Sequence record: OW849071.1
Source: a plasmid
DNA: 64,000 nt
Strand: one strand, 5' to 3'
The notes below the pieces were generated by a model. The model made no database searches. It saw nothing but the letters and a program-made list of their open reading frames with translations, and was not told the DNA's origin. Below are positions 1 to 64,000 of this stretch, in pieces; within the stretch, counting starts at the first letter, position 1; the number at the start of each line of letters is the position of its first letter. Both the position numbers and the translations under genes were made by a program.

Positions 1-1
1 A

Positions 2-859
2 TTTTTTCAGATATATGGAATAAGCGGTGTCAGACATGAAACCTATAACCTGACTAATTTCAGGTCGTTTATAACCTTTGCTGTTGTTACAGGCATCATT
101 CTTACTGGCATTAATATGCTCCTGGTATCTAATGCCATGAGTGGAGTAACTGACCTCAGAGAATTATCCATCCATGTTATCGAGATGGTGATAGAAGAAA
201 CTGATGTGGGTATTAGCTGGATTGTCAGACTCTGTGCCCTGTTTACCACACTCGGTGCTTTGTTCCTTTACACTAATAAGAGAGTATTGTCCTGCCTGCT
301 GATGACGATGAGTGGGGGCGTGGCGCTGGCTACACTTGCCTGGGGAGGACACGCCGTTATGCATGACGGTCTGCATTACTATCTCCATTTACTGAGCGAT
401 CTGACCCATCTCGGCGCTGCAGGTGCCTGGACAGGTGCTCTGGTTGCATTTGCTATCCTGCTGATGCGCAGAAACGAGCATAATGCACAGAGCGTCATTG
501 TGATATCTGACTCCCTGGCAAAATTTGCCACGGCAGGAACGGTGATTGTTGTAGCCCTGATCCTGAGTGCGCTGGTCAACTATCTGTATATTGCTGAGGG
601 TAACTTAACTCCCTTATTCAACAGTTCCTGGGGGAGGATATTGCTTGCCAAGACGGCTCTGTTTGTTCTGATGCTTCTTCTGGCTGCAGCAAACCGGTTT
701 CACCTGGGTCCCCGGCTTGAAGTTATGGTCAGGGAAGGGAATTATGATCGCAGCGTTGCCCTGATGCGAAACAGCATCCTGACAGAATTCGTTGTTGCGA
801 TTATCATTCTGGGCGCCGTAGCGTGGCTTGGAATGCTTGCTCCGTCTCAGATCAGCTAG
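2..859 (+). CDS. pcoD: Copper resistance protein D (PcoD/CopD family inner-membrane protein). The 5' end lies outside the window.
   Basis: The reading frame is open from the window edge. The product is a multi-TM protein with CopD-like sequence. It sits immediately upstream of the pcoRS two-component genes and pcoE. Confidence 0.8.
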
Positions 860-913
860 GGGACAGCCAAAGCTCATGCGTGAGATTTTTACTTTCATAT
901 CAGCGAGTTGACC

Positions 914-1594
914 ATGCAGCGTATTTTAATCGTTGAAGACGAACAAAAAACAGGTCGTTACCTGCAGCAGGGACTGGTTGAGGAAGGCTATCAGGCCGAT
1001 CTCTTTAATAATGGCCGCGATGGTCTCGGGGCCGCGTCGAAGGGACAGTATGATTTGATAATACTGGACGTGATGCTGCCTTTCCTCGACGGGTGGCAAA
1101 TCATCAGCGCACTGAGGGAGTCCGGGCACGAAGAACCGGTCCTGTTTTTAACCGCAAAGGACAACGTGCGGGACAAAGTGAAAGGACTGGAGCTTGGCGC
1201 AGATGACTACCTGATTAAGCCCTTTGATTTTACGGAGCTGGTTGCACGTGTAAGAACCCTACTGCGCCGGGCACGCTCGCAGGCCGCAACAGTCTGCACC
1301 ATCGCCGATATGACCGTTGATATGGTGCGCCGGACCGTGATCCGTTCGGGGAAGAAGATCCATCTCACCGGTAAAGAATACGTTCTGCTTGAGTTGCTGC
1401 TGCAACGCACCGGAGAAGTGTTACCCAGGAGTCTTATCTCGTCCCTGGTCTGGAACATGAATTTTGACAGTGATACGAATGTGATTGATGTCGCCGTGAG
1501 ACGTCTGAGAAGTAAAATTGATGATGACTTTGAGCCAAAACTGATCCATACCGTTCGCGGTGCCGGATATGTCCTGGAGATCAGAGAAGAGTGA
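914..1594 (+). CDS. pcoR: Copper-responsive OmpR-family response regulator
   Basis: N-terminal receiver (LIVEDE...[10 protein letters not shown]) and C-terminal winged-helix (trans_reg_C-like). 226 aa. Overlaps the downstream sensor kinase start by 4 nt. Confidence 0.9.
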
Positions 1595-2991
1595 GGTTCA
1601 AAATTTCCCTGACCACACGCCTGAGCCTGATTTTTTCTGCGGTGATGCTTACGGTATGGTGGTTATCAAGTTTTATCCTGATTAGCACCCTGAATGGCTA
1701 TTTCGATAATCAGGACCGCGATTTTCTGACAGGTAAACTTCAGCTCACCGAAGAGTTTCTTAAAACAGAGACGTTCAGGAACAAAACGGATATTAAGTCA
1801 TTATCAGAAAAAATAAACGATGCGATGGTGGGGCACAATGGCTTATTCATTTCTATAAAAAACATGGAAAATGAAAAAATTGTTGAACTCTATGCCAAAA
1901 ATTCTGTTGTTCCAGCGGTCCTGCTTAATAAGTCGGGTGATATTCTCGACTATATGATCCAGACGGAAGAAAATAACACCGTGTACCGCAGTATCTCGCG
2001 GCGGGTTGCCGTGACGCCGGAACAGGGTAAAAGCAAACATGTCATCATTACGGTTGCCACGGATACTGGGTATCACACCCTGTTTATGGACAAACTCAGT
2101 ACCTGGCTGTTCTGGTTCAATATCGGTCTGGTCTTTATTTCTGTTTTTCTGGGCTGGCTGACCACACGTATTGGTCTGAAACCGCTACGGGAAATGACCA
2201 GTCTGGCTTCCTCCATGACCGTACACAGCCTGGATCAGCGTCTAAATCCCGATCTGGCTCCGCCGGAAATCTCTGAGACCATGCAGGAGTTCAATAATAT
2301 GTTTGATCGCCTGGAGGGGGCATTCCGGAAACTGTCAGATTTCTCGTCTGACATCGCGCATGAGCTGCGCACACCAGTCAGTAATCTGATGATGCAGACG
2401 CAGTTTGCACTGGCTAAGGAAAGGGATGTTTCGCATTACCGCGAAATTTTATTCGCTAACCTGGAAGAACTGAAAAGGTTGTCACGAATGACCAGTGACA
2501 TGCTTTTTCTGGCACGTTCAGAGCATGGTCTGCTGCGGCTGGATAAACATGATGTGGATCTGGCAGCCGAACTGAATGAATTACGTGAGTTGTTCGAGCC
2601 CCTGGCAGACGAAACAGGAAAGACAATCACGGTTGAAGGAGAGGGCGTTGTTGCCGGAGACAGCGATATGCTCCGACGTGCTTTCAGTAACCTGCTTTCC
2701 AATGCAATCAAGTATTCTCCCGATAACACCTGTACAGCGATACACATTGAGCGTGACAGTGACTGTGTGAACGTGATGATTACGAATACGATGTCCGGCC
2801 AGGTTCCCGCTAATCTGGAACGTTTGTTTGACCGGTTCTATCGCGCAGACTCATCAAGGTTCTACAACACGGAAGGCGCGGGGCTGGGATTATCAATTAC
2901 AAGGTCGATCATTCATGCTCACGGCGGCGAGCTGTCAGCAGAACAGCAGGGGCGGGAAATTGTGTTCAGTGTGCGTCTGTTAATGGATTAA
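1591..2991 (+). CDS. pcoS: Copper sensor histidine kinase
   Basis: Two TM segments, an H-box ([10 protein letters not shown]) and an HATPase_c motif (GLGLSI). 466 aa, as expected for PcoS/CusS-type kinases. Confidence 0.9.
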
Positions 2992-3207
2992 TACCGTTAT
3001 TCAGGAGAAACCCGGAAGGTGACAAAAATGTCATCGTTCAGTCACGCGATAAACAGAGGCGGTTTTTTATAATCAGCCATAAATCAGGACAGCGTGATAA
3101 TTCAATCGCCCGGTTCCTGGCGTGATGATCAACCAGCCCTGAGATCAAATGCTTTCTCTGTTATAAGCCGTTGATTGTTTGGGTATGAAAACACCGGAGA
3201 CCCAACC

Positions 3208-3642
3208 ATGAAAAAGATCCTTGTATCATTTGTTGCCATTATGGCTGTCGCTTCATCCGCCATGGCTGCAGAGACAATGAACATGCATGACCAGGTAAAT
3301 AATGCCCAGGCACCCGCCCATCAGATGCAGTCAACCTCTGAAAAAAGCGCTGTTCAGGGAGACAGTATGACAATGATGGATATGAGCGGTCACGATCAGG
3401 CTGCAATGACCCATGAAATGATGCAAAACGGCAACGCTTCTGCCCATCAGGACATGGCTGAAATGCATAAAAAAATGATGAAATCCAAGCCAGCAGCTTC
3501 TAACGAAACAGCAAAATCATTTTCCGAAATGAACGAGCATGAGAAAGCCGCTGTTGTACACGAGAAGGCGAATAATGGTCAGTCTTCAGTGATTCATCAG
3601 CAGCAGGCTGAAAAGCATCGCAGCCAGATCACCCAGAATTAA
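3208..3642 (+). CDS. pcoE: Periplasmic copper-binding protein PcoE (SilE-like, Met/His-rich)
   Basis: Signal peptide (MKKILVSFVAIMAVASSAMA) followed by repeated M-x-x-H/M motifs. Lies at the typical position after pcoRS. Confidence 0.85.
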   Translation: MKKILVSFVAIMAVASSAMAAETMNMHDQVNNAQAPAHQMQSTSEKSAVQGDSMTMMDMSGHDQAAMTHEMMQNGNASAHQDMAEMHKKMMKSKPAASNETAKSFSEMNEHEKAAVVHEKANNGQSSVIHQQQAEKHRSQITQN

Positions 3643-3693
3643 CCCGCAGCTCCACTTGTCAGACCCTCATTTGACGCCGAAGTCACTGGCTTA

Positions 3694-3718
3694 CGCTCCC
3701 GCCGGGAGCGTTTTTTTT
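3694..3718 (+). terminator. Rho-independent terminator after pcoE
   Basis: GC stem CGCTCCC-GCC-GGGAGCG followed by T8. Confidence 0.65.
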
Positions 3719-3792
3719 CGTAATTAATAAGTGTCATCAAAAGCATCCATCACCATTATCATAATTGGCCCTGATCAAATAAAATTTAACTT

Positions 3793-3948
3793 ATGTTGCG
3801 CGAGAATTCAGTTCATGAAAAAAATATCAGTATCATATTGTTTTTAATTATTATTTTCGTTCCCGGTTATATCCTATATCCAGGGTTCATGCCGCGCCGT
3901 ATCCTGAGACTGGCTGAGAATACGAATGATCATAACCACCGAATGTGA
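3793..3948 (+). CDS. Candidate small hydrophobic ORF (51 aa), not on the ORF track
   Basis: ATG-initiated open frame encoding MLRENSVHEKNISIILFLIIIFVPGYILYPGFMP..., with one predicted TM segment. AT-rich spacer. No homology that I recognise. Confidence 0.2.
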   Translation: MLRENSVHEKNISIILFLIIIFVPGYILYPGFMPRRILRLAENTNDHNHRM

Positions 3949-4084
3949 TGACACAAAATAGATCATGTGCTGTTCCACCGGCAGCGAGCAGATATTGTCT
4001 CCCAGCTCCGCGCGATGCGTGCCTATGTCATGCATGGCCAGAACGTCAAACACCGCTGCTATACTGTTACCAACGGTGCAAAAC

Positions 4085-5809
4085 TGGGTCTTCCGCAACT
4101 TAGGTGGAGTTGTTTAAGCCAGAGGGCTCATGACTCGTCGTCGCAGTAACTCGAAGCCAGCTCGACCGTACATCTGCCGTTTCAGCATCTTCAGGCGGTT
4201 TACATGGCCTTCCACAACGCCATTACTCCATCTGCTGCTTATCGCTTCGTGTATTGCTGTTGCATCCGCTTCCATACCGGCCGCAACACGCTGAAGGTCA
4301 ATGAGCCCACTTTGACTGACGTCAGAGAACCATTGATTTAACTGCGATTTATTCTTCGTTTTCAACATTCGATAGAAGTCGAGCGACAGCTGTTGCGCCA
4401 TTTTCAGTTGCGGTTCTTTCTGGCACATCGATTCGATGAAGCGGGATGCATAGTTTTCTTCTCCTCTGATCATTCGCCAGGGCATTAACCAGCGGCTTAC
4501 TCTGGATGCTGAGGGGAGTCGAACTGGGGCGATAACGGGACTGTTAACCTGCTTACGCCACTTAGCCACAGCATCCCTGACCGTCGTTTCGCTCCCGGTG
4601 AAGCCAGCATTTACCATCTCCCGCCATAGCTGCCCGGCATTATGGTTACCGTTTATCCGTTGTTCTTCCAGCCATTCCTGCCATGGTTCAAGTAACCCGG
4701 GTCTGGGTGGCTTAGTTGATATTTCAGGGAACGCTTTTGACTGTATCCACCGGCGAACCGTCACCCGGGACAGTCCGGTGATACGCGATATTTCTCTTAT
4801 CCCACAACCCTTTTTATGAAGAGAGTCTACCTCAGCCCAGCGCTGATACCGTTTGTCACGTCGCTCTCGTTTAATACGTTCAGGGCGACGTAACGTTGAC
4901 GTTGGCACCAAAGACGCTTCAGCATTCTGTTTTTTGGGGGGATAACTCGGTGGCCACCAGTCGTATCAATGGCATGTGTCTGTACATCATGCGCTCCAGC
5001 GCATCACCAATATTCTTCAGCAGATGCCAGCGATCGGCCACCTGTATTGCCTGCGGTGCACCATCGCGAGCAGCTAACGCATAGATCCCCCCACGATCGC
5101 GTGAGACGACCTGTATTTCTGGGTATTTTTTGAACCATGCCGCCAGAGTGCGTTGCTCCCGGCCTGGCAGTAACACCAGGGGGCGATGGGTATCAAGATT
5201 TACGATCAGTGTGCCGTACCTGTGGCCCCGATGCCATGCCCACTCGTCAATACCAACATGCCTGGTCCGGTTCTCTGTTTGTTCCGGAGCTTGAACCACT
5301 CTGCGCAGTAAAGTATCCGCGCTGATCTGTATTCCTGAAGCTACTGCAGCTCGTCTCCCTGCTTCACCACCTGCGATAAGCCCCAGCTGATGCTGCAGAT
5401 TTTTCAGCAATGCAGAAGACTGCTGCTGCGGGCCTGCAAAGGGAGCAAGCGATTCAGCAAAAATTTTACGTGAACAGGAAGGGTTACGACAGTACCAGTG
5501 CCGGATGGCGAAGACTAACCAGAGGGCCTGGCCTGAGCATGGAAGATGCTGTACTCGCCTCCGCCGGCAACTATGAACAGAATGACTGTGCGTGAGGCAC
5601 TCAGGACATGATGCCGTTTTACGTGTGGCGCGGAGATGGAGGGTTATTCCATCAGTACCAGTAATCTGTCGGCAGGTTTGCCACCCGCGCGGTAGCTGTA
5701 AAAGTCTCTTAAGTGAGGCCATTTTGTTATACATAACTTAAAACAGCTTAGATCCTTGTTAACTAAAAAGTTTCATCAATTTTTGTCCACCTAAGTTGCG
5801 GAAGACCCA
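4085..5809 (-). mobile_element. ISL3-family insertion sequence (~1.7 kb)
   Basis: Perfect 22-bp terminal inverted repeats GGGTCTTCCGCAACTTAGGTGG (4086-4107) and CCACCTAAGTTGCGGAAGACCC (5787-5808). They enclose an ISL3-type transposase (zf-ISL3, HTH, DDE). No matching 8-bp flanking direct repeat was found. Confidence 0.75.
4114..5734 (-). pseudogene. ISL3-family transposase split into two overlapping frames (ORFs 4919..5734 and 4114..4911)
   Basis: The N-terminal ORF has a CxxC zinc finger and the first part of the DDE domain (GIDEWAWHRGHRYGTLIVNLD). The C-terminal ORF continues the DDE domain (SNGVVEGHVNRLKMLKRQMYGRAGF). The two frames meet inside a C6A6 homopolymer tract (plus-strand T6G6 at 4930-4941). 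A 1-nt change there would fuse them. Confidence 0.7.
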
Positions 5810-5811
5810 CT

Positions 5812-6305
5812 TTTTACCCGTTGTTGACAGCGGAGCACACCTTAACCCCGTGGTAAGCCTGATTTTTTATCTGATCGGGGCCTGCTCTTTCAGGGCAACC
5901 ATGAATTACATCGTGGCTCAGTTGTTAGGGGCCGGCGCTGCTGCACTGTGCCTGAAGGCTGTCTTTGGCCACTCCCTGCTGGCCGGGGTGACCCGGGTCC
6001 ATATGGGGGTATCACTGTACAATGCCTTTTTCATCGAAGGTGTCATGACTTTTATTCTGATTATGAGCATCCTAACGACCAGAAACCCCGCGATTATCAG
6101 CATTGCTGTTTTTCTTGATGCTTTTATTGGCGGGCCGCTGACGGGGGCAAGCATGAACCCGGCCCGTAGCTTCGGGCCGGCATTGGCCATGGGATACTGG
6201 GATAATCAGTGGCTGTACTGGGCCGCTCCGCTGTCTGGCGGGCTTGTAGCTGTTGCGTGCTGCCAGCTGTTTATGCCGCAACTGAAGTCACCCTCACCGG
6301 AATAA
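5812..6305 (+). pseudogene. MIP/aquaporin-family channel gene lacking its N-terminal ~60 codons (truncated by the IS)
   Basis: Both NPA boxes are present (SGAHLNPVVS and GASMNPARSFGPA). NPARS indicates the aquaporin rather than the glycerol-facilitator type. The homologous frame starts about 5 codons upstream of the first NPA, right at the IS inverted repeat. Confidence 0.6.
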
Positions 6306-6354
6306 AGTCCCTTCCAGGACAGAATGCCTCTGATGAACAGAGGCATTCTTTTTT

Positions 6355-6882
6355 TCAGCAACCCACTGTCCGGCTACGCCTTTCCAGAATGAGAACATCT
6401 CTCCATTTTCCGTTCATTTCACCCACTTTTTCCCGGCAGCCGACTTCCCTGAATCCCTGGCTGCGATGTAAAGCAACACTGGCCTGGTTTTCCGGAAAGA
6501 TGCCAGCAAGTAGCGTCCAGAAACCCGCACTTTCCGAGCCCTTTATCAGCCCGGAGAGCAAAGCCCTGCCCGCGCCTTTTCCCTGAAAATGAGTACTGAC
6601 ATAAATGCTCAGCTCTGCGACACCGCGGTATGCATGCCGGCGGGAAAAAGGAGATAGCGCAGCCCATCCCACCACTCTGTTATCAACAGTGGCGACGTAG
6701 CGGCAGTCCTGAAGATGCCCTTCATTCCATTCCAGCCACTCAGGTGCTGCGGTCTGAAAGGTGGCGTTCCCTGTTGCAATTCCTTCCTGATAAATTTCCC
6801 TGACTGCACACCAGTCCTCTTCGTGCATTTTTCTAATGATGATCTCTGCCATTTCTCTGTACCGTATGTTTGCTGTATTCAT
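6355..6882 (-). CDS. GNAT-family N-acetyltransferase (phosphinothricin-acetyltransferase-like)
   Basis: Acetyl-CoA-binding motif (HFQGKGAGRALL) and the PAT-like N-terminus (IRKMHEEDWCAVREIYQEGI). Confidence 0.8.
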   Translation of the reverse strand: MNTANIRYREMAEIIIRKMHEEDWCAVREIYQEGIATGNATFQTAAPEWLEWNEGHLQDCRYVATVDNRVVGWAALSPFSRRHAYRGVAELSIYVSTHFQGKGAGRALLSGLIKGSESAGFWTLLAGIFPENQASVALHRSQGFREVGCREKVGEMNGKWRDVLILERRSRTVGC

Positions 6883-7127
6883 AGGCAGTCAGAAAACGAG
6901 CCTGCCTGGGCTTCCCGGCGGCGGGACATAATGCGCCCGTCAGCAAAGGATGAAGGTCATTTTATTTTTAGCGGGAATCGGTTTCTACTGTGACGGATTC
7001 ATATGCATTTTTCCATATATATTGTGACGTACCTCATTTCTGAGAGGTATAAACACCGATCATGTTTTCTCCATGCCGCGTAAGTGTAAGGCCCCGGAGA
7101 TGGAGTCATATTATGGACGTGGTTGCG

Positions 7128-7157
7128 CTCACTATATATTTCTATTATTCTGGAAAT
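7128..7157. promoter_or_regulatory. Inverted repeat TATTTCTAT...ATAGAAATA upstream of the plus-strand arsR (candidate operator)
   Basis: 9-bp arms separated by 12 nt, 27 nt upstream of the arsR start. ArsR/SmtB repressors bind imperfect palindromes in their own promoters. Confidence 0.3.
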
Positions 7158-7183
7158 ATAGAAATAAAATTACGAGGAATGGG

Positions 7184-7510
7184 ATGGAGCTGAAAATCGC
7201 CGCGATGGTGCTGAAAGAACTTGGCCACACCACTCGTCTCGATATTTACAAAACACTCGTTAAGGCCGGACGTCAGGGACTGCCCGTGGGGGAACTGCAG
7301 CAACATCTCGCCATTCCGGCCTCGACCCTGAGTCATCATCTTTCATCGCTGATATCCGTCTCACTGGTTCGCCAGGAAAGGCAGGGGAGAACACTGTTCT
7401 GCCACGCCTGTTATGACAACCTTGCTGCATTGATTGCCTTTCTGACAGAAGAGTGCTGTGCAGACGAATATGCCCCGCCTGGTTTTATGTCACCACCGGA
7501 GAAAAAATGA
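7184..7510 (+). CDS. arsR: ArsR/SmtB-family metalloregulator (C-terminal cysteine type)
   Basis: Winged HTH (TRLDIYKTL...[21 protein letters not shown]). It lacks the ELCVCD helix-3 motif but has C-terminal FCHAC and EECCAD cysteines. Start overlaps arsH (ATGA). Confidence 0.8.
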
Positions 7511-8220
7511 TTGCTGAACTGAAAAATGTTGTTCCTGAGCTGTTTGATACAGGTCTCACCGGGGTCCGCCTGGGTGTAAAGACAGTTGACCATCCTCCCC
7601 GGATCCTGATGTTGTACGGTTCCGTTCGAGAGCGGTCCTACAGCCGTCTGGCCACCGAAGAGGCTGCCCGGCTTCTTACCGCCATGGGTGCGGATGTCCG
7701 CATCTTTAATCCTTCCGGTCTCCCTCTGCCGGATGATGCAGCGGATACGCATCCCAGGGTTATGGAACTTCGCGAAATGGTGCGCTGGTCTGAAGGGATG
7801 GTATGGTGCTCTCCTGAACGTCATGGTGCGATGACCGGCATTATGAAAGCCCAGATTGACTGGATACCACTATCAGAGGGCGCAGTACGCCCTTCTCAGG
7901 GAAAAACCCTGGCCGTCATGCAGGTCTGCGGAGGCTCCCAGTCTTTCAATGCGGTAAACCAGATGCGTATTCTTGGCCGCTGGATGCGAATGATTACTAT
8001 ACCTAATCAATCCTCGGTAGCGAAAGCCTGGCAGGAGTTTGATGAAGACGGACGGATGAAACCATCCCCGTACTACGACCGTATTGTGGATGTAATGGAA
8101 GAGCTGATGAAGTTTACCCTGCTGACCCGGGAGTATGCAGCGTATCTCGTCGATCGCTACAGTGAACGTAAAGAGTCGGCAGAAGCACTTTCCCGGCGGG
8201 TGAATCAGAGCAAAATCTGA
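7507..8220 (+). CDS. arsH: ArsH, NADPH-dependent FMN reductase (organoarsenical oxidase)
   Basis: Flavodoxin-like fold motifs ([25 protein letters not shown]) and length ~237 aa. Positioned in the ars cluster. Confidence 0.85.
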
Positions 8221-8228
8221 GGGCTGGT

Positions 8229-8774
8229 ATGAGTGATGTAACGGCATTCAACAACTGCATGAGCGTGTTCTGGCAACAGCATGAAGCAGAGCTCTCCCGT
8301 TTTCTGGCATCAAGGACAGGCGATCGGGAGCAGGCAGCCGATCTGCTTCAGGAAGTCTTCCTGCGCGCCCGGGCCTGTGCAGACCGCTTCTGTGAAATGG
8401 AGAACCCGCGGGCCTGGCTGTACCGGACGGCGAGGAATCTGCTGACGGATGAGTACCGTGCCGCCAGAGACGTCGTGGTGCTGGAAGACGAGATCCCGCT
8501 GCCTGACGCCTTCCATGAGGCGGTTTCAACGCTGGAGATTTGCCTGCCTGAAACCCTGCAGGCCTTACCTGACGAGGAAAGATGGCTGATAGAAGAGGCC
8601 GATCTGAACCGGCGTCCCCAGCAGCGCCTGGCCGACGAGCTGGGGATCACGCTGACGGCGTTTAAGTCGCGCCTGCTTCGCGCCCGGAAACATCTGAAGA
8701 AGACGATGACGGAACTCTGCCAGGTGGAAGTGGATGATGCGTCTTCCGTCTGCTGCCATAAAAAAATGGATTAA
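8229..8774 (+). CDS. ECF-type sigma-70 family sigma factor with a short Cys-containing C-terminal tail
   Basis: Sigma70 region 2 (LLQEVFLRA...AWLYRTARNLLTDEYR) and region 4 (RLADELGITLTAFKSRLLRARKHL). Tail ...ELCQVEVDDASSVCCHKKMD. Located between arsH and arsD with 8-75 nt gaps, so apparently co-operonic. Confidence 0.75.
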   Translation: MSDVTAFNNCMSVFWQQHEAELSRFLASRTGDREQAADLLQEVFLRARACADRFCEMENPRAWLYRTARNLLTDEYRAARDVVVLEDEIPLPDAFHEAVSTLEICLPETLQALPDEERWLIEEADLNRRPQQRLADELGITLTAFKSRLLRARKHLKKTMTELCQVEVDDASSVCCHKKMD

Positions 8775-8802
8775 CCGCGCATCTTTTTCCCGCCTCACTC
8801 GT

Positions 8803-8842
8803 TTACCTCAGTGTAAAGCCCCATCATTCAACACTGAGGTAA
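8803..8842 (+). promoter_or_regulatory. 11-bp perfect inverted repeat (TTACCTCAGTG ... CACTGAGGTAA) whose right arm contains the arsD Shine-Dalgarno
   Basis: Arms at 8803-8813 and 8832-8842 with an 18-nt spacer. GAGGT lies in the right arm, and the arsD ATG is 8 nt downstream. Confidence 0.35.
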
Positions 8843-8849
8843 ACAGTCC

Positions 8850-9212
8850 ATGTCAAAAATTGAGATCTTTGAAGCCGCAGGCTGCTGTGCGACCAGCAGC
8901 GTCGTGGTCAGCGATGAAGCCGTCAAATGGAACGCCAGCGCCGAATGGGCGAAAAAGCATGGTGTGAATATTCAGCGTTACAGCTTGGCAAAGAACCCGC
9001 AGCAGTTCCTGAATACGCCCGTCATCAGGGCCTTCCTGAACACGTCAGGAATGGAGTCCCTTCCCGCTACCCTGCTTGACGGCCAGCTGGTGATGGCGGG
9101 CAAGCTCCCGTCCCGGGAAGATATCGCCCGCTGGGCCGGTATTTCCCTCACGCAGGACTGGAATGAAGACAGCACGCAGCCGCGCTGCTGCAGCATTCCC
9201 CGTATGCCTTAA
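8850..9212 (+). CDS. arsD: ArsD-like arsenic metallochaperone/repressor, variant
   Basis: Alignable to R773-type ArsD (GCC at 12-13, LLDGQLVMAGKLPSREDIARWAGISL). It lacks the third Cys of the CC...C motif. C-terminal CC pair retained. Confidence 0.8.
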   Translation: MSKIEIFEAAGCCATSSVVVSDEAVKWNASAEWAKKHGVNIQRYSLAKNPQQFLNTPVIRAFLNTSGMESLPATLLDGQLVMAGKLPSREDIARWAGISLTQDWNEDSTQPRCCSIPRMP

Positions 9213-9230
9213 TCCCGGAGGAGCTCAACA

Positions 9231-10987
9231 ATGACGATGCCATTTTTACAGAATATCCCCCCGTTTATCTTCTTCACCGGCAAAGGCGGCGTGGGGAAAA
9301 CCTCTCTGGCCTGCGCGACGGCGGTATGGCTGGCTGACCAGGGCCGGAGAACGCTTCTGGTCAGTACCGATCCGGCCTCCAATGTCGGTCAGGTCTTCAG
9401 CCAGACTGTGGGCCACCGGATCACTGGTATCCGCACCGTGGAAAACCTTGCGGCAATGGAAGTTGACCCGATGGCGGCCGCGCAGGCTTACCGCGATCGC
9501 GTGCTCGATCCTGTTCGTGAACTGATGCCTGCCGATGTCATCAGCAACATTGAAGAACAGCTTTCCGGTTCATGTACCACGGAGATCGCGGCGTTTGATG
9601 AATTTACCGCGCTGCTGACCAGTCATGAACTGCGCGAAAAATATGATCATATCGTCTTTGATACTGCACCAACCGGACACACCATCCGTATGCTTGAGCT
9701 GCCGGGCGCCTGGAGCGGGTACCTCGATGCACATCCTGATGCTGCGGCGAACCTCGGCCCTCTGGTGGGGCTGGAGAAACAACAGGACCAGTACGCTGAC
9801 GCAGTGAAAGCCCTCTCTGATACGGCACTCACGCGACTGGTTCTGGTTGCCCGCGCACAGGCGTCGACCCTGAAAGAGGTCTCCCATACCCACGAGGAGC
9901 TGTCGGCTATCGGTCTGCAGCATCAGCACCTTGCCATCAATGGCGTGCTGCCTCCCTTTGCCGGTGAACAGGATCCGCTGGCGCACAGTATTCTGGCGCG
10001 GGAGGAACGGGCCTTACGGGCCATGCCTGAAAACCTCGCGCATCTTCCCCGGTCGATGCTGTATCTGAAGCCTTTTAATCTGGTTGGTCTGGAAGCCCTG
10101 AGGGCGCTGTTTACAGAGAGCACACTTGTTCTGCCGGATCCGGGAGCCACGCTCACGACGGTCGATTTACCGGAGCTTGCCTCCCTGGTGGAGGACCTCA
10201 GCCGAGCGGGAAAAGGGCTGGTCATGACGATGGGAAAAGGGGGCGTGGGGAAAACCACGGTGGCGGCTGCGGTCGCGGTCTCGCTGGCCAGACGCGGTCA
10301 TAAAGTCCACCTGACCACCTCCGATCCGGCAGCCACCTGTCTTACACCCTGGATGGCTCGCTGCCAGGCCTTCAGGTCAGCCGTATCGATCCAAAAGCAG
10401 AGACTGAGCGCTATCGTCGCTTTGTGCTGGAAAATCAGGGAAAAGGTCTGGATGAAGAGGGACTGGCGGTACTGGAGGAAGATCTCCGTTCCCCCTGCAC
10501 CGAAGAGATTGCCGTGTTTCAGGCATTCTCCCGGATCATCAAAGAGGCCAACGACCATTTTGTCATTATAGACACTGCGCCCACCGGGCATACGCTGCTG
10601 TTGCTGGATGCAACCGGGGCCTATCACCGGGAAATGGTGCGCCAGATGGGGCAGGCTCACGATCACGTGATAACGCCAATGATGCAGCTGCAGGATCCGG
10701 AGAAGACCAGAGTCATTATCGTGACGCTTGCCGAAACCACGCCGGTACTGGAAGCGGCCGGGCTGCAGCAGGACTTACGCCGGGCCGGGATTGAACCCTG
10801 GGCGTGGGTCATCAATAACAGCCTCGCGGCCGCGAAGCCGTCCTCCCCGTTCCTGGTCACCCGTGCCCGTCGCGAACTGCCGCTGATCGACGACGTTGCC
10901 GGGCATTATGCACAGCGCATTGCCCTGACGCCACTGCTGAAGGACGACCCGGTAGGCGTGGACCTGCTGGCTGAAATGGCGGGCTGA
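9231..10987 (+). pseudogene. arsA: ArsA arsenite-stimulated ATPase with an internal 1-nt frameshift (ORFs 9231..10571 and 10424..10987)
   Basis: N-terminal half intact (P-loop GKGGVGKTS, DTAPTGH, a second GKGGVGKTT). After ...HLTTSDPAA the frame is lost. Comparison with the intact minus-strand copy shows one C missing (expected gcc cac ctg, observed gcc acc tg at ~10332-10338). The C-terminal half then continues in the other frame to 10987. Confidence 0.8.
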
Positions 10988-11108
10988 CAGGTGGGGCGAC
11001 GCCCTACCTCCACTTAAAACATTTCCTTATACAGGTCATAAGATGAAGCGCTTAATCTGCCGTCGCGAATTCCGGTAGTGTGTCAGTCAACGTCACAGGA
11101 GTCATACA

Positions 11109-11645
11109 ATGCACATTATCAATGCTGAAGAGCAGCACATTCCCGCCATACGGCGCATTTACGCCCATCATGTCCTGCACGGCACAGGCAGCTTCGAGAC
11201 GGAACCCCCGGACACGCAGGAAATGCTTGCCCGGGTGAAAAATGTTCAGTCACGTGGATTTCCCTGGTATATCGCCCTGCAGGGGGAGACGGTCATCGGC
11301 TACTGTTATCTCTCCCGCTACCGCGAACGCCATGCCTACCGGTTTACGGTTGAAAATTCGGTGTACATCGATCCGGCTTATCAGCGGCAGGGGGGCGGAA
11401 AAGCCTTACTCGATCATGCCTTAACATGGGCCCGGTCTCAGGGATACCGCCAGATGATAGCGGTTGTGGGGGACAGTGCGAACGTCGCGTCTGTAGCGCT
11501 GCATCTTCGCGCCGGATTTACTGAAATCGGCACGCTGAAGGACATCGGTTTCAAGCATGGCCGCTGGCTGGACACGGTGTTGCTGCAGCGTCAGCTGGGA
11601 AAAGGGAGCTGTACGCTGCCGGACAGTCCGGTACCCGGACGCTGA
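11109..11645 (+). CDS. GNAT N-acetyltransferase of the phosphinothricin/arsinothricin-acetyltransferase type (ArsN-like)
   Basis: PAT-like motifs (IRRIYAHHVLHGTGSFE, AYQRQGGGKALL). Placed at the end of the plus-strand ars cluster. Confidence 0.7.
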   Translation: MHIINAEEQHIPAIRRIYAHHVLHGTGSFETEPPDTQEMLARVKNVQSRGFPWYIALQGETVIGYCYLSRYRERHAYRFTVENSVYIDPAYQRQGGGKALLDHALTWARSQGYRQMIAVVGDSANVASVALHLRAGFTEIGTLKDIGFKHGRWLDTVLLQRQLGKGSCTLPDSPVPGR

Positions 11646-11649
11646 GGCA

Positions 11650-11677
11650 GGAGAAAGGGGGCATCGCCCCCTTTCGG
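11650..11677. terminator. Hairpin between the convergent GNAT and arsC genes (possible bidirectional terminator)
   Basis: AAAGGGGGC-ATC-GCCCCCTTT stem-loop. The flanking U-tracts are weak. Confidence 0.4.
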
Positions 11678-12103
11678 TTATTTCAGCCGTTTCCCTGCCT
11701 CATCTACTACTTTCTCGCCGTCTTCCTTAGCAAATGCGCCTTTTTGCGCATCCGGAAGAATATCCAGTACCACTTCGGAAGGGCGGCACAGACGCGTTCC
11801 CAACGGTGTCACCACAATCGGACGGTTAATCAGGATCGGATGCTGAAGCATAAAATCGATTAACTGATCGTCAGTAAACTTATCTTCCTCAAGCCCCAGT
11901 TCTTCATAAGGCTCGACGTTTTTGCGCAGCAAAGCCCGGACTGAAATGCCCATATCTGCAATGAGTTTGACCAGCTCATCGCGTGACGGTGGATTTTCAA
12001 GGTAATGAATAACGGTCGGTTCATTACCACTGTTGCGGATCATCTCCAGCGTATTACGCGACGTGCCGCAGGCCGGGTTGTGATAAATGGTGATGTTGCT
12101 CAT
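11678..12103 (-). CDS. arsC: Arsenate reductase (glutaredoxin-coupled, R773 type)
   Basis: 141 aa, N-terminal MSNITIYHNPACGTSRNTLEMIR with catalytic Cys12. Confidence 0.9.
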   Translation of the reverse strand: MSNITIYHNPACGTSRNTLEMIRNSGNEPTVIHYLENPPSRDELVKLIADMGISVRALLRKNVEPYEELGLEEDKFTDDQLIDFMLQHPILINRPIVVTPLGTRLCRPSEVVLDILPDAQKGAFAKEDGEKVVDEAGKRLK

Positions 12104-12115
12104 ATCAGTATCTCA

Positions 12116-13405
12116 TTACAAAGTGAAAGAGAGACGTAGCGCCAGCGCTGCCAGCGTTACAAACAGCACAGGCAGAGTCATGACGATCCCGGTGCGGAAA
12201 TAGTATCCCCAGGTGATGGTCATATTCTTCTGTGAAAGGACATGCAGCCAGAGCAGCGTTGCCAGGCTACCAATAGGTGTAATTTTAGGTCCCAGATCGC
12301 AGCCAATCACGTTGGCGTAGATCATCGCTTCTTTGATAACGCCTGTTGCGGTGCTTCCATCGATAGAAAGAGCGCCAACCAGCACGGTAGGCATGTTGTT
12401 CATGATGGAAGACAGGAAAGCCGTCAGGAAGCCAGTACCCAGCGTTGCAGCCCAGAGTCCTTTATCCGCAAGTACATTCAGCACACCTGAAAGGTATTCG
12501 GTTAGCCCGGCGTTGCGCAGACCGTAGACCACCAGGTACATCCCCAATGAGAAGATGACGATCTGCCATGGCGCACCGCGCAGCACTTTGCCAGTTTTAA
12601 TGGCATGGCCTCGTTTAGCTACTGCAAACAGGATCACAGCTCCAACAGCCGCAATCGCGCTAACGGGAATACCAAGCGGCTCAAGGACAAAGAACCCAAC
12701 CAGCAGAAGTATTAAAACTATCCAGCCGGTTCTGAAGGTTGCCAGATCTTTAATCGCTTTTGCCGGTGCTTTCAGAAGAGCCAGGTCGTAAGTCGGTGGG
12801 ATATCCTTGCGGAAGAACAAATGCAGCATAACCAACGTGGCAACAATGGCTGCAATATCCACCGGCACCATTACCGACGCATACTCGGTGAAGCCCAGTC
12901 CAAAGAAGTCTGCAGAAACGATGTTAACCAGGTTGGACACGATAAGCGGCAGGCTGGCTGTATCGGCAATAAACCCGGCAGCCATGACGAATGCCAGTGT
13001 CGTGCCTTTGCTGAACCCTAATGCCAGCAGCATGGCGATGACTATCGGCGTCAGAATAAGTGCCGCACCATCGTTGGCAAACAGTGCCGCCACCGCTGCA
13101 CCAAGCAGAACGATATACGTAAAGAGCAAACGGCCACGACCGTTACCCCAGCGCGAAACATGCAATGCCGCCCATTCGAAAAAGCCGGACTCATCAAGCA
13201 GCAGGCTGATAATAATCACGGCAATAAAGGTCGCCGTCGCGTTCCAGACGATATTCCACACCACCGGAATATCGCCCACATGCACAACGCCAGATATCAG
13301 AGCCAGTCCCGCGCCCAGCATTGCACTCCAGCCGATCCCTAATCCCTTTGGTTGCCAGATAACCAAAACAATGGTCAGGACAAAAATAGCGCCTGCCAGT
13401 AACAT
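12116..13405 (-). CDS. arsB: Arsenite/antimonite efflux pump ArsB
   Basis: 429 aa, 12-TM ArsB-family sequence. Confidence 0.9.
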
Positions 13406-13452
13406 AAAACCTCCTGACAGGGCGACTTTGTCGCCCTGTAGATGTCAAAAAA

Positions 13453-15204
13453 TTAACTCATCAACTCTCTGAGCTTTTCAATACCGGCGGGCTCTGACGC
13501 CAGCACCGGAACAAGCGCTATACGGTCAGCATGCTGATTCTTAACAGCCTCAATCTGAGGCAGTTCCTGTTGAGCACGCTGACAAAGCAACGGAGAACGC
13601 GTATCCGCAATGGAAAGGCTGTTATTGATAATCCAGCCCCACGGATGAATCCCCGCTCTTTCAAGGTCAGCCTGCAGGTTTGCCGCTTCCAGCACCGGTG
13701 TGGTTTCAGGAAGCGTAACCAGCAGAACTTTGGTTCTATCCGGGTCCTGAAGCTGCATCATGGGGGTAGTAAAATGACCTTTACTCCCCATTTTTTTGGC
13801 AATCTCTCGGTGATAAGCCCCGGTCGCATCCAGCAACAGCAGCGTGTGTCCGGTAGGGGCGGTATCCATGACAACAAAGCGCTTACCCGCTTCACGAATC
13901 ACACGGGAGAAGGCCTGAAACACGGCAATTTCTTCAGTACAGGGAGAGCGTAAATCCTCTTCCAGTAACCGTTTCCCTGCTTCGTCCAGATCTCTTCCCT
14001 TCGTCTCAAGAACATGCTGGCGATAGCGTTCGGTTTCATCGTGAGGGTTGATGCGGCTGACCTGCAGGTTTTTGAGGCTGCCGTTCAGCGTTGTACTCAG
14101 GTGCGCAGCAGGATCAGAGGTCGTGAGATGCACGTCAAATCCCATGTCGGCCAGCCTGACGGCGATGGCGGCAGCCATCGTGGTTTTCCCTACACCACCT
14201 TTGCCCATCAGCATAATCAGGCCGTGTTCACTGCGAGCGATATCATCGACCAGGCCAGAGAGTGATAAGTTTTCAGGCGTGTACAGGATGTTCGTTACCG
14301 GGAGCGGTAATGCCTCAGAACGGGTAGCCAGCAGTCCCTTCAATGCTGAAACACCAACCATATTGACTGGCTGGAGTAACAGGGTATCTGTCGGTAGCTC
14401 AGATAAACCGGCAGGAAGATTTGCCAGTGCCTCCTGCTCACGTTGCCATATCGCCGCGGCCAGGGCGTCATGTTCAGCTTCGGCTTCAGGCAGCACACCA
14501 TTAATCACCAGATATTGATTTTTCAGGCCAATCTCAGCCAGTTCCTCATGAGTGCGGGCGACTTCCTGCAGCGTAGAATTTTGCAGTCGTGCAACCAGAA
14601 CCAAGCGGGTACGTTCAGGGTCGGATAACGCCTCTACCGCATGAGCATACTGCTCACGCTGCTTTTCCAGCCCGGCCATCGGGCCAAGACAGGAGGCACC
14701 ATCTGGATTGCTTTCAATAAAGCTACTCCAGGCACCAGGAAGCTGGAGAAGGCGAATCGTGTGGCCCGTCGGCGCGGTATCAAAAATGATGTGATCGAAA
14801 CGGGTCAGCAGGGAAGCGTCTGTCAATAAGCCGGTGAACTCATCAAACGCCGCAATCTCAGTGGTGCAGGCTCCTGAAAGCTGCTCGCTGATACTGTTAA
14901 CAACGTCATCAGGCAGAAGACCTTTGATAGGATCAACGATTCTGGCCCGATATTGCCGGGCGGCTTCCTGCGGGTCAATCTCCAGAGCAGAAAGCCCAGG
15001 AACTGCTGTCACAGGGCGAATCGTGTTACCGATAGCCAGATCGAATACCTGACCGACATTGGAGGCCGGGTCGGTACTGACCAGCAAAACCCGCTTACCC
15101 TGTTCGGCAAGGTGGATAGCCGTCGCGCAGGAAATGGAAGTTTTTCCTACACCACCCTTGCCAGTAAAAAACAGGTAAGGCGGGATATTCTGTAATAATT
15201 TCAT
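13453..15204 (-). CDS. arsA: Arsenite-stimulated ATPase ArsA (intact copy)
   Basis: 583 aa from MKLLQNIPPY. Duplicated halves, each with a P-loop and DTAPTGH signature. Confidence 0.9.
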   Translation of the reverse strand: MKLLQNIPPYLFFTGKGGVGKTSISCATAIHLAEQGKRVLLVSTDPASNVGQVFDLAIGNTIRPVTAVPGLSALEIDPQEAARQYRARIVDPIKGLLPDDVVNSISEQLSGACTTEIAAFDEFTGLLTDASLLTRFDHIIFDTAPTGHTIRLLQLPGAWSSFIESNPDGASCLGPMAGLEKQREQYAHAVEALSDPERTRLVLVARLQNSTLQEVARTHEELAEIGLKNQYLVINGVLPEAEAEHDALAAAIWQREQEALANLPAGLSELPTDTLLLQPVNMVGVSALKGLLATRSEALPLPVTNILYTPENLSLSGLVDDIARSEHGLIMLMGKGGVGKTTMAAAIAVRLADMGFDVHLTTSDPAAHLSTTLNGSLKNLQVSRINPHDETERYRQHVLETKGRDLDEAGKRLLEEDLRSPCTEEIAVFQAFSRVIREAGKRFVVMDTAPTGHTLLLLDATGAYHREIAKKMGSKGHFTTPMMQLQDPDRTKVLLVTLPETTPVLEAANLQADLERAGIHPWGWIINNSLSIADTRSPLLCQRAQQELPQIEAVKNQHADRIALVPVLASEPAGIEKLRELMS

Positions 15205-15221
15205 ATGTCCTCCTGACATAT

Positions 15222-15584
15222 TCAGCAACAGGAAGTATTACCACCACAGCAACTGGTGGGAGCTAACCCTACCTTCTCCAGCGGAATACCGAACCAGCGA
15301 GCCAGCTCAGCGCGTTTTGGGTATCGCCCAGCCATCACCGTTTCGCCGTCCAGCAACAGCAGCGGAAGCCCTTCTGCGCCGGATGCATCGAGGAAGGCTT
15401 TCGCTTTCTCATTGTGAACAAAGCTCATGGGCTGCTGCGCCAGGTTGTAACGTTCAACCTGTACGCCACGTCCTTTCAGCCACTGCATATCAGCAGAAAA
15501 ATCAACCAGAACCTGATCGACATCTGAACCACATACACCGGTACTGCAGCACATTGCCGGGTCAAACACCGTTAACGTCTTCAT
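15222..15584 (-). CDS. arsD: ArsD metallochaperone/repressor
   Basis: 120 aa. MKTLTVFDPAMCCSTGVCG (Cys12, Cys13, Cys18) and C-terminal Cys pairs. Confidence 0.9.
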   Translation of the reverse strand: MKTLTVFDPAMCCSTGVCGSDVDQVLVDFSADMQWLKGRGVQVERYNLAQQPMSFVHNEKAKAFLDASGAEGLPLLLLDGETVMAGRYPKRAELARWFGIPLEKVGLAPTSCCGGNTSCC

Positions 15585-15633
15585 TCTGAATACCTCATAC
15601 ATTCGAAAAAACACATATGTTCAGGCAAATTTT

Positions 15634-15984
15634 TTAGATGCAAACAGCCTTACCGCTACCAGAGCAGTTTGCCGATGCCAGCTTACGGGCGATGGCCTGT
15701 ACGTCGTCCTGTTGGCTTAACCAGGCCTGCTCAATCACCTGAGCAGCCCAGGAAGGAATATGCGGGGATAAGCGATAATGAACCCATTTCCCCTGCTTGC
15801 GATCCAGCAATAGACCGCTTTCCCGGAGCATTGCCAGATGACGGGAGATCTTGGGCTGGGACTCATCCAGCGCCGTGCAGAAATCGCAGACGCACAGTTC
15901 TCCCAGCTCCCTGAGCAGCAGGACAATACCCAGACGGGTTTCATCGGACAGGTTTTTGAAAAGCTTAAGGGCTGTAAGGGGCAT
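15634..15984 (-). CDS. arsR: ArsR repressor (R773 type)
   Basis: 117 aa from MPLTALKLFKN. Contains the ELCVCDFC As(III)-binding motif in the HTH region. Confidence 0.9.
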   Translation of the reverse strand: MPLTALKLFKNLSDETRLGIVLLLRELGELCVCDFCTALDESQPKISRHLAMLRESGLLLDRKQGKWVHYRLSPHIPSWAAQVIEQAWLSQQDDVQAIARKLASANCSGSGKAVCI

Positions 15985-16183
15985 TATTCCTCCTGTTCGG
16001 TTGCGTAAAGCATACGCCCGAAGACAAAAAAAACAACCATATATTCGGAAAATCGAATGTGTGAAAGTGTCAGATGACGCTGTCACGCTGGTATACGTCC
16101 ATTACTTTCCGGGGAAAATACATGTGTGTTACAGAGATCCGACTTAGCCAGAAATCGGATCTGCGCGGCGGGAAACCGGTAAG

Positions 16184-16304
16184 TGATATGATAATTAAGT
16201 CACACTCACAAAATCATACTTGATATGATATTTATCATTAACCGCATAATAATATCTGATATGATGTTTAAATGATGAATAACAAATCATATATAATATG
16301 ATTT
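16184..16304. repeat. Four direct repeats of TGATATGAT/AATATGATT at ~37-bp spacing, plus an ATCATAT-A-TAATATGAT palindrome
   Basis: Copies at 16184-16192, 16221-16229, 16257-16265 and 16296-16304. Palindrome at 16286-16302. They lie in the AT-rich divergent intergenic region between arsR (minus strand) and ORF 16342 (plus strand). Confidence 0.6.
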
Positions 16305-16341
16305 ATCTTCTTTAATCACATAATCAGACGGAGCGTGCAGG

Positions 16342-16611
16342 ATGGATGAGAAAGTATTCTTTCACCTGAGTTATGAAACCATGCTTGGCGACACGGAAGA
16401 TTTTATTAACGCGTGTCTTGAACGGGCAAACCGTGCGGACTGCAATGATGCCGATGCGGAGATTGCCCGGGCACGCAGCGCGATCGAACTCTGGTACCAC
16501 CTGGCGATGGCGGGCCGTGCCCCGGAAGACGTCGCCGACAGGGACCATCTGCGCCTCACCGGAATGCTCCTGCGCGCTCCCACAGCAGAACAACGTTCAT
16601 GGCAGCAGTAA
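16342..16611 (+). CDS. Hypothetical protein (89 aa)
   Basis: ATG ORF following the repeat region. No homology that I recognise. Confidence 0.4.
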   Translation: MDEKVFFHLSYETMLGDTEDFINACLERANRADCNDADAEIARARSAIELWYHLAMAGRAPEDVADRDHLRLTGMLLRAPTAEQRSWQQ

Positions 16612-17174
16612 CAACCTCCCGCAGGCCGTCGCCGCTGCAGCGACGGGTACTGATTGTGCTGGCCGCCCTCGATGCGAAACGTCCGGGGCCGGTGGCGACG
16701 CGGGATATCGAGCGGGTGCTGGAGCAGGGCGGGGACGCCCCGGTGTACGGACCGAACCTGCGCGCCTCCTGCCGGCGCATGGAAGCCGCGGGCTGGCTGC
16801 GCACCCTGCGCGCGCCGAACCTGCAGCTGGCCGTCGAGCTGACGGAGGCCGGTCGCGGCATTGCAGAACCGCTCTTCCAGGCAGAACGCGAGGCTGAAAC
16901 GGCACGACAACGACTGACCGACGTCCGGCGTCTGCCGTTACGCCAGACGGCTGCCGGTGACGCGGTGGAGCTGCAGCTGGGTGACGGCCATTACACCATC
17001 AGGGAAGCGGCCTACGTGATCCGTCTGGACGGTACCACCTGCCTGCAGCTGACGGATGCCGGCGGCATACGCCGGATAAAAGAGGGCGATCCCCTGCAGG
17101 TGGCCAGCTGGTATCAGGCCTGTTTTGATGCAGGCCTGCCGGTCATCGTTCAGGTGAATGAGAGCCGGGACTGA
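16599..17174 (+). CDS. Hypothetical protein with a probable N-terminal winged-helix domain, in a very GC-rich gene
   Basis: 191 aa. N-terminus RRPSPLQRRVLIVLAALDAKRPGPVATRDIERVLE. GC content far above its neighbours, and the many overlapping spurious ORFs on both strands are typical of high-GC coding DNA. Confidence 0.5.
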   Translation: MAAVTTSRRPSPLQRRVLIVLAALDAKRPGPVATRDIERVLEQGGDAPVYGPNLRASCRRMEAAGWLRTLRAPNLQLAVELTEAGRGIAEPLFQAEREAETARQRLTDVRRLPLRQTAAGDAVELQLGDGHYTIREAAYVIRLDGTTCLQLTDAGGIRRIKEGDPLQVASWYQACFDAGLPVIVQVNESRD

Positions 17175-17204
17175 TCGCCACCACACAAGGAACAGGAGCA
17201 TAAA

Positions 17205-17699
17205 ATGAAAGTCACTGAACCCGGACTGAATACGCTGATCGATAACCTGAACACCCTGATTTGTGAGGACAGCCTGCTCACGCGCCAGGAGCGTGAAACC
17301 CTGGTGCGGGCCGTGGCGGCCATCGGCGCCATGAAAGCACGCGTCAGCATGAAAAAAGGCGAAGCGCCGACCGTTGCCAGACGGGAAAAAAGGGAGAAAA
17401 AAGACCGCCAGCCTGATCCGCGTTTTCCGCGAGCCGGTCATCCCTGGCAGGAAGACGAAAAAACCTTACTGAGTGATGCGCTTGAACCGGTCCCGGATGA
17501 AGAGATCGGTACGCATCTTTTCTGGCTTTCCGAGAAACTGGGCAGAACGCCTTTCAGTGTTGCTTTCCAGATCGCGGCAATCAGGGAGCTGCAGGACGGC
17601 TGGGAGGAGCAGTTCAGGGAGATTTCGGATAAAATTCGCTTGTCCGGCCTGAGCATCAGTGATTATCTGAAGCAGAACGGCACGGGCCATAACGCCTGA
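17205..17699 (+). CDS. Hypothetical protein (164 aa)
   Basis: ATG ORF with an upstream AGGA. Charged, Lys/Arg/Glu-rich middle region. Confidence 0.5.
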   Translation: MKVTEPGLNTLIDNLNTLICEDSLLTRQERETLVRAVAAIGAMKARVSMKKGEAPTVARREKREKKDRQPDPRFPRAGHPWQEDEKTLLSDALEPVPDEEIGTHLFWLSEKLGRTPFSVAFQIAAIRELQDGWEEQFREISDKIRLSGLSISDYLKQNGTGHNA

Positions 17700-17739
17700 A
17701 GAAATTTGCGTTACAGAAAAATTATATAACTGAGGGGCA

Positions 17740-18111
17740 GTGATGAAAACAGCGATATGGGTGGTGGTGTATTTCACGATGTGTTTTCTGCTTTTCACAG
17801 GCTGGATTTTCGCCTTTGCGCAGTATGCGCCCTATAACGGGCAGGAACACGCGTTTTCTCTGACGTATCTGCTTAATTTATTTTTTCTTCATGTAGTGAT
17901 GGTACCTTACTACGAGTTTTTTCAGACTGAAATATACAGCAATGTATTAATGAGTCTGGCAGATGAATCCGGTCAGATGATACGTTTTCATCACGTGGTA
18001 CCTGTTCTAGGGATATATAGTCTGTCCGCACTCTTAACTTTTGTAGGTTACATCATATATGCAAAATGGTTCACTCATAACCGGCTGAAAGGAAATCTTC
18101 TTCCAAAATGA
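17740..18111 (+). CDS. Hypothetical membrane protein (123 aa, ~3 TM)
   Basis: Hydrophobic segments. The gene is AT-rich. Confidence 0.45.
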   Translation: MMKTAIWVVVYFTMCFLLFTGWIFAFAQYAPYNGQEHAFSLTYLLNLFFLHVVMVPYYEFFQTEIYSNVLMSLADESGQMIRFHHVVPVLGIYSLSALLTFVGYIIYAKWFTHNRLKGNLLPK

Positions 18112-18144
18112 AATTACCGGGACACCTCAGGATATAAAAAACCA

Positions 18145-18348
18145 ATGACGAAACAGGAATGGATTTTAAGACTACGCCGCTGTACATCTAAGGAAACTCT
18201 GGAAAGGATAATAGAAAAAAATAAATATTCCCTGACGGATGACGAACTTGAGCACTTTAATGCCGCAGTGGATCACCGGCTGGCGGAAATGGCAATGGGG
18301 AAGTTTTATGATAAAATTCCTGCAGGCGTCTGGAAATATGTTAAATAA
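18145..18348 (+). CDS. hha: Hha/YmoA-family haemolysin-expression-modulating (H-NS-interacting) protein
   Basis: 67 aa. RLRRC...LERIIEKNKY.L.D.EL..F..A.DHRLAE....K.YDKIP..VWK.V matches the Hha family. Confidence 0.8.
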   Translation: MTKQEWILRLRRCTSKETLERIIEKNKYSLTDDELEHFNAAVDHRLAEMAMGKFYDKIPAGVWKYVK

Positions 18349-18396
18349 AACAGCCAGCATCAGTCTGTTCGCAGTTATCTCACCTGGAGCGCAATC

Positions 18397-18654
18397 ATGA
18401 ATATGATATTTGAACTGATTGGATTGTTACTTGTAGTCGGATGCGCATTCTTCACCACTTTTTTCTTAGCCGCAGTAGCAGGCACTATGGTAGTTATTTT
18501 TGGGTGGGGAATTTCTATTGTCACCCCGAAGTTGGTTACCTGTACTAATGATTGCATCACTACTGTTTTTGATGCCAAACCCTTTGGCTGGCTTCTGATT
18601 GTGTTTTCATTAACCATGATGTTCTTTATTATCAGAGGTATGATTAAACGTTAG
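18397..18654 (+). CDS. Small hydrophobic protein (85 aa, 2-3 TM)
   Basis: Strongly hydrophobic ORF in the AT-rich backbone region. Confidence 0.4.
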   Translation: MNMIFELIGLLLVVGCAFFTTFFLAAVAGTMVVIFGWGISIVTPKLVTCTNDCITTVFDAKPFGWLLIVFSLTMMFFIIRGMIKR

Positions 18655-18711
18655 ATTGCCTTTAGTGTGTAGTTAAATCATCATCATAACAGCGTTAATC
18701 TGAAACTGATA

Positions 18712-18984
18712 TTGCCGGAGGGGATCATCATGACGGGAAGAGGCATTAACACAGTACGTATCGGCGATGAAGTGAAGCACATCACCGAGCTCGATGCACT
18801 AACACTCATGCATGAATGGTCAAAGCTTAAAAAAGAAAATGCAGACCTGTATGACTATAACGGTCAGGTTAACCGGGGGTGGCGCGGCTTTATTCTTCGC
18901 ATGATGGGTATCCATTTGCCTGATAACGACCGTGTTCGTCTTCAGGGCATTAATGCCAGAAAAGACTCCATCTATCCAGAATGA
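18712..18984 (+). CDS. Hypothetical protein (start ambiguous, 18712 or 18730)
   Basis: ORF with no homology that I recognise. Confidence 0.4.
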   Translation: MPEGIIMTGRGINTVRIGDEVKHITELDALTLMHEWSKLKKENADLYDYNGQVNRGWRGFILRMMGIHLPDNDRVRLQGINARKDSIYPE

Positions 18985-19159
18985 AGCCACGCCTGCAGCG
19001 ATAATGAGCTGACTATTGCAGAAGATCAGCCATCATCTTTCATTAAATGTATGATATTTAACATAAAACGCATTATCGGTACTTTGAAGTGTATAGCATT
19101 TGCTATACGTTCGTGTTGTGTTATTCTTGTATATCAATTGCTATACAAGAGAGGTGTGT

Positions 19160-19896
<737 letters not shown>

Positions 19897-20091
19897 CTGG
19901 TTGCTGGAATGGGAAAGTAGCTGGTTACCGTCTTAACATATTGATTTTTATGTTATTTATTTTAATATTTAACATAATCTTTGTTATGCGCACCTGTATT
20001 GTCAGCACAAAGCGTTATTGTCGTCTCAGCACAATTCACACGCGTCGTGTACGCTAAGCCTTCATTTTGCTCAGCACAGGACCGCGATCTT

Positions 20092-21450
20092 ATGTTGGTG
20101 ACTATGACAGACAAAGAACTTTACCGGCTTGGCATCATTCAGCGAGTATTTGACCGGGCTTTGCTTCAGCGCGACGCAGCAGACATACTTAAGCTCAGTG
20201 TTCGTCAGGTGCAGCGTCTTGTGCGTCTGTACCGGACAGATGGCGCAACCGCATTTGCATCTTCCCGCCGTGGACGTCCTGCAAACAACCGGATCGATGA
20301 AGAAACACGCTGTAAAGCCCTGGATTTGATCCGGTGCCACTATTCAGATTTTGGCCCAACGCTCGCAACCGAAAAACTGGCTGAACGCCATCATATATAT
20401 CTCTCCGTTGAAACCATCCGTAACTGGATGACAGCCGACGGTCTCTGGCGTCCTCATTCCCGCCGGCGAACCCGGGTTTACCAGCCGCGCTATCGTCGCG
20501 ACTGTTTCGGCGAACTGGTTCAGATCGATGGCTCTCACCATGACTGGTTCGAAGGAAGAGCCCCAAAATGCTGTCTTCTGGTCTTCATGGATGACGCCAC
20601 AGGTCGCCTGATGCACCTGCGATTCTGTGATTCAGAAAACGCGTTTGACTACATGATGGCTACCCGGCAATACATTGATAAACATGGTAAACCTGTCGCA
20701 TTTTACAGCGACAAGCATGCGGTGTTCAGGGTCAGCGGACCCGAGAGCCGACGTACCGGCACAACCCAGTTCGGACGGGCTCTCCGGGAACTGGCGATCG
20801 AATTGATTTGTGCCAACAGCAGCCAGGCAAAAGGTCGCGTGGAACGGGTAAATAAAACGCTCCAGGATCGACTGATTAAAGAGATGCGCCTGCAGAACAT
20901 CAGCTCGGTTGCTGAAGCCAATCAGTGGATTGAACATTTCATGTCTGATTTTAACCGTCGTTTCTCCCGGCCGGCAAAATACCCTAAAGATCTGCACCGT
21001 GCGGTCACACAGAGTCCACTGGAGCTGAATGATATCTTCGCCTGGCAGGAGCTACGGACCTTATCGAAAGCACTGACTTTTCAGTATGATAAAGTCATGT
21101 ATATCATTGAACCCACCGAACAAAATACGCGCATAGCAGGTGAAAAAATTACCGTTTATGATTACCCTGACGGAAGCATTACTTTCCGGCATCAGCACCG
21201 GCCACTGGGTTATAAGATTTTCGATAAACTGACCTGCGTTGATCAGGGGGCGGTTGTTGATAACAAACGACTGGGTGCCGTTCTGAGGCTGGCACAGCAG
21301 AAACAGGACGAGCTGGAGGCTGAAGGAAAGCGAATGCGCAGTACAAAAATGCCCCGCAGGCGCGCTCAGGAGCGTGCACTGGAAGAGCTCAGGGCGATCA
21401 ACCCGGTGCTGGCCAGTCCGCAGGATTTTATCCCCAGCCTGAAGCGATGA
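20092..21450 (+). CDS. ISNCY-family (IS1202-group-like) transposase, full length
   Basis: ~450 aa. N-terminal HTH (QRVFDRALLQRDAADILKLSVRQVQRL) and a DDE core (GELVQIDGSHHDWF...). Boundaries of the element not determined. Confidence 0.65.
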   Translation: MLVTMTDKELYRLGIIQRVFDRALLQRDAADILKLSVRQVQRLVRLYRTDGATAFASSRRGRPANNRIDEETRCKALDLIRCHYSDFGPTLATEKLAERHHIYLSVETIRNWMTADGLWRPHSRRRTRVYQPRYRRDCFGELVQIDGSHHDWFEGRAPKCCLLVFMDDATGRLMHLRFCDSENAFDYMMATRQYIDKHGKPVAFYSDKHAVFRVSGPESRRTGTTQFGRALRELAIELICANSSQAKGRVERVNKTLQDRLIKEMRLQNISSVAEANQWIEHFMSDFNRRFSRPAKYPKDLHRAVTQSPLELNDIFAWQELRTLSKALTFQYDKVMYIIEPTEQNTRIAGEKITVYDYPDGSITFRHQHRPLGYKIFDKLTCVDQGAVVDNKRLGAVLRLAQQKQDELEAEGKRMRSTKMPRRRAQERALEELRAINPVLASPQDFIPSLKR

Positions 21451-21498
21451 GCCCTTCCCTCACCTGTGGATCTGATATGGCCGACAGATGAGAGAAAA

Positions 21499-21894
21499 AT
21501 GGACGACAACAAACCAGTGCTCCTGACACTTCACGAAGCGCTACGCCTGGATTTGATTGAAGCCTATATGGCGCGGGAAATCACGCTGGCAGAAGTGGCA
21601 GAGTCCATGGAGCTCACCCGTCGTCAGTGCTCCCGCCTGATTAAGCGCTATCGCGAGCTGGGGCCAGCCGGTCTGGTCAGCCGGCGCCGTGGAAAGCCCG
21701 GCAATCATCAGTTAAACACCACCATCAGAGATCAGGCACTGCAGCTTATTCGCTCACGCGGCCGGGGTATGAATCCGTCAGCCATCTGGCGAATTCTGAC
21801 CACAGAATACGGTGTCCGGATTTCAAAAGAGACCGTACGTAAACTGATGATAGCCGAGAAAACCTGGCAACCACGTTCTTCCTCCAAAGCCTGA
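21499..21894 (+). pseudogene. N-terminal fragment of a second, paralogous ISNCY-family transposase
   Basis: Alignable to the first ~125 aa of the upstream transposase (LHEALRLDLIEAYMAREITLAEVAESMELTRRQCSRLIKRYRELGPAGLVSRRRGKPGNHQL...). It ends where the IS3-family element begins. Confidence 0.6.
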
Positions 21895-21949
21895 CTCAAC
21901 CTTAAAAAGGCATTGTCCAGACTCTCCACTGACGTCAGGTCAGCTTTGT

Positions 21950-23383
21950 TTTCAGCACGACATTTCAACATTGGCTAGACATGTATTGTAGGGGCTCAAT
22001 GCTAATGTCTATTAGGGGGCTGCGGATGTTTTCCTGGACTGTTATGTTGTGATCCCAAGATGCTGCCGGTACTTCACAGGACTCATTGCACCTAATGATA
22101 GCTTGATACGTTTCTCGTTATACCAGCGTATGTACCTGTCCAGGAAGCAGATAAATTTTTCCAGCGTGATACCCGCCCAGTCTCTGCCATAGAACATTTC
22201 GTTTTTGATACGCCCGAAGAAGCCTTCACACGCAGCATTATCCGACGAGCATCCTTTGCGCGACATGGACCTTATAAGTCCGGAGGTGTTGATACGCTCG
22301 AGCCAGCCCGGCCACCGGTAATGGCCACCACGATCGCTGTGTATCACTGGTTTATCATGTTCGTTGAGCGTATCGAGTGCGTCATCGAGCATCGTATTCA
22401 CCAGCGTCGCGTCCGGGCGTGTTCCTATCGACCAGCTTACAACCAGGCCATCAAAGCAGTCGATAACCGGCGACAGATAGACTTTTCCAGCCGGAAGCTG
22501 GAACTCCGTAATATCGGTCAGCCACTTCTCATTTGGCCTGCAGGAACTAAAATCCCGGGCGAGTAAATTTTCCGGTGCCGGGCCGATTTCGCCACAGTAA
22601 GAGTTGTATCGTCGTCGCCTGGTGCGCTTAACAACGAGCTGCTCTTCTGCCATCAGTCTGCGGACAACCTTTTCAGAAATAACCCTGTTGTTACCGCGAA
22701 GCATCGCGTGAAGGCGCCGATAGTCGTAACAGCGGTAATTCTCCTCAAAGATATCGGCCATGATCACGCGTATTTCCGCATACTTATCGTACAGACGTTT
22801 TGGTAAAAATAACAGCTGCGGGCAAGTTGCAGAACGCTTAGCAACTCAGCAACGGGGTACTTTTTCTTAAGGGCATCAACTATCAGGGTTTTCTCCCTGT
22901 TTTTCAGTTTCAGAAAGCTGACGCCCAGATCTTTTTTTATCAGTTCATTCGCCTTTGTCAGTATGTCACGTTCGAGCTGCAGCTGATGAACCTGCTTCCT
23001 GAGACGCTGGATTTCACCGAGTAAAGCATCCTGATTTTTATCCTGAGGGGCTGACTTTCGTTTGCGCATGGATTGATAAGCCTCGTCACTGATAAGGTCT
23101 TTCTTCCATTTGTACAGGACCGGGACGCTGACGCCTATGCTTTGTGCAACTTTACGCGCGGTTCCACGTCGGTTACAGAGCTCCCGGACGGCCTGAGACC
23201 TCTCTTCCGGGCTGAAGCATTTGTTTCGTGGGGACTGAACCAGGCTTCGATGGCGGGCAGGAACTGCCACAGCAGCATGAGTGCGGCGATGCAGCCAGTG
23301 ATGACGAGCCAGCGCCGGATGAATCGATCCGGCTCCGGGCGGCTGTAGGGGTCGGGTAGGTCACGTCATTCTCCATGTTGAAA
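21950..23383 (-). mobile_element. IS3-family insertion sequence (IS150-like orfA/orfB), approximate ends
   Basis: orfA 22764..23270 (HTH KVAQSIGVSVPVLYKWKK and leucine zipper). orfB 22042..22767 (DDE integrase core LTDITEF...HSDRGGHY...SMSRKGCSSDNAACEGFFG). The ORFs overlap in the -1 arrangement. orfA unusually also carries the orfB N-terminal motif (YPVAELLSVLQLARSCYFY). Confidence 0.7.
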
Positions 23384-24346
23384 TCAGCGCCAAAGGCCGC
23401 CAGTGCGCCAGCGTGGCGGACGTGGTGATACGGTCACTTCGGGGTCGAAACGGGCCGATGGAAACGGCGGCATCGCGGGCGGCGGAGCTAGTTCTAGCAA
23501 GCGCTCAATGCGTTCAGCCGTCGCTGGATGCGTGCGCAACCAGGAGGGTTCCGGATTGCCCCATCCGGGCAGCAGCCAGGCGCGCCAGGAGCGGCTCACC
23601 CGCTCGATCTTGGCGAGCGCTGAGGCCAGCCCGTGCGGGTCGCCGGTCAATTCGGCAGCGAGCCGGTCGGCGTCGAATTCGCGCACCCTGGACAAGCCCA
23701 ACTGAGCCAGCAAGGCCAGCTGTGGCGCGACCGCAAGTAGAAGCAACGCGGGCCAATTGACTTCCGTGACTCCAAGCAATAGCGTTGGCAAACTGAGCAC
23801 GATCGCAAGCTGCCCCAACAAGGCCAGAAGATGGGTGAGCCGGCTGATGGAATCGGCCAAGCCCATGACACGCAAATCCTCGTTCGCAATATGCGCGATT
23901 TCGTGGCCGAGCACGCCGGTCAACTCGCGGGGCGTGAGGCTACGCAGCAGGCCGTCGGTCAGCGCGATGGCCGCGTGATGCTTCGAACCGGTGGCGAAGG
24001 CGTTGACGACCCCGCTGGGCACGTAGTGCGGTACCGGCACGGTAGGCAGCCCGGCCCGCGCCGCCAGTTCGCGCAACACAGCCCAAAGATCGGGCGCTTC
24101 ATCCGGGTGCAGGGGGCGTGCGCCATACAGCCGCAAGGTCAGCCCGGAGGCGGCCGCCGGTTCAAGCAGCAGGGTGAACCCCGCAGCCGCAAGCGCCAGC
24201 CAAAGCCCGCCGTCACCCAACAGCAGGCTGCCAGCGACGGCGGCAATTCCGAGCAGGGTCAGCACCAACAGCACGGTTTGCAGGCGATTGTGCCAGCGAT
24301 GCCGCGCGCCGACATTCTGCGCGTGGCGCAGATCACGACTGATCAT
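23384..24346 (-). CDS. htpX: M48-family zinc metalloprotease (HtpX-like), as found in the locus of heat resistance
   Basis: HEIAH zinc-binding motif (GVLGHEIAHIANEDL) and TM segments. High GC. N-terminal start ambiguous (24346 vs 24427). Confidence 0.7.
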   Translation of the reverse strand: MISRDLRHAQNVGARHRWHNRLQTVLLVLTLLGIAAVAGSLLLGDGGLWLALAAAGFTLLLEPAAASGLTLRLYGARPLHPDEAPDLWAVLRELAARAGLPTVPVPHYVPSGVVNAFATGSKHHAAIALTDGLLRSLTPRELTGVLGHEIAHIANEDLRVMGLADSISRLTHLLALLGQLAIVLSLPTLLLGVTEVNWPALLLLAVAPQLALLAQLGLSRVREFDADRLAAELTGDPHGLASALAKIERVSRSWRAWLLPGWGNPEPSWLRTHPATAERIERLLELAPPPAMPPFPSARFDPEVTVSPRPPRWRTGGLWR

Positions 24347-24821
24347 CTGAGCTTTCCCCGGCTGTCCGGTCATCGCGCTCGCGCAGCAGCCAGTAAGTCG
24401 CCCCGAGGGCCAGTGTCGCGCCTGCAAGCGCCGCGACCTTGGCGGGGCCGGTCTCCGGGTCGAGGATCACGAATTTACGCGCCAGGGCGATCAGCCCGAT
24501 CAGGATCACCGTCTTGACCTGGATGATGCTGTCGCGCCGCAAGGCCACCCTCACGATGGAATGCTTGAACTCCATGGCAATGAGCAGCGTCATGATCATG
24601 CCGAACACGGTCTGGAAGACCTTGTGATCGAGCGGATTGAATGCATCAATGATCAGCAGGCTGAAGACGATCGAGATCAGCTGCAGCAGCGAGACCACGA
24701 TGATAACGGCAATGATTGCGGACAGCGCGAGCGCGATCACCTGTTCAAAGCGCTCGTAGAACGTCATCACTGCCCATTGGGCGCGAAATGTTTTGATCGG
24801 GTCTGCTTGCTTTTCCTTCAT
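24333..24821 (-). CDS. psiE: PsiE-family inner-membrane protein (phosphate-starvation-inducible E-like)
   Basis: ~160 aa, 4 TM, with a PsiE-like sequence (FERFEQVIALALSAIIAVIIVVSLLQL...). Its start is fused in frame to an upstream GGDEF remnant. Confidence 0.55.
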   Translation of the reverse strand: MKEKQADPIKTFRAQWAVMTFYERFEQVIALALSAIIAVIIVVSLLQLISIVFSLLIIDAFNPLDHKVFQTVFGMIMTLLIAMEFKHSIVRVALRRDSIIQVKTVILIGLIALARKFVILDPETGPAKVAALAGATLALGATYWLLRERDDRTAGESSDDQS

Positions 24822-25230
24822 CGCCACTCCTCTCAATTCTGAAATACTTGTGCGCCCACAACTTGGTTGCACCCTTGTCTTTTTTGCCTGGTAGAGCGCG
24901 CTGTCCGCCTGCAGCATCACCTGCTCGACAGAGTGCAAACGGGGGTCAAGGAGAGCCCCCCCCATGCTGGCGCTATAGCTGATCGACACCTCTCCACACA
25001 CCACCGCTGTCGCCGCAGTGTCCTGACGAAATCGCTCCGCCCATACTTGGGCGCCTTCTATCGATGCCGCTTCCAACAACACAGCGAATTCCTCCCCCCA
25101 ATCCGGGCAGCCATGTCGGTTGCGCGAACATGTTCCCTCAACCGTGAAGCAAAGGGGTCGGTGATCACCATACGCAGCAACTGCTGCTCTATTTCCTTGC
25201 GAGAAGAGATGTCGAACAGAGTACCGACTA
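24822..25230 (-). pseudogene. Remnant of a GGDEF (diguanylate cyclase) domain
   Basis: The minus-strand frame encodes ...DWGEEFAVLLEAASIEGAQVWAERFRQ...LQADSALYQAKKT, i.e. a GG(D/E)EF-like A-site and the C-terminus of a GGDEF domain. No N-terminal part or start codon. Confidence 0.5.
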
Positions 25231-25516
25231 TCAGTTGCCTGCCCGCGTCACCCAGCCATGGGCCTTGTTCCTCGAAAGTCGAGTTGCCAGAGGATCAGGT
25301 GAACAGATGGGCCGCGCCGTCACGCGAACGGATGGCCAGCGAGCGGGAGGGCAGTGCCGCCGCTGATGAGCAGTCCCCACGGCGTGGCCGACTGCTCATC
25401 ACGCTTGTAGACGCCCGCGTGACCTGCGGCCACGACCGCCACCGCGATCGAGGCCAGGGAGGCTGCCCATGCCAGTGCCAGGCCGATGGGGTCGGACACG
25501 GCAGCCTCGCCCGCCA

Positions 25517-28312
25517 TCAAGATGCGTCACTCGCCTTCGCGGCATCCGGCTGCTCCGGCTCGGCCGGGGTCTGCGGTGGCTCTTTGCGTTCGAACACCAC
25601 GCGTTCGGCCTTGTCGTCCCAGCGTGCGCTGGCGTGATCGCCCTTGCCGATGCCGCCGCCGAGCATCTCGCGCGCCAGCGCAGTTTCCAGCTCGCTGCGG
25701 ATCAGGCGCTTGAGTTCACGCGCACCGAACTCGGGCTTGTAGCCTTCTTCCGCGAAATGGTCGATCAGCGTCTGATCGAAAGTGAGCGTCACGCCCTGGC
25801 TGGCGGCGCTGCGCGCCACGCGATCGAGCTGCAGGCCGACGATGTGGCGGATCTCCTCCTTGCCCAGCGCATGGAAGACGATGATCTCGTCGATGCGGTT
25901 GAGGAACTCGGGCCGGAAATGGCCGCGCAGCACGTCCATGACTCCGGCCTTGGTCTTTTCGTACTCCTCGCCGGCCGCCCCGCGCGCCTTCAGCCGTCGC
26001 TGGATGATGTCCGAACCCAGGTTGGACGTGGCGATGATGATGGTGTTGGTGAAATCCACCACCCGGCCCTTGCCGTCGGTGAGGCGACCGTCGTCGAACA
26101 CTTGCAGCAGGATGTTGTATACGTCAGGGTGTGCCTTCTCGATCTCGTCGAGCAGCAGCACGCTGTAGGGCTTGCGCCGCACCTTCTCGGTGAGCTGACC
26201 GCCTTCGTCGTAACCGACATAGCCCGGAGGCGCGCCCACCAATCGCGCCACGGTATGGCGTTCGCCATATTCCGACATGTCGATGCGCAACAGGGCGTGC
26301 TCATCGCCGTAGATCGATTCGGCCAATGCCTTGGCGAGCTCGGTCTTGCCCACCCCGGTCGGGCCCAGAAACAGGAAGGTAGCCACCGGTTTGCTGCCTT
26401 CACGCAGGCCGGCGCGGGACAGCCGCACGGCATCGGCCACGGCACGGACCGCCTCGTCTTGTCCCACCAGGCGCTCGTGCAGCCGTTGTTCCAAGTGCAG
26501 CAGCTTTTCGCGCTCTTCCACCGTCAACTCGTTGACCGGGATGCCGGTCAGGCGCGAGACGATCTGCGCCACGTGTTCCGCCTTGACCTCGGCACTGCCG
26601 GAGGCCCGCTCCCGCTCCCAGTCCTCGACGAGCTTCTTGAGCTCGGCCTCCTTGGCTTCGATGCGCTTCCCGAGCTCGGCGGCCTGGTCGTACTGCTTGC
26701 GCGCGGCCACGTAATCCTGTTCACGCCGCAGCTGGTGCAGTTCGGACTCCAGCTCCTGCACGGCCACCGGCCGGGCCGTGGCCGACAGCTTCACGCGCGC
26801 GGCCGCCTGGTCGAGCAAGTCGATTGCCTTGTCCGGCAGGAAGCGCGCCGTGATGTAGCGGTCGGACAACTCGGCCGCCGCGATGATCGCGTCCTCGGAG
26901 ATGCTGACCTTGTGGTGCGCCTCGAAGGTGTCGCGCAGGCCGCGCAGAATCATGATGGCCTGGGCCACCGTCGGCTCGGGTACCGTCACCGGCTGGAAGC
27001 GCCGCTCCAGTGCGGCATCCTTCTCGATGTATTTCTGGTACTCGTTCAGCGTCGTGGCGCCGATCAGGTTGAGTTCACCGCGCGCCATCATCGGTTTGAA
27101 CACGTTGGCCACGTCCAGCCCGCCTTCGCCACCGCCCTGGCCGGCACCGACGATGGTGTGCACCTCGTCGATGAACAAAATCAGCTCGCCCTGGTGCTCG
27201 GTCACCTCCTTCAGCACCTTCTGCACGCGCTCCTCGAACTCGCCGCGATATTTGGCGCCGGCCACCATGGCGTTGATGTTGAGTTCCACCAGGCGCTTGT
27301 CGCGCAAGGTCTCGGGCACTTCACCCGCCACCATGCGCTGCGCCAGCCCTTCGACGATGGCGGTCTTGCCCACACCCGGCTCGCCGATCAGCACCGGGTT
27401 GTTCTTCTTGCGCCGGGCCAGCACCTCGATGGTGGTTTCGATCTCCTGCGCGCGGCCGATCACCGGGTCGAGCTTGCCGTCGCGCGCCATCTTGGTCAGG
27501 TCGCGCGAGTACTTGTCGAGTTCTGGCGTGTTGGTCGGCGTCTCAGCGCGGCCATCCTCGGCGCCCTTGCCGACCACCTTGCTGACCTGTTGGCGCAGCG
27601 CCTGCGGCGTCAGGCCGTAGCGGCGCAGCAGGTTGGCGGCCAGCCCTTCGCCTTCCTCAGCCAGACCGATCAGGAAATGCTCTGGACCGACATAAGAATG
27701 GCCGAGTTCATTGGAGGCCACGAAGGCGCGGCTGAGCGCATCCTTCACGCGCGGCGACACGCCGATCTCGCCCTCGAAGGGCTTGTCCCCGCGCTTGGCC
27801 TCAGACTCGATCTGCCGCTTGAGGTCATCGACCTTGATCTTGAACTGACCCAGGATGGTCTTGACCACGTCGCTGTCGGCCAGCGCCAGCAGCAGATGTT
27901 CGGTATCCACCTCGGAGCGGCCAAATTCGGCAGCGTGTTTGGCGGCCTCCTGCAGCAAGGCTTCCGACTGTTCGCTGATGCGGCTGGCCAGCCCACTGCC
28001 GCGACGGCGCGGCGCACCCGAACCTGCGGCGGCGGGCTCGCCAAACGAGGCATCGACCACGTCATCGGTATCGGCGGCAACTGGCGTCGCGTCGTCGCCG
28101 ATGCGGAAGAAGTCACTGCCGAGGAAGTCCTCGAACAGGCCGCTGCGCGAGCCGAACAAGGCTTCCAGCGGCGAAACGGTGCGCTTTTGCTGGCGCACTA
28201 ATTGCCGGTAATGGTCGTCGCACAACAGCATGGTGCTGTGACGACCGTTGAGATTGGCTTCCACCCGCACGGTGGCGGGTTGGCCGCAGACCTGGCATTG
28301 TTTTCTGGCCAT
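25517..28312 (-). CDS. clpK: ClpK/ClpG-type AAA+ disaggregase (Clp ATPase of the heat-resistance locus)
   Basis: Starts [18 protein letters not shown] (N-terminal zinc-finger-like extension). Two AAA+ modules with Walker A GEPGVGKT and GPTGVGKT. ~931 aa. Very high GC. Confidence 0.9.
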
Positions 28313-28327
28313 GCTGATGCTCCTGAG

Positions 28328-28362
28328 AAGGTTGACAAGGTTGACAAGGTTGACAAGGTTGA
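28328..28362. repeat. Tandem 9-bp repeat (AAGGTTGAC, ~3.9 copies) in the clpK 5' leader
   Basis: Read directly: aaggttgac aaggttgac aaggttgac aaggttga. Located 16-50 nt upstream of the clpK ATG. It is followed upstream by a GC hairpin (GACGAGGC...GCCTCGTC, 28363-28400) downstream of sHsp. Confidence 0.85.
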
Positions 28363-28435
28363 GGCGACGAGGCATCGCGAACCGCGACGCCTCGTCTCGT
28401 GCCGGGTTTTTCTTGTGACGAACGAGCCGGCGACG

Positions 28436-29005
28436 TCAGCCGTTGATCGGGATCGAGCGTCCCTGCTTCGGCGCGCTGACCTCGCGCTTGTCGATCGTGA
28501 CCGTGAGCACCCCGTTCTTGAACGATGCTTTGATCGAATCCTGGTTGGCGTCGTCAGGCAGGTTCAAGGCACGCTGAAAGCTGCCGTAGGAGCGCTCCAC
28601 ACGGTGGAAGCCACCTTCCTTCTTCTCCTGTTCCTGGCGCTTCTCGCCACGCACCATCAGCACGTCGTTGTCGAGAGTGATCTGGATGTCCTTCTCCTCG
28701 ACACCGGGCACTTCCAGGGCAATCTTGTACTGCTTGTCGGTTTCCTGGATGTCCAGGGCCGGCTTCAGCATGCCCGACCAATCGGATGGCCACTGCGGCA
28801 TGTTCAACGCCGGAAAACCGAAGCCCCGGAATGCGTCATCGAACAGCCGGTCGATTTCCCGATGCAGTTGCAGGATCGGGCTGACTGGCCCGCTCGCCGC
28901 TGGCAGGTCATTGCGCTGCACCGGCAGGGAAGAGACGGTCTGCTGCTCTTGCTGCTCGTTCTTGAACCAGTTCCAGGGAGCCAACTTCTTGAAATCGATG
29001 TCCAT
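28436..29005 (-). CDS. Small heat-shock protein (Hsp20/alpha-crystallin family)
   Basis: 189 aa with an alpha-crystallin domain (YKIALEVPGVEEKDIQITLDNDVLMVRGEKR...). Immediately upstream of clpK, as in the LHR. Confidence 0.9.
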   Translation of the reverse strand: MDIDFKKLAPWNWFKNEQQEQQTVSSLPVQRNDLPAASGPVSPILQLHREIDRLFDDAFRGFGFPALNMPQWPSDWSGMLKPALDIQETDKQYKIALEVPGVEEKDIQITLDNDVLMVRGEKRQEQEKKEGGFHRVERSYGSFQRALNLPDDANQDSIKASFKNGVLTVTIDKREVSAPKQGRSIPING

Positions 29006-29039
29006 GTCATACCTCCAGAAAAATTGGAAAACGAGTTAC

Positions 29040-29321
29040 TCAAGCCCTTTGCCTGCTGTGACGGGCAGTGCGCCCAGGCGACACGGGCTGCTCGGATGAC
29101 TTCTGCTGTTCACGCTTGCGCATCACCTCCTTCTTTGCTGCGGCTCGGGTCTGATCATTGATCCACTGATCGATTTCACTTTGAGGAAACCGCCACGTCC
29201 CGCCCACCTTGAAAGCCGGAATTTCCCCGTGCGCGGCGAGCCGATAAAGCGTCCGCTTGCCGACTTTCAAGTACGCAGCCAATTCATCGAGCGTGAAAAT
29301 CACCTGTAGGTGCGCTTTCAT
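29040..29321 (-). CDS. Small HTH DNA-binding protein (AlpA/excisionase-like), LHR orf1-type
   Basis: 93 aa. HTH LDELAAYLKVGKRTLYRLAAHGEIPAFKVGGTWRF. Confidence 0.7.
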   Translation of the reverse strand: MKAHLQVIFTLDELAAYLKVGKRTLYRLAAHGEIPAFKVGGTWRFPQSEIDQWINDQTRAAAKKEVMRKREQQKSSEQPVSPGRTARHSRQRA

Positions 29322-29342
29322 CCCTGTAGGTGCGCTTTCATC
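29303..29342. repeat. Perfect 20-bp tandem duplication (CCTGTAGGTGCGCTTTCATC x2) spanning the orf1 start codon
   Basis: Units at 29303-29322 and 29323-29342. On the coding strand this duplicates ATGAAAGCGCACCTACAGG. That creates an upstream out-of-frame mini-ORF (MKAHLQG-stop) whose TGA overlaps the genuine ATG. Confidence 0.9.
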
Positions 29343-29839
29343 TCACCCTCTCCAATCGCGTCGCTTTGCGGTTCCGGCCAAGGAAATCCTTGTAATACTT
29401 TGTAAGATATTACGCTTACCATGACAGCCTTCAAGAGTCAATGTACAGCGTTCTCCCGCCCCATTGATGCAGGTCAACTGCTCAGGCAAGGCGCAGCGGG
29501 GCGGTCTGATCAGGCAATGGACAGCGCCTGGCTCGTCAGCCTGCGTGTACCACAGGCGCCTCGATCAAACACCGATCCTCACGTTGTAGCCGAGTGCCCG
29601 CAGCCCCTTGCTCGTCTGCATGTTCCTTGGCGGAAACTCGTCTGGGCGCGCCCAGACGACGATTTCCCCGAGGCTGCTCAGGCTAACGTGCGGAATTGCC
29701 CAGTCGTCGCTGCGGATCGCGTTCCAGAGTCGGGCCGAAACACTTCCGTTGCCCCAGACAACGTAGTTCAACAGTATCCGTCCGGCCAACACACCTTCCC
29801 GACACCGCCGCCGAAGGCCATGGCCCATCAAGCGGATTT

Positions 29840-30170
29840 TCCATGCGCCCTCAGCGCCGTACCTACAGCAAATCTTTCAAGGCTCAGGTCATTCAGGAGT
29901 GTTCTGAACCCGGTGCCTCCATCGCAAACATCGCCTTGGGCTACAGCCTCAATGCCAACCTCGACCACAAATGGATTCGGCTGCCTACCCAGAAAACCAC
30001 GGCTATCCAGCCAGCGTTCATCCCGTTGCCTTCTCAAATGCTCGGCGTGGGTTCGCATACTCAAGCGCGCTGCTGCGATCATGAGTTTGATCCAGTCGGC
30101 CCGTAATAATGGGCACGATCCGTATGCCTATCTCAAGGATGTGCTGACACGGTTGCCGTCCCTGTAACAG
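29840..30170 (+). pseudogene. IS66-family remnant (tnpA-like HTH fragment joined to the C-terminus of tnpC)
   Basis: RRTYSKSFKAQVIQECSEPGASIANIALGYSLNANLDHKWIR is tnpA-like. A different frame ends ...IMSLIQSARNNGHDPYAYLKDVLTRLP, which is the characteristic IS66 TnpC C-terminus. The middle of the element is missing. Confidence 0.55.
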
Positions 30171-30351
30171 CCTGAAGTTGACCTGGGTAATCAAATACCG
30201 GTGTAGTGATTAGGAAACAGGGCTCGGATAACATCATGGCGCAGGTCACCCTGATCTTGACCCTCCATCTCCGAACAGCTTTTGTATCTTAAGTTAACGA
30301 TGTCCGCTGCCGGTATTCCCTCGGGGAGTGATATCCCAGCGCGCTGTGCGG

Positions 30352-30627
30352 GTGGCTTCCATTTCCATCAGATGTCCTTCCTGCTCCGCTACTGAAGGCG
30401 TGGTGCGTAACGGCAAAAGCACTGCCGGACATCAGCGCTATCTCTGCTCTCACTGCCGTAAAACATGGCAACTACAGTTCACTTACACCGCCTCTCAGCC
30501 CGGTACGCACCAGAAAATCATTGATATGGCCATGAATGGCGTTGGATGCCGGGCAACCGCCCGCATTATGGGCGTTGGCCTCAACACGATTTTACGTCAC
30601 TTAAAAAACTCAGACCGCAGTCGGTAA
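30352..30627 (+). CDS. insA: IS1 InsA
   Basis: [76 protein letters not shown]... Apparent GTG start. Confidence 0.8.
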
Positions 30628-31049
30628 CCTCACGCATACAACCGGGCAGTGACGTCATTGTTTGCGCGGAAATGGACGAACAGTGGGGTTACGTCGGTGC
30701 TAAATCACGCCAGCGCTGGTTGTTTTACGCGTATGACAGGATACGGAGGACGGTTGTGGCGCACGTATTCGGTGAACGCACGTTGTCCACGCTGGAGCGT
30801 CTTCTGGGCCTGCTGTCGGCCTTTGAGGTCGTGGTATGGATGACGGATGGCTGGCCGCTTTATGAATCACGCCTGAAGGGAGAACTGCACGTTATCAGCA
30901 AGCGATATACGCAGCGCATTGAGCGGCATAACCTGAATCTGAGGCAGCATCTGGCAAGGCTGGGCAGGAAGTCACTGTCGTTCTCAAAATCGGTGGAGCT
31001 GCATGACAAAGTCATCGGGCATTATCTGAACATAAAACACTATCAGTAA
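30546..31049 (+). CDS. insB: IS1 InsB
   Basis: 167-aa InsB frame overlapping insA in the -1 frame, as in IS1. Confidence 0.8.
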
Positions 31050-31256
31050 GTTGGAGTCATTACCTTCTTTGCCGCCGGACATTGTCCGGCGCAACACCAA
31101 ACGGGTCTGGCGGGCTGAGCCAATCCCGCAGGCAAATTCAGCCCTTACCGGATGGCTCAGCCCCCTACTCATTGGAATTGGATATTCAACTTTCAGGGGC
31201 TACTGCGCCAGACTTCAGTCTTTAAAGTGATTGACTTAGCGCCTGGCACACTCAAT

Positions 31257-32264
31257 TTATTTAGGTAGCGGGCCTAATTGCACCCCATCAGGATAATACT
31301 TCCAGCCATCGCGAATTTTGACATTTTCATCCCACGGAAGTTTGTATTCGCCATTGGCAAGATCGCGCACCCAGGTCAGGTAATTCTCGCGTTCGCCTCC
31401 CGGTTTGCCGACATAGCCCCGGCAGCCAAGGTTGAAAATATTGTTTTCCAACGCCCAGTTTTCACGCGCTTTATCCACCAGGCGCGGGAACAGCTCTGCG
31501 GTAACAATTTCCCATGGGTTGCGGTGCCCCTGCTGAATGACGTTACCGTCATAATTGCAGACCGTACCCTCGCCGAAGTAATAAAAGACATCGTCATAAC
31601 CGGCCAGATTCACCGAAACGGTATACATCAGGTTTTGCCAGGCATTCGTCCGGTTGGTCCAGATCCACTGATCGTTCACCTGCGTGGAATAGCCCGAAAT
31701 ACGGATATAGACATTGCAGCCTTTATAAGCAGCCTCACGCGCCAGTTCCGGGAACATGCCGTCATGGCATATGCAGACGGCGAGTTTAGAACCTTTAGGC
31801 CCATCGCATACCGGCATTCCCATATTTCCCGGCATCCAGGGCTCAATCGGAACCCATGGTTGCAGCTTGCGGTAATGCAGAGCGATATCGCCCCGATCGT
31901 TAATGATAATAGCGGTGTTGTACGGTGGAAGAGACGGGTCTTCATTGCGCTCCATTAAGGAAAATACCCCCCAGATGCCGTTGCGGATACAGGCCTCTTT
32001 GAACTGACCAATCTCCGGGCTATCGAGAGTGAGTAACATCTCGTCATAGGTCCAGATTTTAGTATTCAGTCCCTGGGTTGAATATTCCGGGAAGACGATA
32101 ACATCAAGTCCCGGATATCCGGCTTTGGTGGAGTCAACGGCCTTACAAATCTTATCGACCTGTATCTGGATATCCTCCGGTCCTTTAATAACGGGAACGG
32201 GGTATTGGATGGCGGCAATTAATAACGCTTCATCCCAGGAGCTTACACTTCCGGTGCTACCCAT
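31257..32264 (-). CDS. amiF: Formamidase of the nitrilase/aliphatic-amidase superfamily (AmiF-type)
   Basis: 335 aa. Collinear with Helicobacter-type AmiF (MGS.GS...AAIQ.PVP...KAGYPG...[12 protein letters not shown]..., catalytic region [41 protein letters not shown]). Confidence 0.85.
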
Positions 32265-32299
32265 AGCAGACCTCTCGTAGTTAAGTTGGTGATATAAAT

Positions 32300-32989
32300 T
32301 TAAACCGACAGATATGACGCAATTTGTTCTTCATCAGCACCAGAACGCGCCTGTTGATGAACAATATTGCCTTTCTCAATAACAACAATTTTATCTGACA
32401 CATCGAGTACAAAGCTTAAAACCTGCTCGGAAACTAATATGGTCAACCCTTCTGCATCACGAATCTTACGTAATATTTTTGCCATTTCTTTAATAATTGA
32501 CGGTTGAATTCCCTCCGTTGGTTCATCCAGCAAAAGTAATTTGGGTTTACCGGCGAGAGCTCTGGCCATAACGAGCTGCTGCTGCTGACCACCGGAAAGA
32601 TTTCCCGCCATCCGTTTGCGCATTTCTTTCAGCACAGGGAAATAGTCATACAGGTATTCAGGAACCTGTAACGAACGGGATTGGCGAATCCCCGTTTTTA
32701 TATTTTCTTCAACCGTCATGGTTGAAAATACCATTCGCCCCTGCGGGACAAAGCCAATGCCATGCTGAACACGCTGGTAACTAAGCAAGCCGGTAATATT
32801 TGTACCGGCAAACTCTAACTCACCGGCACAGGACGGTATCATACCAATCAGTGATTTCATCAGCGTGGTTTTACCCATACCATTGCGCCCTACCAGAGCG
32901 ACGATTTCACCCTCTGCTAACGTCAGATTCAGTCCACTGATGACCTGGCTCTGACCATATGCGACAGCATAATCAGAAATTTTCAGCAT
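32300..32989 (-). CDS. urtE: ABC transporter ATP-binding protein (UrtE/LivF-like)
   Basis: Walker [10 protein letters not shown], signature LSGGQQQ, Walker B LLLDEP. Start taken at MLKISDYAV. Confidence 0.8.
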
Positions 32990-32999
32990 CCGTGTCTCC

Positions 33000-33749
33000 T
33001 TAATGACCAAGATAAACGTCAATAACCCGAGGGTCGTTTTTGACTTTATTGATGCTACCTTCCGACAATACTTTTCCCTGGTGCATGACGGTGACATGAT
33101 CGGCAATGTCTTCGACGAACTGCATGTCGTGTTCAATCACCAGTACAGAACGTCCCCCGGCAATTTTGCGCAGGAGCTGCGCGGTTTTTTGGCGTTCGGC
33201 GACAGACATGCCTGCCACGGGTTCGTCCAGCATCATGAGCTTAGGATCTTGTATTAGTAGCATCCCTATTTCTAACCACTGCTTTTGCCCATGGCTGAGA
33301 AGGTCAGCCTGCGTATGTAGGTAATCGGCAAGGAAAATTTCGCCAGCAACCTGTTCGACCGCAGCGATTATTTCTGGCGTGCGACGAAAGAACATGGCGC
33401 CCAACGCGGTTCTGGCTTTGGGATAAGATAACTCGAGATTTTCAAATACCGTTAAGTTCTCATAGATTGATGGATTCTGGAATTTACGCCCAACCCCTTC
33501 ATGAACAATTTTATTTTCCCGAAGTTTACTCAGTTCCTTATTGCGAAATTTGATGCTGCCGCTGGTTAGCTTTGTTTTCCCGCAAATGAGATCAAGCACT
33601 GTTGTCTTACCCGCGCCATTTGGGCCAATAATAACGTAAATCTGCCCCTCATCGATGTACATTGAAAAATCATCGACGGCTTTGAAGCCATTAAATGAAA
33701 CGGTTAATCCCTCTACCGCTAAAATTATTTCTTTTATCGGATTTTTCAT
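33000..33749 (-). CDS. urtD: ABC transporter ATP-binding protein (UrtD/LivG-like)
   Basis: Walker A GPNGAGKTT, signature LSHGQKQ, Walker B MMLDEP. Confidence 0.8.
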   Translation of the reverse strand: MKNPIKEIILAVEGLTVSFNGFKAVDDFSMYIDEGQIYVIIGPNGAGKTTVLDLICGKTKLTSGSIKFRNKELSKLRENKIVHEGVGRKFQNPSIYENLTVFENLELSYPKARTALGAMFFRRTPEIIAAVEQVAGEIFLADYLHTQADLLSHGQKQWLEIGMLLIQDPKLMMLDEPVAGMSVAERQKTAQLLRKIAGGRSVLVIEHDMQFVEDIADHVTVMHQGKVLSEGSINKVKNDPRVIDVYLGH

Positions 33750-34256
33750 TTCAGCACTCCGGTGTTTACTCTGGGTTTGGTCATACTCTTTTTGCGCAGC
33801 AGCGACATCACGATCGGGTGAATATATTGCTGATAAAGCCCTGCCAGTCCTTTCGGGAAAATCAGCACGACGGCAATAAAGAGCAGGCCCATGGCAATCG
33901 TCCAGAGTTCAGGAAAAGACTCGGAAATACTGCTCTTGGCGGCATTGACGATAAGGGCGCCATATACTGCCCCCAGCAAAGAACCTCGCCCGCCCACGGC
34001 ACAGAAAACGACCATTTCAATTGAAGCAACAGTGCCAATAAACCCTGGCGACATGAACCCTACTTGCAGAGTGAACATCGCGCCACCGATCGCCGAAAAC
34101 AGAGCGCTAATGCAGAAAACCACCGTTTTGATATTCGCGACATCATAACCAGAGAAACGAACGCGGTCTTCCTTATCGCGAATGGCAACCATCAGTCGGC
34201 CGAGCTTGCTATTCACAATAAAATAGCCCGCGCTCACAACCAGCATCAGTAAAACA
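33746..34256 (-). pseudogene. urtC: ABC permease (UrtC/LivM-like), C-terminal part separated from its N-terminus by IS1
   Basis: Hydrophobic permease sequence that runs directly into the IS1 copy 2 inverted repeat. Confidence 0.7.
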
Positions 34257-34311
34257 GGTGATGCTACCAACTTGCTGATTTAGTGTATAATGGTGTTTTT
34301 GAGGTGCTCCC

Positions 34312-34587
34312 GTGGCTTCAGTCTCCGTCTGCTGTCCCTCCTGTTCCGCTACTGAAGGCGTGATGCGTAATGGCAAAAGTACTGCCGGGCATCAACGTTA
34401 TCTCTGCTCTCACTGCCGTAAAACATGGCAGCTCACCTTCACTTATGCCGCTTCTCAGCCCGGTACACACCAGAAAATCATTGATATGGCTATGAACGGC
34501 GTCGGTTGCCGTGCCACCGCACGACTAATGGGCGTGGGCCTCAACACCATTTTGCGCCATTTAAAAAACTCAGGCCGCAGTCAGTAA
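34312..34587 (+). CDS. insA: IS1 InsA
   Basis: 91 aa. [41 protein letters not shown]... Confidence 0.9.
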
Positions 34588-35009
34588 CCTCCCGGATACA
34601 GCCGGGCAGTGATGTCATTGTCTGTGCGGAGATGGACGAGCAATGGGGCTACGTCGGTGCAAAATCACGTCAGCGCTGGCTGTTTTACGCGTATGACAGG
34701 ATACGCAGGGCGGTGGTAGCCCACGTTTTCGGTGAACGCACTATGGCCACACTGGAGCGTCTTCTGAGCCTGCTGTCAGTTTTTGACGTGGTGGTATGGA
34801 TGACGGACGGCTGGCCGATGTATGAGTCACGTCTGAAGGGAAAACTGCACGTCATCAGTAAGCGTTACACGCAGCGAATTGAGCGACACAACCTGAATCT
34901 GAGACAGCATCTGGCAAGGCTGGGCAGGAAGTCCCTGTCGTTCTCAAAATCGGTGGAGCTGCATGACAAAGTCATCGGGCACTATCTGAACATAAAACAC
35001 TATCAGTAA
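34506..35009 (+). CDS. insB: IS1 InsB
   Basis: 167-aa InsB frame. Confidence 0.85.
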
Positions 35010-35024
35010 ATTGGAGTCATTACC

Positions 35025-35640
35025 GTAAAACAGCATTAATAAAGTAGAGGATATAGCGTGCAGAATCAGTACGGATATCCCAACCTAAAAGCGTGCGTAA
35101 ATCCGTGATGCCGTTAATTCCCCCGGTGTAACCCTGTTGTCCGATAATAAGAATCGTCAGGATCGCGGAGATAGCCTGGGTGATAATAGCGAAGTACACC
35201 CCGCCAACGCGGCGTTTAAACATTGCGCTGCCGAGAATCCATGCGCAAATAGTGGGCACGATTAAAATAGCCAGAATTGTCAGACTAAAAGAATGGAATG
35301 GCTGCCAGAACGAGGGCAAAGCGGTTAGCTGATTCCAGTCCATAAAATCCGGGATGCCCGGGGTGGTTTGCATTTTTGTTTCCGCTGGCGAGGAAGCTTC
35401 CAGCTTGAGAAACATGGCCATACAATAACCGCCGAGGCCAAAAAAGATGCCCTGCCCCAGGCTCAGAATACCGCTGTAGCCCCAACAAAGTACCAGCCCG
35501 ACGGCAACAAATGCATAAGTCAGGTATTTACCGATCAGGTTTAAACGGAAAAGATCCAGGGTTAGCGGCATGACGATAAAAATAAGGCCTATCACCAGGG
35601 CAATACCCAGTAGCGGATAATTTTGCATGCGTTTCATCAT
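35025..35640 (-). pseudogene. urtC: ABC permease (UrtC/LivM-like), N-terminal part
   Basis: The N-terminal TM helices of the same permease, upstream of the IS1 insertion point. Confidence 0.7.
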
Positions 35641-35646
35641 AAACTC

Positions 35647-36573
35647 CTAGCGGCGGACCCGGTTGGCGAAAAGACCTTGCGGACGCAATAGCAGAATGCC
35701 GACCACGATCAGTAGCGTAATCACCTTCGCCATTGAACCGCTCAGGAAAAACTCCAGCGTGGATTGCGATTGTGAAATGGCAAATGCGGAGGCGAGCGTG
35801 CCGAGCAAACTTTGCGCGCCGCCAAACACCACCACCAGGAAGGTGTCAACGATATACTGCTGGCCAGCCGTTGGACCTGTTGAGCCGATCATGGTAAAGG
35901 CGCTTCCGGCGATCCCGGCGATGCCGCACCCAAGTGCGAAGGTTCGACTATCGACCTGAGCCGTATTAATACCCACCGCGCTGGCCATCTGGCGGTTAAG
36001 TACCACCGCGCGGACTTTTATTCCCCAGGCGGAGAAATAAATCAGCCAGGCCGTAAAAGCGGTAATAACTACGGTCAGCAGCAGAACAAATACCCCATTA
36101 ACAGGAATATCAATATTGTCGGCAAACTGATACGACCCCATTAGCCATGAAGGTAAGTCAACGCCGACTTCGCGGGGACCAAATAGCGAACGATAGCACT
36201 GCTGTAGAATCAGGCTCAGACCCCATGTCGCCAGCAGCGTGTCGAGGGGGCGTTTATACAGATGCCGTATCAGGATTTTCTCAACGAGCGTACCCAGCAA
36301 GGCGGTACACAGGAAAGCAAGGGCAATGGCAACAAAGAAGTAGATGCCGAAGATTGAAGGCAGATAAGCGCTGAAAAACTTACCGGTCAACCATGTGACA
36401 TAAGCACCCAGGATCATGAACTCGCCATGAGCCATATTAATCACGCCCATCTGGCCAAAAATAATAGCGAGTCCAAGCGACATCAGAACAAACACGGCGA
36501 ACAGGCTGAGCCCCGAAAACCCCTGCATGACAAAAATGGAAGCCAAATCGGCGAAGTTATAATCGCTGAACAT
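35647..36573 (-). CDS. urtB: ABC permease (UrtB/LivH-like)
   Basis: Multi-TM branched-chain-type permease. Start taken at MFSDYNFADL (the longer ORF to 36732 would overlap urtA). Confidence 0.75.
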   Translation of the reverse strand: MFSDYNFADLASIFVMQGFSGLSLFAVFVLMSLGLAIIFGQMGVINMAHGEFMILGAYVTWLTGKFFSAYLPSIFGIYFFVAIALAFLCTALLGTLVEKILIRHLYKRPLDTLLATWGLSLILQQCYRSLFGPREVGVDLPSWLMGSYQFADNIDIPVNGVFVLLLTVVITAFTAWLIYFSAWGIKVRAVVLNRQMASAVGINTAQVDSRTFALGCGIAGIAGSAFTMIGSTGPTAGQQYIVDTFLVVVFGGAQSLLGTLASAFAISQSQSTLEFFLSGSMAKVITLLIVVGILLLRPQGLFANRVRR

Positions 36574-36629
36574 GGAAGTATCCTCGGTGAAGTCAAAGCC
36601 CCCCCACGCTATATGGGGGGAAGCGTCGG

Positions 36630-37874
36630 TTAGTCTTTCGGGAATGGGTTCGGTTCGATAAGTTCTGGCGTCTGATAAATCACGTCGTACTGCCCATCCG
36701 CACGAGCGCGACCGATAACCGTTTTGGACCACAGATGATGGTTATCATGGATGCGTACATACCCTTCCGGCGCATCTTTGAACTCAATACCGGGCGAGGC
36801 CTTACGAATTTTGTCCACGTCGAACGAGCCAGCTTTCTCAACCGCCGCTTTCCATAACCATGGGCCAAGATAGGCCGCCTGAGTGACATCGCCGATAACC
36901 ATGTCATTACCCCAGCGCTTTTTAAATGCGGCGACAAAGCTTTTATTTTCCGGATTATCCATACTCTGGAAATACTTCATCGAGGCATAGGCGCCGACGA
37001 TATTTTCGCCGCCAATACCGCGGATCTCATCTTCCGTGACGGAGATGGTCAGCAGCAGCGGTTTCTCCTGCGTCATATCGATCCCCGCCGCCTTCAATTG
37101 CTTATAGAAGGCCACATTCGAACCGCCGACAACAATGGCATAGATAACATCAGGCTTTTTGAGTTTTATTTTGTTAATAACCGAATTGAACTGCGTATTA
37201 CCGAGTGGGTAATAATCTTCGCCAACGACTTTCAGCCCCAGCTTTTCAATATGGTGACGGGCGATTTTGTTTGCAGTACGCGGCCAAATATAATCAGAGC
37301 CAAGCAGGTAGAAGGTTTTTGCATGTTTATTTTTAACTACCCAATCAATGCCGGAGATTATCTGTTGAGTAGCTTCCTGTCCGGTATAAATAACGTTTGG
37401 CGATTGCTCAAGCCCTTCGTAAAAGGTTGGGTAATAGAGCATGCCGTTATATTGCTCAAGTACCGGCAGCATGGCTTTGCGGGAAGCCGAAGTCCAGCCG
37501 CCGAAGATAGCGGCGACCTTATCACTGACCAGTAACTTACGCGCTTTTTCTGCAAAGGTCGGCCAGTCGCTGGCCCCGTCTTCCTGTACATATTCAATTT
37601 TTCTCCCCAGTACCCCTCCGGCAGCGTTAATCTGCTCAATAGCCAGCTTTTCAGCCTGAATCGAGCCGGTTTCACTGATGGCCATCGTGCCTGTGGATGA
37701 ATGCAGTATCCCGACCTTGACGCTATTGTCGGTGACCGCCAGGCCCGTGGTATTAACCACTGACGTCGCCGGGGCGGCGATGGCCGTATTAGCTGCCATC
37801 ATCAGGCCGGCAATCGCCAAAAGTTTCGCTTTGAGGCACGCCTGGTGAAACCGGCCTGGGCTCGGTATTTTCAT
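36630..37874 (-). CDS. urtA: Periplasmic urea/short-chain-amide binding protein (UrtA/FmdD-like, LivJ fold)
   Basis: Signal peptide (AIAGLMMAANTAIAAPA) and a type-I periplasmic binding fold with UrtA-like motifs (KVGILHSSTGTMAISE..., KVAAIFGGWTSASRKAMLPVLEQYNGMLYYPTFYEG). Confidence 0.8.
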   Translation of the reverse strand: MKIPSPGRFHQACLKAKLLAIAGLMMAANTAIAAPATSVVNTTGLAVTDNSVKVGILHSSTGTMAISETGSIQAEKLAIEQINAAGGVLGRKIEYVQEDGASDWPTFAEKARKLLVSDKVAAIFGGWTSASRKAMLPVLEQYNGMLYYPTFYEGLEQSPNVIYTGQEATQQIISGIDWVVKNKHAKTFYLLGSDYIWPRTANKIARHHIEKLGLKVVGEDYYPLGNTQFNSVINKIKLKKPDVIYAIVVGGSNVAFYKQLKAAGIDMTQEKPLLLTISVTEDEIRGIGGENIVGAYASMKYFQSMDNPENKSFVAAFKKRWGNDMVIGDVTQAAYLGPWLWKAAVEKAGSFDVDKIRKASPGIEFKDAPEGYVRIHDNHHLWSKTVIGRARADGQYDVIYQTPELIEPNPFPKD

Positions 37875-38124
37875 ATTGCTATGTGGCTGGGGTAAATCAC
37901 GAATGTTCATGGTAGCCCTCATAATCGTTATGGTTCATCTCAACTGGGGCTATCATGCGAGAGAGTCCATCAATCCAACAATGCGCGAGGTAACGCAGCG
38001 GCTACGTCATTTAACGTATTGGTTAATTCTCATAATCAAGACATGCTCACGTGCGCGATAACAAGAAAATACTAAGACGCGCCTGTGGTTAAGTTCAGCA
38101 TTTTTATCATTTCAGGAGCAGTGA

Positions 38125-41100
38125 ATGACCGTTCAGCAAAAGGCGTTTAAATCGCGCAGACGCTACAACCAGTGGGTGACCAATCAGACTCTCGAGGATT
38201 TTGCGCTCCGCTATACGCCGGTCTCGGCACGACGCTGGAGCGCAAAGCGAGTTGTTATGACAGCGCTCAGCGCAATTACCTTTTTGGCGCTTGAAGCCAT
38301 TGGCGGCGCGCTGACGTTAACCTATGGATTTAATTATGTGGTGGTGGCGGTTATCTTAGTTAGCATTATTATCTTTGCGCTATCAATGCCGATTGCCATT
38401 AATGCCGCAAAAAACGGCCTGGATATTGATTTGCTGACCCGCGGCGCCGGATTTGGCTACCTTGGTTCCACGGTGACCTCGTTAATCTATGCTTCTTTCA
38501 CCTTTATATTTTTCGCCCTGGAAGCCGCTATTATGGCGATGGCGCTTAATATGCTGTTTGGCCTGCCATTGCACTTTGGTTATCTGATTGGTTCCGTTGT
38601 TGTTATTCCCCTCGTCACCTGGGGGTTCACTTTTATTTCCCGTTTTCAGCAGTTCACCCAGTTTTGCTGGCTGGCGCTACAGCTATTACCCTTTATTTTC
38701 ATTTTAATACGTGAACATCATGTGCTGCAAAACTGGATCGACTTCCCTGGTTTTATTACAGCCCGCGATGGTTCTTTCGATTTCCTTCAGCTCGGCGCCG
38801 TCTGTTCCGTACTGCTCTCACTGGTAAGTCAAGTGGGAGAGCAGGTCGATCAGGTTCGTTTTTTACCAAAGCCACAACATCCGGCCCGCTGGAGATGGTA
38901 TGGCGCAGTAATTGCCGCAGGTCCGGGGTGGGTTGTCATCGGCGCCATCAAGATCCTGCTCGGCTCCTTCCTCGCCGTGCTGGCGTTTAATTACGGACTC
39001 GGCGCGGAACTGGCCAGCGAACCCACCCATATGTATCTGGTGGCATTTAGCTATGTCACCCATTCATCATCAACGCTACTGGCATTAACCGGTATTTTTG
39101 TGGTGCTCTCCCAGCTCAAAATTAACGTCACCAATGCATATGCCGGCTCGATCGCATGGTCTAATTTTTTCCTGCGCCTGACCCATCGTCATCCAGGGCG
39201 CGTCGTGTGGCTGTTTTTTAATGTCGGTATTGCTCTGTTATTGATGGAACTTGGCGTTTATCGCGTATTTGAGGATATCCTGGGCATTTATGCGGTGGCG
39301 GCCACATCCTGGCTTGGCAGCGTGGTTGCCGATATCACCTTAAATAAGTGGCTTAAATTACGACCAGCGGAAATAGAGTTTCGCCGGGCCTATCTCTACG
39401 ATATCAATCCTGTCGGCATCGGTTCGATGACGCTCGCCATGCTCTGCGGTCTCTCAGCCTGGATGGGATGGCTTGGTCATCCTCTACAGGTTTTTGCCTC
39501 AATGTTATCGTTGTGTCTGACGTTTATCACCGCCCCCTTCATCGCCTGGCTGACTCGCGGACGTTACTATTTTTCCCGGACGCCGGTGCAGGTCACGGCA
39601 ACGGAATGCTGTGTCTGCGGTAATTATTTTGAAAAACCAGAGATGAGCTATTGTCCTTTTTATCAGGGCAGTATTTGCTCACTATGTTGTTCTCTCGATG
39701 TCCAGTGCAACGATACTTGCAAACCTCATGCGCGCTATACGGAACAGGCTTCAAAGCTTATCGGGATATTTATTAAAGAAAAATCATTACGCAAAATTGA
39801 TCCCAGAGTGTGGAGTTTTATCAGCATTTTGCTGTTATTCAGTTCCGTCATCGGTCTGCTTTTGATGCTGGTTTTCGCTCAGATGCGCGATGAATTCGGC
39901 AGCGAGCAGGACCTTCTCGCCGCGGCGTTATGGAAAGTTTTTTTTATCCTGCTTATCGTAACCGGCGTCACCACCTGGCTATTTGTCCTGACAAATAAAA
40001 GTCGCCAGATTGCGCAAGAGGAATTGCGCCTGCAAAGCGACCGTCTGATGAAAGAAATTATTGCCCATGAAGCGACGGACCGGCAATTGCAGCAGGCAAA
40101 GGAAGATGCCGACGATGCTAATCAGGCCAAAAGCCGCTATCTCACCGGGATTACTCATGAACTCAGAACGCCGCTCAATGCGATGCTGGGTTATGCGCAA
40201 TTACTCGAACGTGCTGATGATATCCCTCCAGCCCGGCAGCGCGGTATCGGTATTATGCGCAGAAGCGGCGAGCATCTGGCTAATCTAATTGAGGGATTAC
40301 TGGATATTTCGAAAATTGAAGCGGGAAAATTAGAAATATATCGTGAAGAAGTGCGCATTGGCGATTTGGTGCAGCAACTGGTCGCCATGTTTGAACAACA
40401 GGCCAGCGATAAAGGACTGACATTTCACTACAACGCCCCACACTGGCTGCCCGAGGCGGTGATGACGGATGAGAAACGCCTCCGGCAAATTCTTATCAAT
40501 CTGCTTTCTAATGCGGTTAAATTCACGGACAGAGGCAGTGTAACCCTCGATTTCCAGTATCGTAGCGAGGTGGCGTTTTTCTCGGTTCACGATACCGGCA
40601 TCGGCATCGCCCCTGAGAACCTGGAACGCATCTTTAAGCCTTTCGAACGCGTATCCGGCGATAGTCGTCGGATCGGGACGGGCCTTGGGCTGACGATTAC
40701 CCGGCTTCTGACTTATATCATGGGTGGCGATCTCCAGGTGGAAAGCATCCGTGGCGAAGGCACAACGTTTAAACTCACCCTGATGCTGCCAAGCTATAGC
40801 GGGGATGCCTACCAACCCGCCGAGCCTGCGGTAATCACCGGATATCCAGGCAAGCGACACACCCTGCTGGTAGTTGACGATGATGAATCCCATCGGCAGC
40901 TGATGATGGATTTACTCACGCCCATAGGCTTCACGCTGCTAACAGCCGAAAATGGTCATGTCGCGCTACATTTAGCCCGGCAAAATCATATCGACCTTCT
41001 TCTTCTGGATGTTGCAATGCCTGAAATGTCGGGGTGGGAACTGCTACGTCAGTTACGTAATAAGGGACAATTAGCGCCGGTAATTATGATTTCTGCGGAA

Positions 41101-41505
41101 GCGGATGAGGGTAAATGCCGCCACTTCACTGGCGAAGGGGAAGTTCGCTACCTGGTTAAACCGCTGCGTTTCCCTTTACTACTGGAGAACATCGGTGAAA
41201 TATTGCATCTCCAGTGGCGCACGGAATGTCAGCCGCCAAAGCAGCCGGAAATACATGAACCACGCTCGCAGCTTACCCGTGTCCAGATTGAGTCGTTAAA
41301 AGAGATGGCCAGATTGGGTTATGTGAGAGGGTTTCGTGAACTGCTGGACAAACATATTTCCGCTAACCAGATCAGCAAAGCCGAGGGCGAAAAATTTGCC
41401 GAGTTGCTGAGGCGCTTTCGATTCAAAGAGATAGTCGAGAGTCTTGAACGCCCGGAGGGAGAGAAAAATGGCAATAGCAAAGCCGACGGTACTTATCGTC
41501 GATGA
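38125..41505 (+). CDS. Hybrid sensor histidine kinase (1126 aa) with an N-terminal ~12-TM permease-like domain (NCS1/purine-cytosine-permease-like), HisKA, HATPase_c and a C-terminal receiver
   Basis: The N-terminal ~520 aa are polytopic membrane sequence resembling nucleobase/NCS1 permeases. Then a coiled-coil. H-box ITHELRTPLNAMLGYAQLL. G-box GTGLGLTITRLL. Receiver LLVVDDDESHRQLMMDLL...LLLDVAMPEMSG. Confidence 0.8.
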   Translation: MTVQQKAFKSRRRYNQWVTNQTLEDFALRYTPVSARRWSAKRVVMTALSAITFLALEAIGGALTLTYGFNYVVVAVILVSIIIFALSMPIAINAAKNGLDIDLLTRGAGFGYLGSTVTSLIYASFTFIFFALEAAIMAMALNMLFGLPLHFGYLIGSVVVIPLVTWGFTFISRFQQFTQFCWLALQLLPFIFILIREHHVLQNWIDFPGFITARDGSFDFLQLGAVCSVLLSLVSQVGEQVDQVRFLPKPQHPARWRWYGAVIAAGPGWVVIGAIKILLGSFLAVLAFNYGLGAELASEPTHMYLVAFSYVTHSSSTLLALTGIFVVLSQLKINVTNAYAGSIAWSNFFLRLTHRHPGRVVWLFFNVGIALLLMELGVYRVFEDILGIYAVAATSWLGSVVADITLNKWLKLRPAEIEFRRAYLYDINPVGIGSMTLAMLCGLSAWMGWLGHPLQVFASMLSLCLTFITAPFIAWLTRGRYYFSRTPVQVTATECCVCGNYFEKPEMSYCPFYQGSICSLCCSLDVQCNDTCKPHARYTEQASKLIGIFIKEKSLRKIDPRVWSFISILLLFSSVIGLLLMLVFAQMRDEFGSEQDLLAAALWKVFFILLIVTGVTTWLFVLTNKSRQIAQEELRLQSDRLMKEIIAHEATDRQLQQAKEDADDANQAKSRYLTGITHELRTPLNAMLGYAQLLERADDIPPARQRGIGIMRRSGEHLANLIEGLLDISKIEAGKLEIYREEVRIGDLVQQLVAMFEQQASDKGLTFHYNAPHWLPEAVMTDEKRLRQILINLLSNAVKFTDRGSVTLDFQYRSEVAFFSVHDTGIGIAPENLERIFKPFERVSGDSRRIGTGLGLTITRLLTYIMGGDLQVESIRGEGTTFKLTLMLPSYSGDAYQPAEPAVITGYPGKRHTLLVVDDDESHRQLMMDLLTPIGFTLLTAENGHVALHLARQNHIDLLLLDVAMPEMSGWELLRQLRNKGQLAPVIMISAEADEGKCRHFTGEGEVRYLVKPLRFPLLLENIGEILHLQWRTECQPPKQPEIHEPRSQLTRVQIESLKEMARLGYVRGFRELLDKHISANQISKAEGEKFAELLRRFRFKEIVESLERPEGEKNGNSKADGTYRR

Positions 41506-42388
41506 TGATATCAACACGGTAAGTATGTTGAATGACACGCTTGATGAAGCCGGTTTTACCGTTCTGGTCGCTCTGGAGGGTAATCAAGCCCTTTCGATAA
41601 CCAGCCAGATAACCCCGGATATCATTCTGCTTGATGCCGTAATGCCGCATCTGGATGGGTTTTCAACCAGTAAGCGCCTGCGGCAAAATCCGGGGCTGCG
41701 GCATACCCCGATTATTTTCATGACAGGCCTGAGTGATACGCAGAATATCGTTGATGCATTTGATGCCGGGGTGGTCGATTACGTAATTAAGCCGATACGC
41801 ACGGAAGAGCTGGTTGTCAGAATGCGTACCCACTTGCGGAACTCAAAATTAACGGTCAGTGCCTATAGCGCGATGGATTCCGTTGGCCAGACCTTATGTG
41901 TTTTTAGCAAAGAGGGGCAACTACGCTGGGCCACGCCCAATGCATGGCAACTGATGAAAAACTTCAGCGATACCGGGTATGAACCCAATAAAAAAATAGT
42001 AAACCGGATCATCGGTTGGCTGAACAATACGGAAGGTTTAAAAATACCCTTAGATCTTTCATCGCAAGGCATCGCTCTGAAATTCTATCTTTCACGCCGG
42101 ACCGCTGAAGGAGAAAGTTTGCTACGTATTGAAGAGATCAAAGGACATGAAGAAGTCGAAGCGGTGAAACGCCTGAAAAACAACCTAGGGCTGACGCAAC
42201 GAGAAGCCGAAGTCCTCCTGTGGATTGCCAGGGGAAAAACAAACCGCGAAATTGGCGATATTTTAAACCTTAGCCCCAGAACCGTGAATAAACACCTTGA
42301 AATTGTATTTCCAAAGCTGAGTGTGGACAATCGCACCGCAGCGGCAGCGTTGGCAATAAATTCGCTATATGCCAGGGAGAAAATGTAG
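41468..42388 (+). CDS. Response regulator with receiver, a middle domain of unknown function and a LuxR-type HTH
   Basis: Receiver VLIVDDDINTVSMLNDTLDEAGF...IILLDAVMPHLDG. C-terminal GLTQREAEVLLWIARGKTNREIGDILNLSPRTVNKHLEIVFPKL. Its start overlaps the kinase gene end. Confidence 0.8.
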   Translation: MAIAKPTVLIVDDDINTVSMLNDTLDEAGFTVLVALEGNQALSITSQITPDIILLDAVMPHLDGFSTSKRLRQNPGLRHTPIIFMTGLSDTQNIVDAFDAGVVDYVIKPIRTEELVVRMRTHLRNSKLTVSAYSAMDSVGQTLCVFSKEGQLRWATPNAWQLMKNFSDTGYEPNKKIVNRIIGWLNNTEGLKIPLDLSSQGIALKFYLSRRTAEGESLLRIEEIKGHEEVEAVKRLKNNLGLTQREAEVLLWIARGKTNREIGDILNLSPRTVNKHLEIVFPKLSVDNRTAAAALAINSLYAREKM

Positions 42389-42414
42389 CGACAATGAGGC
42401 GTATTCGCGCAGAC

Positions 42415-42955
42415 CTGCCCTGACATTTTTATCAGGCAGAACTGGCACCCTCATGTCCACGTCTCCGTCACCTGTGGCGGTATCGATGAGCACGGGAAGT
42501 GGAAGAAAATCAGCTTCCGTAAGGATGCCATGCGCGCCCGCTGGATGTGGAATATCCGCCAGCTTCTGCTGAGCGTCTGGTTCGAAGGCGTGGCCCTGCC
42601 GCTGTCCCTGTCACATATCACCACCGAATCACAATGGCGCAGTCTGATACTGACGGCCGGAGGCGACTACTGGCACGTCTACATGTCAAAAAAGACGGAC
42701 GGTGGCAAAAACACCGTGAAATACCTGGGGCGTTACCTGAAAAAGCCGCCGATAGCGGGCTCCCGGCTGGCGCACTACGCCGGAAGTGCCACGCTGAGCT
42801 TTCGCTACCACGACCACAACACGGGCGAGCTGGCCACAGAGACGCTGACGCAGAGGGACATCGTGGCGCGCCTGAAACAGCACATCCCGGAGAAGTTCTT
42901 CCGTAAGCGTACAGCGAGTGACCTGCCCCCAGGATTAGATACAACCGTCAGTTAG
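42415..42955 (+). pseudogene. Fragment of an IS91-family (rolling-circle) transposase
   Basis: ...HVHVSVTCGGIDEHGKWKKISFRKDAMRARW...YLGRYLKKPPIAGSRLAHYAGSATLSFRYHDHNTGELATETL. No N-terminal HUH part. Ends at the IS3 fragment. Confidence 0.55.
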
Positions 42956-43329
42956 TAAGGTCGGTTTGTTTACCTTCACATTTTACATTTCGCCACCGTG
43001 CTGCAAACTCTGATGGCGTCTGATAATTCAGTGCTGAATGTGGACGACACTCGTTATAATCCTGCCGCCAGTCATTAATGATTTTCCTTGCGTGAACGAT
43101 ATCGCTGAACCAGTGCTCATTCAGGCATTCATCGCGAAATCGTCCGTTAAAGCTCTCAATAAATCCGTTCTGCGTTGGCTTGCCCGGCTGGATTAAGCGC
43201 AACTCAACACCATGCTCAAAAGCCCATTGATCCAGTGCGCGGCAAGTGAACTCCGGCCCCTGGTCAGTTCTTATCGTCGCCGGATAGCCTCGGAACAGTG
43301 CAATGCTGTCCAGAATACGCGTGATCTGA
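42948..43329 (-). pseudogene. C-terminal fragment of an IS3-family orfB (integrase core end), cut by the IS903-like element
   Basis: ...[72 protein letters not shown]... The homologous frame stops exactly at the IS903-like inverted repeat at 43330. Confidence 0.6.
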
Positions 43330-44385
43330 GGCTTTGTTGAATAAATCAGCTTCAGGACGAGTGACTCTGTAACTGACCGGGTTTTCAGGCAATACGCACG
43401 CTTTCTGGCATACCAGCCTTCGTTATTTTATTCAGCGCACGCACCATGCCCAAAGCCTCTACTACCTGACCATCGTAATCACACAGCGTCAGTGAACCTC
43501 CGAACAGTTGCTTTACCCTGTACATGGCCGTCTCCGCTATCGAGCGACGGTTGTAATCTGTTGTCCATTTCCACCGGGCATTACTCCCGGTCAGCCGCTG
43601 ATTCGCTACTGCACGGTTACGGTCTGCGTACTCTACGGGCCAGTAACCCGCTCCTTTTCGGGGCGGGATGAGGGCACTGATTTTCTTGCGCCGCAGTTCA
43701 TCGTGACAGAGTCGGGTGTCGTAAGCGCCGTCTGCTGCGGCTGCCCTGATTTTTCTGTGTGTCTGCCGGATAAGACCCGGGAAAGCTTCTGAGTCCGTGA
43801 CGTTGTTCAGAGACAGGTCCGCGCAGATGACTTCATGTGTTCTGCTGTCAACGGCCAGATGCAGCTTCCGCCAGGTACGACGGCGCTCTTTGCCGTGATT
43901 TTTGACTTTCCATTTGCCTTCACCAAAAACCTTCAGCCCGGTGGAATCAATCACCAGGTGTGCGATTTCACCCCGGGTGGGTGTTTTGAAACAGACATTA
44001 ACCGACTTTGCCCGCTTGCTGACACTGCTGTAATCCGGGCAGCGCAACGGAACGTTCATCAGGGCAAAAATGGAATCAATAAAACCCTGCGCAGCCCGCA
44101 GGGTCAGCCGGAACAGGCGTTTAATCATCAGGACGGTGGTGATGGCAAGGTCAGAATAGCGCTGAGGTCTTCCCCGTGATGAAGGCGTTGCCGACTCATA
44201 CCAGGCATGAATCGCTTCATCGTCCAGCCAGAAAGTGAGGGAGCCACGGTTGATGAGGGCTTTGTTGTAGGTGGGCCAGTTGGTGATTTTGAACTTTTGC
44301 TTTGCCACGGAACGGTCTGTGTTGTCGGGAGGATGCGTGATCTGATCCTTCAACTCAGCAAAAGTTCGATTTATTCAACAAAGCC
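43330..44385 (-). mobile_element. IS903-like element (IS5 family), 1056 bp
   Basis: 18-bp terminal inverted repeats GGCTTTGTTGAATAAATC (43330-43347) and its complement (44368-44385). Transposase 43385..44353 (322 aa) matches IS903 transposase (ITNWPTYNKALINRGS.TFWLDDEAI.AWYESATPSSRGRPQRYSDLAITT...). Flanking 9-bp sequences do not match. Confidence 0.85.
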
Positions 44386-44626
44386 GTTTGACCGTATCAT
44401 TCTTAGCCAAATGCGCTAAGGCTAAAATTTAGTATGAGTAGTGATAAGCACTTTTCCTCAACAGGAAAATATCAACCTCCGTTTGCTTAATGAAGGTCTG
44501 CTTATCGCTCACAACTGCCCGTCATGCCAGCTCAAAAAACAGGCTTAACGTAGGATATTTAATGAGATGGTCACTCCCTCCTTCCCAGTACTATGCTGAG
44601 GACAGGCTTTCATTCGGAGAACCATC

Positions 44627-45631
44627 ATGGAAAACATTGCGCTTATTGGTATCGATCTGGGTAAGAACTCTTTCCATATTCATTGTCAGGATCATCGTGG
44701 GAAGGCCGTTTACCGTAAAAAATTCACCCGACCAAAGCTAATCGAATTTCTGGCGACATGCCCGGCAACAACCATCGCGATGGAAGCCTGTGGCGGTTCT
44801 CACTTTATGGCACGCAAGCTGGAAGAGTTAGGGCATTTTCCAAAGCTGATATCACCGCAATTTGTCCGCCCATTCGTTAAAAGCAACAAAAATGACTTCG
44901 TTGATGCTGAAGCTATCTGTGAAGCAGCATCACGTCCATCTATGCGTTTCGTGCAGCCCAGAACCGAATCTCAGCAGGCAATGCGAGCTCTGCATCGTGT
45001 CCGTGAATCCCTGGTTCAGGATAAGGTGAAAACAACTAATCAGATGCATGCTTTTCTGCTGGAATTTGGTATCAGCGTTCCGCGAGGTGCTGCCGTTATT
45101 AGTCGACTGAGTACCCTTCTTGAGGACAGTAGTTTGCCTCTTTATCTCAGCCAGTTACTGCTGAAATTACAACAGCATTATCACTATCTTGTTGAGCAGA
45201 TTAAAGATCTGGAATCTCAGTTGAAACGAAAGTTGGACGAAGATGAGGTTGGACAGCGCTTGCTGAGTATTCCCTGCGTTGGAACGCTGACTGCCAGTAC
45301 TATTTCAACTGAGATTGGCGACGGGAAGCAGTACGCCAGCAGCCGTGACTTTGCGGCGGCAACAGGGCTGGTACCCCGACAGTACAGCACGGGAGGTCGG
45401 ACGACATTGTTAGGGATTAGCAAGCGGGGCAACAAAAAGATCCGAACTTTGTTGGTTCAGTGTGCCAGGGTATTCATACAAAAACTGGAACACCAGTCTG
45501 GCAAGTTGGCCGACTGGGTCAGGGAGTTGTTGTGTCGGAAAAGCAACTTTGTCGTCACCTGTGCTCTGGCAAACAAGCTGGCCAGAATAGCCTGGGCACT
45601 GACGGCGCGACAGCAAACTTACGAAGCATAA
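44627..45631 (+). CDS. IS110-family transposase
   Basis: 334 aa. N-terminal DEDD-type motif (IGIDLGKNSFHIHCQD...AMEACGGSHF) and a C-terminal Transposase_20-like region (LLSIPCVGTLTASTISTEIGDG). Confidence 0.8.
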   Translation: MENIALIGIDLGKNSFHIHCQDHRGKAVYRKKFTRPKLIEFLATCPATTIAMEACGGSHFMARKLEELGHFPKLISPQFVRPFVKSNKNDFVDAEAICEAASRPSMRFVQPRTESQQAMRALHRVRESLVQDKVKTTNQMHAFLLEFGISVPRGAAVISRLSTLLEDSSLPLYLSQLLLKLQQHYHYLVEQIKDLESQLKRKLDEDEVGQRLLSIPCVGTLTASTISTEIGDGKQYASSRDFAAATGLVPRQYSTGGRTTLLGISKRGNKKIRTLLVQCARVFIQKLEHQSGKLADWVRELLCRKSNFVVTCALANKLARIAWALTARQQTYEA

Positions 45632-45990
45632 AGGCAGAAATACACCAGTTTAAACAATCATTCATCTGGTTTTGCGAATACTGATATTGATGATACTAAC
45701 GGCCCACCGGCCTGTTGAGGAACCTGTAAAACGGAAAGGCTCATTGAAGCCGTATATTTTCTGGAGGTTCATCAGGCGCGGAACTCATCGAGGCGCGGGA
45801 ATAAAATCCCATTCAGACGCCGGATAGATTCAAGCAAGCCAACTTGTCGTCAAAATCGGTGTTGCAAAAACGGGAGTGACCATAGATTCCGTTTTCCAAG
45901 CGGACCCCTATCAAAGGATTAATCTGTCGACCATCGTCATCAAAAGCAGCATCGAGACTGGAGCGTGAAAGATAAATGCCGTTTATGCTG

Positions 45991-46350
45991 TCATTCAGGG
46001 TAACTGCATAGTCGGTAGTTCCAGCACATATCTTTCGCCGTTTCCAGAGCATGGGTCAACCGGAACAGGTCATTCTGCGCAGACAACTCCCCGGAGCTGG
46101 AACGCCAGAGGTAGTTCAGCTTACGGGCCAGTTTAGCATTGACGCCCAGCTGTCGGCCCTGTTTCAGAAGCCACTCGATGTCAGGGGCCACGTCACGCGA
46201 AAAACGACGTTGCTTCAGTGCTGTCGCCAGCCAGCGGGTGAGAAAGAGATTTTCCTGTACCGGTGACACAACGTCACCGTTTTGCCTGGCTAACGCCAGC
46301 GCCACCAAGGCGCACCACGCCAAATGTGCTGATTTTTCTGTCAGATTCAC
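45991..46350 (-). CDS. Hypothetical protein (119 aa). A possible second small ORF 45813..46052 overlaps downstream.
   Basis: ORFs only. No homology that I recognise. Confidence 0.25.
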   Translation of the reverse strand: MNLTEKSAHLAWCALVALALARQNGDVVSPVQENLFLTRWLATALKQRRFSRDVAPDIEWLLKQGRQLGVNAKLARKLNYLWRSSSGELSAQNDLFRLTHALETAKDMCWNYRLCSYPE

Positions 46351-46399
46351 TGGGGAGTTTTTTCCTTTGTTTTGGGAGCTGAATATATCTTAACCGGAA

Positions 46400-46800
46400 G
46401 CGGGTTTCATCCGGAACCGTAGCCCCTGAACTGAACATCAGGTCCGGACTGGCGAGCAGTGCGCAGCCAGTCTTCTGAATGCCGCTTTGCGGCATGGAGG
46501 CGCCAGATGAGGTTACATGCGTCTGTGGAGTCAAATGGCGCCGAAAGCCCGACGTAGCCGGTTACCGGACTATAAATTCTGCCCGTTTGCCCCCTGTCCT
46601 GGTTAGCTCTACCCCGCTATCTCGCCCTTTCGGGCGAGGTGTAGTCAAGGACACTCCGGTCCGGCGCTGGTTTGATCGCCGGGTTTTAAGGGATGTGGTG
46701 ATATACGGATCCGTCTCCTATCTTCCGAATCTCGCGTAAGCGTTAACGTCAACCAACGCATCACTAGGGCTACGTCACTTGTGGCTCGTTGATGTTATGA
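46400..46800. other. Non-coding stretch with several GC-rich hairpins upstream of the MFS fragment
   Basis: For example CTCGCCC-TTTC-GGGCGAG (46624-46641) and CCGGCG-CTGGTTTGAT-CGCCGG (46659-46680). No ORF of convincing length or composition. Confidence 0.2.
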
Positions 46801-46807
46801 GGTTGCC

Positions 46808-46990
46808 GTGTCTTCTGCGCTTTCCCCCTCCAACCCCACCAGGACAACTTCCCGCTGGGGCTTGTACGTCAGCATTGTGCTGATTGGCGCGAATCTGCGC
46901 GCCCCCATTACGAGCCTCGGGCCGGTTCTTCCCGATATTCAACGCGCCTTACACCTCGGAGGTCTTGGGGCGGAAGCAGCTGGCACCGAC
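46808..46990 (+). pseudogene. N-terminal fragment of an MFS transporter (CynX/YeaN-like)
   Basis: WGLYVSIVLIGANLRAPITSLGPVLPDIQRALHL matches the first TM and motif A region of CynX-type transporters. The frame degenerates after ~60 codons. Confidence 0.45.
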
Positions 46991-47041
46991 GGCAAACATC
47001 TCCAATTCAATGCGCAGCTGGCGACAAACCATTTCCATCAA

Positions 47042-47352
47042 TTAGGGCTGGCCGCCTTGTGAATTCCAGAAAACGATCTTGCGAATACCTGTGCGCCAGG
47101 CGCTTTTAGCCATTTCAAAACACACTTTCCCCAGAACATCATATGGCAACGAAAGTGTGTCAGGGTAAGCTAGGTGTTCGTCAGATTTACCTACAGGCAA
47201 AGTGGCCAACACCAGCATGGTAAATTGGCAGGCAGTAATTCTGCAGCTCGCTCAATAATGCTGGCATTAATGGCAGCAAACACCCGAACCAGCAGATGAG
47301 GTCCGTGTTGTTCTACGGCGCAAATAGGTAGTACTGCGACGATATTCGCCAT
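47042..47352 (-). pseudogene. Creatininase-family amidohydrolase fragment with an internal frameshift (not on the ORF track)
   Basis: Minus-strand translation: MANIVAVLPICAVEQHGPHLLV..., then in a second frame ...LPVGKSDEHLAYPDTLSLPYDVLGKVCFEMAKSAWRTGIRKIVFWNSQGG. These match the creatininase/formamide-hydrolase family EQHGPHL motif region. Confidence 0.45.
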
Positions 47353-47545
47353 ATCCAGTTTACTGAATTCCCGCGTGGTGAGATCACACCACTAGGGAGA
47401 AGACGGTTTAAGCATGTTTACCTCCGGTTTTGTCTAACAATAAAAGATACGGTACGTTGCATTTAGGGCATTTTAGACCGGCTCTATGTCCTGCTATGTG
47501 CTAACTTTTCCAGTTTAATGGCCTCTCGTCGGGTTGTGTAGCAAC

Positions 47546-47581
47546 AGTGTCGCCACCGGCGGAAATCCGCCGGTTTGAATG
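47546..47581. terminator. Hairpin CCGGCGG-AAAT-CCGCCGG with a T-rich tail, immediately downstream of the ABC ATPase gene
   Basis: Stem read directly from the sequence. The T6 tract is on the plus strand, so function for the minus-strand operon is uncertain. Confidence 0.3.
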
Positions 47582-47590
47582 CTTTTTTGT

Positions 47591-49324
47591 TCAGCAGGCG
47601 ACGAGGTGCCCGTCGCCAAAATCGGTAAAGCGCTGCGGTACTCTCTGATAGCCGATGGGTTTGATCGGTTCTGGTCTTATCGGCATTGCGCTGGTGGCTC
47701 GGGGTTGCCGTCTTTGCTGAACGTCAGGTATAGGAACGGCGCTGAGCAAGTGCTGAGTATAAGGATGCTGCGGATGGTGCAACACTCGATCTCGTGGGCC
47801 GATCTCCACGAGCTGGCCGCCAAACATCACCGCTACCCGGTGGCAGATGCGCTCCACCACCGCCATATCATGGGAAATAAACAGATAGCTGAGCCGATAG
47901 CGCTGACGCAAATCTTCCAGCAGCGTCAGCACCTGCGCCTGTACTGAAACATCCAGCGCGGAAACCGATTCATCGGCGATGATCACTTTCGGGTTCAGCG
48001 CCAGCGCGCGGGCAATGCAAATGCGCTGGCGCTGGCCGCCGGAAAACTGGTGCGGATAACGCCGCATCGCTTCCGCTGGCAGGCCGACCTGCTGCAATAG
48101 CTGCGCCACCCGCTCCGTGCGCTGTACTGCGGGCATCTGCTCATGAATCAGCAGCGGCTCCCCAACCAGGTCGAAAATAGTTTTGCGCGGATTGAGCGCC
48201 GCCCAGGGATCCTGAAACACCATCTGCAAATCGCGGCGTACCGCTCTTAACGCCTCGTCCTTCAGGCCGTGCAGCTCCTGTCCGTTAAGCTGCGCGCTGC
48301 CGCTAAATGGCACCATATTCATCAGAGCTTTTGCCGTCGTCGATTTACCGCAGCCGCTTTCACCGACGATGCCCAACGTCTCGCCGGGGAAAAGATCGAA
48401 GCTGACGCCATCGACGGCATGGACTTCGCGACGCACGCGCAGGCCGTCGCCGCGCACCGGAAAGCGCACGCTGAGGTCGCGGACGCTGAGCAACGGTCGC
48501 GTCGCCTCGACCGGCGCCAGCGCGGGCGCCTGGCCCAGCACCGGTACCGCCTGCAACAGCTGGCGGGTATAAGCCGCCTGCGGCGAGGTAAACAGCGTTT
48601 TTGCCGGAGCCTGCTCCATGATTTTGCCGTGACTCATAACCAGCACATCATCGGCCATTTCTGCCACCACTCCCATATCGTGGGTGATCAACAGCAGGCT
48701 GGTGGAAAACGCCTGCTGCAGTTCGCGCATCAACTCGAGGATCTGCGCCTGAATAGTGACGTCGAGGGCCGTGGTCGGCTCATCGGCAATCAGCACCTGT
48801 GGCTGGCACAGCATTGCCATGGCGATCATCACCCGCTGGCGCATACCGCCGGAAAGCTCGTGCGGATACTGTTGCAGGCGCTTCTCCACATGACTGATTT
48901 TGACCGCGTCCAGCATCGTGCTGACCCGGCTGCGCCGTTCACGGCGGCCCAGCACTTCGTGGCGTTGCAGCGTCTCTTCCAGCTGCTGGCCCACCGTCAT
49001 CAGCGGATTGAGCGAGGTCATCGGTTCCTGAAAAATCATGGCAACCGACTTGCCGCGCAGCAACTGCATTTGCCGCTCCGGCAGGCTGAGCAAATCCTGG
49101 TTATCAAAAATAATCGCGCCGCCTGGAATCTGTGCCTCCTCCGGAAGCAAACCCATGATCGCCAGCGAAGTCAGCGATTTACCGCTGCCCGACTCGCCGG
49201 CAATGCACAGAGTTTTTCCCGGCCAGAGCGCAAAGCTGACGTCATCCACCACCCGCTGTGTACCAAACTGGATCGACAGGCGCTCGACCGAGAGCAGCGG
49301 CGCCGGAAATAGGACTGCTGACAT
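47591..49324 (-). CDS. Fused double ATP-binding-cassette protein of a peptide/glutathione-type ABC importer (GsiA/DppDF-like)
   Basis: Two complete ABC modules (GESGSGKS...LSGGMRQR...ADEPTTALD and GESGCGKST...FSGGQRQR...ADESVSALD). Start taken at [11 protein letters not shown]. Confidence 0.85.
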
Positions 49325-49331
49325 AACGCTC

Positions 49332-50279
49332 CTAATTAAACACGCTGTTGGGAAAATAGAACGACACCACCCAGTTAGGCCGATCGACGATTTCGCTGAT
49401 GCGCAGATCGCCGCACACGGAGCAGAGCATATAGGCCTCTTCCGCCGACATCCCTTGTTCGCGGCACAGCGCATCGATGGTATAGCTTACCGCGTCGCGG
49501 GCGGCGGTCATCAGGTCAGGGCCAATGCCGGTGAAGGCGCTGTAGCCGTGCCGATCCAGATGTTGGGTCACTGGGCCAGGGGTGGCGAAACGCGGCGTTT
49601 TCAGCGGCATATCTTTAACCACTTCCAGCTTCACCACCACGTCCATCGCGCTTTCAATCGCCGTGCCGCAGACTTCACCATCGCCCTGCGCGGCGTGGGT
49701 GTCACCAATAGAAAACAACGCGCCTTCTACTTCCACCGGTAGCCATAATGTGCAGCCAGCGGCCAGATCGCGAATATCCAGATTGCCGCCCACGCGGCGC
49801 GGCGGCACCACCGAATGATGGCCCGCGGCAGCGGGAGCGACGCCGAGGGTACCGGCGAAGGGTTTCAGCGGTACGCGGCCATATCGGCCAAAGGCGCAGG
49901 GGGTTAAGCCCTGGCGGTCATATTGCCACAGCGTCAGCGCCGGATCAGAAAACTGATCGGCCAGCAGGCCGAAGCCCGGGATATTCGCAGTCCAGCCAAA
50001 GCCGCTGGGACGAAAGGATTCCAGCGTCACCTTTAGCGCATCGCCCGGCTGAGCGCCTTCCACATAGACCGGGCCACTGACCGGGTTGAGCTTATCAAAC
50101 GGCAGCGTTGGGATATCCGCTGCGGTAGAACCGGCGTTGAACCAGCCGTTAGCCGCATCCAGGCAGTGAAACTCCAGTTGGCTGCCGGAAGCTACGTGCA
50201 GGACCGGGCTCAGGCTGTTATCCCAGCCGAAATGATGTTGAGCATGATGAATGGTCTTCACCAGACAATTTTGGCACAT
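49332..50279 (-). CDS. Acetamidase/formamidase-family amidohydrolase (FmdA/AmdA family)
   Basis: 315 aa with family-typical segments (GPVYVEGAQPGDALKV...GGNLDIRDLAAGCTLWLPV...GDTHAAQGDGEVCGTAIE). Confidence 0.8.
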   Translation of the reverse strand: MCQNCLVKTIHHAQHHFGWDNSLSPVLHVASGSQLEFHCLDAANGWFNAGSTAADIPTLPFDKLNPVSGPVYVEGAQPGDALKVTLESFRPSGFGWTANIPGFGLLADQFSDPALTLWQYDRQGLTPCAFGRYGRVPLKPFAGTLGVAPAAAGHHSVVPPRRVGGNLDIRDLAAGCTLWLPVEVEGALFSIGDTHAAQGDGEVCGTAIESAMDVVVKLEVVKDMPLKTPRFATPGPVTQHLDRHGYSAFTGIGPDLMTAARDAVSYTIDALCREQGMSAEEAYMLCSVCGDLRISEIVDRPNWVVSFYFPNSVFN

Positions 50280-50323
50280 CCTGACTCTCCTTTAAGCAGC
50301 GGCGCCGTCCCGGCGCCATCAAA

Positions 50324-51928
50324 TTATTTCAGTCCGATATAGTCGTAGTTGACTGGTACATGCACTGGATCGACATACAGCGCGTCCTCGCCCCCCATGC
50401 GTGCGGAATGTACGGTGTAGCGCTTCTCGTTGAATACCGGCACCCAGGGCGCGTCATCCATTGCAGTGATGAAGATTTTGCGCCAGGCTTCAATGCGCGC
50501 GTCCTGCTGGTCGGGTTTCACCATGCTGTCCGCCGCGGCCGCCTGCGCGTCCAGCGCTTTGTTGCAGTAGCGCGCCCAGTTCCAGCCGCCCTCTACCGCC
50601 CCGGCGCAGCCGAGGATCGGGCCATAGAAGTTGGAGGGATCCGGGAAATCGGCGATCCACGCCATGCCGCCGGACCAGACCATCGGCGCTTGGCTGGCGG
50701 AGCCGCCCGCCGCAATCACATTCGCCTGCGCCAGGGATTTGATGCTGGCGTGGATGCCCACTTTGGCCAGATCCTGCTGGATAGACTGAGCGATACGCGG
50801 CTGCGGATCGGTATTCATCACGTACAGTTCGGTAGCAAAACCGTTGGGGAAACCCGCTTCGCTGAGCAGTTGCTTCGCTTTTGCCGGGTCGTAGCTGAAA
50901 CCCTGATATGCCTTGTCATAACCGGGCATGGCGGGTGGCAGTGGCTGGTTGGCCGGCGCCGCGCGTCCATTAATGATGCGCACGATGCGATCTTTGTTGA
51001 CCGCCATGTTCACCGCCTGGCGGACTTTGAGATTATCGAAAGGCGGCAGCGTGGTTTTCATCGTCACGTAGCCGGTCTGCAACTGGTCGCCGGTGACCAT
51101 CAGGCCCTTATAGGCCGGGTTGTTTTTAAACGACAGAAACTGTGCGGGCGGTACGCCGTCGCCGGCAATATCCACTTCGCCTTTTTCCAGCCGCAGCAGA
51201 GCGACCGAGGGATCCTGTCCCATTTCGAACTTTATGTGATCCAGCCGCGGCACGCCGGCTTTAAAGTAGTTCGGGTTTTTGCGGAAGATCAGCTCCTGGC
51301 CCAGCTTCCACTCCTGGAGCTCAAACGCGCCGCTGCCGACCGGATGCTTGCCGAAGTCGGCACCCCATTTCTCCACCTCCTCACGGGGAACCACCGAGGC
51401 AAAGTTCAGCGCCAGCACATGCAGGAAGGTGGCGTTGGGCTCTTTCAGAGTGATTTTTACCGTATGATCGTCGACGACCTCGATACCGCTCAGGGTCGTG
51501 CTTTTACCGCTAGCCTCCTCGTCATAGCCCGCGATGGGACTGAAGAACCCGGCGCCCGGACTTTGGGTTTTCGGGTTGACTGTGCGTTCCAGAGAATATT
51601 TCACGTCCGCCGCCGTGACCTCGCGGCCGTTGTGGAATTTCACCCCTTTGCGTAGCACAAAGGTGTAGACCTTGCCGTCCTCGGAAATGGCGTAGCTCTC
51701 CGCCAGGTCGTTCACCAACTCGGTGGTGCCGGGACGATAGTCCATCAGGCCGTCGAACAGGCTTTTGATCATCGACCAGTTTTGCCAGTCATAGCCAATG
51801 GCCGGATCGAGGGTCGCCACGTCGTTCTGGTAGGTCACCACGATATCGCCGCCGGTCTTCTCGTCAGCCTGCGCGCCATAAGAGAAACAGGCCGCGGCCA
51901 CCGCCATTGTCAATAACGCATTTTTCAT
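50324..51928 (-). CDS. Periplasmic substrate-binding protein, family 5 (DppA/GsiB-like)
   Basis: Signal peptide MKNALLTMAVAAACFSYGAQA and ~510 aa of cluster-C SBP sequence. Confidence 0.85.
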   Translation of the reverse strand: MKNALLTMAVAAACFSYGAQADEKTGGDIVVTYQNDVATLDPAIGYDWQNWSMIKSLFDGLMDYRPGTTELVNDLAESYAISEDGKVYTFVLRKGVKFHNGREVTAADVKYSLERTVNPKTQSPGAGFFSPIAGYDEEASGKSTTLSGIEVVDDHTVKITLKEPNATFLHVLALNFASVVPREEVEKWGADFGKHPVGSGAFELQEWKLGQELIFRKNPNYFKAGVPRLDHIKFEMGQDPSVALLRLEKGEVDIAGDGVPPAQFLSFKNNPAYKGLMVTGDQLQTGYVTMKTTLPPFDNLKVRQAVNMAVNKDRIVRIINGRAAPANQPLPPAMPGYDKAYQGFSYDPAKAKQLLSEAGFPNGFATELYVMNTDPQPRIAQSIQQDLAKVGIHASIKSLAQANVIAAGGSASQAPMVWSGGMAWIADFPDPSNFYGPILGCAGAVEGGWNWARYCNKALDAQAAAADSMVKPDQQDARIEAWRKIFITAMDDAPWVPVFNEKRYTVHSARMGGEDALYVDPVHVPVNYDYIGLK

Positions 51929-51940
51929 CATCTTCCCCTG

Positions 51941-52861
51941 CTACTTTTTGACATCAATGCGCGGATCGACCCACGGCAGCACCAGATCCGCAATAAGGTT
52001 GCCGCCAACAATGGCAACCGCTGACACGGTGGTTACCCCGACAATCACCGGGATATCCACCTGTTGAATCGCCTGCCAGGCCAGCTGACCGATACCCGGC
52101 CAGCCAAAGACCGATTCGACTACCACCAGTCCGCCCATAAAAATGCCGATATCAATGCCTATCATCGGAATTAGCGGCAGCACGGCATTCGGCAGCACGT
52201 GACGCAGCAGTACGCGGGTTCGGCCCAGCCCTTTGGCCCGCGCGGTACGGATAAAATCCTGATGCAGCACCTCAATCATCGACGAGCGCAACATGCGTGA
52301 ATACCAGCCGCTGCCGAGCAGGCCGAGGGTTAGCGCCGGTAGCGCCAGATGGCTGAAGCCGCCATAGCCTCCCATCGGGAACCAGTTGAGTACCACGGCG
52401 AAAAGATAGAGAAAAAGCATCGCGGCGATGAACTGCGGCGCCGAAACACCGATAAAGGAGAGCGCCATCAGAAGCCGGTCCGCCAGCCCGCCGCGTTTTA
52501 ACGCCGCCAGGGTGCCGAGTGCGATCCCCAGTACCAACTCGCAGAGAATACCCGCCGCCATCAGCTGCAGTGACGGCCCGATACGGGCGGAAACCAGTTC
52601 ACTCACTTCGCTGCGCTGAATAAACGAGCGTCCCAGATCGCCGTGCAGCAGCCCCTGCAGATAACGCCAATATTGCTGATAAAACGGAAGATCCAACCCC
52701 AACTGATGGCGGATGTTTTCGACTACTTCCGGCGTGGCACTGCGCCCGGCGATTTGGCGCGCTGGATCGGCGGGCAACATAAACAGCAGCAAATAGCAGA
52801 TCAACGTAACGCCAAGCAGGATCAGCCCGGCATGCAACAGACGTTTTCCCAGAAATAGCAT
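51941..52861 (-). CDS. ABC permease (DppB/GsiC-like)
   Basis: 306 aa, 6 TM, with the EAA-like motif region. Confidence 0.85.
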   Translation of the reverse strand: MLFLGKRLLHAGLILLGVTLICYLLLFMLPADPARQIAGRSATPEVVENIRHQLGLDLPFYQQYWRYLQGLLHGDLGRSFIQRSEVSELVSARIGPSLQLMAAGILCELVLGIALGTLAALKRGGLADRLLMALSFIGVSAPQFIAAMLFLYLFAVVLNWFPMGGYGGFSHLALPALTLGLLGSGWYSRMLRSSMIEVLHQDFIRTARAKGLGRTRVLLRHVLPNAVLPLIPMIGIDIGIFMGGLVVVESVFGWPGIGQLAWQAIQQVDIPVIVGVTTVSAVAIVGGNLIADLVLPWVDPRIDVKK

Positions 52862-53709
52862 TAGTTTCGTCCTTTTAAGCCGGGATCGAGGGCGTCGCGC
52901 AGGGCGTCACCAGCGATATTGAAAGAGAGCGACAGCAGCACAATCGCCGCGCCGGGAAAGAACACCAGCCAGGGAGCCGAAGTAAAATAGCTCTGGCTTT
53001 CAAAGATGATGTTGCCCCAACTCGGCGTTGGCGGCTGTACCCCCACCCCGAGGAACGATAGAGTAGCTTCCAGCAGGACTGTGGTGGAGATGCCTAGTGT
53101 GGCCCAGACCAGCACCGTTGGCGCCAGATGTGGAATTAAATGCACGCCGAGAATACGCAACGTTCCGGCCCCCAGGGTGCGTTCCACGGCGATAAAGTCG
53201 CGGGCGCTAAGCGCGCTAGTTTCGGCGTAGATAACCCTGGCGATCTGCACCCAGTTCACCATGGCGATCACCAGGGACACGATCCAGACACTTGGCTGGA
53301 AAATCGCCGCCAGGGCAATCGCCAGCAGCAGTGCGGGAAACGCCATCATCAGATCGGTAAAGCGCATCAGCAGCCCTCCGATACGCCCCTGCAGATAACC
53401 TGCGCTAAGCCCTACCAGGACGCCGATCAGTACTGCAGTGCCGTTGGCGACAACACCGATGAGTAACGAAGTACGAGCTCCGTAAATTAAACGCGAGAAG
53501 AGATCGCGTCCCAGCAGATCGGTTCCCAGCCAGTAAGTGCTGTTGGGAGAAAGCGGTGCGCCTTCCAGGCTCAGTCCCTCGACAAACTGTTCATCGGGAT
53601 CGAAGGGGGTGAGCCAGGGGGCAAACAGCGCGCTCATCACCACCAGGAGAATAAACAGCAGCGAGAGCAGCAGGGCTGGCCGGCGCAGAAAATATCCGAC
53701 TCTATTCAT
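52861..53709 (-). CDS. ABC permease (DppC/GsiD-like)
   Basis: Start taken at MNRVGYFLRRPALLL. Overlaps the upstream regulator stop (ATGA). Confidence 0.8.
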   Translation of the reverse strand: MNRVGYFLRRPALLLSLLFILLVVMSALFAPWLTPFDPDEQFVEGLSLEGAPLSPNSTYWLGTDLLGRDLFSRLIYGARTSLLIGVVANGTAVLIGVLVGLSAGYLQGRIGGLLMRFTDLMMAFPALLLAIALAAIFQPSVWIVSLVIAMVNWVQIARVIYAETSALSARDFIAVERTLGAGTLRILGVHLIPHLAPTVLVWATLGISTTVLLEATLSFLGVGVQPPTPSWGNIIFESQSYFTSAPWLVFFPGAAIVLLSLSFNIAGDALRDALDPGLKGRN

Positions 53710-54299
53710 TGTGCTCCCCGCTTGCCGGACGACATTCGTAGCAGCCACTTCTGCGCCACCTGTGCCACCGACTGGTTCGTACACATTGATTCCGAGCGCA
53801 GGCGAACCCATGCCTGTTGTTCATCAATACTTTCCGCTTGCATCTGGGCCGCCAGAGCTTGGGTAATCTGCGGCATTGCTGCCAGACGCTGGCGCAGTAG
53901 CATCTGTTGCTGTTGAATGTCATGCAACTGCTGACGCAGCCCCACTGCCATCATCAGGGTGGTATAGATGGCTCGCTGTGTAATAGGCTTGGTAAGGAGC
54001 GCTGTTGCCCCTAACTCCAGCGCGCGCTGTACCTGGTAAAGTCCCTCATGTGAGGTCAGCGCGATCACCGGTATTCCGGCCAGATTGATCTGGCTCAGGG
54101 TTAGCGGGCTGGCGAATGCCTCCAGTTCCACCAGTACTGCACAGGGGGTGAGAGGAGGTAAAGCCTCATCTCCGGTCAGGTGATGCCAGCGGATACCCAT
54201 CCGCGTCAGGTTTTTTTCCAGCGCTTCGCGACTCCTTGCTTCACAGTCTACCAGCAGGAGCGGCTGAGCATCTAAATCCGGGGACAGCAGCGTTTTCAT
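53706..54299 (-). CDS. Receiver-ANTAR antitermination regulator (AmiR-like)
   Basis: N-terminal receiver-like fold (PLLLVDCEARSREALEKNLTRMGIRW...) and a C-terminal helical ANTAR-like segment (RQRLAAMPQITQALAAQMQAESIDEQQAWVRLRSESM...QVAQKWL). Confidence 0.65.
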   Translation of the reverse strand: MKTLLSPDLDAQPLLLVDCEARSREALEKNLTRMGIRWHHLTGDEALPPLTPCAVLVELEAFASPLTLSQINLAGIPVIALTSHEGLYQVQRALELGATALLTKPITQRAIYTTLMMAVGLRQQLHDIQQQQMLLRQRLAAMPQITQALAAQMQAESIDEQQAWVRLRSESMCTNQSVAQVAQKWLLRMSSGKRGAQ

Positions 54300-55423
54300 T
54301 TAACAATCCTCAGAGCAGGTCTGGCTGCAACCGTTCGGCTTTCACGTAGCTCGGTCGCGGAGAGATAGGGATCGGGCATAACCGGCAGCGGTTCGCGATG
54401 CAGTATCTGAAAGCAAGTTTGTTGCAACTCAGCGATGTAGCAGGGCAAACAGGCGTGGTTGTTTCGAGCCATTACTGAGCGAGCGCCCGGAGAATCAACG
54501 TCGTGCTGACGATGCAGTGCCGCCAGCACCGCACCCGGCTCGCTGTTTCCGGCCTCGCGCAGGCTATTGGCAAACAACCTTACTGCCCGCCAGCCGCCGA
54601 TATAGTAGTGGGAGATGCGCTGTGCGCCATGTTGCAGGTGCTGCCGCGCGCAAAAATCGAGATCGACGCTCTCAAAAAACGGTCCGCAGGAAAGCAAACG
54701 TACCGCCCTTAGTGGCGCGACTTCGGCGACTTCGGCTTCGGTAAAATTACAGCTGAGCACCGCTAACGTCCGCCGATCGCGAAGACAGGCCTCGTCCAGT
54801 GCGCGCAGAAACGCATAAGAGGTTTCGCCTACCAGGTTATTGAGTACAAAATCTACCTCTGTGCTGAGAATCGCCTCAATCAACTCGGTCACGTTGCTGT
54901 TTCTCAGGTGCAGATATTTTTCGCCCACCACCGTACCGCCGGAACCTTCCACTACCTCACGGGCGATACGATTGCTTTCCCAGCCCCAGACGTAGTTAGA
55001 GCCGATCAGCCAGGAGCGATTTCCGAACATATCCAGCGCCAGCCGCAGGAGTGGCAGCAGAGTCTGGTTCGGACAACCGCCCAGATATACGACCTGCTCG
55101 CAGCTCTCGAACCCCTCGTAAGGACAGCCATACCACAGCAGCAGGTTATGCTGCTCCAGGTCCGGGATAATCTCCTTCCGACTGGCAGAGGTAATGGTTC
55201 CGAAGATATGGCGGATGCCGTGAGCGATAAAGGTGCTCACCGCTTCACTGTAGGCTGCGAGTTCACCCGCAGGGTTGATATGTCGGGCCCGCAGCTGAAA
55301 AGGATAAGCAGGATCGGCATTGATTTCCTCTAAGGCATGGCGCGCACCAAGCAGTGTGCTGTTCGCCAGGTGGCTGTAGGTACCTTCTGTGGAAAGCAAA
55401 ATTCCAATATCAATAGTTTGCAC
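54296..55423 (-). CDS. AmiC-like amide-sensing periplasmic-binding-fold protein (negative regulator partner of the AmiR-like protein)
   Basis: Type-I PBP fold without a signal peptide, collinear with Pseudomonas AmiC (IGILLSTEGTYSHLANSTLLGARHALEEINA...). Apparent GTG start. Confidence 0.65.
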   Translation of the reverse strand: MQTIDIGILLSTEGTYSHLANSTLLGARHALEEINADPAYPFQLRARHINPAGELAAYSEAVSTFIAHGIRHIFGTITSASRKEIIPDLEQHNLLLWYGCPYEGFESCEQVVYLGGCPNQTLLPLLRLALDMFGNRSWLIGSNYVWGWESNRIAREVVEGSGGTVVGEKYLHLRNSNVTELIEAILSTEVDFVLNNLVGETSYAFLRALDEACLRDRRTLAVLSCNFTEAEVAEVAPLRAVRLLSCGPFFESVDLDFCARQHLQHGAQRISHYYIGGWRAVRLFANSLREAGNSEPGAVLAALHRQHDVDSPGARSVMARNNHACLPCYIAELQQTCFQILHREPLPVMPDPYLSATELRESRTVAARPALRIVK

Positions 55424-55440
55424 GTATGTTTGCTCTCTGC

Positions 55441-55484
55441 ATTAATAAAAAAGCCTGATTGTCCTTATTAGGACAATCAGGCTT
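55441..55484 (-). terminator. Intrinsic terminator in the operon leader, 18 nt upstream of the AmiC-like start
   Basis: 14-bp perfect stem AAGCCTGATTGTCC / GGACAATCAGGCTT with a TTATTA loop. It is followed on the transcribed (minus) strand by T6 (plus-strand A6 at 55445-55450). Confidence 0.65.
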
Positions 55485-56017
55485 CATTACCTGTCGATAT
55501 TTAATGGATTCAAGGCTTAAGGGTTGCCCCTGCTTGCATATACCCGACATGAAAAATTCATGCCATTTTTAAAGCACAGTTAAATCAATGGATTATTTAT
55601 TTTTGGAGACACTTTTGCACCAATGGGATGCGGCTTGCTCAGTTATGGTGCAATTTTCTGATGCAGTCTGGTCTCTTCAACATGAGGTGGAGTAATGCAC
55701 ACCTGTTTTAGTTCCACGCACTTTTTGAGAGTTCCGGTTTTTCAGCCATCAGCAGGTGATCCTCCGGCGTCAGGTTATTCAGGGATTCATGGGGACGCTC
55801 TGGATGGAAGATCCTCGTGACGAAGCCGAATTTGCCCCCGGCCACGTGCTTTTTTTCGAGCGTAATGTTGTCCATGCATTACCAACCCTTCTTGAAGAAC
55901 CCGTAATATTTCTGTCATTGGCCAGCCCTCGTCGTGCTCCTGAAGATATTACCTTTGTTGACCCGAAAGATGGCACTGCCAGAACCTTTATGGCCAGAAA
56001 TAATGAGTCAGCATAAA

Positions 56018-56502
56018 GGGCCAGAACCAAAGGTAAGGTGGAGCGGATGGTGAAATACCTCAAGGAGAACTTCTTCGTCCGGTACCGCCGGTTCGACAGC
56101 TTCGCCCAGGTTAATCAGCTACTGGAGCAGTGGATGGCTGACGTTGCCGACAGGCGGGAACTTCGCCAGTTCAGGCAGACACCGGAACAGCGCTTCACGC
56201 AGGAACAGGAGCATCTGCAGCCGTTGCCGGATACGGACTTCGATACCAGCTACTTCGATATCCGTCATGTCTCCTGGGATGGCTATATCGAGGTTGGCGG
56301 AAACCGTTACAGCGTGCCGGAAAGCCTGTGTGGCCAGCCGGTATCAATACGGATTTCGCTGGATGATGAACTGCGGATCTACAGTAATGAGCAGCAGATG
56401 GCATCGCACCGTCTCTGTTCGGCTGCATCCGGCTGGCAGACCGTGCCGGAGCATCACGCCCCGCTCTGGCAGCAGGTCAGTCAGGTGGAACCCGAAATCT
56501 GA
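56018..56502 (+). pseudogene. C-terminal remnant of an IS21-family IstA transposase
   Basis: ...TKGKVERMVKYLKENFF...QPLPDTDFDTSYFDIRHVSWDGYIEVGGNRYSVPESLCGQPVSIRIS... Upstream parts exist only in shifted frames. No IstB. Confidence 0.6.
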
Positions 56503-56519
56503 TTTATTCAACAAAGCCG
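56492..56519. repeat. Orphan 28-bp IS903-type terminus
   Basis: The complement reads GGCTTTGTTGAATAAATCAGATTTCGGG, identical to the inverted repeat plus 10 subterminal bp of the IS903-like element at 43330/44385. It abuts the istA remnant. Confidence 0.6.
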
Positions 56520-56619
56520 CACCAAATCATCACTCGAAGATATTCAGGCATGGTACATCCGCGGCAAGCCCCTAATTTGTACTGAGGGGCAAAGTGAAAA
56601 AAGTTACTTTTTGTTGAAA

Positions 56620-56790
56620 CGACAGTTAGCAATAACCCCCGCTTGCGGGGGCCATACCCACCAGGAGCAAACGCAGAAAGCCCGAGATACTTCTGCTGTA
56701 CCGGGGGCTGGCGACATTTCAGGCAACACTCATAGTTGACATCCTCCCCGCCCTAAAGGGCGGGGAGGATGTCAATAATAGCAGACCACA
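56620..56790. repeat. REP-like GC-rich palindromes in the intergenic region
   Basis: CCCCCGCTTGCGGGGG and TCCTCCCCGCCCTAAAGGGCGGGGAGGATGTC. Confidence 0.4.
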
Positions 56791-56916
56791 TCATGATGTC
56801 ATTCTGACCGACAGATGCCAGAAGCAGAGGATCCATCCCATTTTATACCTACCTTATAACACTTAGAAAAACAACATGTTAAAAATGTTTATTGGAAACA
56901 ATTTTAAGTCCAATTG

Positions 56917-56943
56917 TAATGATAACCATTCTCATATTAATAT
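56917..56943. promoter_or_regulatory. Fur box in the fecI promoter
   Basis: AATGATAACCATTCTCATATTAATAT (GATAAT-type hexamer array) ~35 nt upstream of fecI. Confidence 0.6.
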
Positions 56944-56977
56944 GGCTACGTGATAATTAACTTTTGATGCACTCCGC

Positions 56978-57499
56978 ATGTCTGACCGTGCCACTACCAC
57001 AGCTTCCTTAACGTTCGAGTCGCTTTATGGCACCCATCACGGCTGGTTGAAAAGTTGGCTGACGCGCAAACTCCAGTCTGCCTTTGATGCAGATGACATT
57101 GCCCAGGACACTTTTTTGCGGGTAATGAGCAGCGAAACGCTCTCGACGATCCGCGATCCTCGCTCTTTCCTGTGCACTATCGCCAAACGCGTGATGGTGG
57201 ACCTGTTTCGCCGAAACGCGCTGGAAAAAGCGTATCTGGAGATGCTGGCGCTTATGCCGGAGGGGGGAGCGCCTTCACCTGAGGAACGCGAAAGCCAGCT
57301 CGAGACCCTACAACTCGTCGACAGCATGCTGGACGGGCTAAACGGAAAAACACGTGAAGCGTTTCTGCTTTCGCAACTGGATGGCCTGACATACAGCGAG
57401 ATTGCGCACAAACTCGGTGTTTCCGTCAGCTCCGTGAAAAAATACGTGGCGAAAGCCGTCGAGCACTGCCTGCTGTTTCGTCTGGAGCATGGGTTATGA
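56978..57499 (+). CDS. fecI: ECF sigma factor FecI
   Basis: 173 aa, sigma70 r2/r4. First gene of the ferric-citrate operon. Confidence 0.9.
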
Positions 57500-58449
57500 A
57501 TCCTTCGTTAACCGATTCCCGCCGTCAGGCGCTGCGTTCAGCTTCCCACTGGTATGCCGTGCTAAGCGGCGAGCGCGTCAGCCCACAACAGGAAGCGCGC
57601 TGGCAACAGTGGTATGAACAGGATCAGGATAACCAGTGGGCCTGGCAGCAGGTTGAAAACCTGCGCAACCAGCTTGGCGGTGTGCCTGGCGACGTTGCCA
57701 GCCGGGCGCTGCACGATACCCGCCTCACCCGCCGTCACGTGATGAAAGGATTACTGCTGTTGCTCGGCGCTGGCGGAGGCTGGCAACTCTGGCAGTCGGA
57801 AACCGGCGAAGGTCTGCGGGCAGATTACCGCACCCCCAAAGGCGCAGTCAGCCGTCAGCAACTGGAAGATGGCTCCCTGCTCACGCTGAATACCCAAAGC
57901 GCGGCGGATGTGCGTTTTGATGCGCATCAGCGCACCGTCCGGCTCTGGTACGGTGAAATCGCCATTACTACCGCGAAAGATGCGCAGCAACGCTCCTTCC
58001 GCGTCCTGACCCGTCAGGGCCAACTCACCGCTTTAGGGACAGAATTTACCGTCCGCCAGCAGGATAATTTCACGCAGCTTGACGTGCAGCAGCACGCCGT
58101 GGAAGTGCTTCTCGCCAGTGCCCCCGCGCAAAAACGCATCGTGAACGCTGGTGAAAGCCTGCAGTTCAGCGCCTCTGAGTTTGGCGCAGTGAAACCGCTG
58201 GATGACGAGAGTACAAGCTGGACGAAGGGCATCCTGAGCTTCAGCGATAAACCGCTGGGTGAGGTGATAGCCACGCTAAGCCGTTACCGCAACGGCGTGC
58301 TGCGCTGCGATCCCGCCGTTGCCGGGCTGCGCCTGAGCGGGACGTTCCCGCTGAAAAATACCGATGCGATCCTGAACGTTATCGCTCAAACGCTTCCCGT
58401 TAAAATTCAGTCTATTACGCGGTACTGGATAAACATTTCACCGCTGTAA
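57496..58449 (+). CDS. fecR: Transmembrane signal transducer FecR
   Basis: 317 aa. Start overlaps the fecI stop (ATGA). Confidence 0.9.
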
Positions 58450-58480
58450 GAAAAATAATTCTCATTTCGATTGTCCTTTT
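58448..58480 (+). promoter_or_regulatory. FecI-dependent fecA promoter
   Basis: GAAAAT - 17 nt - TCCTTT arrangement between fecR and fecA. Confidence 0.45.
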
Positions 58481-58502
58481 TACCTTCTCGTTCGACTCAT
58501 AG

Positions 58503-60866
<2,364 letters not shown>

Positions 60867-60910
60867 TGTGTTAACGCCCGGCTTGCCGGGCTTTTAGCTG
60901 GAATGTGACT

Positions 60911-61813
60911 ATGTTGGCATTTATCCGTTTTCTTTTTGCAGGCCTGCTGCTGGTGATCGGCCACGCCTTTGCCGCCACGGTTCAGGACGAACACGGCACG
61001 TTTACACTCGATAAAACGCCACAACGGATTGTGGTGCTGGAACTCTCGTTCGCCGATGCGCTGGCCGCCGTGGACGTCAGCCCGATCGGTATTGCCGACG
61101 ATAACGATGCAAAACGCATCCTGCCCGAAGTGCGTGCGCACCTGAAACCGTGGCAGTCCGTCGGAACGCGCGCGCAGCCGAGCCTGGAAGCCATTGCTGC
61201 CCTGAAACCAGACCTGATCATTGCCGACAGCAGTCGCCATGCGGGGATTTACACCGCCTTGCAGCAAATCGCGCCGGTACTGCTGCTTAAGTCCCGCAAC
61301 GAAACCTACGCTGAAAATTTGCACTCAGCGGCTATCATCGGCGAAGTGGTAGGTAAAAAACGAGAGATGCAGGCGCGTCTGGAACAACATAAAGAGAAGA
61401 TGGCGCAGTGGGCCAGCCAGCTTCCCACAGGGACACGCGTGGCCTTTGGCACATCACGCGAACAGCTATTCAACCTGCATACCCAGGAGACCTGGACCGG
61501 CAGCGTGCTGGCTTCTCTGGGGCTGAACGTTCCCGCTGCGATGGCGGGCGCGTCCATGCCGTCCATCGGCCTGGAGCAACTGCTGGCGGTCAATCCTGCC
61601 TGGCTGCTGGTTGCCCACTATCGCGAAGAGAGCATTGTTAAACGCTGGCAACAAGATCCGCTCTGGCAGATATTAACCGCCGCGCAGAAGCAGCAGGTTG
61701 CTTCAGTCGACAGTAACGCCTGGGCGCGGATGCGCGGTATTTTTGCCGCAGAGCGTATTGCCGCTGACACGGTAAAAATCTTCCACCATCAGCCGCTTAC
61801 CGATATGAAATGA
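60911..61813 (+). CDS. fecB: Periplasmic ferric-dicitrate binding protein FecB
   Basis: 300 aa from MLAFIRFLFAGLLLV. Confidence 0.9.
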   Translation: MLAFIRFLFAGLLLVIGHAFAATVQDEHGTFTLDKTPQRIVVLELSFADALAAVDVSPIGIADDNDAKRILPEVRAHLKPWQSVGTRAQPSLEAIAALKPDLIIADSSRHAGIYTALQQIAPVLLLKSRNETYAENLHSAAIIGEVVGKKREMQARLEQHKEKMAQWASQLPTGTRVAFGTSREQLFNLHTQETWTGSVLASLGLNVPAAMAGASMPSIGLEQLLAVNPAWLLVAHYREESIVKRWQQDPLWQILTAAQKQQVASVDSNAWARMRGIFAAERIAADTVKIFHHQPLTDMK

Positions 61814-62808
61814 CCGCGCTAAAACACCCGGTGCTGCTGTGGGGGCTTCCCGTTGCAGTACTTATTATTATTTTCTGGCTGAGTCTGTTTTGCTACTCGG
61901 CCATTCCTGTTTCCGGAGCAGACGCAATCCGCGCCCTGCTGCCTGGACACACGCCAACGCTACCAGAAGCGCTGGTGCAAAACCTTCGTTTGCCGCGAAG
62001 CCTGGTCGCCGTTCTGATCGGCGCAAGCCTGGCGCTCGCGGGCACGCTGCTGCAAACCCTGACCCACAACCCAATGGCCTCTCCTTCACTGCTCGGCATT
62101 AACAGCGGCGCGGCGCTGGCTATGGCGCTTACCAGCGCGCTGAGTCCGACGCCGGTTGCAGGCTATTCCCTGTCGTTCATCGCGGCATGCGGGGGCGGCG
62201 TGAGCTGGCTGCTGGTCATGACCGCAGGAGGCGGGTTTCGTCATACCCAGGACAGAAACAAACTGATCCTCGCGGGTATCGCGCTGTCGGCCTTTTGTAT
62301 GGCCCTGACCCGCATCACCCTACTGCTGGCCGAAGATCATGCTTACGGCATCTTTTACTGGCTGGCAGGCGGAGTGTCCCACGCCCACTGGCAGGATGTC
62401 TGGCAGCTCTTGCCGGTGGTGGTCACTGCAGTCCCTGTCGTGTTGCTGCTGGCGAATCAACTGAACCTGCTCAACGTCAGCGACAGTACCGCCCATACGC
62501 TGGGAGTGAACCTGCCGAGACTACGTTTGATCATCAATATGTTAGTGCTGCTTCTGGTTGGCGCGTGCGTCAGTGTGGCAGGTCCGGTGGCGTTTATCGG
62601 CCTGCTGGTGCCACATCTGGCGCGCTTCTGGGCAGGCTTCGATCAGCGCAACGTACTGCCGGTGAGCATGCTGCTGGGGGCCACGCTGATGCTGATGGCA
62701 GATGTACTCGCACGCGCGCTGGCCTTCCCCGGCGATCTGCCCGCAGGCGCAGTGCTGGCGCTGATTGGCAGTCCTTGCTTTGTCTGGCTGGTGAGGAGGC
62801 GAGGATGA
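61810..62808 (+). CDS. fecC: ABC permease FecC
   Basis: 332 aa, FecCD family. Confidence 0.9.
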   Translation: MTALKHPVLLWGLPVAVLIIIFWLSLFCYSAIPVSGADAIRALLPGHTPTLPEALVQNLRLPRSLVAVLIGASLALAGTLLQTLTHNPMASPSLLGINSGAALAMALTSALSPTPVAGYSLSFIAACGGGVSWLLVMTAGGGFRHTQDRNKLILAGIALSAFCMALTRITLLLAEDHAYGIFYWLAGGVSHAHWQDVWQLLPVVVTAVPVVLLLANQLNLLNVSDSTAHTLGVNLPRLRLIINMLVLLLVGACVSVAGPVAFIGLLVPHLARFWAGFDQRNVLPVSMLLGATLMLMADVLARALAFPGDLPAGAVLALIGSPCFVWLVRRRG

Positions 62809-63761
62809 AAATTGCGCTGGTCATTTTCATCACCCTTGCCCTGGCAGGCTGTGCGCTGTTATCACTCCATATGGGGGTGATCCCCGTGCCGTGGCGCGCG
62901 CTGCTGACCGACTGGCAGGACGGACGCGAGCATTATTATGTATTGATGGAGTACCGACTGCCGCGCTTGCTGCTGGCACTGTTTGTCGGTGCAGCCCTCG
63001 CCGTGGCGGGCGTGCTGGTACAGGGGATTGTGCGTAACCCGCTAGCATCACCGGATATTCTCGGCATTAACCATGCCGCCAGCCTTGCCTCTGTGGGAGC
63101 ACTGCTTCTTATGCCATCACTATCCGTGATGGTGCTGCCGCTGCTGGCCTTTGCGGGCGGTATGGCGGGGTTGATCTTGCTGAAGATGCTGGCAAAGACC
63201 CACCAGCCGATGAAGCTGGCGCTCACCGGCGTGGCGCTTTCCGCCTGCTGGGCGAGCCTGACGGATTACCTGATGCTCCTGCACCCGCAGGATGTAAACA
63301 GTGCCCTGCTGTGGCTGACGGGTAGCTTATGGGGGCGCGACTGGCACTTTGTGAAGATTGCCGTGCCGTTGCTCATTCTGTTTTTGCCGCTGAGCCTGCG
63401 CTTTTGTCGCGATCTCGACCTGCTGGCGCTGGGCGATGCACGAGCAGCCACGCTCGGCGTGTCGGTTCAGCGCACCCGGTTCCAGGGGCTGATGCTGGCT
63501 GTCGCGATGACAGCAACCGGCGTGGCCGTCTGTGGCCCGATAAGTTTTATTGGTCTCGTCGTGCCGCACATGGTGCGCAGGATCGCCGGCGGGCGTCACC
63601 GCTGGCTGATGCCCGTTTCGGCCCTGACGGGCGCGTTGTTGCTGGTCATTGCCGATCTGCTGGCACGAATCATTCATCCGCCGCTGGAGCTTCCGGCAGG
63701 CGTGCTGACCGCCATTATCGGCGCACCGTGGTTTGTCTGGCTGCTTGTGAGAATGCGATAA
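62805..63761 (+). CDS. fecD: ABC permease FecD
   Basis: 318 aa from MKIALVIFITL. The start overlaps the fecC stop (ATGA). Confidence 0.85.
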   Translation: MKIALVIFITLALAGCALLSLHMGVIPVPWRALLTDWQDGREHYYVLMEYRLPRLLLALFVGAALAVAGVLVQGIVRNPLASPDILGINHAASLASVGALLLMPSLSVMVLPLLAFAGGMAGLILLKMLAKTHQPMKLALTGVALSACWASLTDYLMLLHPQDVNSALLWLTGSLWGRDWHFVKIAVPLLILFLPLSLRFCRDLDLLALGDARAATLGVSVQRTRFQGLMLAVAMTATGVAVCGPISFIGLVVPHMVRRIAGGRHRWLMPVSALTGALLLVIADLLARIIHPPLELPAGVLTAIIGAPWFVWLLVRMR

Positions 63762-64000
63762 ATGAGATTACGTACTGAAAATCTGACCGTCAGCTATGGC
63801 GCACAAACCGTGCTGGATGGACTTTCTCTCGCCCTGCCTGCCGGAAAAATCACGGCCCTGCTCGGCCCTAACGGTTGCGGGAAATCGACGCTGTTGAACT
63901 GTTTTTCTCGCCTGTTAACACCAGACTCTGGCGAGATATTGCTTGATGAAAAACCCATAGCCGGTTTTTCCGCCCGCCAGCTGGCTCGCCGCCTGGCTTT
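63762..64000 (+). CDS. fecE: ABC ATPase FecE, 3' end outside the window
   Basis: MRLRTENLTVSYG... with Walker A GPNGCGKST. Confidence 0.85.
   Translation, partial: MRLRTENLTVSYGAQTVLDGLSLALPAGKITALLGPNGCGKSTLLNCFSRLLTPDSGEILLDEKPIAGFSARQLARRLA

Follow-up and report, generated by a model that had tools for sequence, protein, structure and literature searches.

The plus strand of a plasmid sequence of 64,000 nucleotides (OW849071.1; hereafter the window) carries at positions 7184-11645 what we interpret, with moderate confidence, as a partly decayed second ars module that is regulated through a cascade in two steps and is probably specialised for trivalent organoarsenicals. As the anatomy of the region suggests, an AfArsR-type repressor with two cysteines would control a promoter/operator at about 7137-7166 and hence transcription of arsR-arsH-sigma; comparative genomics indicates that the sigma factor may then recognise an ECF-type promoter at 8779-8804 and drive transcription of arsD-arsA, which probably extends through a GNAT gene to a hairpin at 11653. 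Transcripts that read through from upstream would carry the whole of another hairpin, 8801-8844, in which the ribosome-binding site of arsD is predicted to be buried; RNA from the sigma-dependent promoter would begin within the 5' arm and leave this site free. Judged from cysteine patterns and relatives, the two-cysteine ArsR, ArsD and ArsA, together with ArsH and the ArsP of related loci, suggest methylarsenite or aromatic As(III), not arsenite, as the target, and in the complete relatives ArsD and ArsA may energise ArsP. The window itself has no arsP, and a deletion of 1 bp has inactivated its arsA. The products that can still act there are at most ArsR, ArsH, the sigma factor, ArsD and the GNAT; arsenite efflux remains the task of the convergent arsRDABC operon. 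The original prediction of an atypical ars cluster is confirmed in part as an observation and supported in part in its interpretation.

Gene content and order of the plus-strand module

The first gene, arsR (7184-7510), encodes an AfArsR-type repressor (NF033788, 63.3 bits versus a cut-off of 55) with the anticipated C-terminal Cys pair: its best PDB match is 6j05, and Cys91-Cys92 align with Cys95-Cys96 of AfArsR. It overlaps by 4 bp with arsH (7507-8220; dN/dS = 0.02-0.06), whose assignment to the organoarsenical oxidase/NADPH-FMN reductase family holds at 401.6 bits (TIGR02690, cut-off 292). After a gap of 8 bp follows the gene of an ECF sigma factor (8229-8774; Pfam Sigma70_r2 and r4_2), and then a variant arsD (8850-9212; Pfam ArsD, 100 bits; NF033727, 80.6 bits, under the cut-off of 90), which had rightly been described as lacking one conserved cysteine. 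The arsA-family gene (9231-10987) is present as stated; however, it is a pseudogene split into two ORFs by the 1-bp deletion, which the first reading overlooked. The last gene (11109-11645; dN/dS about 0.1) encodes a PAT-family GNAT that matches phosphinothricin N-acetyltransferase in the PDB (9igk, E = 2e-51). Its proposed likeness to ArsN is a resemblance at family level, as the score for ArsN1 family B (NF040504, 147.3 bits) lies under the NCBIfam cut-off of 210.

On the minus strand, the canonical arsR-arsD-arsA-arsB-arsC operon (11678-15987), delineated by its ORFs and called by AMRFinder at 100% identity in an identical plasmid record, converges on this set as predicted; the three-Cys sites of its ArsD and ArsA are intact. 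A promoter/terminator scan of 6800-11800, a stretch that includes all genes from arsR to the GNAT gene, located a single terminator-like site on the plus strand, a GC-rich hairpin (11653-11675) that separates the stop codon of the GNAT gene from that of arsC. The plus-strand set is an ars module distinct from arsRDABC and no duplicate of it. It shares with R773-type arsRDABC the ArsD and ArsA families, including the two homologous ArsA halves with P-loops and DTAPTGH motifs, but identity to the minus-strand proteins amounts to 61.5% for ArsA (estimated by eye as about 70%) and 41% for ArsD, and ArsD Cys18 and ArsA Cys172 are absent. Moreover, the module has a different type of repressor and neither ArsB nor ArsC, its arsA is a pseudogene in the window, and an ECF-type promoter motif, not an ArsR operator, lies ahead of its arsD-arsA pair.

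Divergent from arsR lies a second PAT-family GNAT gene (6355-6882, minus strand), ArsN1 family A-like at 148.4 bits (NF040503, under the cut-off of 170), whose PDB relatives are phosphinothricin-type acetyltransferases. Further upstream, a MIP/aquaporin gene (5796-6305, plus strand) is 5'-truncated; its N-terminus is missing, because the Pfam MIP match spans only profile positions 65-219 of 222. The gene adjoins the end of an ISL3 element (in the annotation of relatives, the ISL3 transposase covers window positions 5700-5814), was found in plasmids in the truncated form only and is possibly the remnant channel of an ancestral island.

The sigma factor and its predicted target

The sigma gene belongs to the module, as originally proposed: it starts 8 bp past arsH, has a dN/dS of about 0.10 and is directly followed by a motif that is elsewhere a mark of the target genes of its family. 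The best NCBIfam match of the protein is SigZ (138 bits, under the cut-off of 168.65), which suggests a SigZ/ECF238-like factor. [quoted passage not shown] Unlike the CorE-like factors, it has one linker Cys and not CXC, and its tail motif is C-x9-CCH; it differs from SigZ in scoring under the cut-off, and from all of them in its context of ars islands and ArsP-family permeases instead of copper or zinc genes. Cys10, Cys55, Cys105, Cys164 and the tail Cys174-Cys175-His176 are conserved among 53 homologues, down to 30% identity. A Cys cluster in the tail is not demonstrable, because the AlphaFold pLDDT of the CCH motif is below 50. In ECF238 members, a short Cys-rich C-terminal extension replaces the anti-sigma factor (PMC7826278, PMC8999054), and by analogy with CorE-type factors a thiol-reactive ligand is probably needed for activity. 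We found no description of such a sigma layer of arsenic-gene control.

In Beta- and Gammaproteobacteria, homologues of the sigma factor are part of ars islands and adjoin an ArsP-family permease. Among 47 distant loci with full flanks, such a permease lies within 5 kb of the sigma gene in 41, and bona fide ars genes (Acr3, ArsA, ArsD, ArsC or ArsJ) do so in 26. A conserved ECF-type motif, TGCATCCTTTT-N~11-TCGTCT, lies ahead of the permease whether the latter adjoins the sigma gene, diverges from it or sits kilobases off; the consensus cTGCATCCTTTT-N9-tTCGTCTnC was built from 48 sites of distant loci, almost all of them immediately 5' of a sigma-linked ArsP-family permease. In the window, the corresponding sequence is GCATCTTTTT-N10-TCGTTT (8779-8804, plus strand) between sigma and arsD. 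The motif has one exact match in the 64-kb window versus 0.01 expected and keeps its position in all enterobacterial loci (L001-L008). Its conservation and position mark this site as the predicted sigma-dependent promoter of arsD-arsA. The enterobacterial motif departs from the consensus at three positions (CGCATCT for TGCATCC, CGTTT for CGTCT), and its -35 part is devoid of the AAC that is typical of the -35 of many ECF promoters.

A perfect 14-bp inverted repeat (8801-8844, plus strand; 100% complementarity, 16-nt loop, -23 kcal/mol, RNA fold z = -5.1) forms the hairpin at this junction. Its 5' arm overlaps the -10 element and the predicted start site, and its 3' arm holds the Shine-Dalgarno sequence of arsD; among loci L002-L008 the loop varies, in contrast to the conserved arms. 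Upstream of arsR, by 18 bp, lies an imperfect inverted repeat (7137-7166; TATTTCTATTATTC/GAAATATAGAAATA, 86% complementary), the ATTATTCTnGAAATATAGAA core of which is kept at this place in loci L002-L008 despite a dS of about 1. From its sequence, this repeat is the probable ArsR operator, overlapping the promoter of the operon.

In two published RNA-seq data sets, RNA falls sharply from sigma to arsD, across the hairpin junction, which means that the six genes do not form a single operon of uniform expression. Values for pBIC1a, a pKPN3-like plasmid of K. pneumoniae ST258 and thus of the window's type, are 21 for arsR, 39 for arsH, 47 for sigma, 9 for arsD, 4 and 4 for arsA and 12 for the GNAT gene (PMC6286996), and in SGI-4 the baseMean is 1611 for sigma versus 28 for arsD (PMC7716197 supplement). 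The original prediction had named inactive remnants among the outcomes that would speak against it; neither the sigma nor the GNAT gene is one. Per base, SGI-4 arsA RNA exceeds arsD RNA about 6-fold (PMC7716197 supplement), a ratio that a simple arsD-arsA transcript would leave unexplained.

The sigma factor and its promoter might instead answer a thiophilic metal (Zn, Cd, Cu, Ag), like CorE/CorE2, their presence in ars islands merely reflecting co-located metal-resistance genes. The closest described mechanism, that of CorE/CorE2, indeed senses Cu or Cd/Zn (PMC7826278, PMC8999054), PF03773 permeases include the SO_0444-type Cu/Zn exporter family, a CDF transporter is encoded within 5 kb in 8 of the 47 distant loci, and the cluster in the window adjoins pco and sil. 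Yet the arsD/arsA/GNAT set of SGI-4 stayed uninduced at 5 mM copper (log2FC 0.4-0.7) despite abundant sigma RNA, whereas arsRDABC rose by 3-5 log2 units (PMC7716197 supplement). Together with the ars genes beside sigma in the 26 distant loci, with the position of the Enterobacterales motif ahead of arsD-arsA as predicted target, and with the placement of sigma behind arsH under a putative ArsR-type operator, this makes a metal-sensing role decidedly improbable.

Two-cysteine sites and a possible transport partner

Of the three cysteines that classically serve as As(III) ligands, ArsR, ArsD and ArsA of the module retain only two each. As the enterobacterial copies are closely related, the shared losses count as about one event per protein: Cys172 of ArsA has given way to Asn throughout the seven copies of the clade, though not in any canonical or distant copy, with Cys113 and Cys422 retained; Cys18 of ArsD is absent from all clade copies, along with a 2-residue deletion, and Cys12-Cys13 are kept; and the window and four of six enterobacterial homologues lack the equivalent of ArsR Cys102 (5/7 copies), L005 and L008 as well as all distant homologues keeping the third Cys. 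ArsR has an extra, clade-conserved Cys73, which could serve as third ligand. The absence of the third ligand from all three arsenic-binding proteins fits the proposed role beyond simple As(III) efflux, as does the combination of organoarsenical-associated genes that had been pointed out, namely ArsH and a PAT-type GNAT, to which relatives add ArsP.

We know of no MAs(III)-specific ArsD or ArsA. The sole functional precedent for a two-Cys site is an ArsR with selectivity for methylarsenite, and by analogy the methylarsenite reading of ArsD and ArsA would extend from ArsR alone. This precedent is the MAs(III)-selective repressor SpArsR of Shewanella putrefaciens 200 (Chen, Nadar and Rosen 2017, as summarised in PMC11868830). 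The arsR-arsP-arsH system of this strain resembles the module in its AfArsR-type repressor with a vicinal Cys pair and no third Cys, in the linkage to arsH, and in arsP, which is divergent in complete relatives of the module. By comparison, the module adds the ECF sigma factor, the two-Cys ArsD/ArsA pair and the PAT-type GNAT, its ArsR has the extra Cys73, and the window is without arsP.

No arsB, acr3 or arsP is found on the plus strand of the window, as the claim of a missing efflux pump implied, but this is a secondary loss, since relatives have a divergent arsP. Loci L002 and L085 show the order arsP(-) | arsR-arsH-sigma-arsD-arsA, and in relatives with about 80% identity arsA is intact; at least 80% of the complete module is held by 120 plasmids. 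For pESI-type plasmids, the divergent arsP permease is listed and no other pump; the incomplete PLSDB gene table lists neither arsB nor acr3 in the 15 kb surrounding L085, which is such a plasmid. Like Campylobacter jejuni ArsP, a methylarsenite/roxarsone efflux permease, the permease of the relatives belongs to PF03773 and has the conserved C(S/T)C motif, here TPFCSCS. The joint presence of arsA and arsP with no arsB or acr3 listed nearby recalls the proposed ArsA-ArsP partnership, such a combination having been noted for a few genomes (Castillo and Saier 2010, PMC2963123). From both precedents the window differs in having no arsP.

Alternatively, the plus-strand ArsD/ArsA might form a second, differently regulated chaperone/ATPase for the convergent ArsB, with ArsH as a general redox helper and the Cys losses as tolerated drift that leaves the substrate unchanged. 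Six of the seven enterobacterial loci (L003-L008) lack arsP and are set tail-to-tail with arsRDABC, an arrangement that fits cooperation with ArsB equally well, and both P-loops are retained in the variant ArsA, as are both DTAPTGH motifs, Cys113 and Cys422. SGI-4, which contains the sigma-arsD-arsA-GNAT part, also confers higher tolerance of arsenite, arsenate and antimony (PMC7716197); arsRDABC alone may explain this. We nevertheless consider such an auxiliary arsenite function unlikely: the third ligand is gone from three proteins of the module while the adjoining canonical copies keep theirs, arsP is the sole transporter listed in the 15 kb around the pESI-type module, and copper does not co-induce the set with arsRDABC.

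Frameshift in arsA and spread of the cluster

DNA alignment with three intact homologues places the 1-bp deletion in arsA at 10333/10334, splitting the gene into ORFs 9231-10571 and 10424-10987; in tblastn, the frame switches at residue 367/368. Restoring one base yields a 585-aa ORF without stops that encodes two P-loops and two DTAPTGH motifs. The exact truncated ArsA occurs on at least 1000 contigs, and the allele is fixed in the pKPN3-like lineage. Window positions 5700-11700 are at least 99% identical in 930 plasmids, and more than 900 pKPN3-like Klebsiella plasmids share the region at 100% identity. The cluster is one of the most often sequenced Klebsiella plasmid segments; the arrangement is therefore not rare, contrary to the unusual composition ascribed to it.

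One could regard the whole plus-strand set as a functionless passenger hitch-hiking on a successful plasmid backbone, with the intergenic features as leftovers. The frameshifted arsA, the absent arsP, the truncated MIP gene upstream and the ISL3 element inserted beside it would all agree with such decay, as would fixation of the broken arsA allele in more than 900 plasmids and the low expression without inducer in pBIC1a (PMC6286996). However, arsA bears the only lesion among the six genes; the other five are intact, and promoter motif, hairpin and putative operator are intact too. Compared with relatives, dN/dS of all six genes is 0.02-0.16 at a dS of about 1, which means that selection acted on the module until recent times. 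ArsH on its own, furthermore, reportedly suffices for resistance to trivalent organoarsenicals (Chen et al. 2015, as cited in PMC12504007). We regard the passenger proposal as improbable, at least as much so as a metal-sensing sigma factor, and favour a partly decayed module of which ArsR, ArsH, the sigma factor, ArsD and the GNAT are retained.

Gene content and the interrupted arsA

The plus-strand module opens with arsR (7184-7510), which encodes a regulator with the winged-helix ArsR/SmtB fold (NF033788, 63.3 bits versus a cut-off of 55), the closest PDB relative being AfArsR (6j05, E = 1.4e-11). It is followed by arsH (7507-8220), whose product passes the curated equivalog cut-off over the whole protein (TIGR02690, 401.6 versus 292.25 bits), and by the gene for a two-domain ECF sigma factor (8229-8774), best matched by SigZ at a score below the cut-off of that family (TIGR02959, 138.3 versus 168.65 bits) and, as claimed in the original prediction, embedded in the set between arsH and arsD. 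The arsD gene (8850-9212) can be assigned at the family level only, as its product passes the Pfam ArsD threshold (PF06953, 100.3 versus 27) but fails the equivalog cut-off (NF033727, 80.6 versus 90 bits). The predicted convergence with a classic arsRDABC also holds: the minus-strand set occupies 11678-15987, is called by AMRFinder at 100% identity in an identical plasmid record, and meets the plus-strand genes at a GC-rich terminator-like hairpin (11653-11675), the sole plus-strand site of this kind in the scanned stretch from arsR through the GNAT gene (6800-11800). A sigma-70 promoter scan returned no plus-strand site, with counts not exceeding those of shuffles, and the Rfam scan of 6800-11800 gave two chance-level matches only.

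The last plus-strand gene (11109-11645) had been described as an ArsN-like GNAT. Its PDB relatives place the protein in the PAT (phosphinothricin-acetyltransferase-like) family, but a score of 147.3 bits against a cut-off of 210 for ArsN1 family B does not support ArsN1 identity. A second PAT-family GNAT on the minus strand (6355-6882) likewise fails the curated cut-off, here of ArsN1 family A (148.4 versus 170 bits).

The arsA-like sequence (9231-10987) does not encode an uninterrupted two-domain ArsA of about 583 residues with two P-loops. It appears as overlapping ORFs at 9231-10571 and 10424-10987, which match TIGR04291 as fragments of 575 and 280 bits against a cut-off of 650. A tblastn search with an intact homologue located a frame switch at residue 367/368, and DNA alignment revealed one base missing between 10333 and 10334, the window reading GGCAGC-CACC versus GGCAGCACATC in three relatives. 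Restoring this base yields an ORF of 585 codons with zero other stops, the product of which carries P-loops at residues 17 and 335 and DTAPTGH at 144 and 448. What had been taken for a single arsA gene is split by a 1-bp deletion, and the repaired protein shares 61.5% identity with the minus-strand ArsA, instead of the roughly 70% judged by eye. The gene is intact in relatives of about 80% identity, namely a Raoultella plasmid (L003), Salmonella SGI-4 (L004), genome contigs of Hafnia, Citrobacter and Kluyvera together with a Klebsiella chromosome (L005-L008), an IncC/IncN Escherichia coli plasmid (L002) and a pESI-type megaplasmid of S. Infantis (L085). Because all six plus-strand genes display dN/dS values of 0.02-0.16 at a dS of about 1 in comparison with these relatives, the sigma factor and GNAT genes are not decayed, inactive remnants, and the arsA lesion is recent. 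In annotation, the second 'arsA' of the plasmid is better handled as a pseudogene.

The sigma factor, its candidate promoter and the hairpin

The 181-residue sigma factor contains the PF04542 and PF08281 domains and resembles SigZ and the ECF238 group, members of which have a short cysteine-containing C-terminal extension and lack an anti-sigma factor (PMC7826278). Both traits recur here. The protein ends in a short extension with conserved cysteines: Cys164 is present in all of the 53 homologues compared and Cys55 and Cys105 in nearly all, and homologues down to about 38% identity retain the Cys174-Cys175-His176 tail. No anti-sigma gene is adjacent; the neighbours are arsH and arsD, with no other family-matching ORF in between. 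ArsD itself was considered as an anti-sigma factor and rejected, as it has no ZAS-type HxxxCxxC motif and the distant loci have arsD upstream of the sigma gene or not at all. [quoted passage not shown] In the AlphaFold2 model, computed from a 53-sequence alignment, the domains are confident, but no cysteine cluster is resolvable in the tail, as residues 172-181 have a pLDDT below 50 and the pTM of the model is 0.44.

A homologue scan restricted to one genome per species yielded 80 loci, 76 of them outside the enterobacterial clade. The usual order in the distant loci is arsR, arsC, acr3, sometimes arsD-arsA, the sigma gene, an ArsP-family permease and a small thioredoxin-like protein. Where 5 kb of sequence was available on both sides, the permease was present in 41 of 47 loci and bona fide ars genes in 26. 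The thioredoxin-like CxxC protein (82 residues; TIGR00412, 'MTH895/ArsE family'; cluster c4) follows the sigma-controlled permease in 24 of the distant loci, L010-L082, the two forming a conserved pair of permease and thiol protein.

A dyad search of the 26 loci with the permease directly after the sigma gene retrieved TGCATCCTTTT, a spacer and TCGTCT in about 24, and 48 sites of fixed spacing over all distant loci gave the consensus cTGCATCCTTTT-N9-tTCGTCTnC. This motif lies 5' of the permease whether the latter is adjacent to the sigma gene, divergent from it or kilobases away, and its position is therefore tied to the target gene, not to where the sigma gene ends. The 64-kb window holds one exact match (0.01 expected), at 8779-8804 in the 75-bp gap between the sigma gene and arsD, a position that is identical in every enterobacterial locus. 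A relaxed search of the window with two mismatches added three matches, no clear excess over the 1.46 expected by chance, and four or more were found in 5 of 100 shuffles. ECF promoters typically combine a CGT-containing -10 element with fixed spacing. As far as can be judged from sequence, the site at 8779-8804 is most likely a promoter that the sigma factor itself recognises, which in Enterobacterales would have been reassigned from the permease to arsD-arsA. In front of the sigma genes of distant loci, the dyad search returned GC-rich noise only, and thus no sign of sigma autoregulation.

Some distant loci depart from the common layout. A motif copy in Marinobacter lutaoensis (L078, 4157-4182, minus strand) is located upstream of arsH, not of the permease, which suggests that the regulon may include arsH in some species. 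Two copies occur in five loci with the sigma gene and the permease apart (L011, L032, L041, L057 and L079); one precedes the permease, and the other precedes a different gene, which is the immediate downstream neighbour of the sigma gene in L011 and L032 but has another location in L041, L057 and L079. L011 also has an OsmC-like gene nearby.

The -10 element is immediately followed by a perfect inverted repeat of 14 bp (8801-8814 and 8831-8844), with a folding energy of -23 kcal/mol (z = -5.1). Its arms are conserved among relatives and its loop is variable, a GAGG ribosome-binding site is located in the 3' arm 9 nt before the arsD start, and the Rfam scan of 6800-11800 matched it to no known RNA family. 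The stem is not followed by a T-run, and an intrinsic terminator was rejected on this ground. A transcript begun about 6-8 nt past the -10 element would have its first nucleotide within the 5' arm and be unable to fold into the stem, in contrast to read-through RNA from arsR-arsH-sigma, in which the stem would form. This would make the hairpin an insulator between the upstream promoter and arsD-arsA. Alternatively, the repeat could act as a DNA operator; since the arms are invariant, RNA hairpin and DNA operator are inseparable here.

Published expression data bear on the hairpin region. For pBIC1a, a pKPN3-like plasmid, values in E. coli without arsenic are 21 for arsR, 39 for arsH and 47 for the sigma gene, followed by 9 for arsD, 4 and 4 for the arsA fragments and 12 for the GNAT (PMC6286996). 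For SGI-4, baseMean values are 1611 for the sigma gene, 28 for the arsD variant, 822 for the arsA variant and 293 for the GNAT (PMC7716197 supplement). Both data sets thus display a sharp drop of RNA between the sigma gene and arsD. High levels of sigma RNA do not suffice for arsD expression, which fits a sigma factor in need of activation. Copper is not the signal, as 5 mM copper changed the sigma-arsD-arsA-GNAT set of SGI-4 less than 2-fold; arsRDABC rose by 3-5 log2 units (PMC7716197 supplement), and copper cross-induces only this canonical operon. Per base, arsA RNA of SGI-4 exceeds arsD RNA about 6-fold (PMC7716197 supplement), more than a simple arsD-arsA transcript would account for.

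To our knowledge, control of ars operons is attributed to ArsR-family repressors. We found no description of an ECF sigma factor in ars clusters in the searchable literature, where the genes of the Klebsiella, R478, SGI-4 and pESI modules are named and not analysed. What is new relative to that literature is the combination of sigma gene, promoter motif and hairpin, and how widely it occurs in ars islands. Such a sigma factor, with its target promoter recognisable within ars islands across many Proteobacteria, would mean an additional, positive level of control that is possibly ligand-gated, and would offer a sensor with a matching promoter for use in biosensors.

Cysteine patterns and organoarsenicals

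As Lin et al. reportedly established in 2007, the As(III) site of ArsD consists of Cys12, Cys13 and Cys18. The ArsD of the module keeps Cys12 and Cys13; Cys18 is gone with a 2-residue deletion in all seven clade copies, in line with the predicted lack of one conserved cysteine, and CCSTGVCG is kept in all canonical and distant copies. In ArsA, the metalloid site of the R773 protein (Cys113, Cys172 and Cys422) is represented by Cys113 and Cys422 with Asn at 172 (DAAANLGP) throughout the clade; every canonical or distant copy retains GASCLGP. ArsR is of the C-terminal cysteine type originally proposed and resembles the AfArsR-type (type 2) repressors, its Cys91-Cys92 aligning with AfArsR Cys95-Cys96, and has no third cysteine downstream. 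The equivalent of AfArsR Cys102 is missing in the window and in the enterobacterial loci L002, L003, L006 and L007, and is kept in L005, L008 and all distant homologues. None of the three proteins retains a three-cysteine As(III) site.

The same missing-third-cysteine pattern characterizes the methylarsenite-selective ArsR of Shewanella putrefaciens 200 (SpArsR). SpArsR, in which the third cysteine is missing, responds to methylarsenite and not to arsenite, methylarsenite requiring two thiol ligands only (PMC11868830). Because the third cysteine is lost in all three arsenic-binding proteins and ArsH and, in complete relatives, ArsP accompany them, we infer by analogy that the module is oriented to organoarsenicals, with the caveats that the copies compared are closely related to each other and that the window ArsR has an additional Cys73. 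The coordinated loss may reflect re-tuning of the ArsA ATPase system from arsenite to organoarsenicals such as methylarsenite or roxarsone derivatives. We know of no report of methylarsenite handling by ArsD or ArsA.

A more far-reaching scheme, to which we give little credence at present, would make the sigma factor a direct sensor of trivalent arsenicals through Cys164 and the Cys-Cys-His tail, which together with ArsR would form a feed-forward switch for ArsP-family permeases in Beta- and Gammaproteobacteria; in Enterobacterales it would drive two-cysteine ArsD and ArsA that with ArsP constitute an ATP-driven pump for methylarsenite and aromatic arsenicals. If true, this would be the first arsenic-responsive sigma factor.

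Spread, decay and surroundings

The original prediction considered the composition unusual, yet 930 plasmid records, nearly all conjugative Klebsiella IncFIB/IncFII plasmids, match the stretch 5700-11700 at 99% identity or more, and the exact 446-residue truncated ArsA is found on at least 1000 contigs. The window therefore represents the pKPN3-type backbone, with pco and sil adjoining the ars region. The arrangement is ordinary in occurrence, though seemingly never analysed by anyone.

No ArsP, a PF03773 permease with a C(S/T)C motif, is encoded by the window ORFs, and to this extent the module lacks its own efflux pump, as predicted. In L002 and L085, however, a PF03773 permease with the ArsP motif TPFCSCS is divergent from arsR, and at least 80% of the complete module is present in 120 plasmids; the absence of the pump is therefore secondary in the Klebsiella lineage. 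In L085 this permease is the only transporter annotated within 15 kb around the module, in a gene table that is incomplete. The prediction was borne out in part: a separate module with an organoarsenical flavour and a sigma component stands, but here it is decayed and very common, with arsA dead and arsP absent.

The complete L085 module, arsP / arsR-arsH-sigma-arsD-arsA, adjoins IS26 and blaCTX-M-65 on a poultry-associated megaplasmid, and the genes enriched in the US REP clone according to a published association study include arsH, sigma, arsD and arsA (PMC12504007). A complete module thus resides on pESI of poultry-associated Salmonella Infantis, and a decayed one on dominant Klebsiella resistance plasmids. 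Between arsA and the GNAT, L002 encodes a small winged-helix protein and an exporter of the TauE/SafE family (11441-12684, minus strand). After arsA of L085, the winged-helix gene alone is annotated (9441-9809, minus strand), followed by IS26, and neither TauE nor GNAT is listed. The window has neither the winged-helix nor the TauE/SafE gene.

Just upstream of arsR and beside the second GNAT, a 5'-truncated aquaporin/MIP gene (5796-6305, plus strand) abuts the end of an ISL3-family transposase gene (4114-5734, minus strand), which is split into ORFs 4114-4911 and 4919-5734 and is itself probably a pseudogene. In a spread sample of 25 of the 1045 matching plasmid records, which did not include the seven at 60-90% identity, the MIP gene occurred in truncated form only. 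Together with the second GNAT, the truncated gene may be what is left of a more extensive arsenic island that included a channel protein. On the other side, just past the canonical arsR, the GC content rises to 0.64 (16500-17500), and the small ORFs of this stretch are annotated as hypothetical in the identical plasmid.

Follow-up and report, generated by a model that had tools for sequence, protein, structure and literature searches.

A cysteine-tailed ECF sigma factor inside a plasmid ars operon: a candidate second tier of arsenic gene control

Background

Arsenic resistance is among the best-studied metal(loid) systems. The literature that we searched credits the control of ars genes to ArsR-type repressors (the exceptions being ArsD, MarR-like regulators and two-component/RpoN control), nowhere speaks of a sigma factor encoded within ars operons, and yielded no ECF sigma factor tied to ArsP, ArsM or ars operons. 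One such gene lies in a plasmid sequence (record OW849071.1), of which a stretch of 64,000 nucleotides, hereafter the window, was analyzed: an ORF of 181 aa at 8229..8774 on the + strand encodes an ECF sigma factor, with arsH on one side and arsD on the other. What does a sigma factor do at this position, and could it sense arsenic by itself? These questions were approached through the gene, its cysteines, its neighbors in related loci and its likely target promoter.

Relatives and wider family

Related loci (n = 80, sigma identity 38–81%) were compared by a tblastn-anchored neighbor analysis with Pfam-confirmed references. The wider family was represented by 849 clusters (50% identity, E <= 1e-30), and tail features were read in the top 150 representatives.

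The arsenic cluster of the window

The sigma factor gene belongs to a run of same-strand genes, for which the following features were identified:

7137..7166, no strand assigned: candidate ArsR operator, a 14-nt inverted repeat TATTTCTATTATTC / GAAATATAGAAATA (repeat search)
7184..7510, + strand: arsR, ArsR/SmtB metalloregulator of 108 aa (NF033788, 63.3 bits, cutoff 55; Pfam HTH_20)
7507..8220, + strand: arsH, organoarsenical oxidase family, NADPH-dependent FMN reductase (TIGR02690 resist_ArsH, 401.6 bits, cutoff 292)
8229..8774, + strand: ECF sigma factor of the SigZ/ECF238 kind, starting 8 nt past the arsH stop
8850..9212, + strand: arsD-family metallochaperone (PF06953, 100.3 bits; NF033727, 80.6 bits, below the cutoff of 90)
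9231..10987, + strand: arsA, disrupted by a 1-nt deletion near 10334 (ORFs 9231–10571 and 10424–10987)
11109..11645, + strand: GNAT acetyltransferase resembling ArsN1 family B (NF040504, 147.3 bits, below the cutoff of 210)

The inverted repeat lies 18 nt ahead of the arsR start and, by its position, is a candidate ArsR operator of an arsR-arsH-sigma operon. The arsR product carries Cys73, Cys76 and a vicinal Cys91-Cys92, and the arsR stop overlaps the arsH start (ATGA, 7507–7510). Further downstream, the ArsD-family protein has Cys12-Cys13 and lacks Cys18, arsA is a pseudogene in the window and intact (585 aa) in chromosomal relatives, and the GNAT gene is, from its strand and position, the putative last same-strand gene of a sigma-dependent unit. 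A truncated aquaporin gene and a split ISL3 transposase adjoin the cluster, and a second, intact arsRDABC operon lies beside it. The sigma gene, currently annotated merely as 'sigma-70 family' or hypothetical protein, is found on widespread clinical plasmids (pKPN3-like and pESI-like); the sequenced plasmids from Klebsiella and other enterobacteria that carry it number ~1,000.

The ORF, its Pfam domains and the neighboring arsR, arsH, arsD and arsA bear out the original prediction of an ECF sigma factor within an ars operon, with a tail carrying a Cys and a CysCys. Its statement that an anti-sigma gene is lacking also stands, as no anti-sigma-like gene adjoins the sigma gene in the window or in any of the 80 related loci. 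One candidate for a hidden anti-sigma factor, 'unk145', was the sole recurrent unidentified neighbor (17 loci); it has no Pfam match and was rejected as a shadow ORF antisense to a thioredoxin-like (ArsE/MTH895-like) gene.

The sigma factor and its cysteines

The protein has the architecture of an ECF (group 4) sigma factor, consisting of sigma2 and sigma4 only, without region 1.1 or region 3. Pfam places Sigma70_r2 (PF04542) at aa 15–80 and Sigma70_r4_2 (PF08281) at aa 105–156 with no other domain, and TIGR02937 scores 70.6 bits (cutoff 42.9). Foldseek and PDB sequence matches were ECF sigma factors exclusively, all generic and with alignments stopping at residue 162. In the AlphaFold2 model the domains are confident, but the pTM is 0.45 and residues 174–181 have a pLDDT < 50. 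The gene is real, its dN/dS against four chromosomal orthologs (~80% nucleotide identity) being 0.10–0.12, a mark of purifying selection.

Among NCBIfam models the best match is SigZ (TIGR02959), with an alignment over aa 15–179 that includes the tail. The equivalog cutoffs of SigZ were missed by both models (TIGR02959, 138.3 vs 168.65 bits; NF007215, 119.4 vs 212), and these scores indicate kinship with SigZ but no equivalog status. Residues 164–181 form an extension of ~20 aa that carries C164, C175 and C176, C105 lies in the linker/region 4.1, and no anti-sigma gene is nearby, as is described for ECF238. On these sequence features, we place the protein in the SigZ/ECF238 kind, as an ECF sigma factor independent of any anti-sigma; the subgroup is probably ECF238s2, given the matching permease and thioredoxin context. 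That it might belong to an ECF group regulated by a C-terminal extension had been one option of the original prediction, and this part is upheld by the TIGR02959 match across the tail and by the ECF238 features. Strict membership in the CorE-like group (former ECF44) was ruled out, as both the CxC and the 6-Cys domain are missing: the CorE-like Cys-rich domain spans 21–50 residues with typically 6 Cys, and the protein has ~18 residues with 3 Cys.

The seven cysteines are found at positions 10, 50, 55, 105, 164, 175 and 176. C10 and C55 lie in sigma2, C105 in region 4.1 (within LEICLPE), and C164 closes region 4.2. The tail, ELCQVEVDDASSVCCH, contains C164, C175, C176 and H177, and the C-terminal stretch reads ...TELCQVEVDDASSVCCHKKMD, with the pattern C-x10-CC-H. 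The codons that matter for the comparison are the following:

8256–8258, + strand: C10, invariant in the clade
8391–8393, + strand: C55, invariant in the clade
8541–8543, + strand: C105, invariant in the clade
8718–8720, + strand: C164, invariant in the clade
8751–8756, + strand: C175-C176, accessory pair

C10, C55, C105 and C164 were present in all 80 loci. C175 is kept in 63 relatives and C176 in 59, leaving the vicinal pair in 59–63 and lost in 21 of the 80, with losses in ~8 lineages that remain within full ars clusters. This distribution indicates that the vicinal pair, the feature closest to known As(III) sites, is dispensable, and it speaks against the ArsR/ArsD-like triad C164/C175/C176, to which the original prediction had pointed, as the conserved core, the never-varying residues being C10, C55, C105 and C164. 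The expectation that the tail is conserved among homologs holds in part: its scaffold, C-x-[VI]-x-[FV]-D-x2-G-x-[VI], persists to ~30% identity (47 homologs, 147 representatives) and is thus no chance feature, but the vicinal CC does not share this constancy. In the wider family (849 representatives), the top 150 conserve C105/C164 and the tail scaffold, C105 being present in 83% of them. The arrangement of cysteines differs by clade, with different arrangements accompanying different arsenic effectors, and the CxC motif is absent from the window protein and from all 80 relatives.

Linkage to arsenic genes across the family

Genes for ars functions or ArsP adjoin the sigma gene in 69 of the 80 relatives; canonical ars genes were present within 6 kb in 45 loci and an ArsP_1 permease in 52. 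The sigma gene is usually the last cistron of arsR-arsC-acr3 in these relatives, and the distance from the stop of the upstream ars gene to the codon for Cys10 has a median of 28 nt (39 related loci). Metagenome loci were classed simply by counting Cys. In a sister clade, whose Cys pattern is different, ars genes were present in 23/46 loci vs 0/34 for ordinary ECF controls (p = 1.3e-7); for ArsM (arsenite methyltransferase) the counts were 13/46 vs 0/34. The linked arsenic genes include Acr3, ArsC, ArsA/D, ArsH, ArsM and ArsP. Three unrelated effectors recur with the sigma factor, namely the ArsP permease, the ArsM methyltransferase and the ArsD-ArsA pump components, in Proteobacteria and in other phyla.

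Judged by this gene context, the arsenic link is ancestral, a property of both the clade and the wider family. A recent recruitment of the sigma factor into the island of the window, the other half of the option raised above, is contradicted by the context of the 80 loci.

Some relatives adjoin CDF transporters or CopR-type regulators, and several related loci contain genes for OsmC-like peroxiredoxin, thioredoxin and rhodanese. The SO_0444 Cu/Zn efflux and SaoE models, too, give scores for the permease family.

A predicted promoter and a hairpin between sigma and arsD

Two features occupy the interval between the sigma stop codon and arsD:

8779..8804, + strand: predicted ECF-type promoter GCATCTTTTT-N11-CGTTT (PWM; −35 block 8779–8788, −10 block 8800–8804)
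8801..8844, + strand: perfect 14-bp inverted repeat GTTTACCTCAGTGT ... ACACTGAGGTAAAC (repeat search)

The promoter lies 5 nt past the sigma stop codon and 45 nt ahead of the arsD ATG, making the arsD-family gene the first downstream of it. The promoter PWM, which was trained on non-enteric relatives only, scores this site at 27.0 bits, the top of 127,922 positions. It is the single site in the window: no motif was found upstream of arsR, and the only other match, a weak one of 2.0 bits, falls at 7330–7369 inside the arsR ORF. The family consensus is TGCATCCTTTT-N11-TTCGTCT, from which the −10 block of the window deviates (CGTTTAC against CGTCTCC). Across loci, 70 motif matches were obtained vs 1.03 expected from shuffles, with 35 of the 70 directly upstream of ArsP genes, and in 40 of the 80 loci the motif lies 3–200 nt past the sigma stop. 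The same motif flanks sister-clade sigma genes (17/46 loci vs 0/34 controls). It is followed by arsD-arsA-(arsN-like) in the window, by genes for an ArsP-family permease and a thioredoxin-like protein in most relatives, and by arsM in the sister clade. On the basis of this co-occurrence, the site at 8779–8804 is the predicted target of the sigma factor.

The expected ECF-type motif was accordingly located on the downstream side of the gene, and the search upstream of arsR came back empty. Transcriptional self-regulation of the sigma factor, as originally envisaged, is not borne out, the cognate-looking promoter being downstream and an ArsR-type repressor heading the operon; autoregulation was rejected.

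Published expression data were available for pBIC1a, which is described as a pKPN3-like plasmid and was compared with the window by gene order, which is the same: RNA-seq in the absence of arsenic gave 21 RPKM for arsR, 39 for arsH, 47 for sigma, 9 for arsD and 4 for arsA (PMC6286996). These read levels mark a transcript boundary at the sigma-arsD junction.

The −10 block and the expected start site (near 8810–8813, in the 5′ arm) both fall within reach of the hairpin, whose 3′ arm holds GAGG, the Shine-Dalgarno sequence of arsD (8836–8839). The RNA fold has −24.6 kcal/mol (z = −5.7), and in loci L001–L004 the arms are conserved and the loop is variable. It was rejected as an intrinsic terminator, since the T-run is missing and a terminator scan was empty there.

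Proposed circuit and alternative explanations

We lean toward the view that the sigma factor constitutes a second regulatory tier in ars clusters, in which ArsR controls its synthesis, the sigma factor fires the downstream promoter, and its activity is probably gated by arsenicals bound to its thiols. From the gene layout, the sigma factor would be made only once a trivalent arsenical releases the ArsR-type repressor, because it is the last cistron of arsR-arsH-sigma. As the comparative data suggest, it would then guide RNA polymerase to its dedicated promoter at 8779–8804, which would drive arsD-arsA-(arsN-like) in the window, and its counterparts the permease and thioredoxin-like genes in most relatives and arsM in the sister clade. 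By analogy with CorE/CorE2, its own thiols may gate its activity, with C175-C176 as an accessory, lineage-variable ligand set and a trivalent arsenical, As(III) or methylarsenite, as the likely ligand. More speculatively, the hairpin might mask the arsD ribosome-binding site in read-through transcripts and leave it free in those started at the sigma promoter.

A more far-reaching proposal is that ECF238-type Cys-tail sigma factors are largely one-protein arsenic sensors, in which thiolates around C105/C164 would bind As(III)/methylarsenite and thereby switch on TGCATCCTTTT-N11-TTCGTCT promoters before arsP, arsM or arsDA. Further ligands could come from sigma2 (C10, C55) or from the tail. We put this forward tentatively and would sooner doubt than assert it.

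A second sensor is not logically needed, because ArsR already senses arsenic, and the sigma factor could be a plain relay or amplifier: ArsR would do all the sensing, the sigma factor would turn derepression into strong or delayed downstream transcription, and the invariant cysteines would form a structural Zn(II) site. The ArsR-type repressor at the head of the operon in the window and in many relatives, the translational coupling of sigma to the upstream ars genes, the fit of four invariant cysteines to a structural Zn(Cys)4 site and the dispensable As(III)-like pair all agree with this. We nevertheless regard it as unlikely, although it deserves serious attention: the equivalent cysteines are regulatory, not merely structural, in CorE and CorE2, the sole tested relatives, systematic Cys differences between clades with different effectors would be unexpected of a purely structural site, and the excess of sigma mRNA over arsD and arsA mRNA in pBIC1a without arsenic (47 against 9 and 4 RPKM) suggests, at the level of mRNA, an inactive sigma factor. 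The cysteines might also act as a thiol-redox switch, their disulfides responding to thiol depletion or oxidative stress caused indirectly by arsenicals, with no arsenic binding. Cys redox switching is common in ECF systems, e.g., in zinc-binding anti-sigma factors (PMC6851896), and the peroxiredoxin, thioredoxin and rhodanese genes of several related loci point the same way; this account is improbable, however, as the linkage is specific to arsenic genes rather than general oxidative-stress genes, and no oxidative-stress regulon genes were found downstream of the motif.

Another soft metal (Cd, Zn, Cu) might be what the protein binds, as for CorE/CorE2, because CDF transporters and CopR-type regulators neighbor some relatives and the permease matches Cu/Zn efflux models (SO_0444, besides SaoE); the sigma factor would then merely share metal-resistance islands with arsenic genes. 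While the studied ECF238-type members do respond to Cu or Cd/Zn, the window-type genes sit inside ars operons, at the short median distance of 28 nt from the preceding ars gene and not just nearby, the link is seen again in distant phyla with three arsenic effectors that are unrelated to one another, and the CxC that defines CorE is missing, so that we assign this explanation a very low probability. Lowest of all, and close to negligible, we place the idea of a decaying remnant without current function in the window plasmid. It would account for the frameshift in arsA downstream of the promoter, for the truncated aquaporin gene and split ISL3 transposase, and for the intact second arsRDABC operon alongside, but the sigma ORF, promoter, hairpin and arsD are all intact, the sigma dN/dS is ~0.1 against orthologs with intact arsA, and the locus is transcribed (pBIC1a RNA-seq, PMC6286996).

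Implications

Metal sensing by on-board Cys has already been established for ECF sigma factors, namely CorE (Cu), CorE2 (Cd/Zn) and OrbS (Fe), so that the original prediction of a mechanism not previously described went too far. The arsenic idea itself is strengthened by the comparative evidence, in which ars linkage spans the clade and the wider family, a linkage without description in the literature searched. The two-tier reading offers a testable circuit, from repressor to sigma factor to dedicated promoter to effector, and suggests that arsenic genes are under a further layer of control, as yet undescribed, that ~1,000 sequenced clinical plasmids carry as well. For ECF238, a large group, it would supply a probable biological function as well as a target promoter. 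If the one-protein sensor were true, it would represent a new class of arsenic-responsive transcription regulator beside ArsR. The natural series of Cys arrangements provides material for studying the ligand specificity of on-board sigma sensors, and the compact sigma-promoter pair could become an orthogonal arsenic-responsive switch or biosensor part.

Comparison with known systems

The As(III) S3 sites of ArsR (R773 and Acidithiobacillus types) and ArsD combine a vicinal Cys pair with a third Cys within ~10 residues. C164-x10-C175-C176 of the window protein resembles them, although the folds are unrelated, the vicinal pair of the window type is not conserved, and the invariant residues are four dispersed cysteines.

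OrbS of Burkholderia cenocepacia (ECF243) has no anti-sigma factor and an on-board iron sensor in its C-terminal Cys-rich region (PMC9023288). Both are ECF sigma factors with no anti-sigma factor and with Cys in the C-terminal region; they differ in ECF group, metal binding by OrbS is inhibitory, and the tails have no sequence relationship.

CorE and CorE2 of Myxococcus xanthus (former ECF44) consist of sigma2 and sigma4 only, lack an anti-sigma factor, show little or no autoregulation, and use Cys between sigma2 and sigma4.2 together with a Cys-bearing C-terminal extension as an on-board sensor (PMC3107203, PMC4937300, PMC6851896). CorE responds to Cu and CorE2 to Cd/Zn; CorE2 depends on linker and C-terminal Cys alike, and the Cys arrangement dictates metal specificity (PMC4937300). 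The window protein shares the domain composition, the lack of an anti-sigma factor, the linker Cys and the Cys-bearing tail. It differs in that a lone linker Cys, C105, stands in place of the defining CxC, 3 Cys are spread over a tail of ~18 residues vs ~6 in 21–50, sigma2 holds two additional invariant cysteines (C10 and C55), and the context is arsenic, not Cu/Cd/Zn.

ECF238, which includes SigZ of Bacillus subtilis as s9, is characterized by a Cys-rich C-terminus of ~20 aa, a linker Cys and no anti-sigma factor, and its reference description gives no conserved promoter motif, no arsenic link and almost no conserved context (Casas-Pastor et al. 2021). [quoted passage not shown] Compared with ECF238s2, the predicted promoter after the sigma gene of the window fronts arsD-arsA instead of a permease.

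Genomic context of the sigma factor gene

The ECF sigma factor is encoded among arsenic resistance genes in the following arrangement:

7184–7510, ArsR/SmtB regulator, upstream of the sigma gene
7507–8220, ArsH (TIGR02690, 401.6 bits), upstream of the sigma gene
8229–8774 (+), ECF sigma factor, 181 aa, C-terminal end ...TELCQVEVDDASSVCCHKKMD
8850–9212, ArsD-family gene, downstream of the sigma gene
9231–10987, arsA, followed by an ArsN1-like acetyltransferase gene, downstream of the ArsD-family gene
from 11678, minus strand, second ars operon (arsC, arsB, arsA...)

The ORF, its Pfam domains and its ars neighbours all agree with the original prediction of a cysteine-tailed ECF sigma factor within an ars operon. 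The protein carries Sigma70_r2 (aa 15–80) and Sigma70_r4_2 (aa 105–156), beyond which the Pfam search detected no domain, and its cysteines are C10, C50, C55, C105, C164, C175 and C176, followed by H177, so that the tail reads C164-x10-CC-H. Purifying selection acts on the gene (dN/dS of 0.10–0.12 against four chromosomal orthologs, ~80% nucleotide identity). The DNA at 7000–9300 matched 1,381 plasmid records, mostly from Klebsiella (989 with at least 80% query coverage, 931 with at least 99% identity), and E. coli carries a version of ~80% identity, both on chromosomes and on plasmids. In public records, the gene has no annotation beyond 'sigma-70 family RNA polymerase sigma factor' or hypothetical.

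A 1-nt deletion near 10334 breaks arsA into two ORFs in this plasmid lineage; the gene is whole (585 aa) in the chromosomal relatives from Hafnia, Klebsiella, Citrobacter and Kluyvera (L001–L004), and two 'arsenical pump-driving ATPase' ORFs stand at its position in the gene table of plasmid pBIC1a (PMC6286996). The ArsD-family protein (80.6 bits, below the ArsD equivalog cutoff of 90) keeps Cys12-Cys13 and a C-terminal CC (RCCSIPRMP) and lacks the third metallochaperone cysteine (Cys18). Two GNAT acetyltransferase genes resembling arsinothricin-resistance proteins flank the sigma-containing operon on both sides, one ArsN1a-like (6355–6882 (−), 148.4 bits, equivalog cutoff 170) and one ArsN1b-like (11109–11645 (+), 147.3 bits, equivalog cutoff 210), both below their cutoffs. 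A split ISL3-family transposase (4114–5734 (−), two ORFs covering DDE_Tnp_ISL3 profile positions 1–102 and 90–239) adjoins an N-terminally truncated MIP/aquaporin gene (5796–6305 (+), profile 65–219 of 222); the two resemble a scar left by an insertion at the border of the ars cluster.

Conservation of the cysteines

Conservation was assessed in 47 homologs and 80 species-level genomic loci (38–81% identity). C55, C105 and C164 were each present in 80/80 loci and C10 in 79/80, with one alignment gap, C50 was unique to the window protein, and position 177 was variable (H, F or Y). C175 and C176 were found in 63 and 59 of the 80 loci, the CC pair having been lost separately in about eight lineages, including sigma factors within complete arsR-arsC-arsD-arsA-acr3 clusters. 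The expected conservation of the tail cysteines was thus borne out for C164, but not for the vicinal pair.

An exhaustive profile search yielded 849 representative clusters (E ≤ 1e−30), and among the best 150 of these C164 was 99% and C105 83% conserved. The C10+C55+C105+C164 signature was confined to the clade of the window sigma factor (33 of 134 full-length representatives); in the majority of the remaining family members the tail reads CC(163–164)-x-F-E-F-D-x2-G-x-V-I-D-Y...C-x1-2-C. This distribution points to a family-wide core of C105, C164 and a beta-hairpin scaffold; additional thiols are supplied by sigma2 in the window clade and by the longer tail in the others. The AlphaFold2 model had a mean pLDDT of 83.2 and a pTM of 0.45, with a tail pLDDT < 50, and none of the solved structures searched extends over the tail.

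A predicted dedicated promoter

Promoters of ECF sigma factors are typically recognized by a spacer of fixed length but variable sequence and by a CGTC-type −10 block. Lining up the DNA 3′ of the sigma stop codons revealed a two-block motif with these features, TGCATCCTTTT-N11-TTCGTCTCC, which 40/80 loci carry on the strand of the sigma gene, 3–200 nt past its stop codon. Its regular expression gave 70 matches in 1.2 Mb, compared with a shuffled mean of 1.03 (maximum 3), and the first ORF past the motif encoded an ArsP-family permease in 35 of these and an ArsD-like or thioredoxin-like protein in eight, including four enteric arsD genes. A PWM trained on non-enteric sites only scored 8773–8812 at 27.0 bits, the top of 127,922 positions in the window (runner-up 2.0), so the proposed search of 8775–8850 for ECF-type motifs did return a site:

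8779–8804, predicted promoter core, GCATCTTTTT-N11-CGTTT, 5 nt past the sigma stop and 45 nt before the arsD ATG

As its only constant partner is the Cys-tail sigma family, the motif is predicted to be a promoter dedicated to this family. At locus L129, a variant sigma factor (4001–4489, tail ...EEYHVKLDSYGNVIRCENRLPCGCQ) without CC at 163–164 is flanked by an ArsR-like gene on one side and an ArsN1a-like acetyltransferase gene on the other; a motif match of 18.3 bits lies downstream.

Linkage to arsenic genes

Association with arsenic genes is an ancestral trait of the sigma factor and extends across its family. Of the 80 loci, 45 had canonical ars genes (Acr3, thioredoxin-type ArsC, ArsA/D, ArsB, ArsH) no further than 6 kb from the sigma gene, 52 had the ArsP_1 permease (PF03773; 248 bits in one representative) and 69 had either or both, five of the 11 exceptions being short contigs. 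The usual order is arsR-arsC-acr3-[sigma]-arsP-(thioredoxin-like), and practically no gap separates the sigma gene from the stop codon of the ars gene before it (median of 28 nt from this stop to the Cys10 codon, 39 loci). In control look-ups of out-group members with another cysteine arrangement, ArsM (NF008823, 302–335 bits vs. a cutoff of 263) directly adjoined the sigma gene in 3/3 informative cases. A metagenome scan that also recovered ordinary ECF sigma factors provided an internal control.

Genes and sites near sigma genes in the metagenome scan
Feature; Cys-tail family; ordinary ECF control; p
Any ars gene; 23/46; 0/34; 1.3e−7 (Fisher)
ArsM; 13/46; 0/34; 4e−4 (Fisher)
Any ars gene, loci ≥ 5 kb; 14/22; 0/13; –
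PWM site beside sigma (sister-clade loci); 17/46; 0/34; 1.8e−5

Sister-clade sigma genes directly beside arsM (loci L081, L084–L088, L092, L093, L097, L100, L103, L108, L117 and L124) encode the tail CC-x-F-E-F-D...C-x-C; many of them form sigma-arsM or arsM-sigma pairs bearing the same promoter motif as the window, and in sigma-arsM operons the PWM site frequently precedes the sigma gene. Locus L100 unites arsD-arsA-acr3-sigma-arsP-arsM. In the representative locus L052, the ArsP-family permease 3′ of the promoter (2162–3744, TPFCSCS motif) precedes a small thioredoxin-like gene (GTGCTNC motif, MTH895/ArsE-like) and a gene for a short membrane protein, in agreement with ECF238s2, for which a 'permease + thioredoxin' context is on record. 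Loci L045 and L055 each contain two paralogous family sigma genes < 3 kb apart. No ars genes were within reach in a Zetaproteobacteria/Mariprofundus subclade (L015, L016, L019, L047, L061, L080), which may have a different regulon; its sigma factors retain the complete cysteine signature, and in L080 the next gene encodes a Crp/Fnr-type regulator (cNMP_binding + HTH_Crp_2), L016 and L047 looking similar.

Proposed circuit and alternatives

The arsR, arsH and sigma genes are translationally coupled (ATGA overlap of arsR/arsH, 8-nt gap between arsH and sigma), with a 14-nt inverted repeat (7137–7166) in front of them; this arrangement suggests that the sigma factor would be made upon release of the ArsR-type repressor (C73, C76, C91-C92). 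It would then transcribe arsD-arsA-(arsN-like) from the predicted promoter at 8779–8804, its activity being gated, by analogy with CorE and CorE2, by a ligand on the conserved thiols. This ligand is presumably a trivalent arsenical. CDF transporters or CopR-type regulators adjoin the sigma genes of some relatives, and other soft metals therefore stay among the candidates, although we consider them very improbable.

Published RNA-seq of plasmid pBIC1a, described by its authors as pKPN3-like, from an E. coli host grown without arsenic, fits this circuit. The plasmid has the order ISL3-type element, aquaporin, acetyltransferase, arsR, arsH, hypothetical protein, arsD and split arsA, with RPKM values of 21 for arsR, 39 for arsH, 47 for sigma, 9 for arsD and 4 for arsA (PMC6286996); the gene order equals that of the window, a likeness based on the gene table rather than on sequence. 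The drop from sigma to arsD indicates a transcript boundary at this junction, and the values imply that sigma mRNA alone does not switch on arsD.

The same junction holds a perfect 14-bp inverted repeat (8801–8814/8831–8844) that overlaps the −10 block and includes the arsD Shine-Dalgarno sequence (RNA fold −24.6 kcal/mol, z = −5.7). Among enteric orthologs the two arms are conserved and the loop differs; no counterpart is obvious in distant relatives. Speculatively, the hairpin could block arsD translation in read-through transcripts and not in those from the sigma promoter; an equally speculative alternative is a repressor operator.

Comparison with known ECF sigma factors

The top NCBIfam model was SigZ (TIGR02959, 138.3 bits, below the equivalog cutoff of 168.65), whose alignment covers aa 15–179, so that the tail belongs to the family model. 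The reference ECF classification unites the old groups ECF24 and ECF44 as ECF238, with a Cys-rich C-terminal extension of ~20 aa and cysteine in the linker, but with neither an anti-sigma factor nor a conserved promoter motif. Its motif search was limited to upstream regions, as autoregulation was assumed, which is probably why the ECF238 motif was overlooked.

The searchable literature yielded no description of an arsenic-operon-embedded sigma factor with the four-Cys signature and a dedicated promoter; within it, the ars-embedded form, with its own predicted promoter 3′ of the gene and a family-wide ArsP/ArsM/ArsDA association, is an undescribed variant. Work on members of the group has dealt with CorE (Cu), CorE2 (Cd/Zn) and SigZ, which is poorly understood. 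CorE2 requires both its linker CxC and its C-terminal cysteines, and a single cysteine change switches metal specificity (PMC4937300). Unlike strict CorE-like sigma factors, the window protein has neither the defining CxC motif nor the 6-Cys domain, which rules out membership in that group. The original reading is thus supported in part. Its alternative, an ECF group with a regulatory C-terminal extension, stands, but the new mechanism does not: sensing by on-board cysteines is already known from CorE and CorE2, and the sigma factor is an ECF238/SigZ-type member of this kind.

Follow-up and report, generated by a model that had tools for sequence, protein, structure and literature searches.

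A plasmid-borne MeAmi-type operon, probably for the scavenging of L-amino acid amides, with a conserved leader terminator overlapped by a predicted ANTAR-binding hexaloop

The minus strand of the window, i.e. the whole 64-kb stretch of Klebsiella plasmid DNA that was analyzed, carries a seven-gene operon that is real and intact, far beyond chance (Table 1). The gene order, as proposed in an earlier note on this DNA, was confirmed by open reading frames, Pfam, and NCBIfam: an AmiC-like sensor and an AmiR-like antiterminator are followed by two permeases, a family-5 binding protein, an amidase, and a fused double ATPase. Stop and start codons overlap between operon genes, by 4 nt in the case of the sensor stop and the antiterminator start. 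The true start of the ATPase is Met51 of a 627-aa ORF (the RefSeq start, window position 49324); the longer ORF overruns. The G+C-rich hairpin that may mark the operon end lies 17 nt past the ATPase stop codon and is absent from the terminator-scan output. On the other side, the functional unit goes beyond 55484, the boundary placed by the earlier note: promoter and leader reach to 55565 and the putative activator sites to 55652.

Hundreds of Klebsiella plasmids share an 8.5-kb block with 100% identity (646 records with at least 80% coverage of the block). A search of the neighborhood in other genomes, as had been recommended, recovered the seven-gene order in 65 of 69 related loci drawn from Enterobacterales, Pseudomonas, Paraburkholderia, Halomonadaceae, Marinobacter, and Vibrio. 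Loci of Rhizobium, Mesorhizobium, and Daeguia have a seven-gene order identical to that of the window operon.

Table 1. Features of the operon and its upstream region (window coordinates)
Feature	Position	Strand	Details
Two NtrC-like activator sites (putative)	55616..55652	-	TGCACCATAACTGAGCA 55652-55636; CGCATCCCATTGGTGCA 55632-55616
IHF-like site (weak candidate)	55583..55595	+	AATCAATGGATTA vs consensus WATCAANNNNTTR; read by eye
Sigma-54-like promoter	55549..55565	-	TGGCATGAATTTTTCAT; GG 55564-55563, -12 C 55551
Leader element P1, non-canonical	55511..55536	-	Outer stem CAAG/CUUG
Leader element P2, hexaloop hairpin	55478..55493	-	CAGGU-(AAUGAA)-GCCUG; A1 and G4
Intrinsic leader terminator	55447..55485	-	16-bp stem 55485-55450, 4-nt loop, U-run 55452-55447
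AmiC-like cytoplasmic sensor	54296..55423	-	375 aa, GTG start; Pfam Peripla_BP_5, E 9e-77
AmiR-like ANTAR antiterminator	53706..54299	-	197 aa; ANTAR 32.8 bits (Pfam)
OppC/DppC-type ABC permease	52861..53709	-	282 aa from RefSeq start; Pfam, NCBIfam
DppB/GsiC-type ABC permease	51941..52861	-	306 aa; Pfam, NCBIfam
Family-5 periplasmic solute-binding protein	50324..51931	-	Signal peptide; SBP_bac_5, E 3e-103
FmdA_AmdA-family short amidase	49332..50279	-	315 aa; Pfam E 1e-56
Fused double ABC ATPase	47591..49324	-	577 aa; GsiA/YejF-like architecture, oligo_HPY tails
G+C-rich hairpin, possible operon end (weak)	47555..47574	-	8 bp, without U-run

The leader terminator claimed in the earlier note is real. 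It lies 26 nt 5' of the GTG start of the sensor gene, and the leader has a folding z-score of -4.65. Conservation was assessed in 54 distinct leader sequences, in which 95% of the alignment cells of the terminator are paired and both sides have changed in 10 of 13 pairs; the terminator, whose lack in homologous loci had been named as a point against the earlier reading, is thus conserved there with covariation. P1 is a branched element rather than a canonical ANTAR hexaloop hairpin, with an outer stem that closes around a small AGGG-GCAA-CCCU hairpin and a UAAGC junction left single-stranded. Its outer pair 21-57 covaries (CG 43, AU 4, GC 2, UA 2), as do the inner-hairpin pairs, and the U, A, A, and G of the junction are kept in 54, 52, 54, and 53 of the 54 sequences, respectively. 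For P2, 97% of cells are paired across the same set, and the loop retains A1 in 49, G4 in 53, A5 in 54, and A6 in 52 sequences; because the stem is nearly invariant, it yields weak covariation support. The element fits the published definition of ANTAR targets (PMC3369931; PMC8934654), and the terminator 5' arm begins with the loop and 3' strand of P2. P2 is predicted to be both the antiterminator and the ANTAR binding site.

The minimum free energy (MFE) fold of the nascent leader RNA consists of P1 and P2, and that of the full leader reaches -40.2 kcal/mol with the terminator compared to -28.1 kcal/mol with P2 enforced, so that termination is favored by ~12 kcal/mol unless P2 is stabilized. 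A covariance model of the leader (R1) had a single match in the 64 kb (55446-55552, 78.5 bits, E 2.6e-18), and in loci left out of model building it matched only just 5' of the sensor gene. Alpha-proteobacterial members, including the characterized Mesorhizobium type, have other leaders and sigma-70-like promoters, and regulatory details are therefore not transferable across the whole operon family.

Upstream of the leader, the promoter is the one place in the 64 kb where the pattern TGGCAYN5TTKCW occurs, which is not significant alone given 0.53 expected matches. Its -12 element reads TTTCA, not TTGCA, and thus has a T at a position where sigma-54 promoters almost always carry a G. The pattern TGGCAYN-N4-TT(T/C)C(A/T) is kept 12-20 nt 5' of P1 in 58 of the 69 related loci; the canonical TTGCT is present in locus L049. 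Both NtrC-like sites match 10 of 12 positions of TGCACC-N5-GGTGCA, and pairs at the same offsets (~-88 and ~-68 from the GG) were also found in three related loci (L006, L009, and L054). The 180 nt 5' of related-locus promoters contain 2.5 such sites per kb compared to 0.064 per kb locus-wide, an enrichment of ~40-fold. The IHF-like candidate sits between the NtrC-like sites and the promoter. The promoter and its NtrC-like sites point to transcription that would depend on sigma-54 and NtrC; together with the antiterminator leader, they suggest dual control of the operon by nitrogen limitation and inducer.

The sensor is of the cytoplasmic class and lacks a signal peptide; with 31% identity to Pseudomonas aeruginosa AmiC (E 2.7e-38 against the AmiC structures PDB 1PEA/1QO0), the earlier assignment as AmiC-like stands. 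It keeps the AmiC pocket residues S85, R88, Y104, P107, Y108, E109, Y150, and V206, and differs from AmiC at Y83 (I), M84 (T), T106 (C), Y152 (W), P153 (G), and T233 (N). The Tyr83 position is occupied by Ile or Thr throughout the operon family, and the AmiC variants Y83H/T/C were reported to be responsive to (S)-2-aminobutyramide, an alpha-amino amide (PMC13531289). We infer that the imported amide is the inducer of the sensor. The ANTAR domain of the antiterminator, on which the earlier reading had been made to depend, scored above the Pfam gathering cutoff of 27.3 bits in a profile search. AmiR_N reached 22.1 bits, under the cutoff of 27, and the receiver match is weak; the top PDB match is AmiR (1QO0_D, E 5.8e-7). 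By motif inspection, the receiver-like domain retains several receiver active-site residues and has a glutamate (Glu58) at the position of the phospho-acceptor Asp. We infer that the antiterminator works independently of phosphorylation.

The transporter is of the Dpp/Gsi type and not of the urea (Urt) type, as the earlier note had stated. [quoted passage not shown] The 8UPI protein binds Gly-amide, Ala-amide, and Tyr-amide with KD values of 50, 1.5, and 0.19 µM, respectively, and requires the alpha-amino group of the ligand, which forms a salt bridge to Asp413; amino acids, ~100 di- and tripeptides, glutathione, and acetamide were not bound (bioRxiv 10.1101/2024.02.22.581678). The window protein is predicted, based on these shared residues, to bind L-amino acid amides. 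The small peptide-like amide that the earlier note had envisaged as substrate comes close to these published ligands.

The amidase belongs to the FmdA_AmdA family and is not a nitrilase-type enzyme like Pseudomonas AmiE, again in agreement with the earlier note. Its score against the formamidase equivalog is 121.5 bits (NCBIfam, cutoff 500), its PDB relatives are ~300-aa "acetamidases" without an assigned substrate, and identity across the operon family is 66-83%. In a Paraburkholderia locus (L045), a leader and regulators of the same kind drive a different short FmdA_AmdA amidase and an APC-family amino acid permease, a gene content that may hint at the substrate class. The 315-aa window enzyme is predicted to be an L-amino acid amidase. 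A separate AmiF-type formamidase module is present in the same plasmid region, and a Urt/Fmd-type system lies 6 kb away.

Overall, we consider it probable that the locus is a plasmid-borne "MeAmi-type" nitrogen-scavenging pathway for L-amino acid amides that is switched by a sensor/antiterminator pair. An L-amino acid amide would be captured by the family-5 protein in the periplasm, imported by the Dpp-type ABC transporter (two permeases and the fused ATPase), and converted to the amino acid and ammonia by the amidase in the cytoplasm. Expression apparently requires two signals, of which one would be nitrogen limitation, acting via the sigma-54-type promoter with its NtrC-like sites. The other would be read at the leader, which by default would fold as a strong terminator just 5' of the first gene. 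The AmiC-like sensor would keep the AmiR-like protein inactive and, when bound to the amide, release it; the freed antiterminator would then bind the A1/G4 hexaloop of P2 in the nascent leader, probably aided by P1. As P2 takes up bases of the terminator 5' arm, the terminator would be blocked and the polymerase could enter the operon. In this model, ligand class, AmiC-AmiR sequestration, and ANTAR hexaloop recognition derive from the literature on homologues, and gene identities, operon conservation, leader structure and conservation, the P2/terminator overlap, and ligand-residue conservation were computed here.

The same genes have been named amiC, amiR, and amiE in a 2026 paper (PMC13209695), corresponding to an operon for acetamide or short aliphatic amides that is a functional analogue of P. 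aeruginosa amiEBCRS, in which acetamide or formamide is imported and hydrolyzed and acetamide is the inducer. Acetamidase activity was indeed found after growth on acetamide in a lysate of Klebsiella sp. KOS9, which harbors the operon on pKOS9-W1 (PMC13209695), the family name FmdA_AmdA means "acetamidase/formamidase", and AmiC amide-contact residues are kept in the sensor. However, the lysate assay had no knockout control, and the region also holds the AmiF-type module. We regard this reading as unlikely given that the 8UPI protein, with the same ligand residues, does not bind acetamide, that the amidase falls far from the formamidase equivalog and from AmiE, that the sensor pocket is unlike that of AmiC at Y83, T106, Y152, and T233, and that small neutral amides are usually served by Urt/Fmd-type systems such as the one nearby. 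Much less credible still is an ordinary Gsi/Dpp peptide or glutathione importer next to which amidase and regulators lie by chance: although several plasmid records carry the Prokka-type annotation GsiA-D and the top NCBIfam models are Gsi, Dpp, and Nik, all of these equivalog scores are far under the curated cutoffs, the homologue binds neither the peptides nor glutathione, and the seven genes, with their overlapping stop and start codons, form one block of unchanged order across 65 species.

The leader hairpin might also be a mere terminator or insulator against upstream transcription, with the ANTAR protein acting elsewhere than on the leader, e.g. on translation as for actinobacterial targets. 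P1 is non-canonical, Smith et al. found no canonical dual hexaloop in their operons, and no Rfam family matches the leader. Yet in all gamma/beta loci the terminator lies between the conserved promoter and the first gene irrespective of the upstream content, which in the window is only a truncated integrase fragment. Moreover, the overlap of the hexaloop with the terminator 5' arm is exactly that of known ANTAR targets, and the complete leader occurs only 5' of the sensor gene, which makes a pure insulator improbable.

Both the operon family (2024) and the plasmid copy (2026; PMC13209695) are already in the literature, so that only the details of leader RNA and promoter are new: the conserved leader with an A1/G4 hexaloop overlapping the terminator, the branched element, and the sigma-54-like promoter with NtrC-like sites. 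The MeAmi family, described for Mesorhizobium sp. AP09 by Smith, Frkic, Rahman, Jackson & Kaczmarski (bioRxiv 10.1101/2024.02.22.581678; PDB 8UPI), has the same gene order (cytosolic Peripla_BP_5, ANTAR, two permeases, SBP_bac_5, FmdA_AmdA amidase, fused ATPase). In contrast, the window copy resides on an enterobacterial conjugative plasmid, and its sensor (~38%) and antiterminator (<30%) are distant in identity from the rhizobial counterparts. Leader loops (A1/G4 hexaloop in the window, AGUUUC or AGUAUG in Rhizobium and Mesorhizobium) and promoters (sigma-54-like compared to sigma-70-like) differ as well. The 8-kb "amiC-amiR-ABC-amiE" acetamidase operon of KOS9, with >99% identity to many Enterobacteriaceae plasmids (PMC13209695), is the window operon as judged by the paper's description; there, acetamide is assumed as substrate and the enzyme is termed AmiE, whereas the window enzyme is FmdA_AmdA and the binding protein indicates L-amino acid amides.

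With P. aeruginosa amiEBCRS (PDB 1PEA, 1QO0), the window operon shares a cytoplasmic amide sensor of the periplasmic-binding-protein fold, an ANTAR antiterminator whose receiver-like domain is, in the window protein, presumably not phosphorylated, a leader terminator that would be overridden upon induction, and amide-contact residues. It differs in identity (31% to AmiC, ~25% to AmiR), in the position of the regulators (first, rather than after the enzyme), in enzyme superfamily, in its importer (ABC rather than the AmiS channel), in pocket residues of the family (Y83I/T, T106C/S, Y152W, T233N), and in an AmiR_N profile score under threshold. Klebsiella nasF/NasR reportedly combines an NtrC/sigma-54 promoter with ANTAR leader antitermination. 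The window operon would share this two-key logic of sigma-54 nitrogen control and leader-terminator antitermination via A1/G4 hexaloops; NasR carries its sensor domain (NIT) and ANTAR in one fused protein, whereas the window has a separate AmiC-like sensor protein. P2 resembles the EutV/EutW targets of Enterococcus faecalis in its short stem, A1/G4 hexaloop, and overlap with the terminator base (PMC3369931; PMC8934654). G4 stacks on an ANTAR aromatic residue in EutV (PMC8934654), with which a Trp of the window antiterminator is aligned. Instead of being a hexaloop hairpin, P1 is branched and has a UAAG junction that is conserved, and control by phosphorylation in EutV contrasts with the sequestration proposed here.

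In FmdA/Urt-FmdDEF clusters (e.g. L071-L076), an AmiC-like sensor, sometimes with ANTAR, likewise lies 5' of an ABC importer and an enzyme of the FmdA_AmdA family, but their enzymes are of the ~400-aa formamidase type (31-35% identical to the window amidase) and their transporters of the Urt type (branched-chain family), not the Dpp type. The L-amidase of Ochrobactrum anthropi NCIMB 40321 is reportedly a metal-dependent FmdA_AmdA enzyme of ~314 aa that is said to hydrolyze L-alpha-amino acid amides and to be inactive on simple aliphatic amides. By this description, the window amidase resembles it at the family level, and its activity is the one predicted here. Daeguia caeni, a member of the Brucellaceae, has a 314-aa amidase that is 70% identical to the window enzyme and is encoded in the same seven-gene operon.

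ORF calling on the window resolved seven tightly packed genes on the minus strand (47591-55423), which are listed in the table together with their leader elements and a neighbouring nitrogen module. The earlier note had claimed an AmiC/AmiR-type operon in which a leader terminator precedes the genes for an AmiC-like sensor, an AmiR-like antiterminator, two permeases, a binding protein, an acetamidase and a fused double ATPase. ORF, Pfam and NCBIfam analyses bore out this gene order, and a hairpin with a U-run was found at the place of the claimed terminator. The ANTAR domain, on which the note had staked its reading of the AmiR-like protein, scores above its gathering cutoff. The start of the ATPase gene was taken from RefSeq; a longer ORF would run into the amidase gene. 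The finding is real and its reading correct. However, neither the operon family nor this copy on the plasmid is new to the literature.

Features of the amide operon, its leader and the neighbouring nitrogen module in the window
Feature	Coordinates	Strand	Details
Putative NtrC site	55652-55636	minus	10/12 positions of TGCACC-N5-GGTGCA
Putative NtrC site	55632-55616	minus	10/12 positions of TGCACC-N5-GGTGCA
Sigma-54-like promoter TGGCATGAATTTTTCAT	55565-55549	minus	12-20 nt upstream of P1
P1, predicted branched leader element	55536-55511	minus	upstream of P2; replaces second hexaloop hairpin
P2, predicted ANTAR site	55493-55478	minus	upstream of terminator, overlapping its 5' arm
Leader terminator	55485-55447	minus	16-bp hairpin and U-run; 26 nt ahead of first start codon
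Peripla_BP_5 protein (AmiC-like sensor)	55423-54296	minus	E 9e-77
ANTAR protein	54299-53706	minus	PF03861 32.8 bits vs gathering cutoff 27.3; weak receiver and AmiR_N matches
OppC/DppC-type permease	53709-52861	minus	Pfam and NCBIfam
DppB-type permease	52861-51941	minus	Pfam and NCBIfam
SBP_bac_5 binding protein	51931-50324	minus	E 3e-103
FmdA_AmdA amidase, 315 aa	50279-49332	minus	PF03069, E 1e-56; between binding protein and ATPase genes
Fused double ABC ATPase	49324-47591	minus	Pfam and NCBIfam
AmiF-type (nitrilase superfamily) formamidase	31257-32264	minus	601.8 bits vs cutoff 406
urtEDCBA	32300-37922	minus	part of second nitrogen module
Hybrid histidine kinase	38125-41505		second nitrogen module
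Response regulator	41444-42388		second nitrogen module

Smith et al. (bioRxiv 10.1101/2024.02.22.581678) reported 610 SBP_bac_5 proteins in exactly this operon type, that is, together with a Peripla_BP_5 protein lacking a signal peptide, an ANTAR protein, ABC transporter genes and an FmdA_AmdA amidase. Because this family and a close homologue have been described, the architecture of interest and the likely substrate class are already known. The Mesorhizobium binding protein MeAmi_SBP (structure 8UPI) did not bind amino acids, about 100 di- and tripeptides, glutathione or acetamide (10.1101/2024.02.22.581678). We found that the window binding protein matches 8UPI with an E-value of 2.5e-253 and 70% identity, and that all ten named residues of 8UPI are identical in it (residues that bind the L-amino acid amide, Y32, W34, M408, W410, I411, D413 and W435; Ca2+ residues D45, D49 and Y207). 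Judged by these residues, the protein is predicted to bind L-amino acid amides. Scores against the NCBIfam equivalogs for glutathione and dipeptide importers fall short of the curated cutoffs (GsiB, 251 vs 594; DppA, 236 vs 1005; GsiA, 647 vs 1077).

The claim that the operon is coupled to a different amidase family than that of the Pseudomonas system also held, as the enzyme matches PF03069 only and the CN-hydrolase fold is absent; this match likewise ruled out an identity as a nitrilase-superfamily AmiE or AmiF. The protein is also far from the formamidase FmdA equivalog NF045496 (121.5 bits vs cutoff 500; 315 aa vs about 407 aa), and its solved relatives in a PDB search are proteins of about 300 aa whose substrate is unknown. 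The L-amidase of O. anthropi NCIMB 40321, studied by Sonke et al. in 2005, is reportedly a member of the FmdA_AmdA family with 314 aa that acts specifically on L-alpha-amino acid amides; this work is cited in PMC7431475. A Brucellaceae relative has a 314-aa amidase that is 70% identical to that of the window and lies within an equal operon. Kinship to the O. anthropi L-amidase is a lead, and the window enzyme is a candidate L-selective biocatalyst. [quoted passage not shown] Its database labels as a system for glutathione, peptides or acetamide are wrong, and the link to the L-amino-acid-amide family corrects this annotation.

The acetamide reading has been applied to this plasmid operon in particular. 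In a 2026 study (PMC13209695), this 8-kb plasmid operon was described in Klebsiella sp. KOS9 and named "acetamidase operon amiC-amiR-ABC-amiE", and acetamidase activity was measured in KOS9 lysate without a genetic control. About 6 kb from the operon, the window holds a second nitrogen module for amides and urea (31257-42388), with copies of IS5 and IS110 in between. This AmiF/urt module could be the source of amidase activity in lysates of plasmid-bearing strains. With the operon and the adjacent urea/formamide module, the plasmids appear to carry a nitrogen-scavenging capacity.

The sensor has no signal peptide, and its sequence opens with the first beta-strand (VQTIDIGILLS...). It shares 31% identity with AmiC of P. 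aeruginosa and matches the AmiC structure 1PEA with an E-value of 2.7e-38. We mapped the AmiC pocket residues listed in PMC13531289 via the alignment to 1PEA and compared 21 family members. The amide contacts S85, Y104, Y150 and P107 of AmiC correspond to S79, Y98, Y144 and P101 of the window sensor, and the kept pocket residues (S85, R88, Y104, P107, Y108, E109, Y150 and V206) are invariant or nearly so among the 21 members. Changes relative to AmiC are Y83 to I (or T), M84 to T, T106 to C (or S), Y152 to W, P153 to G and T233 to N. AmiC variants Y83H, Y83T and Y83C are reported to respond to (S)-2-aminobutyramide, an alpha-amino acid amide (PMC13531289), and the natural Ile or Thr at this position would fit an amino-acid-amide inducer. 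Glu200 of the sensor, two residues past the V206 equivalent, is nearly invariant and might, speculatively, be a partner of the alpha-amino group of the inducer. As a natural variant of AmiC in which a small residue takes the place of Tyr83, the sensor could be a ready-made biosensor for alpha-amino amides.

In the antiterminator, the ANTAR domain is C-terminal, and its best solved relative in a PDB search is AmiR. A Trp takes the position of the EutV Tyr that stacks on loop base G4 (PMC8934654). The AmiR_N match (22.1 bits) is below the Pfam cutoff of 27. By motif inspection of a family alignment, the N-terminal half appears to be a degenerate receiver in which Glu58 occupies the expected place of the phospho-Asp in most family members, and Asp does so in those of Vibrio. 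None of the seven genes of the operon encodes a kinase. The most economical model would be control by sequestration, as in AmiC-AmiR. For the Mesorhizobium pair, Smith et al. report an AF2 model of a sensor-regulator complex (10.1101/2024.02.22.581678).

Canonical dual-hexaloop motifs could not be identified in the operon family by the same authors (10.1101/2024.02.22.581678). In the gamma and beta branch, we found that 100-120 nt between the promoter and the start codon are conserved. The terminator, which the earlier note had expected in homologous loci, is kept in them; 95% of cells are paired, and 10 of the 13 pairs carry changes on both sides. Upstream of it, CAGGU-AAUGAA-GCCUG is, by its sequence, the published ANTAR P2 element. 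The P2 stem is paired in 97% of cells across 54 distinct sequences, and the positions of the hexaloop are nearly fixed (A1, 49/54; G4, 53/54; A5, 54/54; A6, 52/54); G4 is position 55485 of the window. A canonical P1, a second small hairpin with an A1/G4 hexaloop placed a short linker upstream of P2, was not found in any leader by eye or by regular expression. In its place lies a branched element with an outer stem NAAG/CUUN', whose closing pair covaries (CG 43, AU 4, GC 2, UA 2), a variable and covarying inner hairpin, and a U-A-A-G junction (55519-55516 in the window) that is single-stranded and invariant. A single hexaloop has since been redefined as the minimal ANTAR site (PMC8934654). Pseudomonas leaders contain one more hairpin, GCGC with a loop of 4-5 nt, which is absent from those of Klebsiella.

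In the 64-kb window, a covariance model of the leader has a single match (78.5 bits, E 2.6e-18). When it was applied to loci that had not gone into the model, including those of Vibrio, the sole match was located just upstream of the sensor gene. The model has no match in alpha-proteobacterial MeAmi-type operons, so our description is limited to the gamma and beta branch. An Rfam search of the leader at permissive E-values returned nothing meaningful. In folding calculations, a nascent transcript that reaches as far as P2 forms both P1 and P2. The complete leader favours the terminator by about 12 kcal/mol (-40.2 vs -28.1), and termination would therefore be the default state; stabilisation of P2 would prevent termination. 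The leader provides a concrete ANTAR target for a family whose target had been reported as not found, and the predicted structure would also show that the canonical second hexaloop is dispensable in nature.

Weak matches to the model (23-25 bits) were obtained in three Rhodobacterales loci of the classical Urt/formamidase type (L071:7481-7577, L072:7481-7577 and L076:7230-7334); they precede the AmiC-like gene by about 2.5 kb and may mark the true operon start. In the classical-type leader of a Paracoccus sp. (L074:1204-1314), the equivalent of the P1 inner hairpin was seen by eye to carry a canonical AACGGC hexaloop, with an outer stem GACG/CGUC. By this resemblance, the branched P1 found in the window's family may derive from a canonical P1. 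In Paraburkholderia sp. J10-1 (L045:9868-14109), the same leader (62.9 bits) and the sensor/antiterminator pair are followed by a different FmdA_AmdA amidase of 298 aa, and the transporter is an APC-family amino acid permease, not a Dpp-type ABC system. This locus shows that the regulatory cassette is modular, and the variant fits an amino-acid-like substrate.

The predicted promoter upstream of P1 (TGGCATG-AATT-TTTCA) has GG at -24 and C at -12 at sigma-54 spacing, with T at -13, and the 5' end of the transcript is predicted near 55540-55538. The reference pattern is TGGCAC-N5-TTGCW, with a -24 GG and a -12 GC at fixed spacing. The pattern that the window element matches occurs once in the 64-kb window, which is not significant alone. 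Our sigma-54-like reading is based on the conserved position of the element, found at the equivalent place in 58 of 69 closest loci, and not on the single match in the window. A sigma-70 promoter scan detected none near the leader on the minus strand. In the window and loci L002-L070, the conserved form of the -12 element is TTTCA or TTCCA, which puts T or C at -13, compared with the usual TTGCA; the sole canonical one is TTGCT in a Paraburkholderia locus (L049). The Rhizobium and Mesorhizobium copies of the operon (L077 and L078) have TTGACA-type promoters. Two putative NtrC sites lie further upstream in the window, and an IHF-like sequence was noticed by eye between them and the promoter. 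NtrC-like sites (at least 10/12 positions) are about 40 times commoner in the 180 nt that precede these promoters than across the loci as a whole, mainly in Enterobacterales. The arrangement of these elements points to a possible nitrogen control on top of inducer control.

We also analyzed the distribution of the operon, for which an alignment of AmiC-like relatives was used to retrieve 75 loci (one genome per species), and conservation was assessed by tblastn with the seven window proteins. This neighbourhood search in other genomes, called for in the earlier note, revealed the identical seven genes and order in 65 of the 69 closest loci, which come from Enterobacterales, Pseudomonas/Stutzerimonas, Paraburkholderia, Halomonadaceae, Marinobacter, Celerinatantimonas and Vibrio/Grimontia. 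Conservation is high for the transport proteins and the amidase (66-99% identity) and lower for the regulators (sensor, 39-99%; antiterminator, 25-99%). AmiC-like genes that are more distant (L071-L076) are found beside Urt-type transporters and a formamidase-like enzyme, the classical arrangement. In Salinicola peritrichatus (L062:12600-18300), the two permease genes are separated by the insertion of a second ABC operon, which is Dpp-like and distantly related. No conserved gene follows the ATPase gene among the loci compared. An eighth operon gene was rejected, as each genus examined has different neighbours at this place, most of them on the opposite strand. In the window, the ATPase gene is directly followed by a decayed creatininase-family gene with an in-frame stop (approximately 47040-47420, minus strand), which RefSeq represents as two small fragments and which is not kept beside the operon in other genomes.

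Among Klebsiella plasmids, an 8.5-kb block is 100% identical, with a coverage of at least 80% in 646 PLSDB records, mostly conjugative IncF-type plasmids; the block is present in 5 of 5426 complete E. coli genomes. It has a G+C content of 57-63%, compared with 44-48% in the flanks, and is bordered by an integrase fragment, IS elements and the decayed creatininase-family gene. Window positions 1-31000 contain pco copper, ars arsenic and clpK/hsp20 heat resistance genes and several IS elements, as judged against the near-identical plasmid pKqs_12A476_1, a content typical of large Klebsiella IncFIB/IncFII plasmids. On large plasmids of Klebsiella pneumoniae, the operon ranks among the common accessory metabolic modules; it is identical in about 650 PLSDB records and adjoins genes for resistance to copper, arsenic and heat.

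The residual novelty lies in the model of the leader RNA, in which P2 is canonical and P1 is not, in the probable sigma-54/NtrC control and in the correction of the "acetamide" and "glutathione" annotations. Tentatively, and with somewhat less than even confidence, we propose that the gamma and beta operons use a previously undescribed leader that departs from the dual hexaloop, in which one A1/G4 hexaloop at the terminator is combined with a 5'-terminal branched element whose UAAG junction is the second contact. Under the same proposal, a sigma-54 promoter that is conserved in spite of its atypical TTTCA at -12 and is controlled by NtrC would complete a two-key switch that requires both nitrogen limitation and a cytoplasmic L-amino acid amide, and that has spread by conjugative plasmids through clinical Klebsiella.

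Compared with the canonical ANTAR P2 (Ramesh et al. 2012), the window P2 has the stem of at least 3 bp, the A1/G4 hexaloop and the 3' strand common to the terminator 5' arm. The Rhizobium and Mesorhizobium leaders (L077:9330-9480 and L078:9330-9490) follow an equal logic with a different sequence, as GGGC-hexaloop-GCCC overlaps the terminator 5' arm. Their hexaloops (AGUUUC or AGUAUG) have A1 but lack G4, which is why the canonical motif was missed in this type. As in the MeAmi-type operon (Smith et al. 2024), the window has the FmdA_AmdA gene inside the ABC transporter operon and the genes for the signal-peptide-less Peripla_BP_5 protein and the ANTAR protein at its 5' end. The gene order in the Rhizobium, Mesorhizobium and Daeguia loci is equal to that of the window operon. 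The logic suggested for the window operon, nitrogen control plus inducer control, is that of the Klebsiella nasF operon with NasR.
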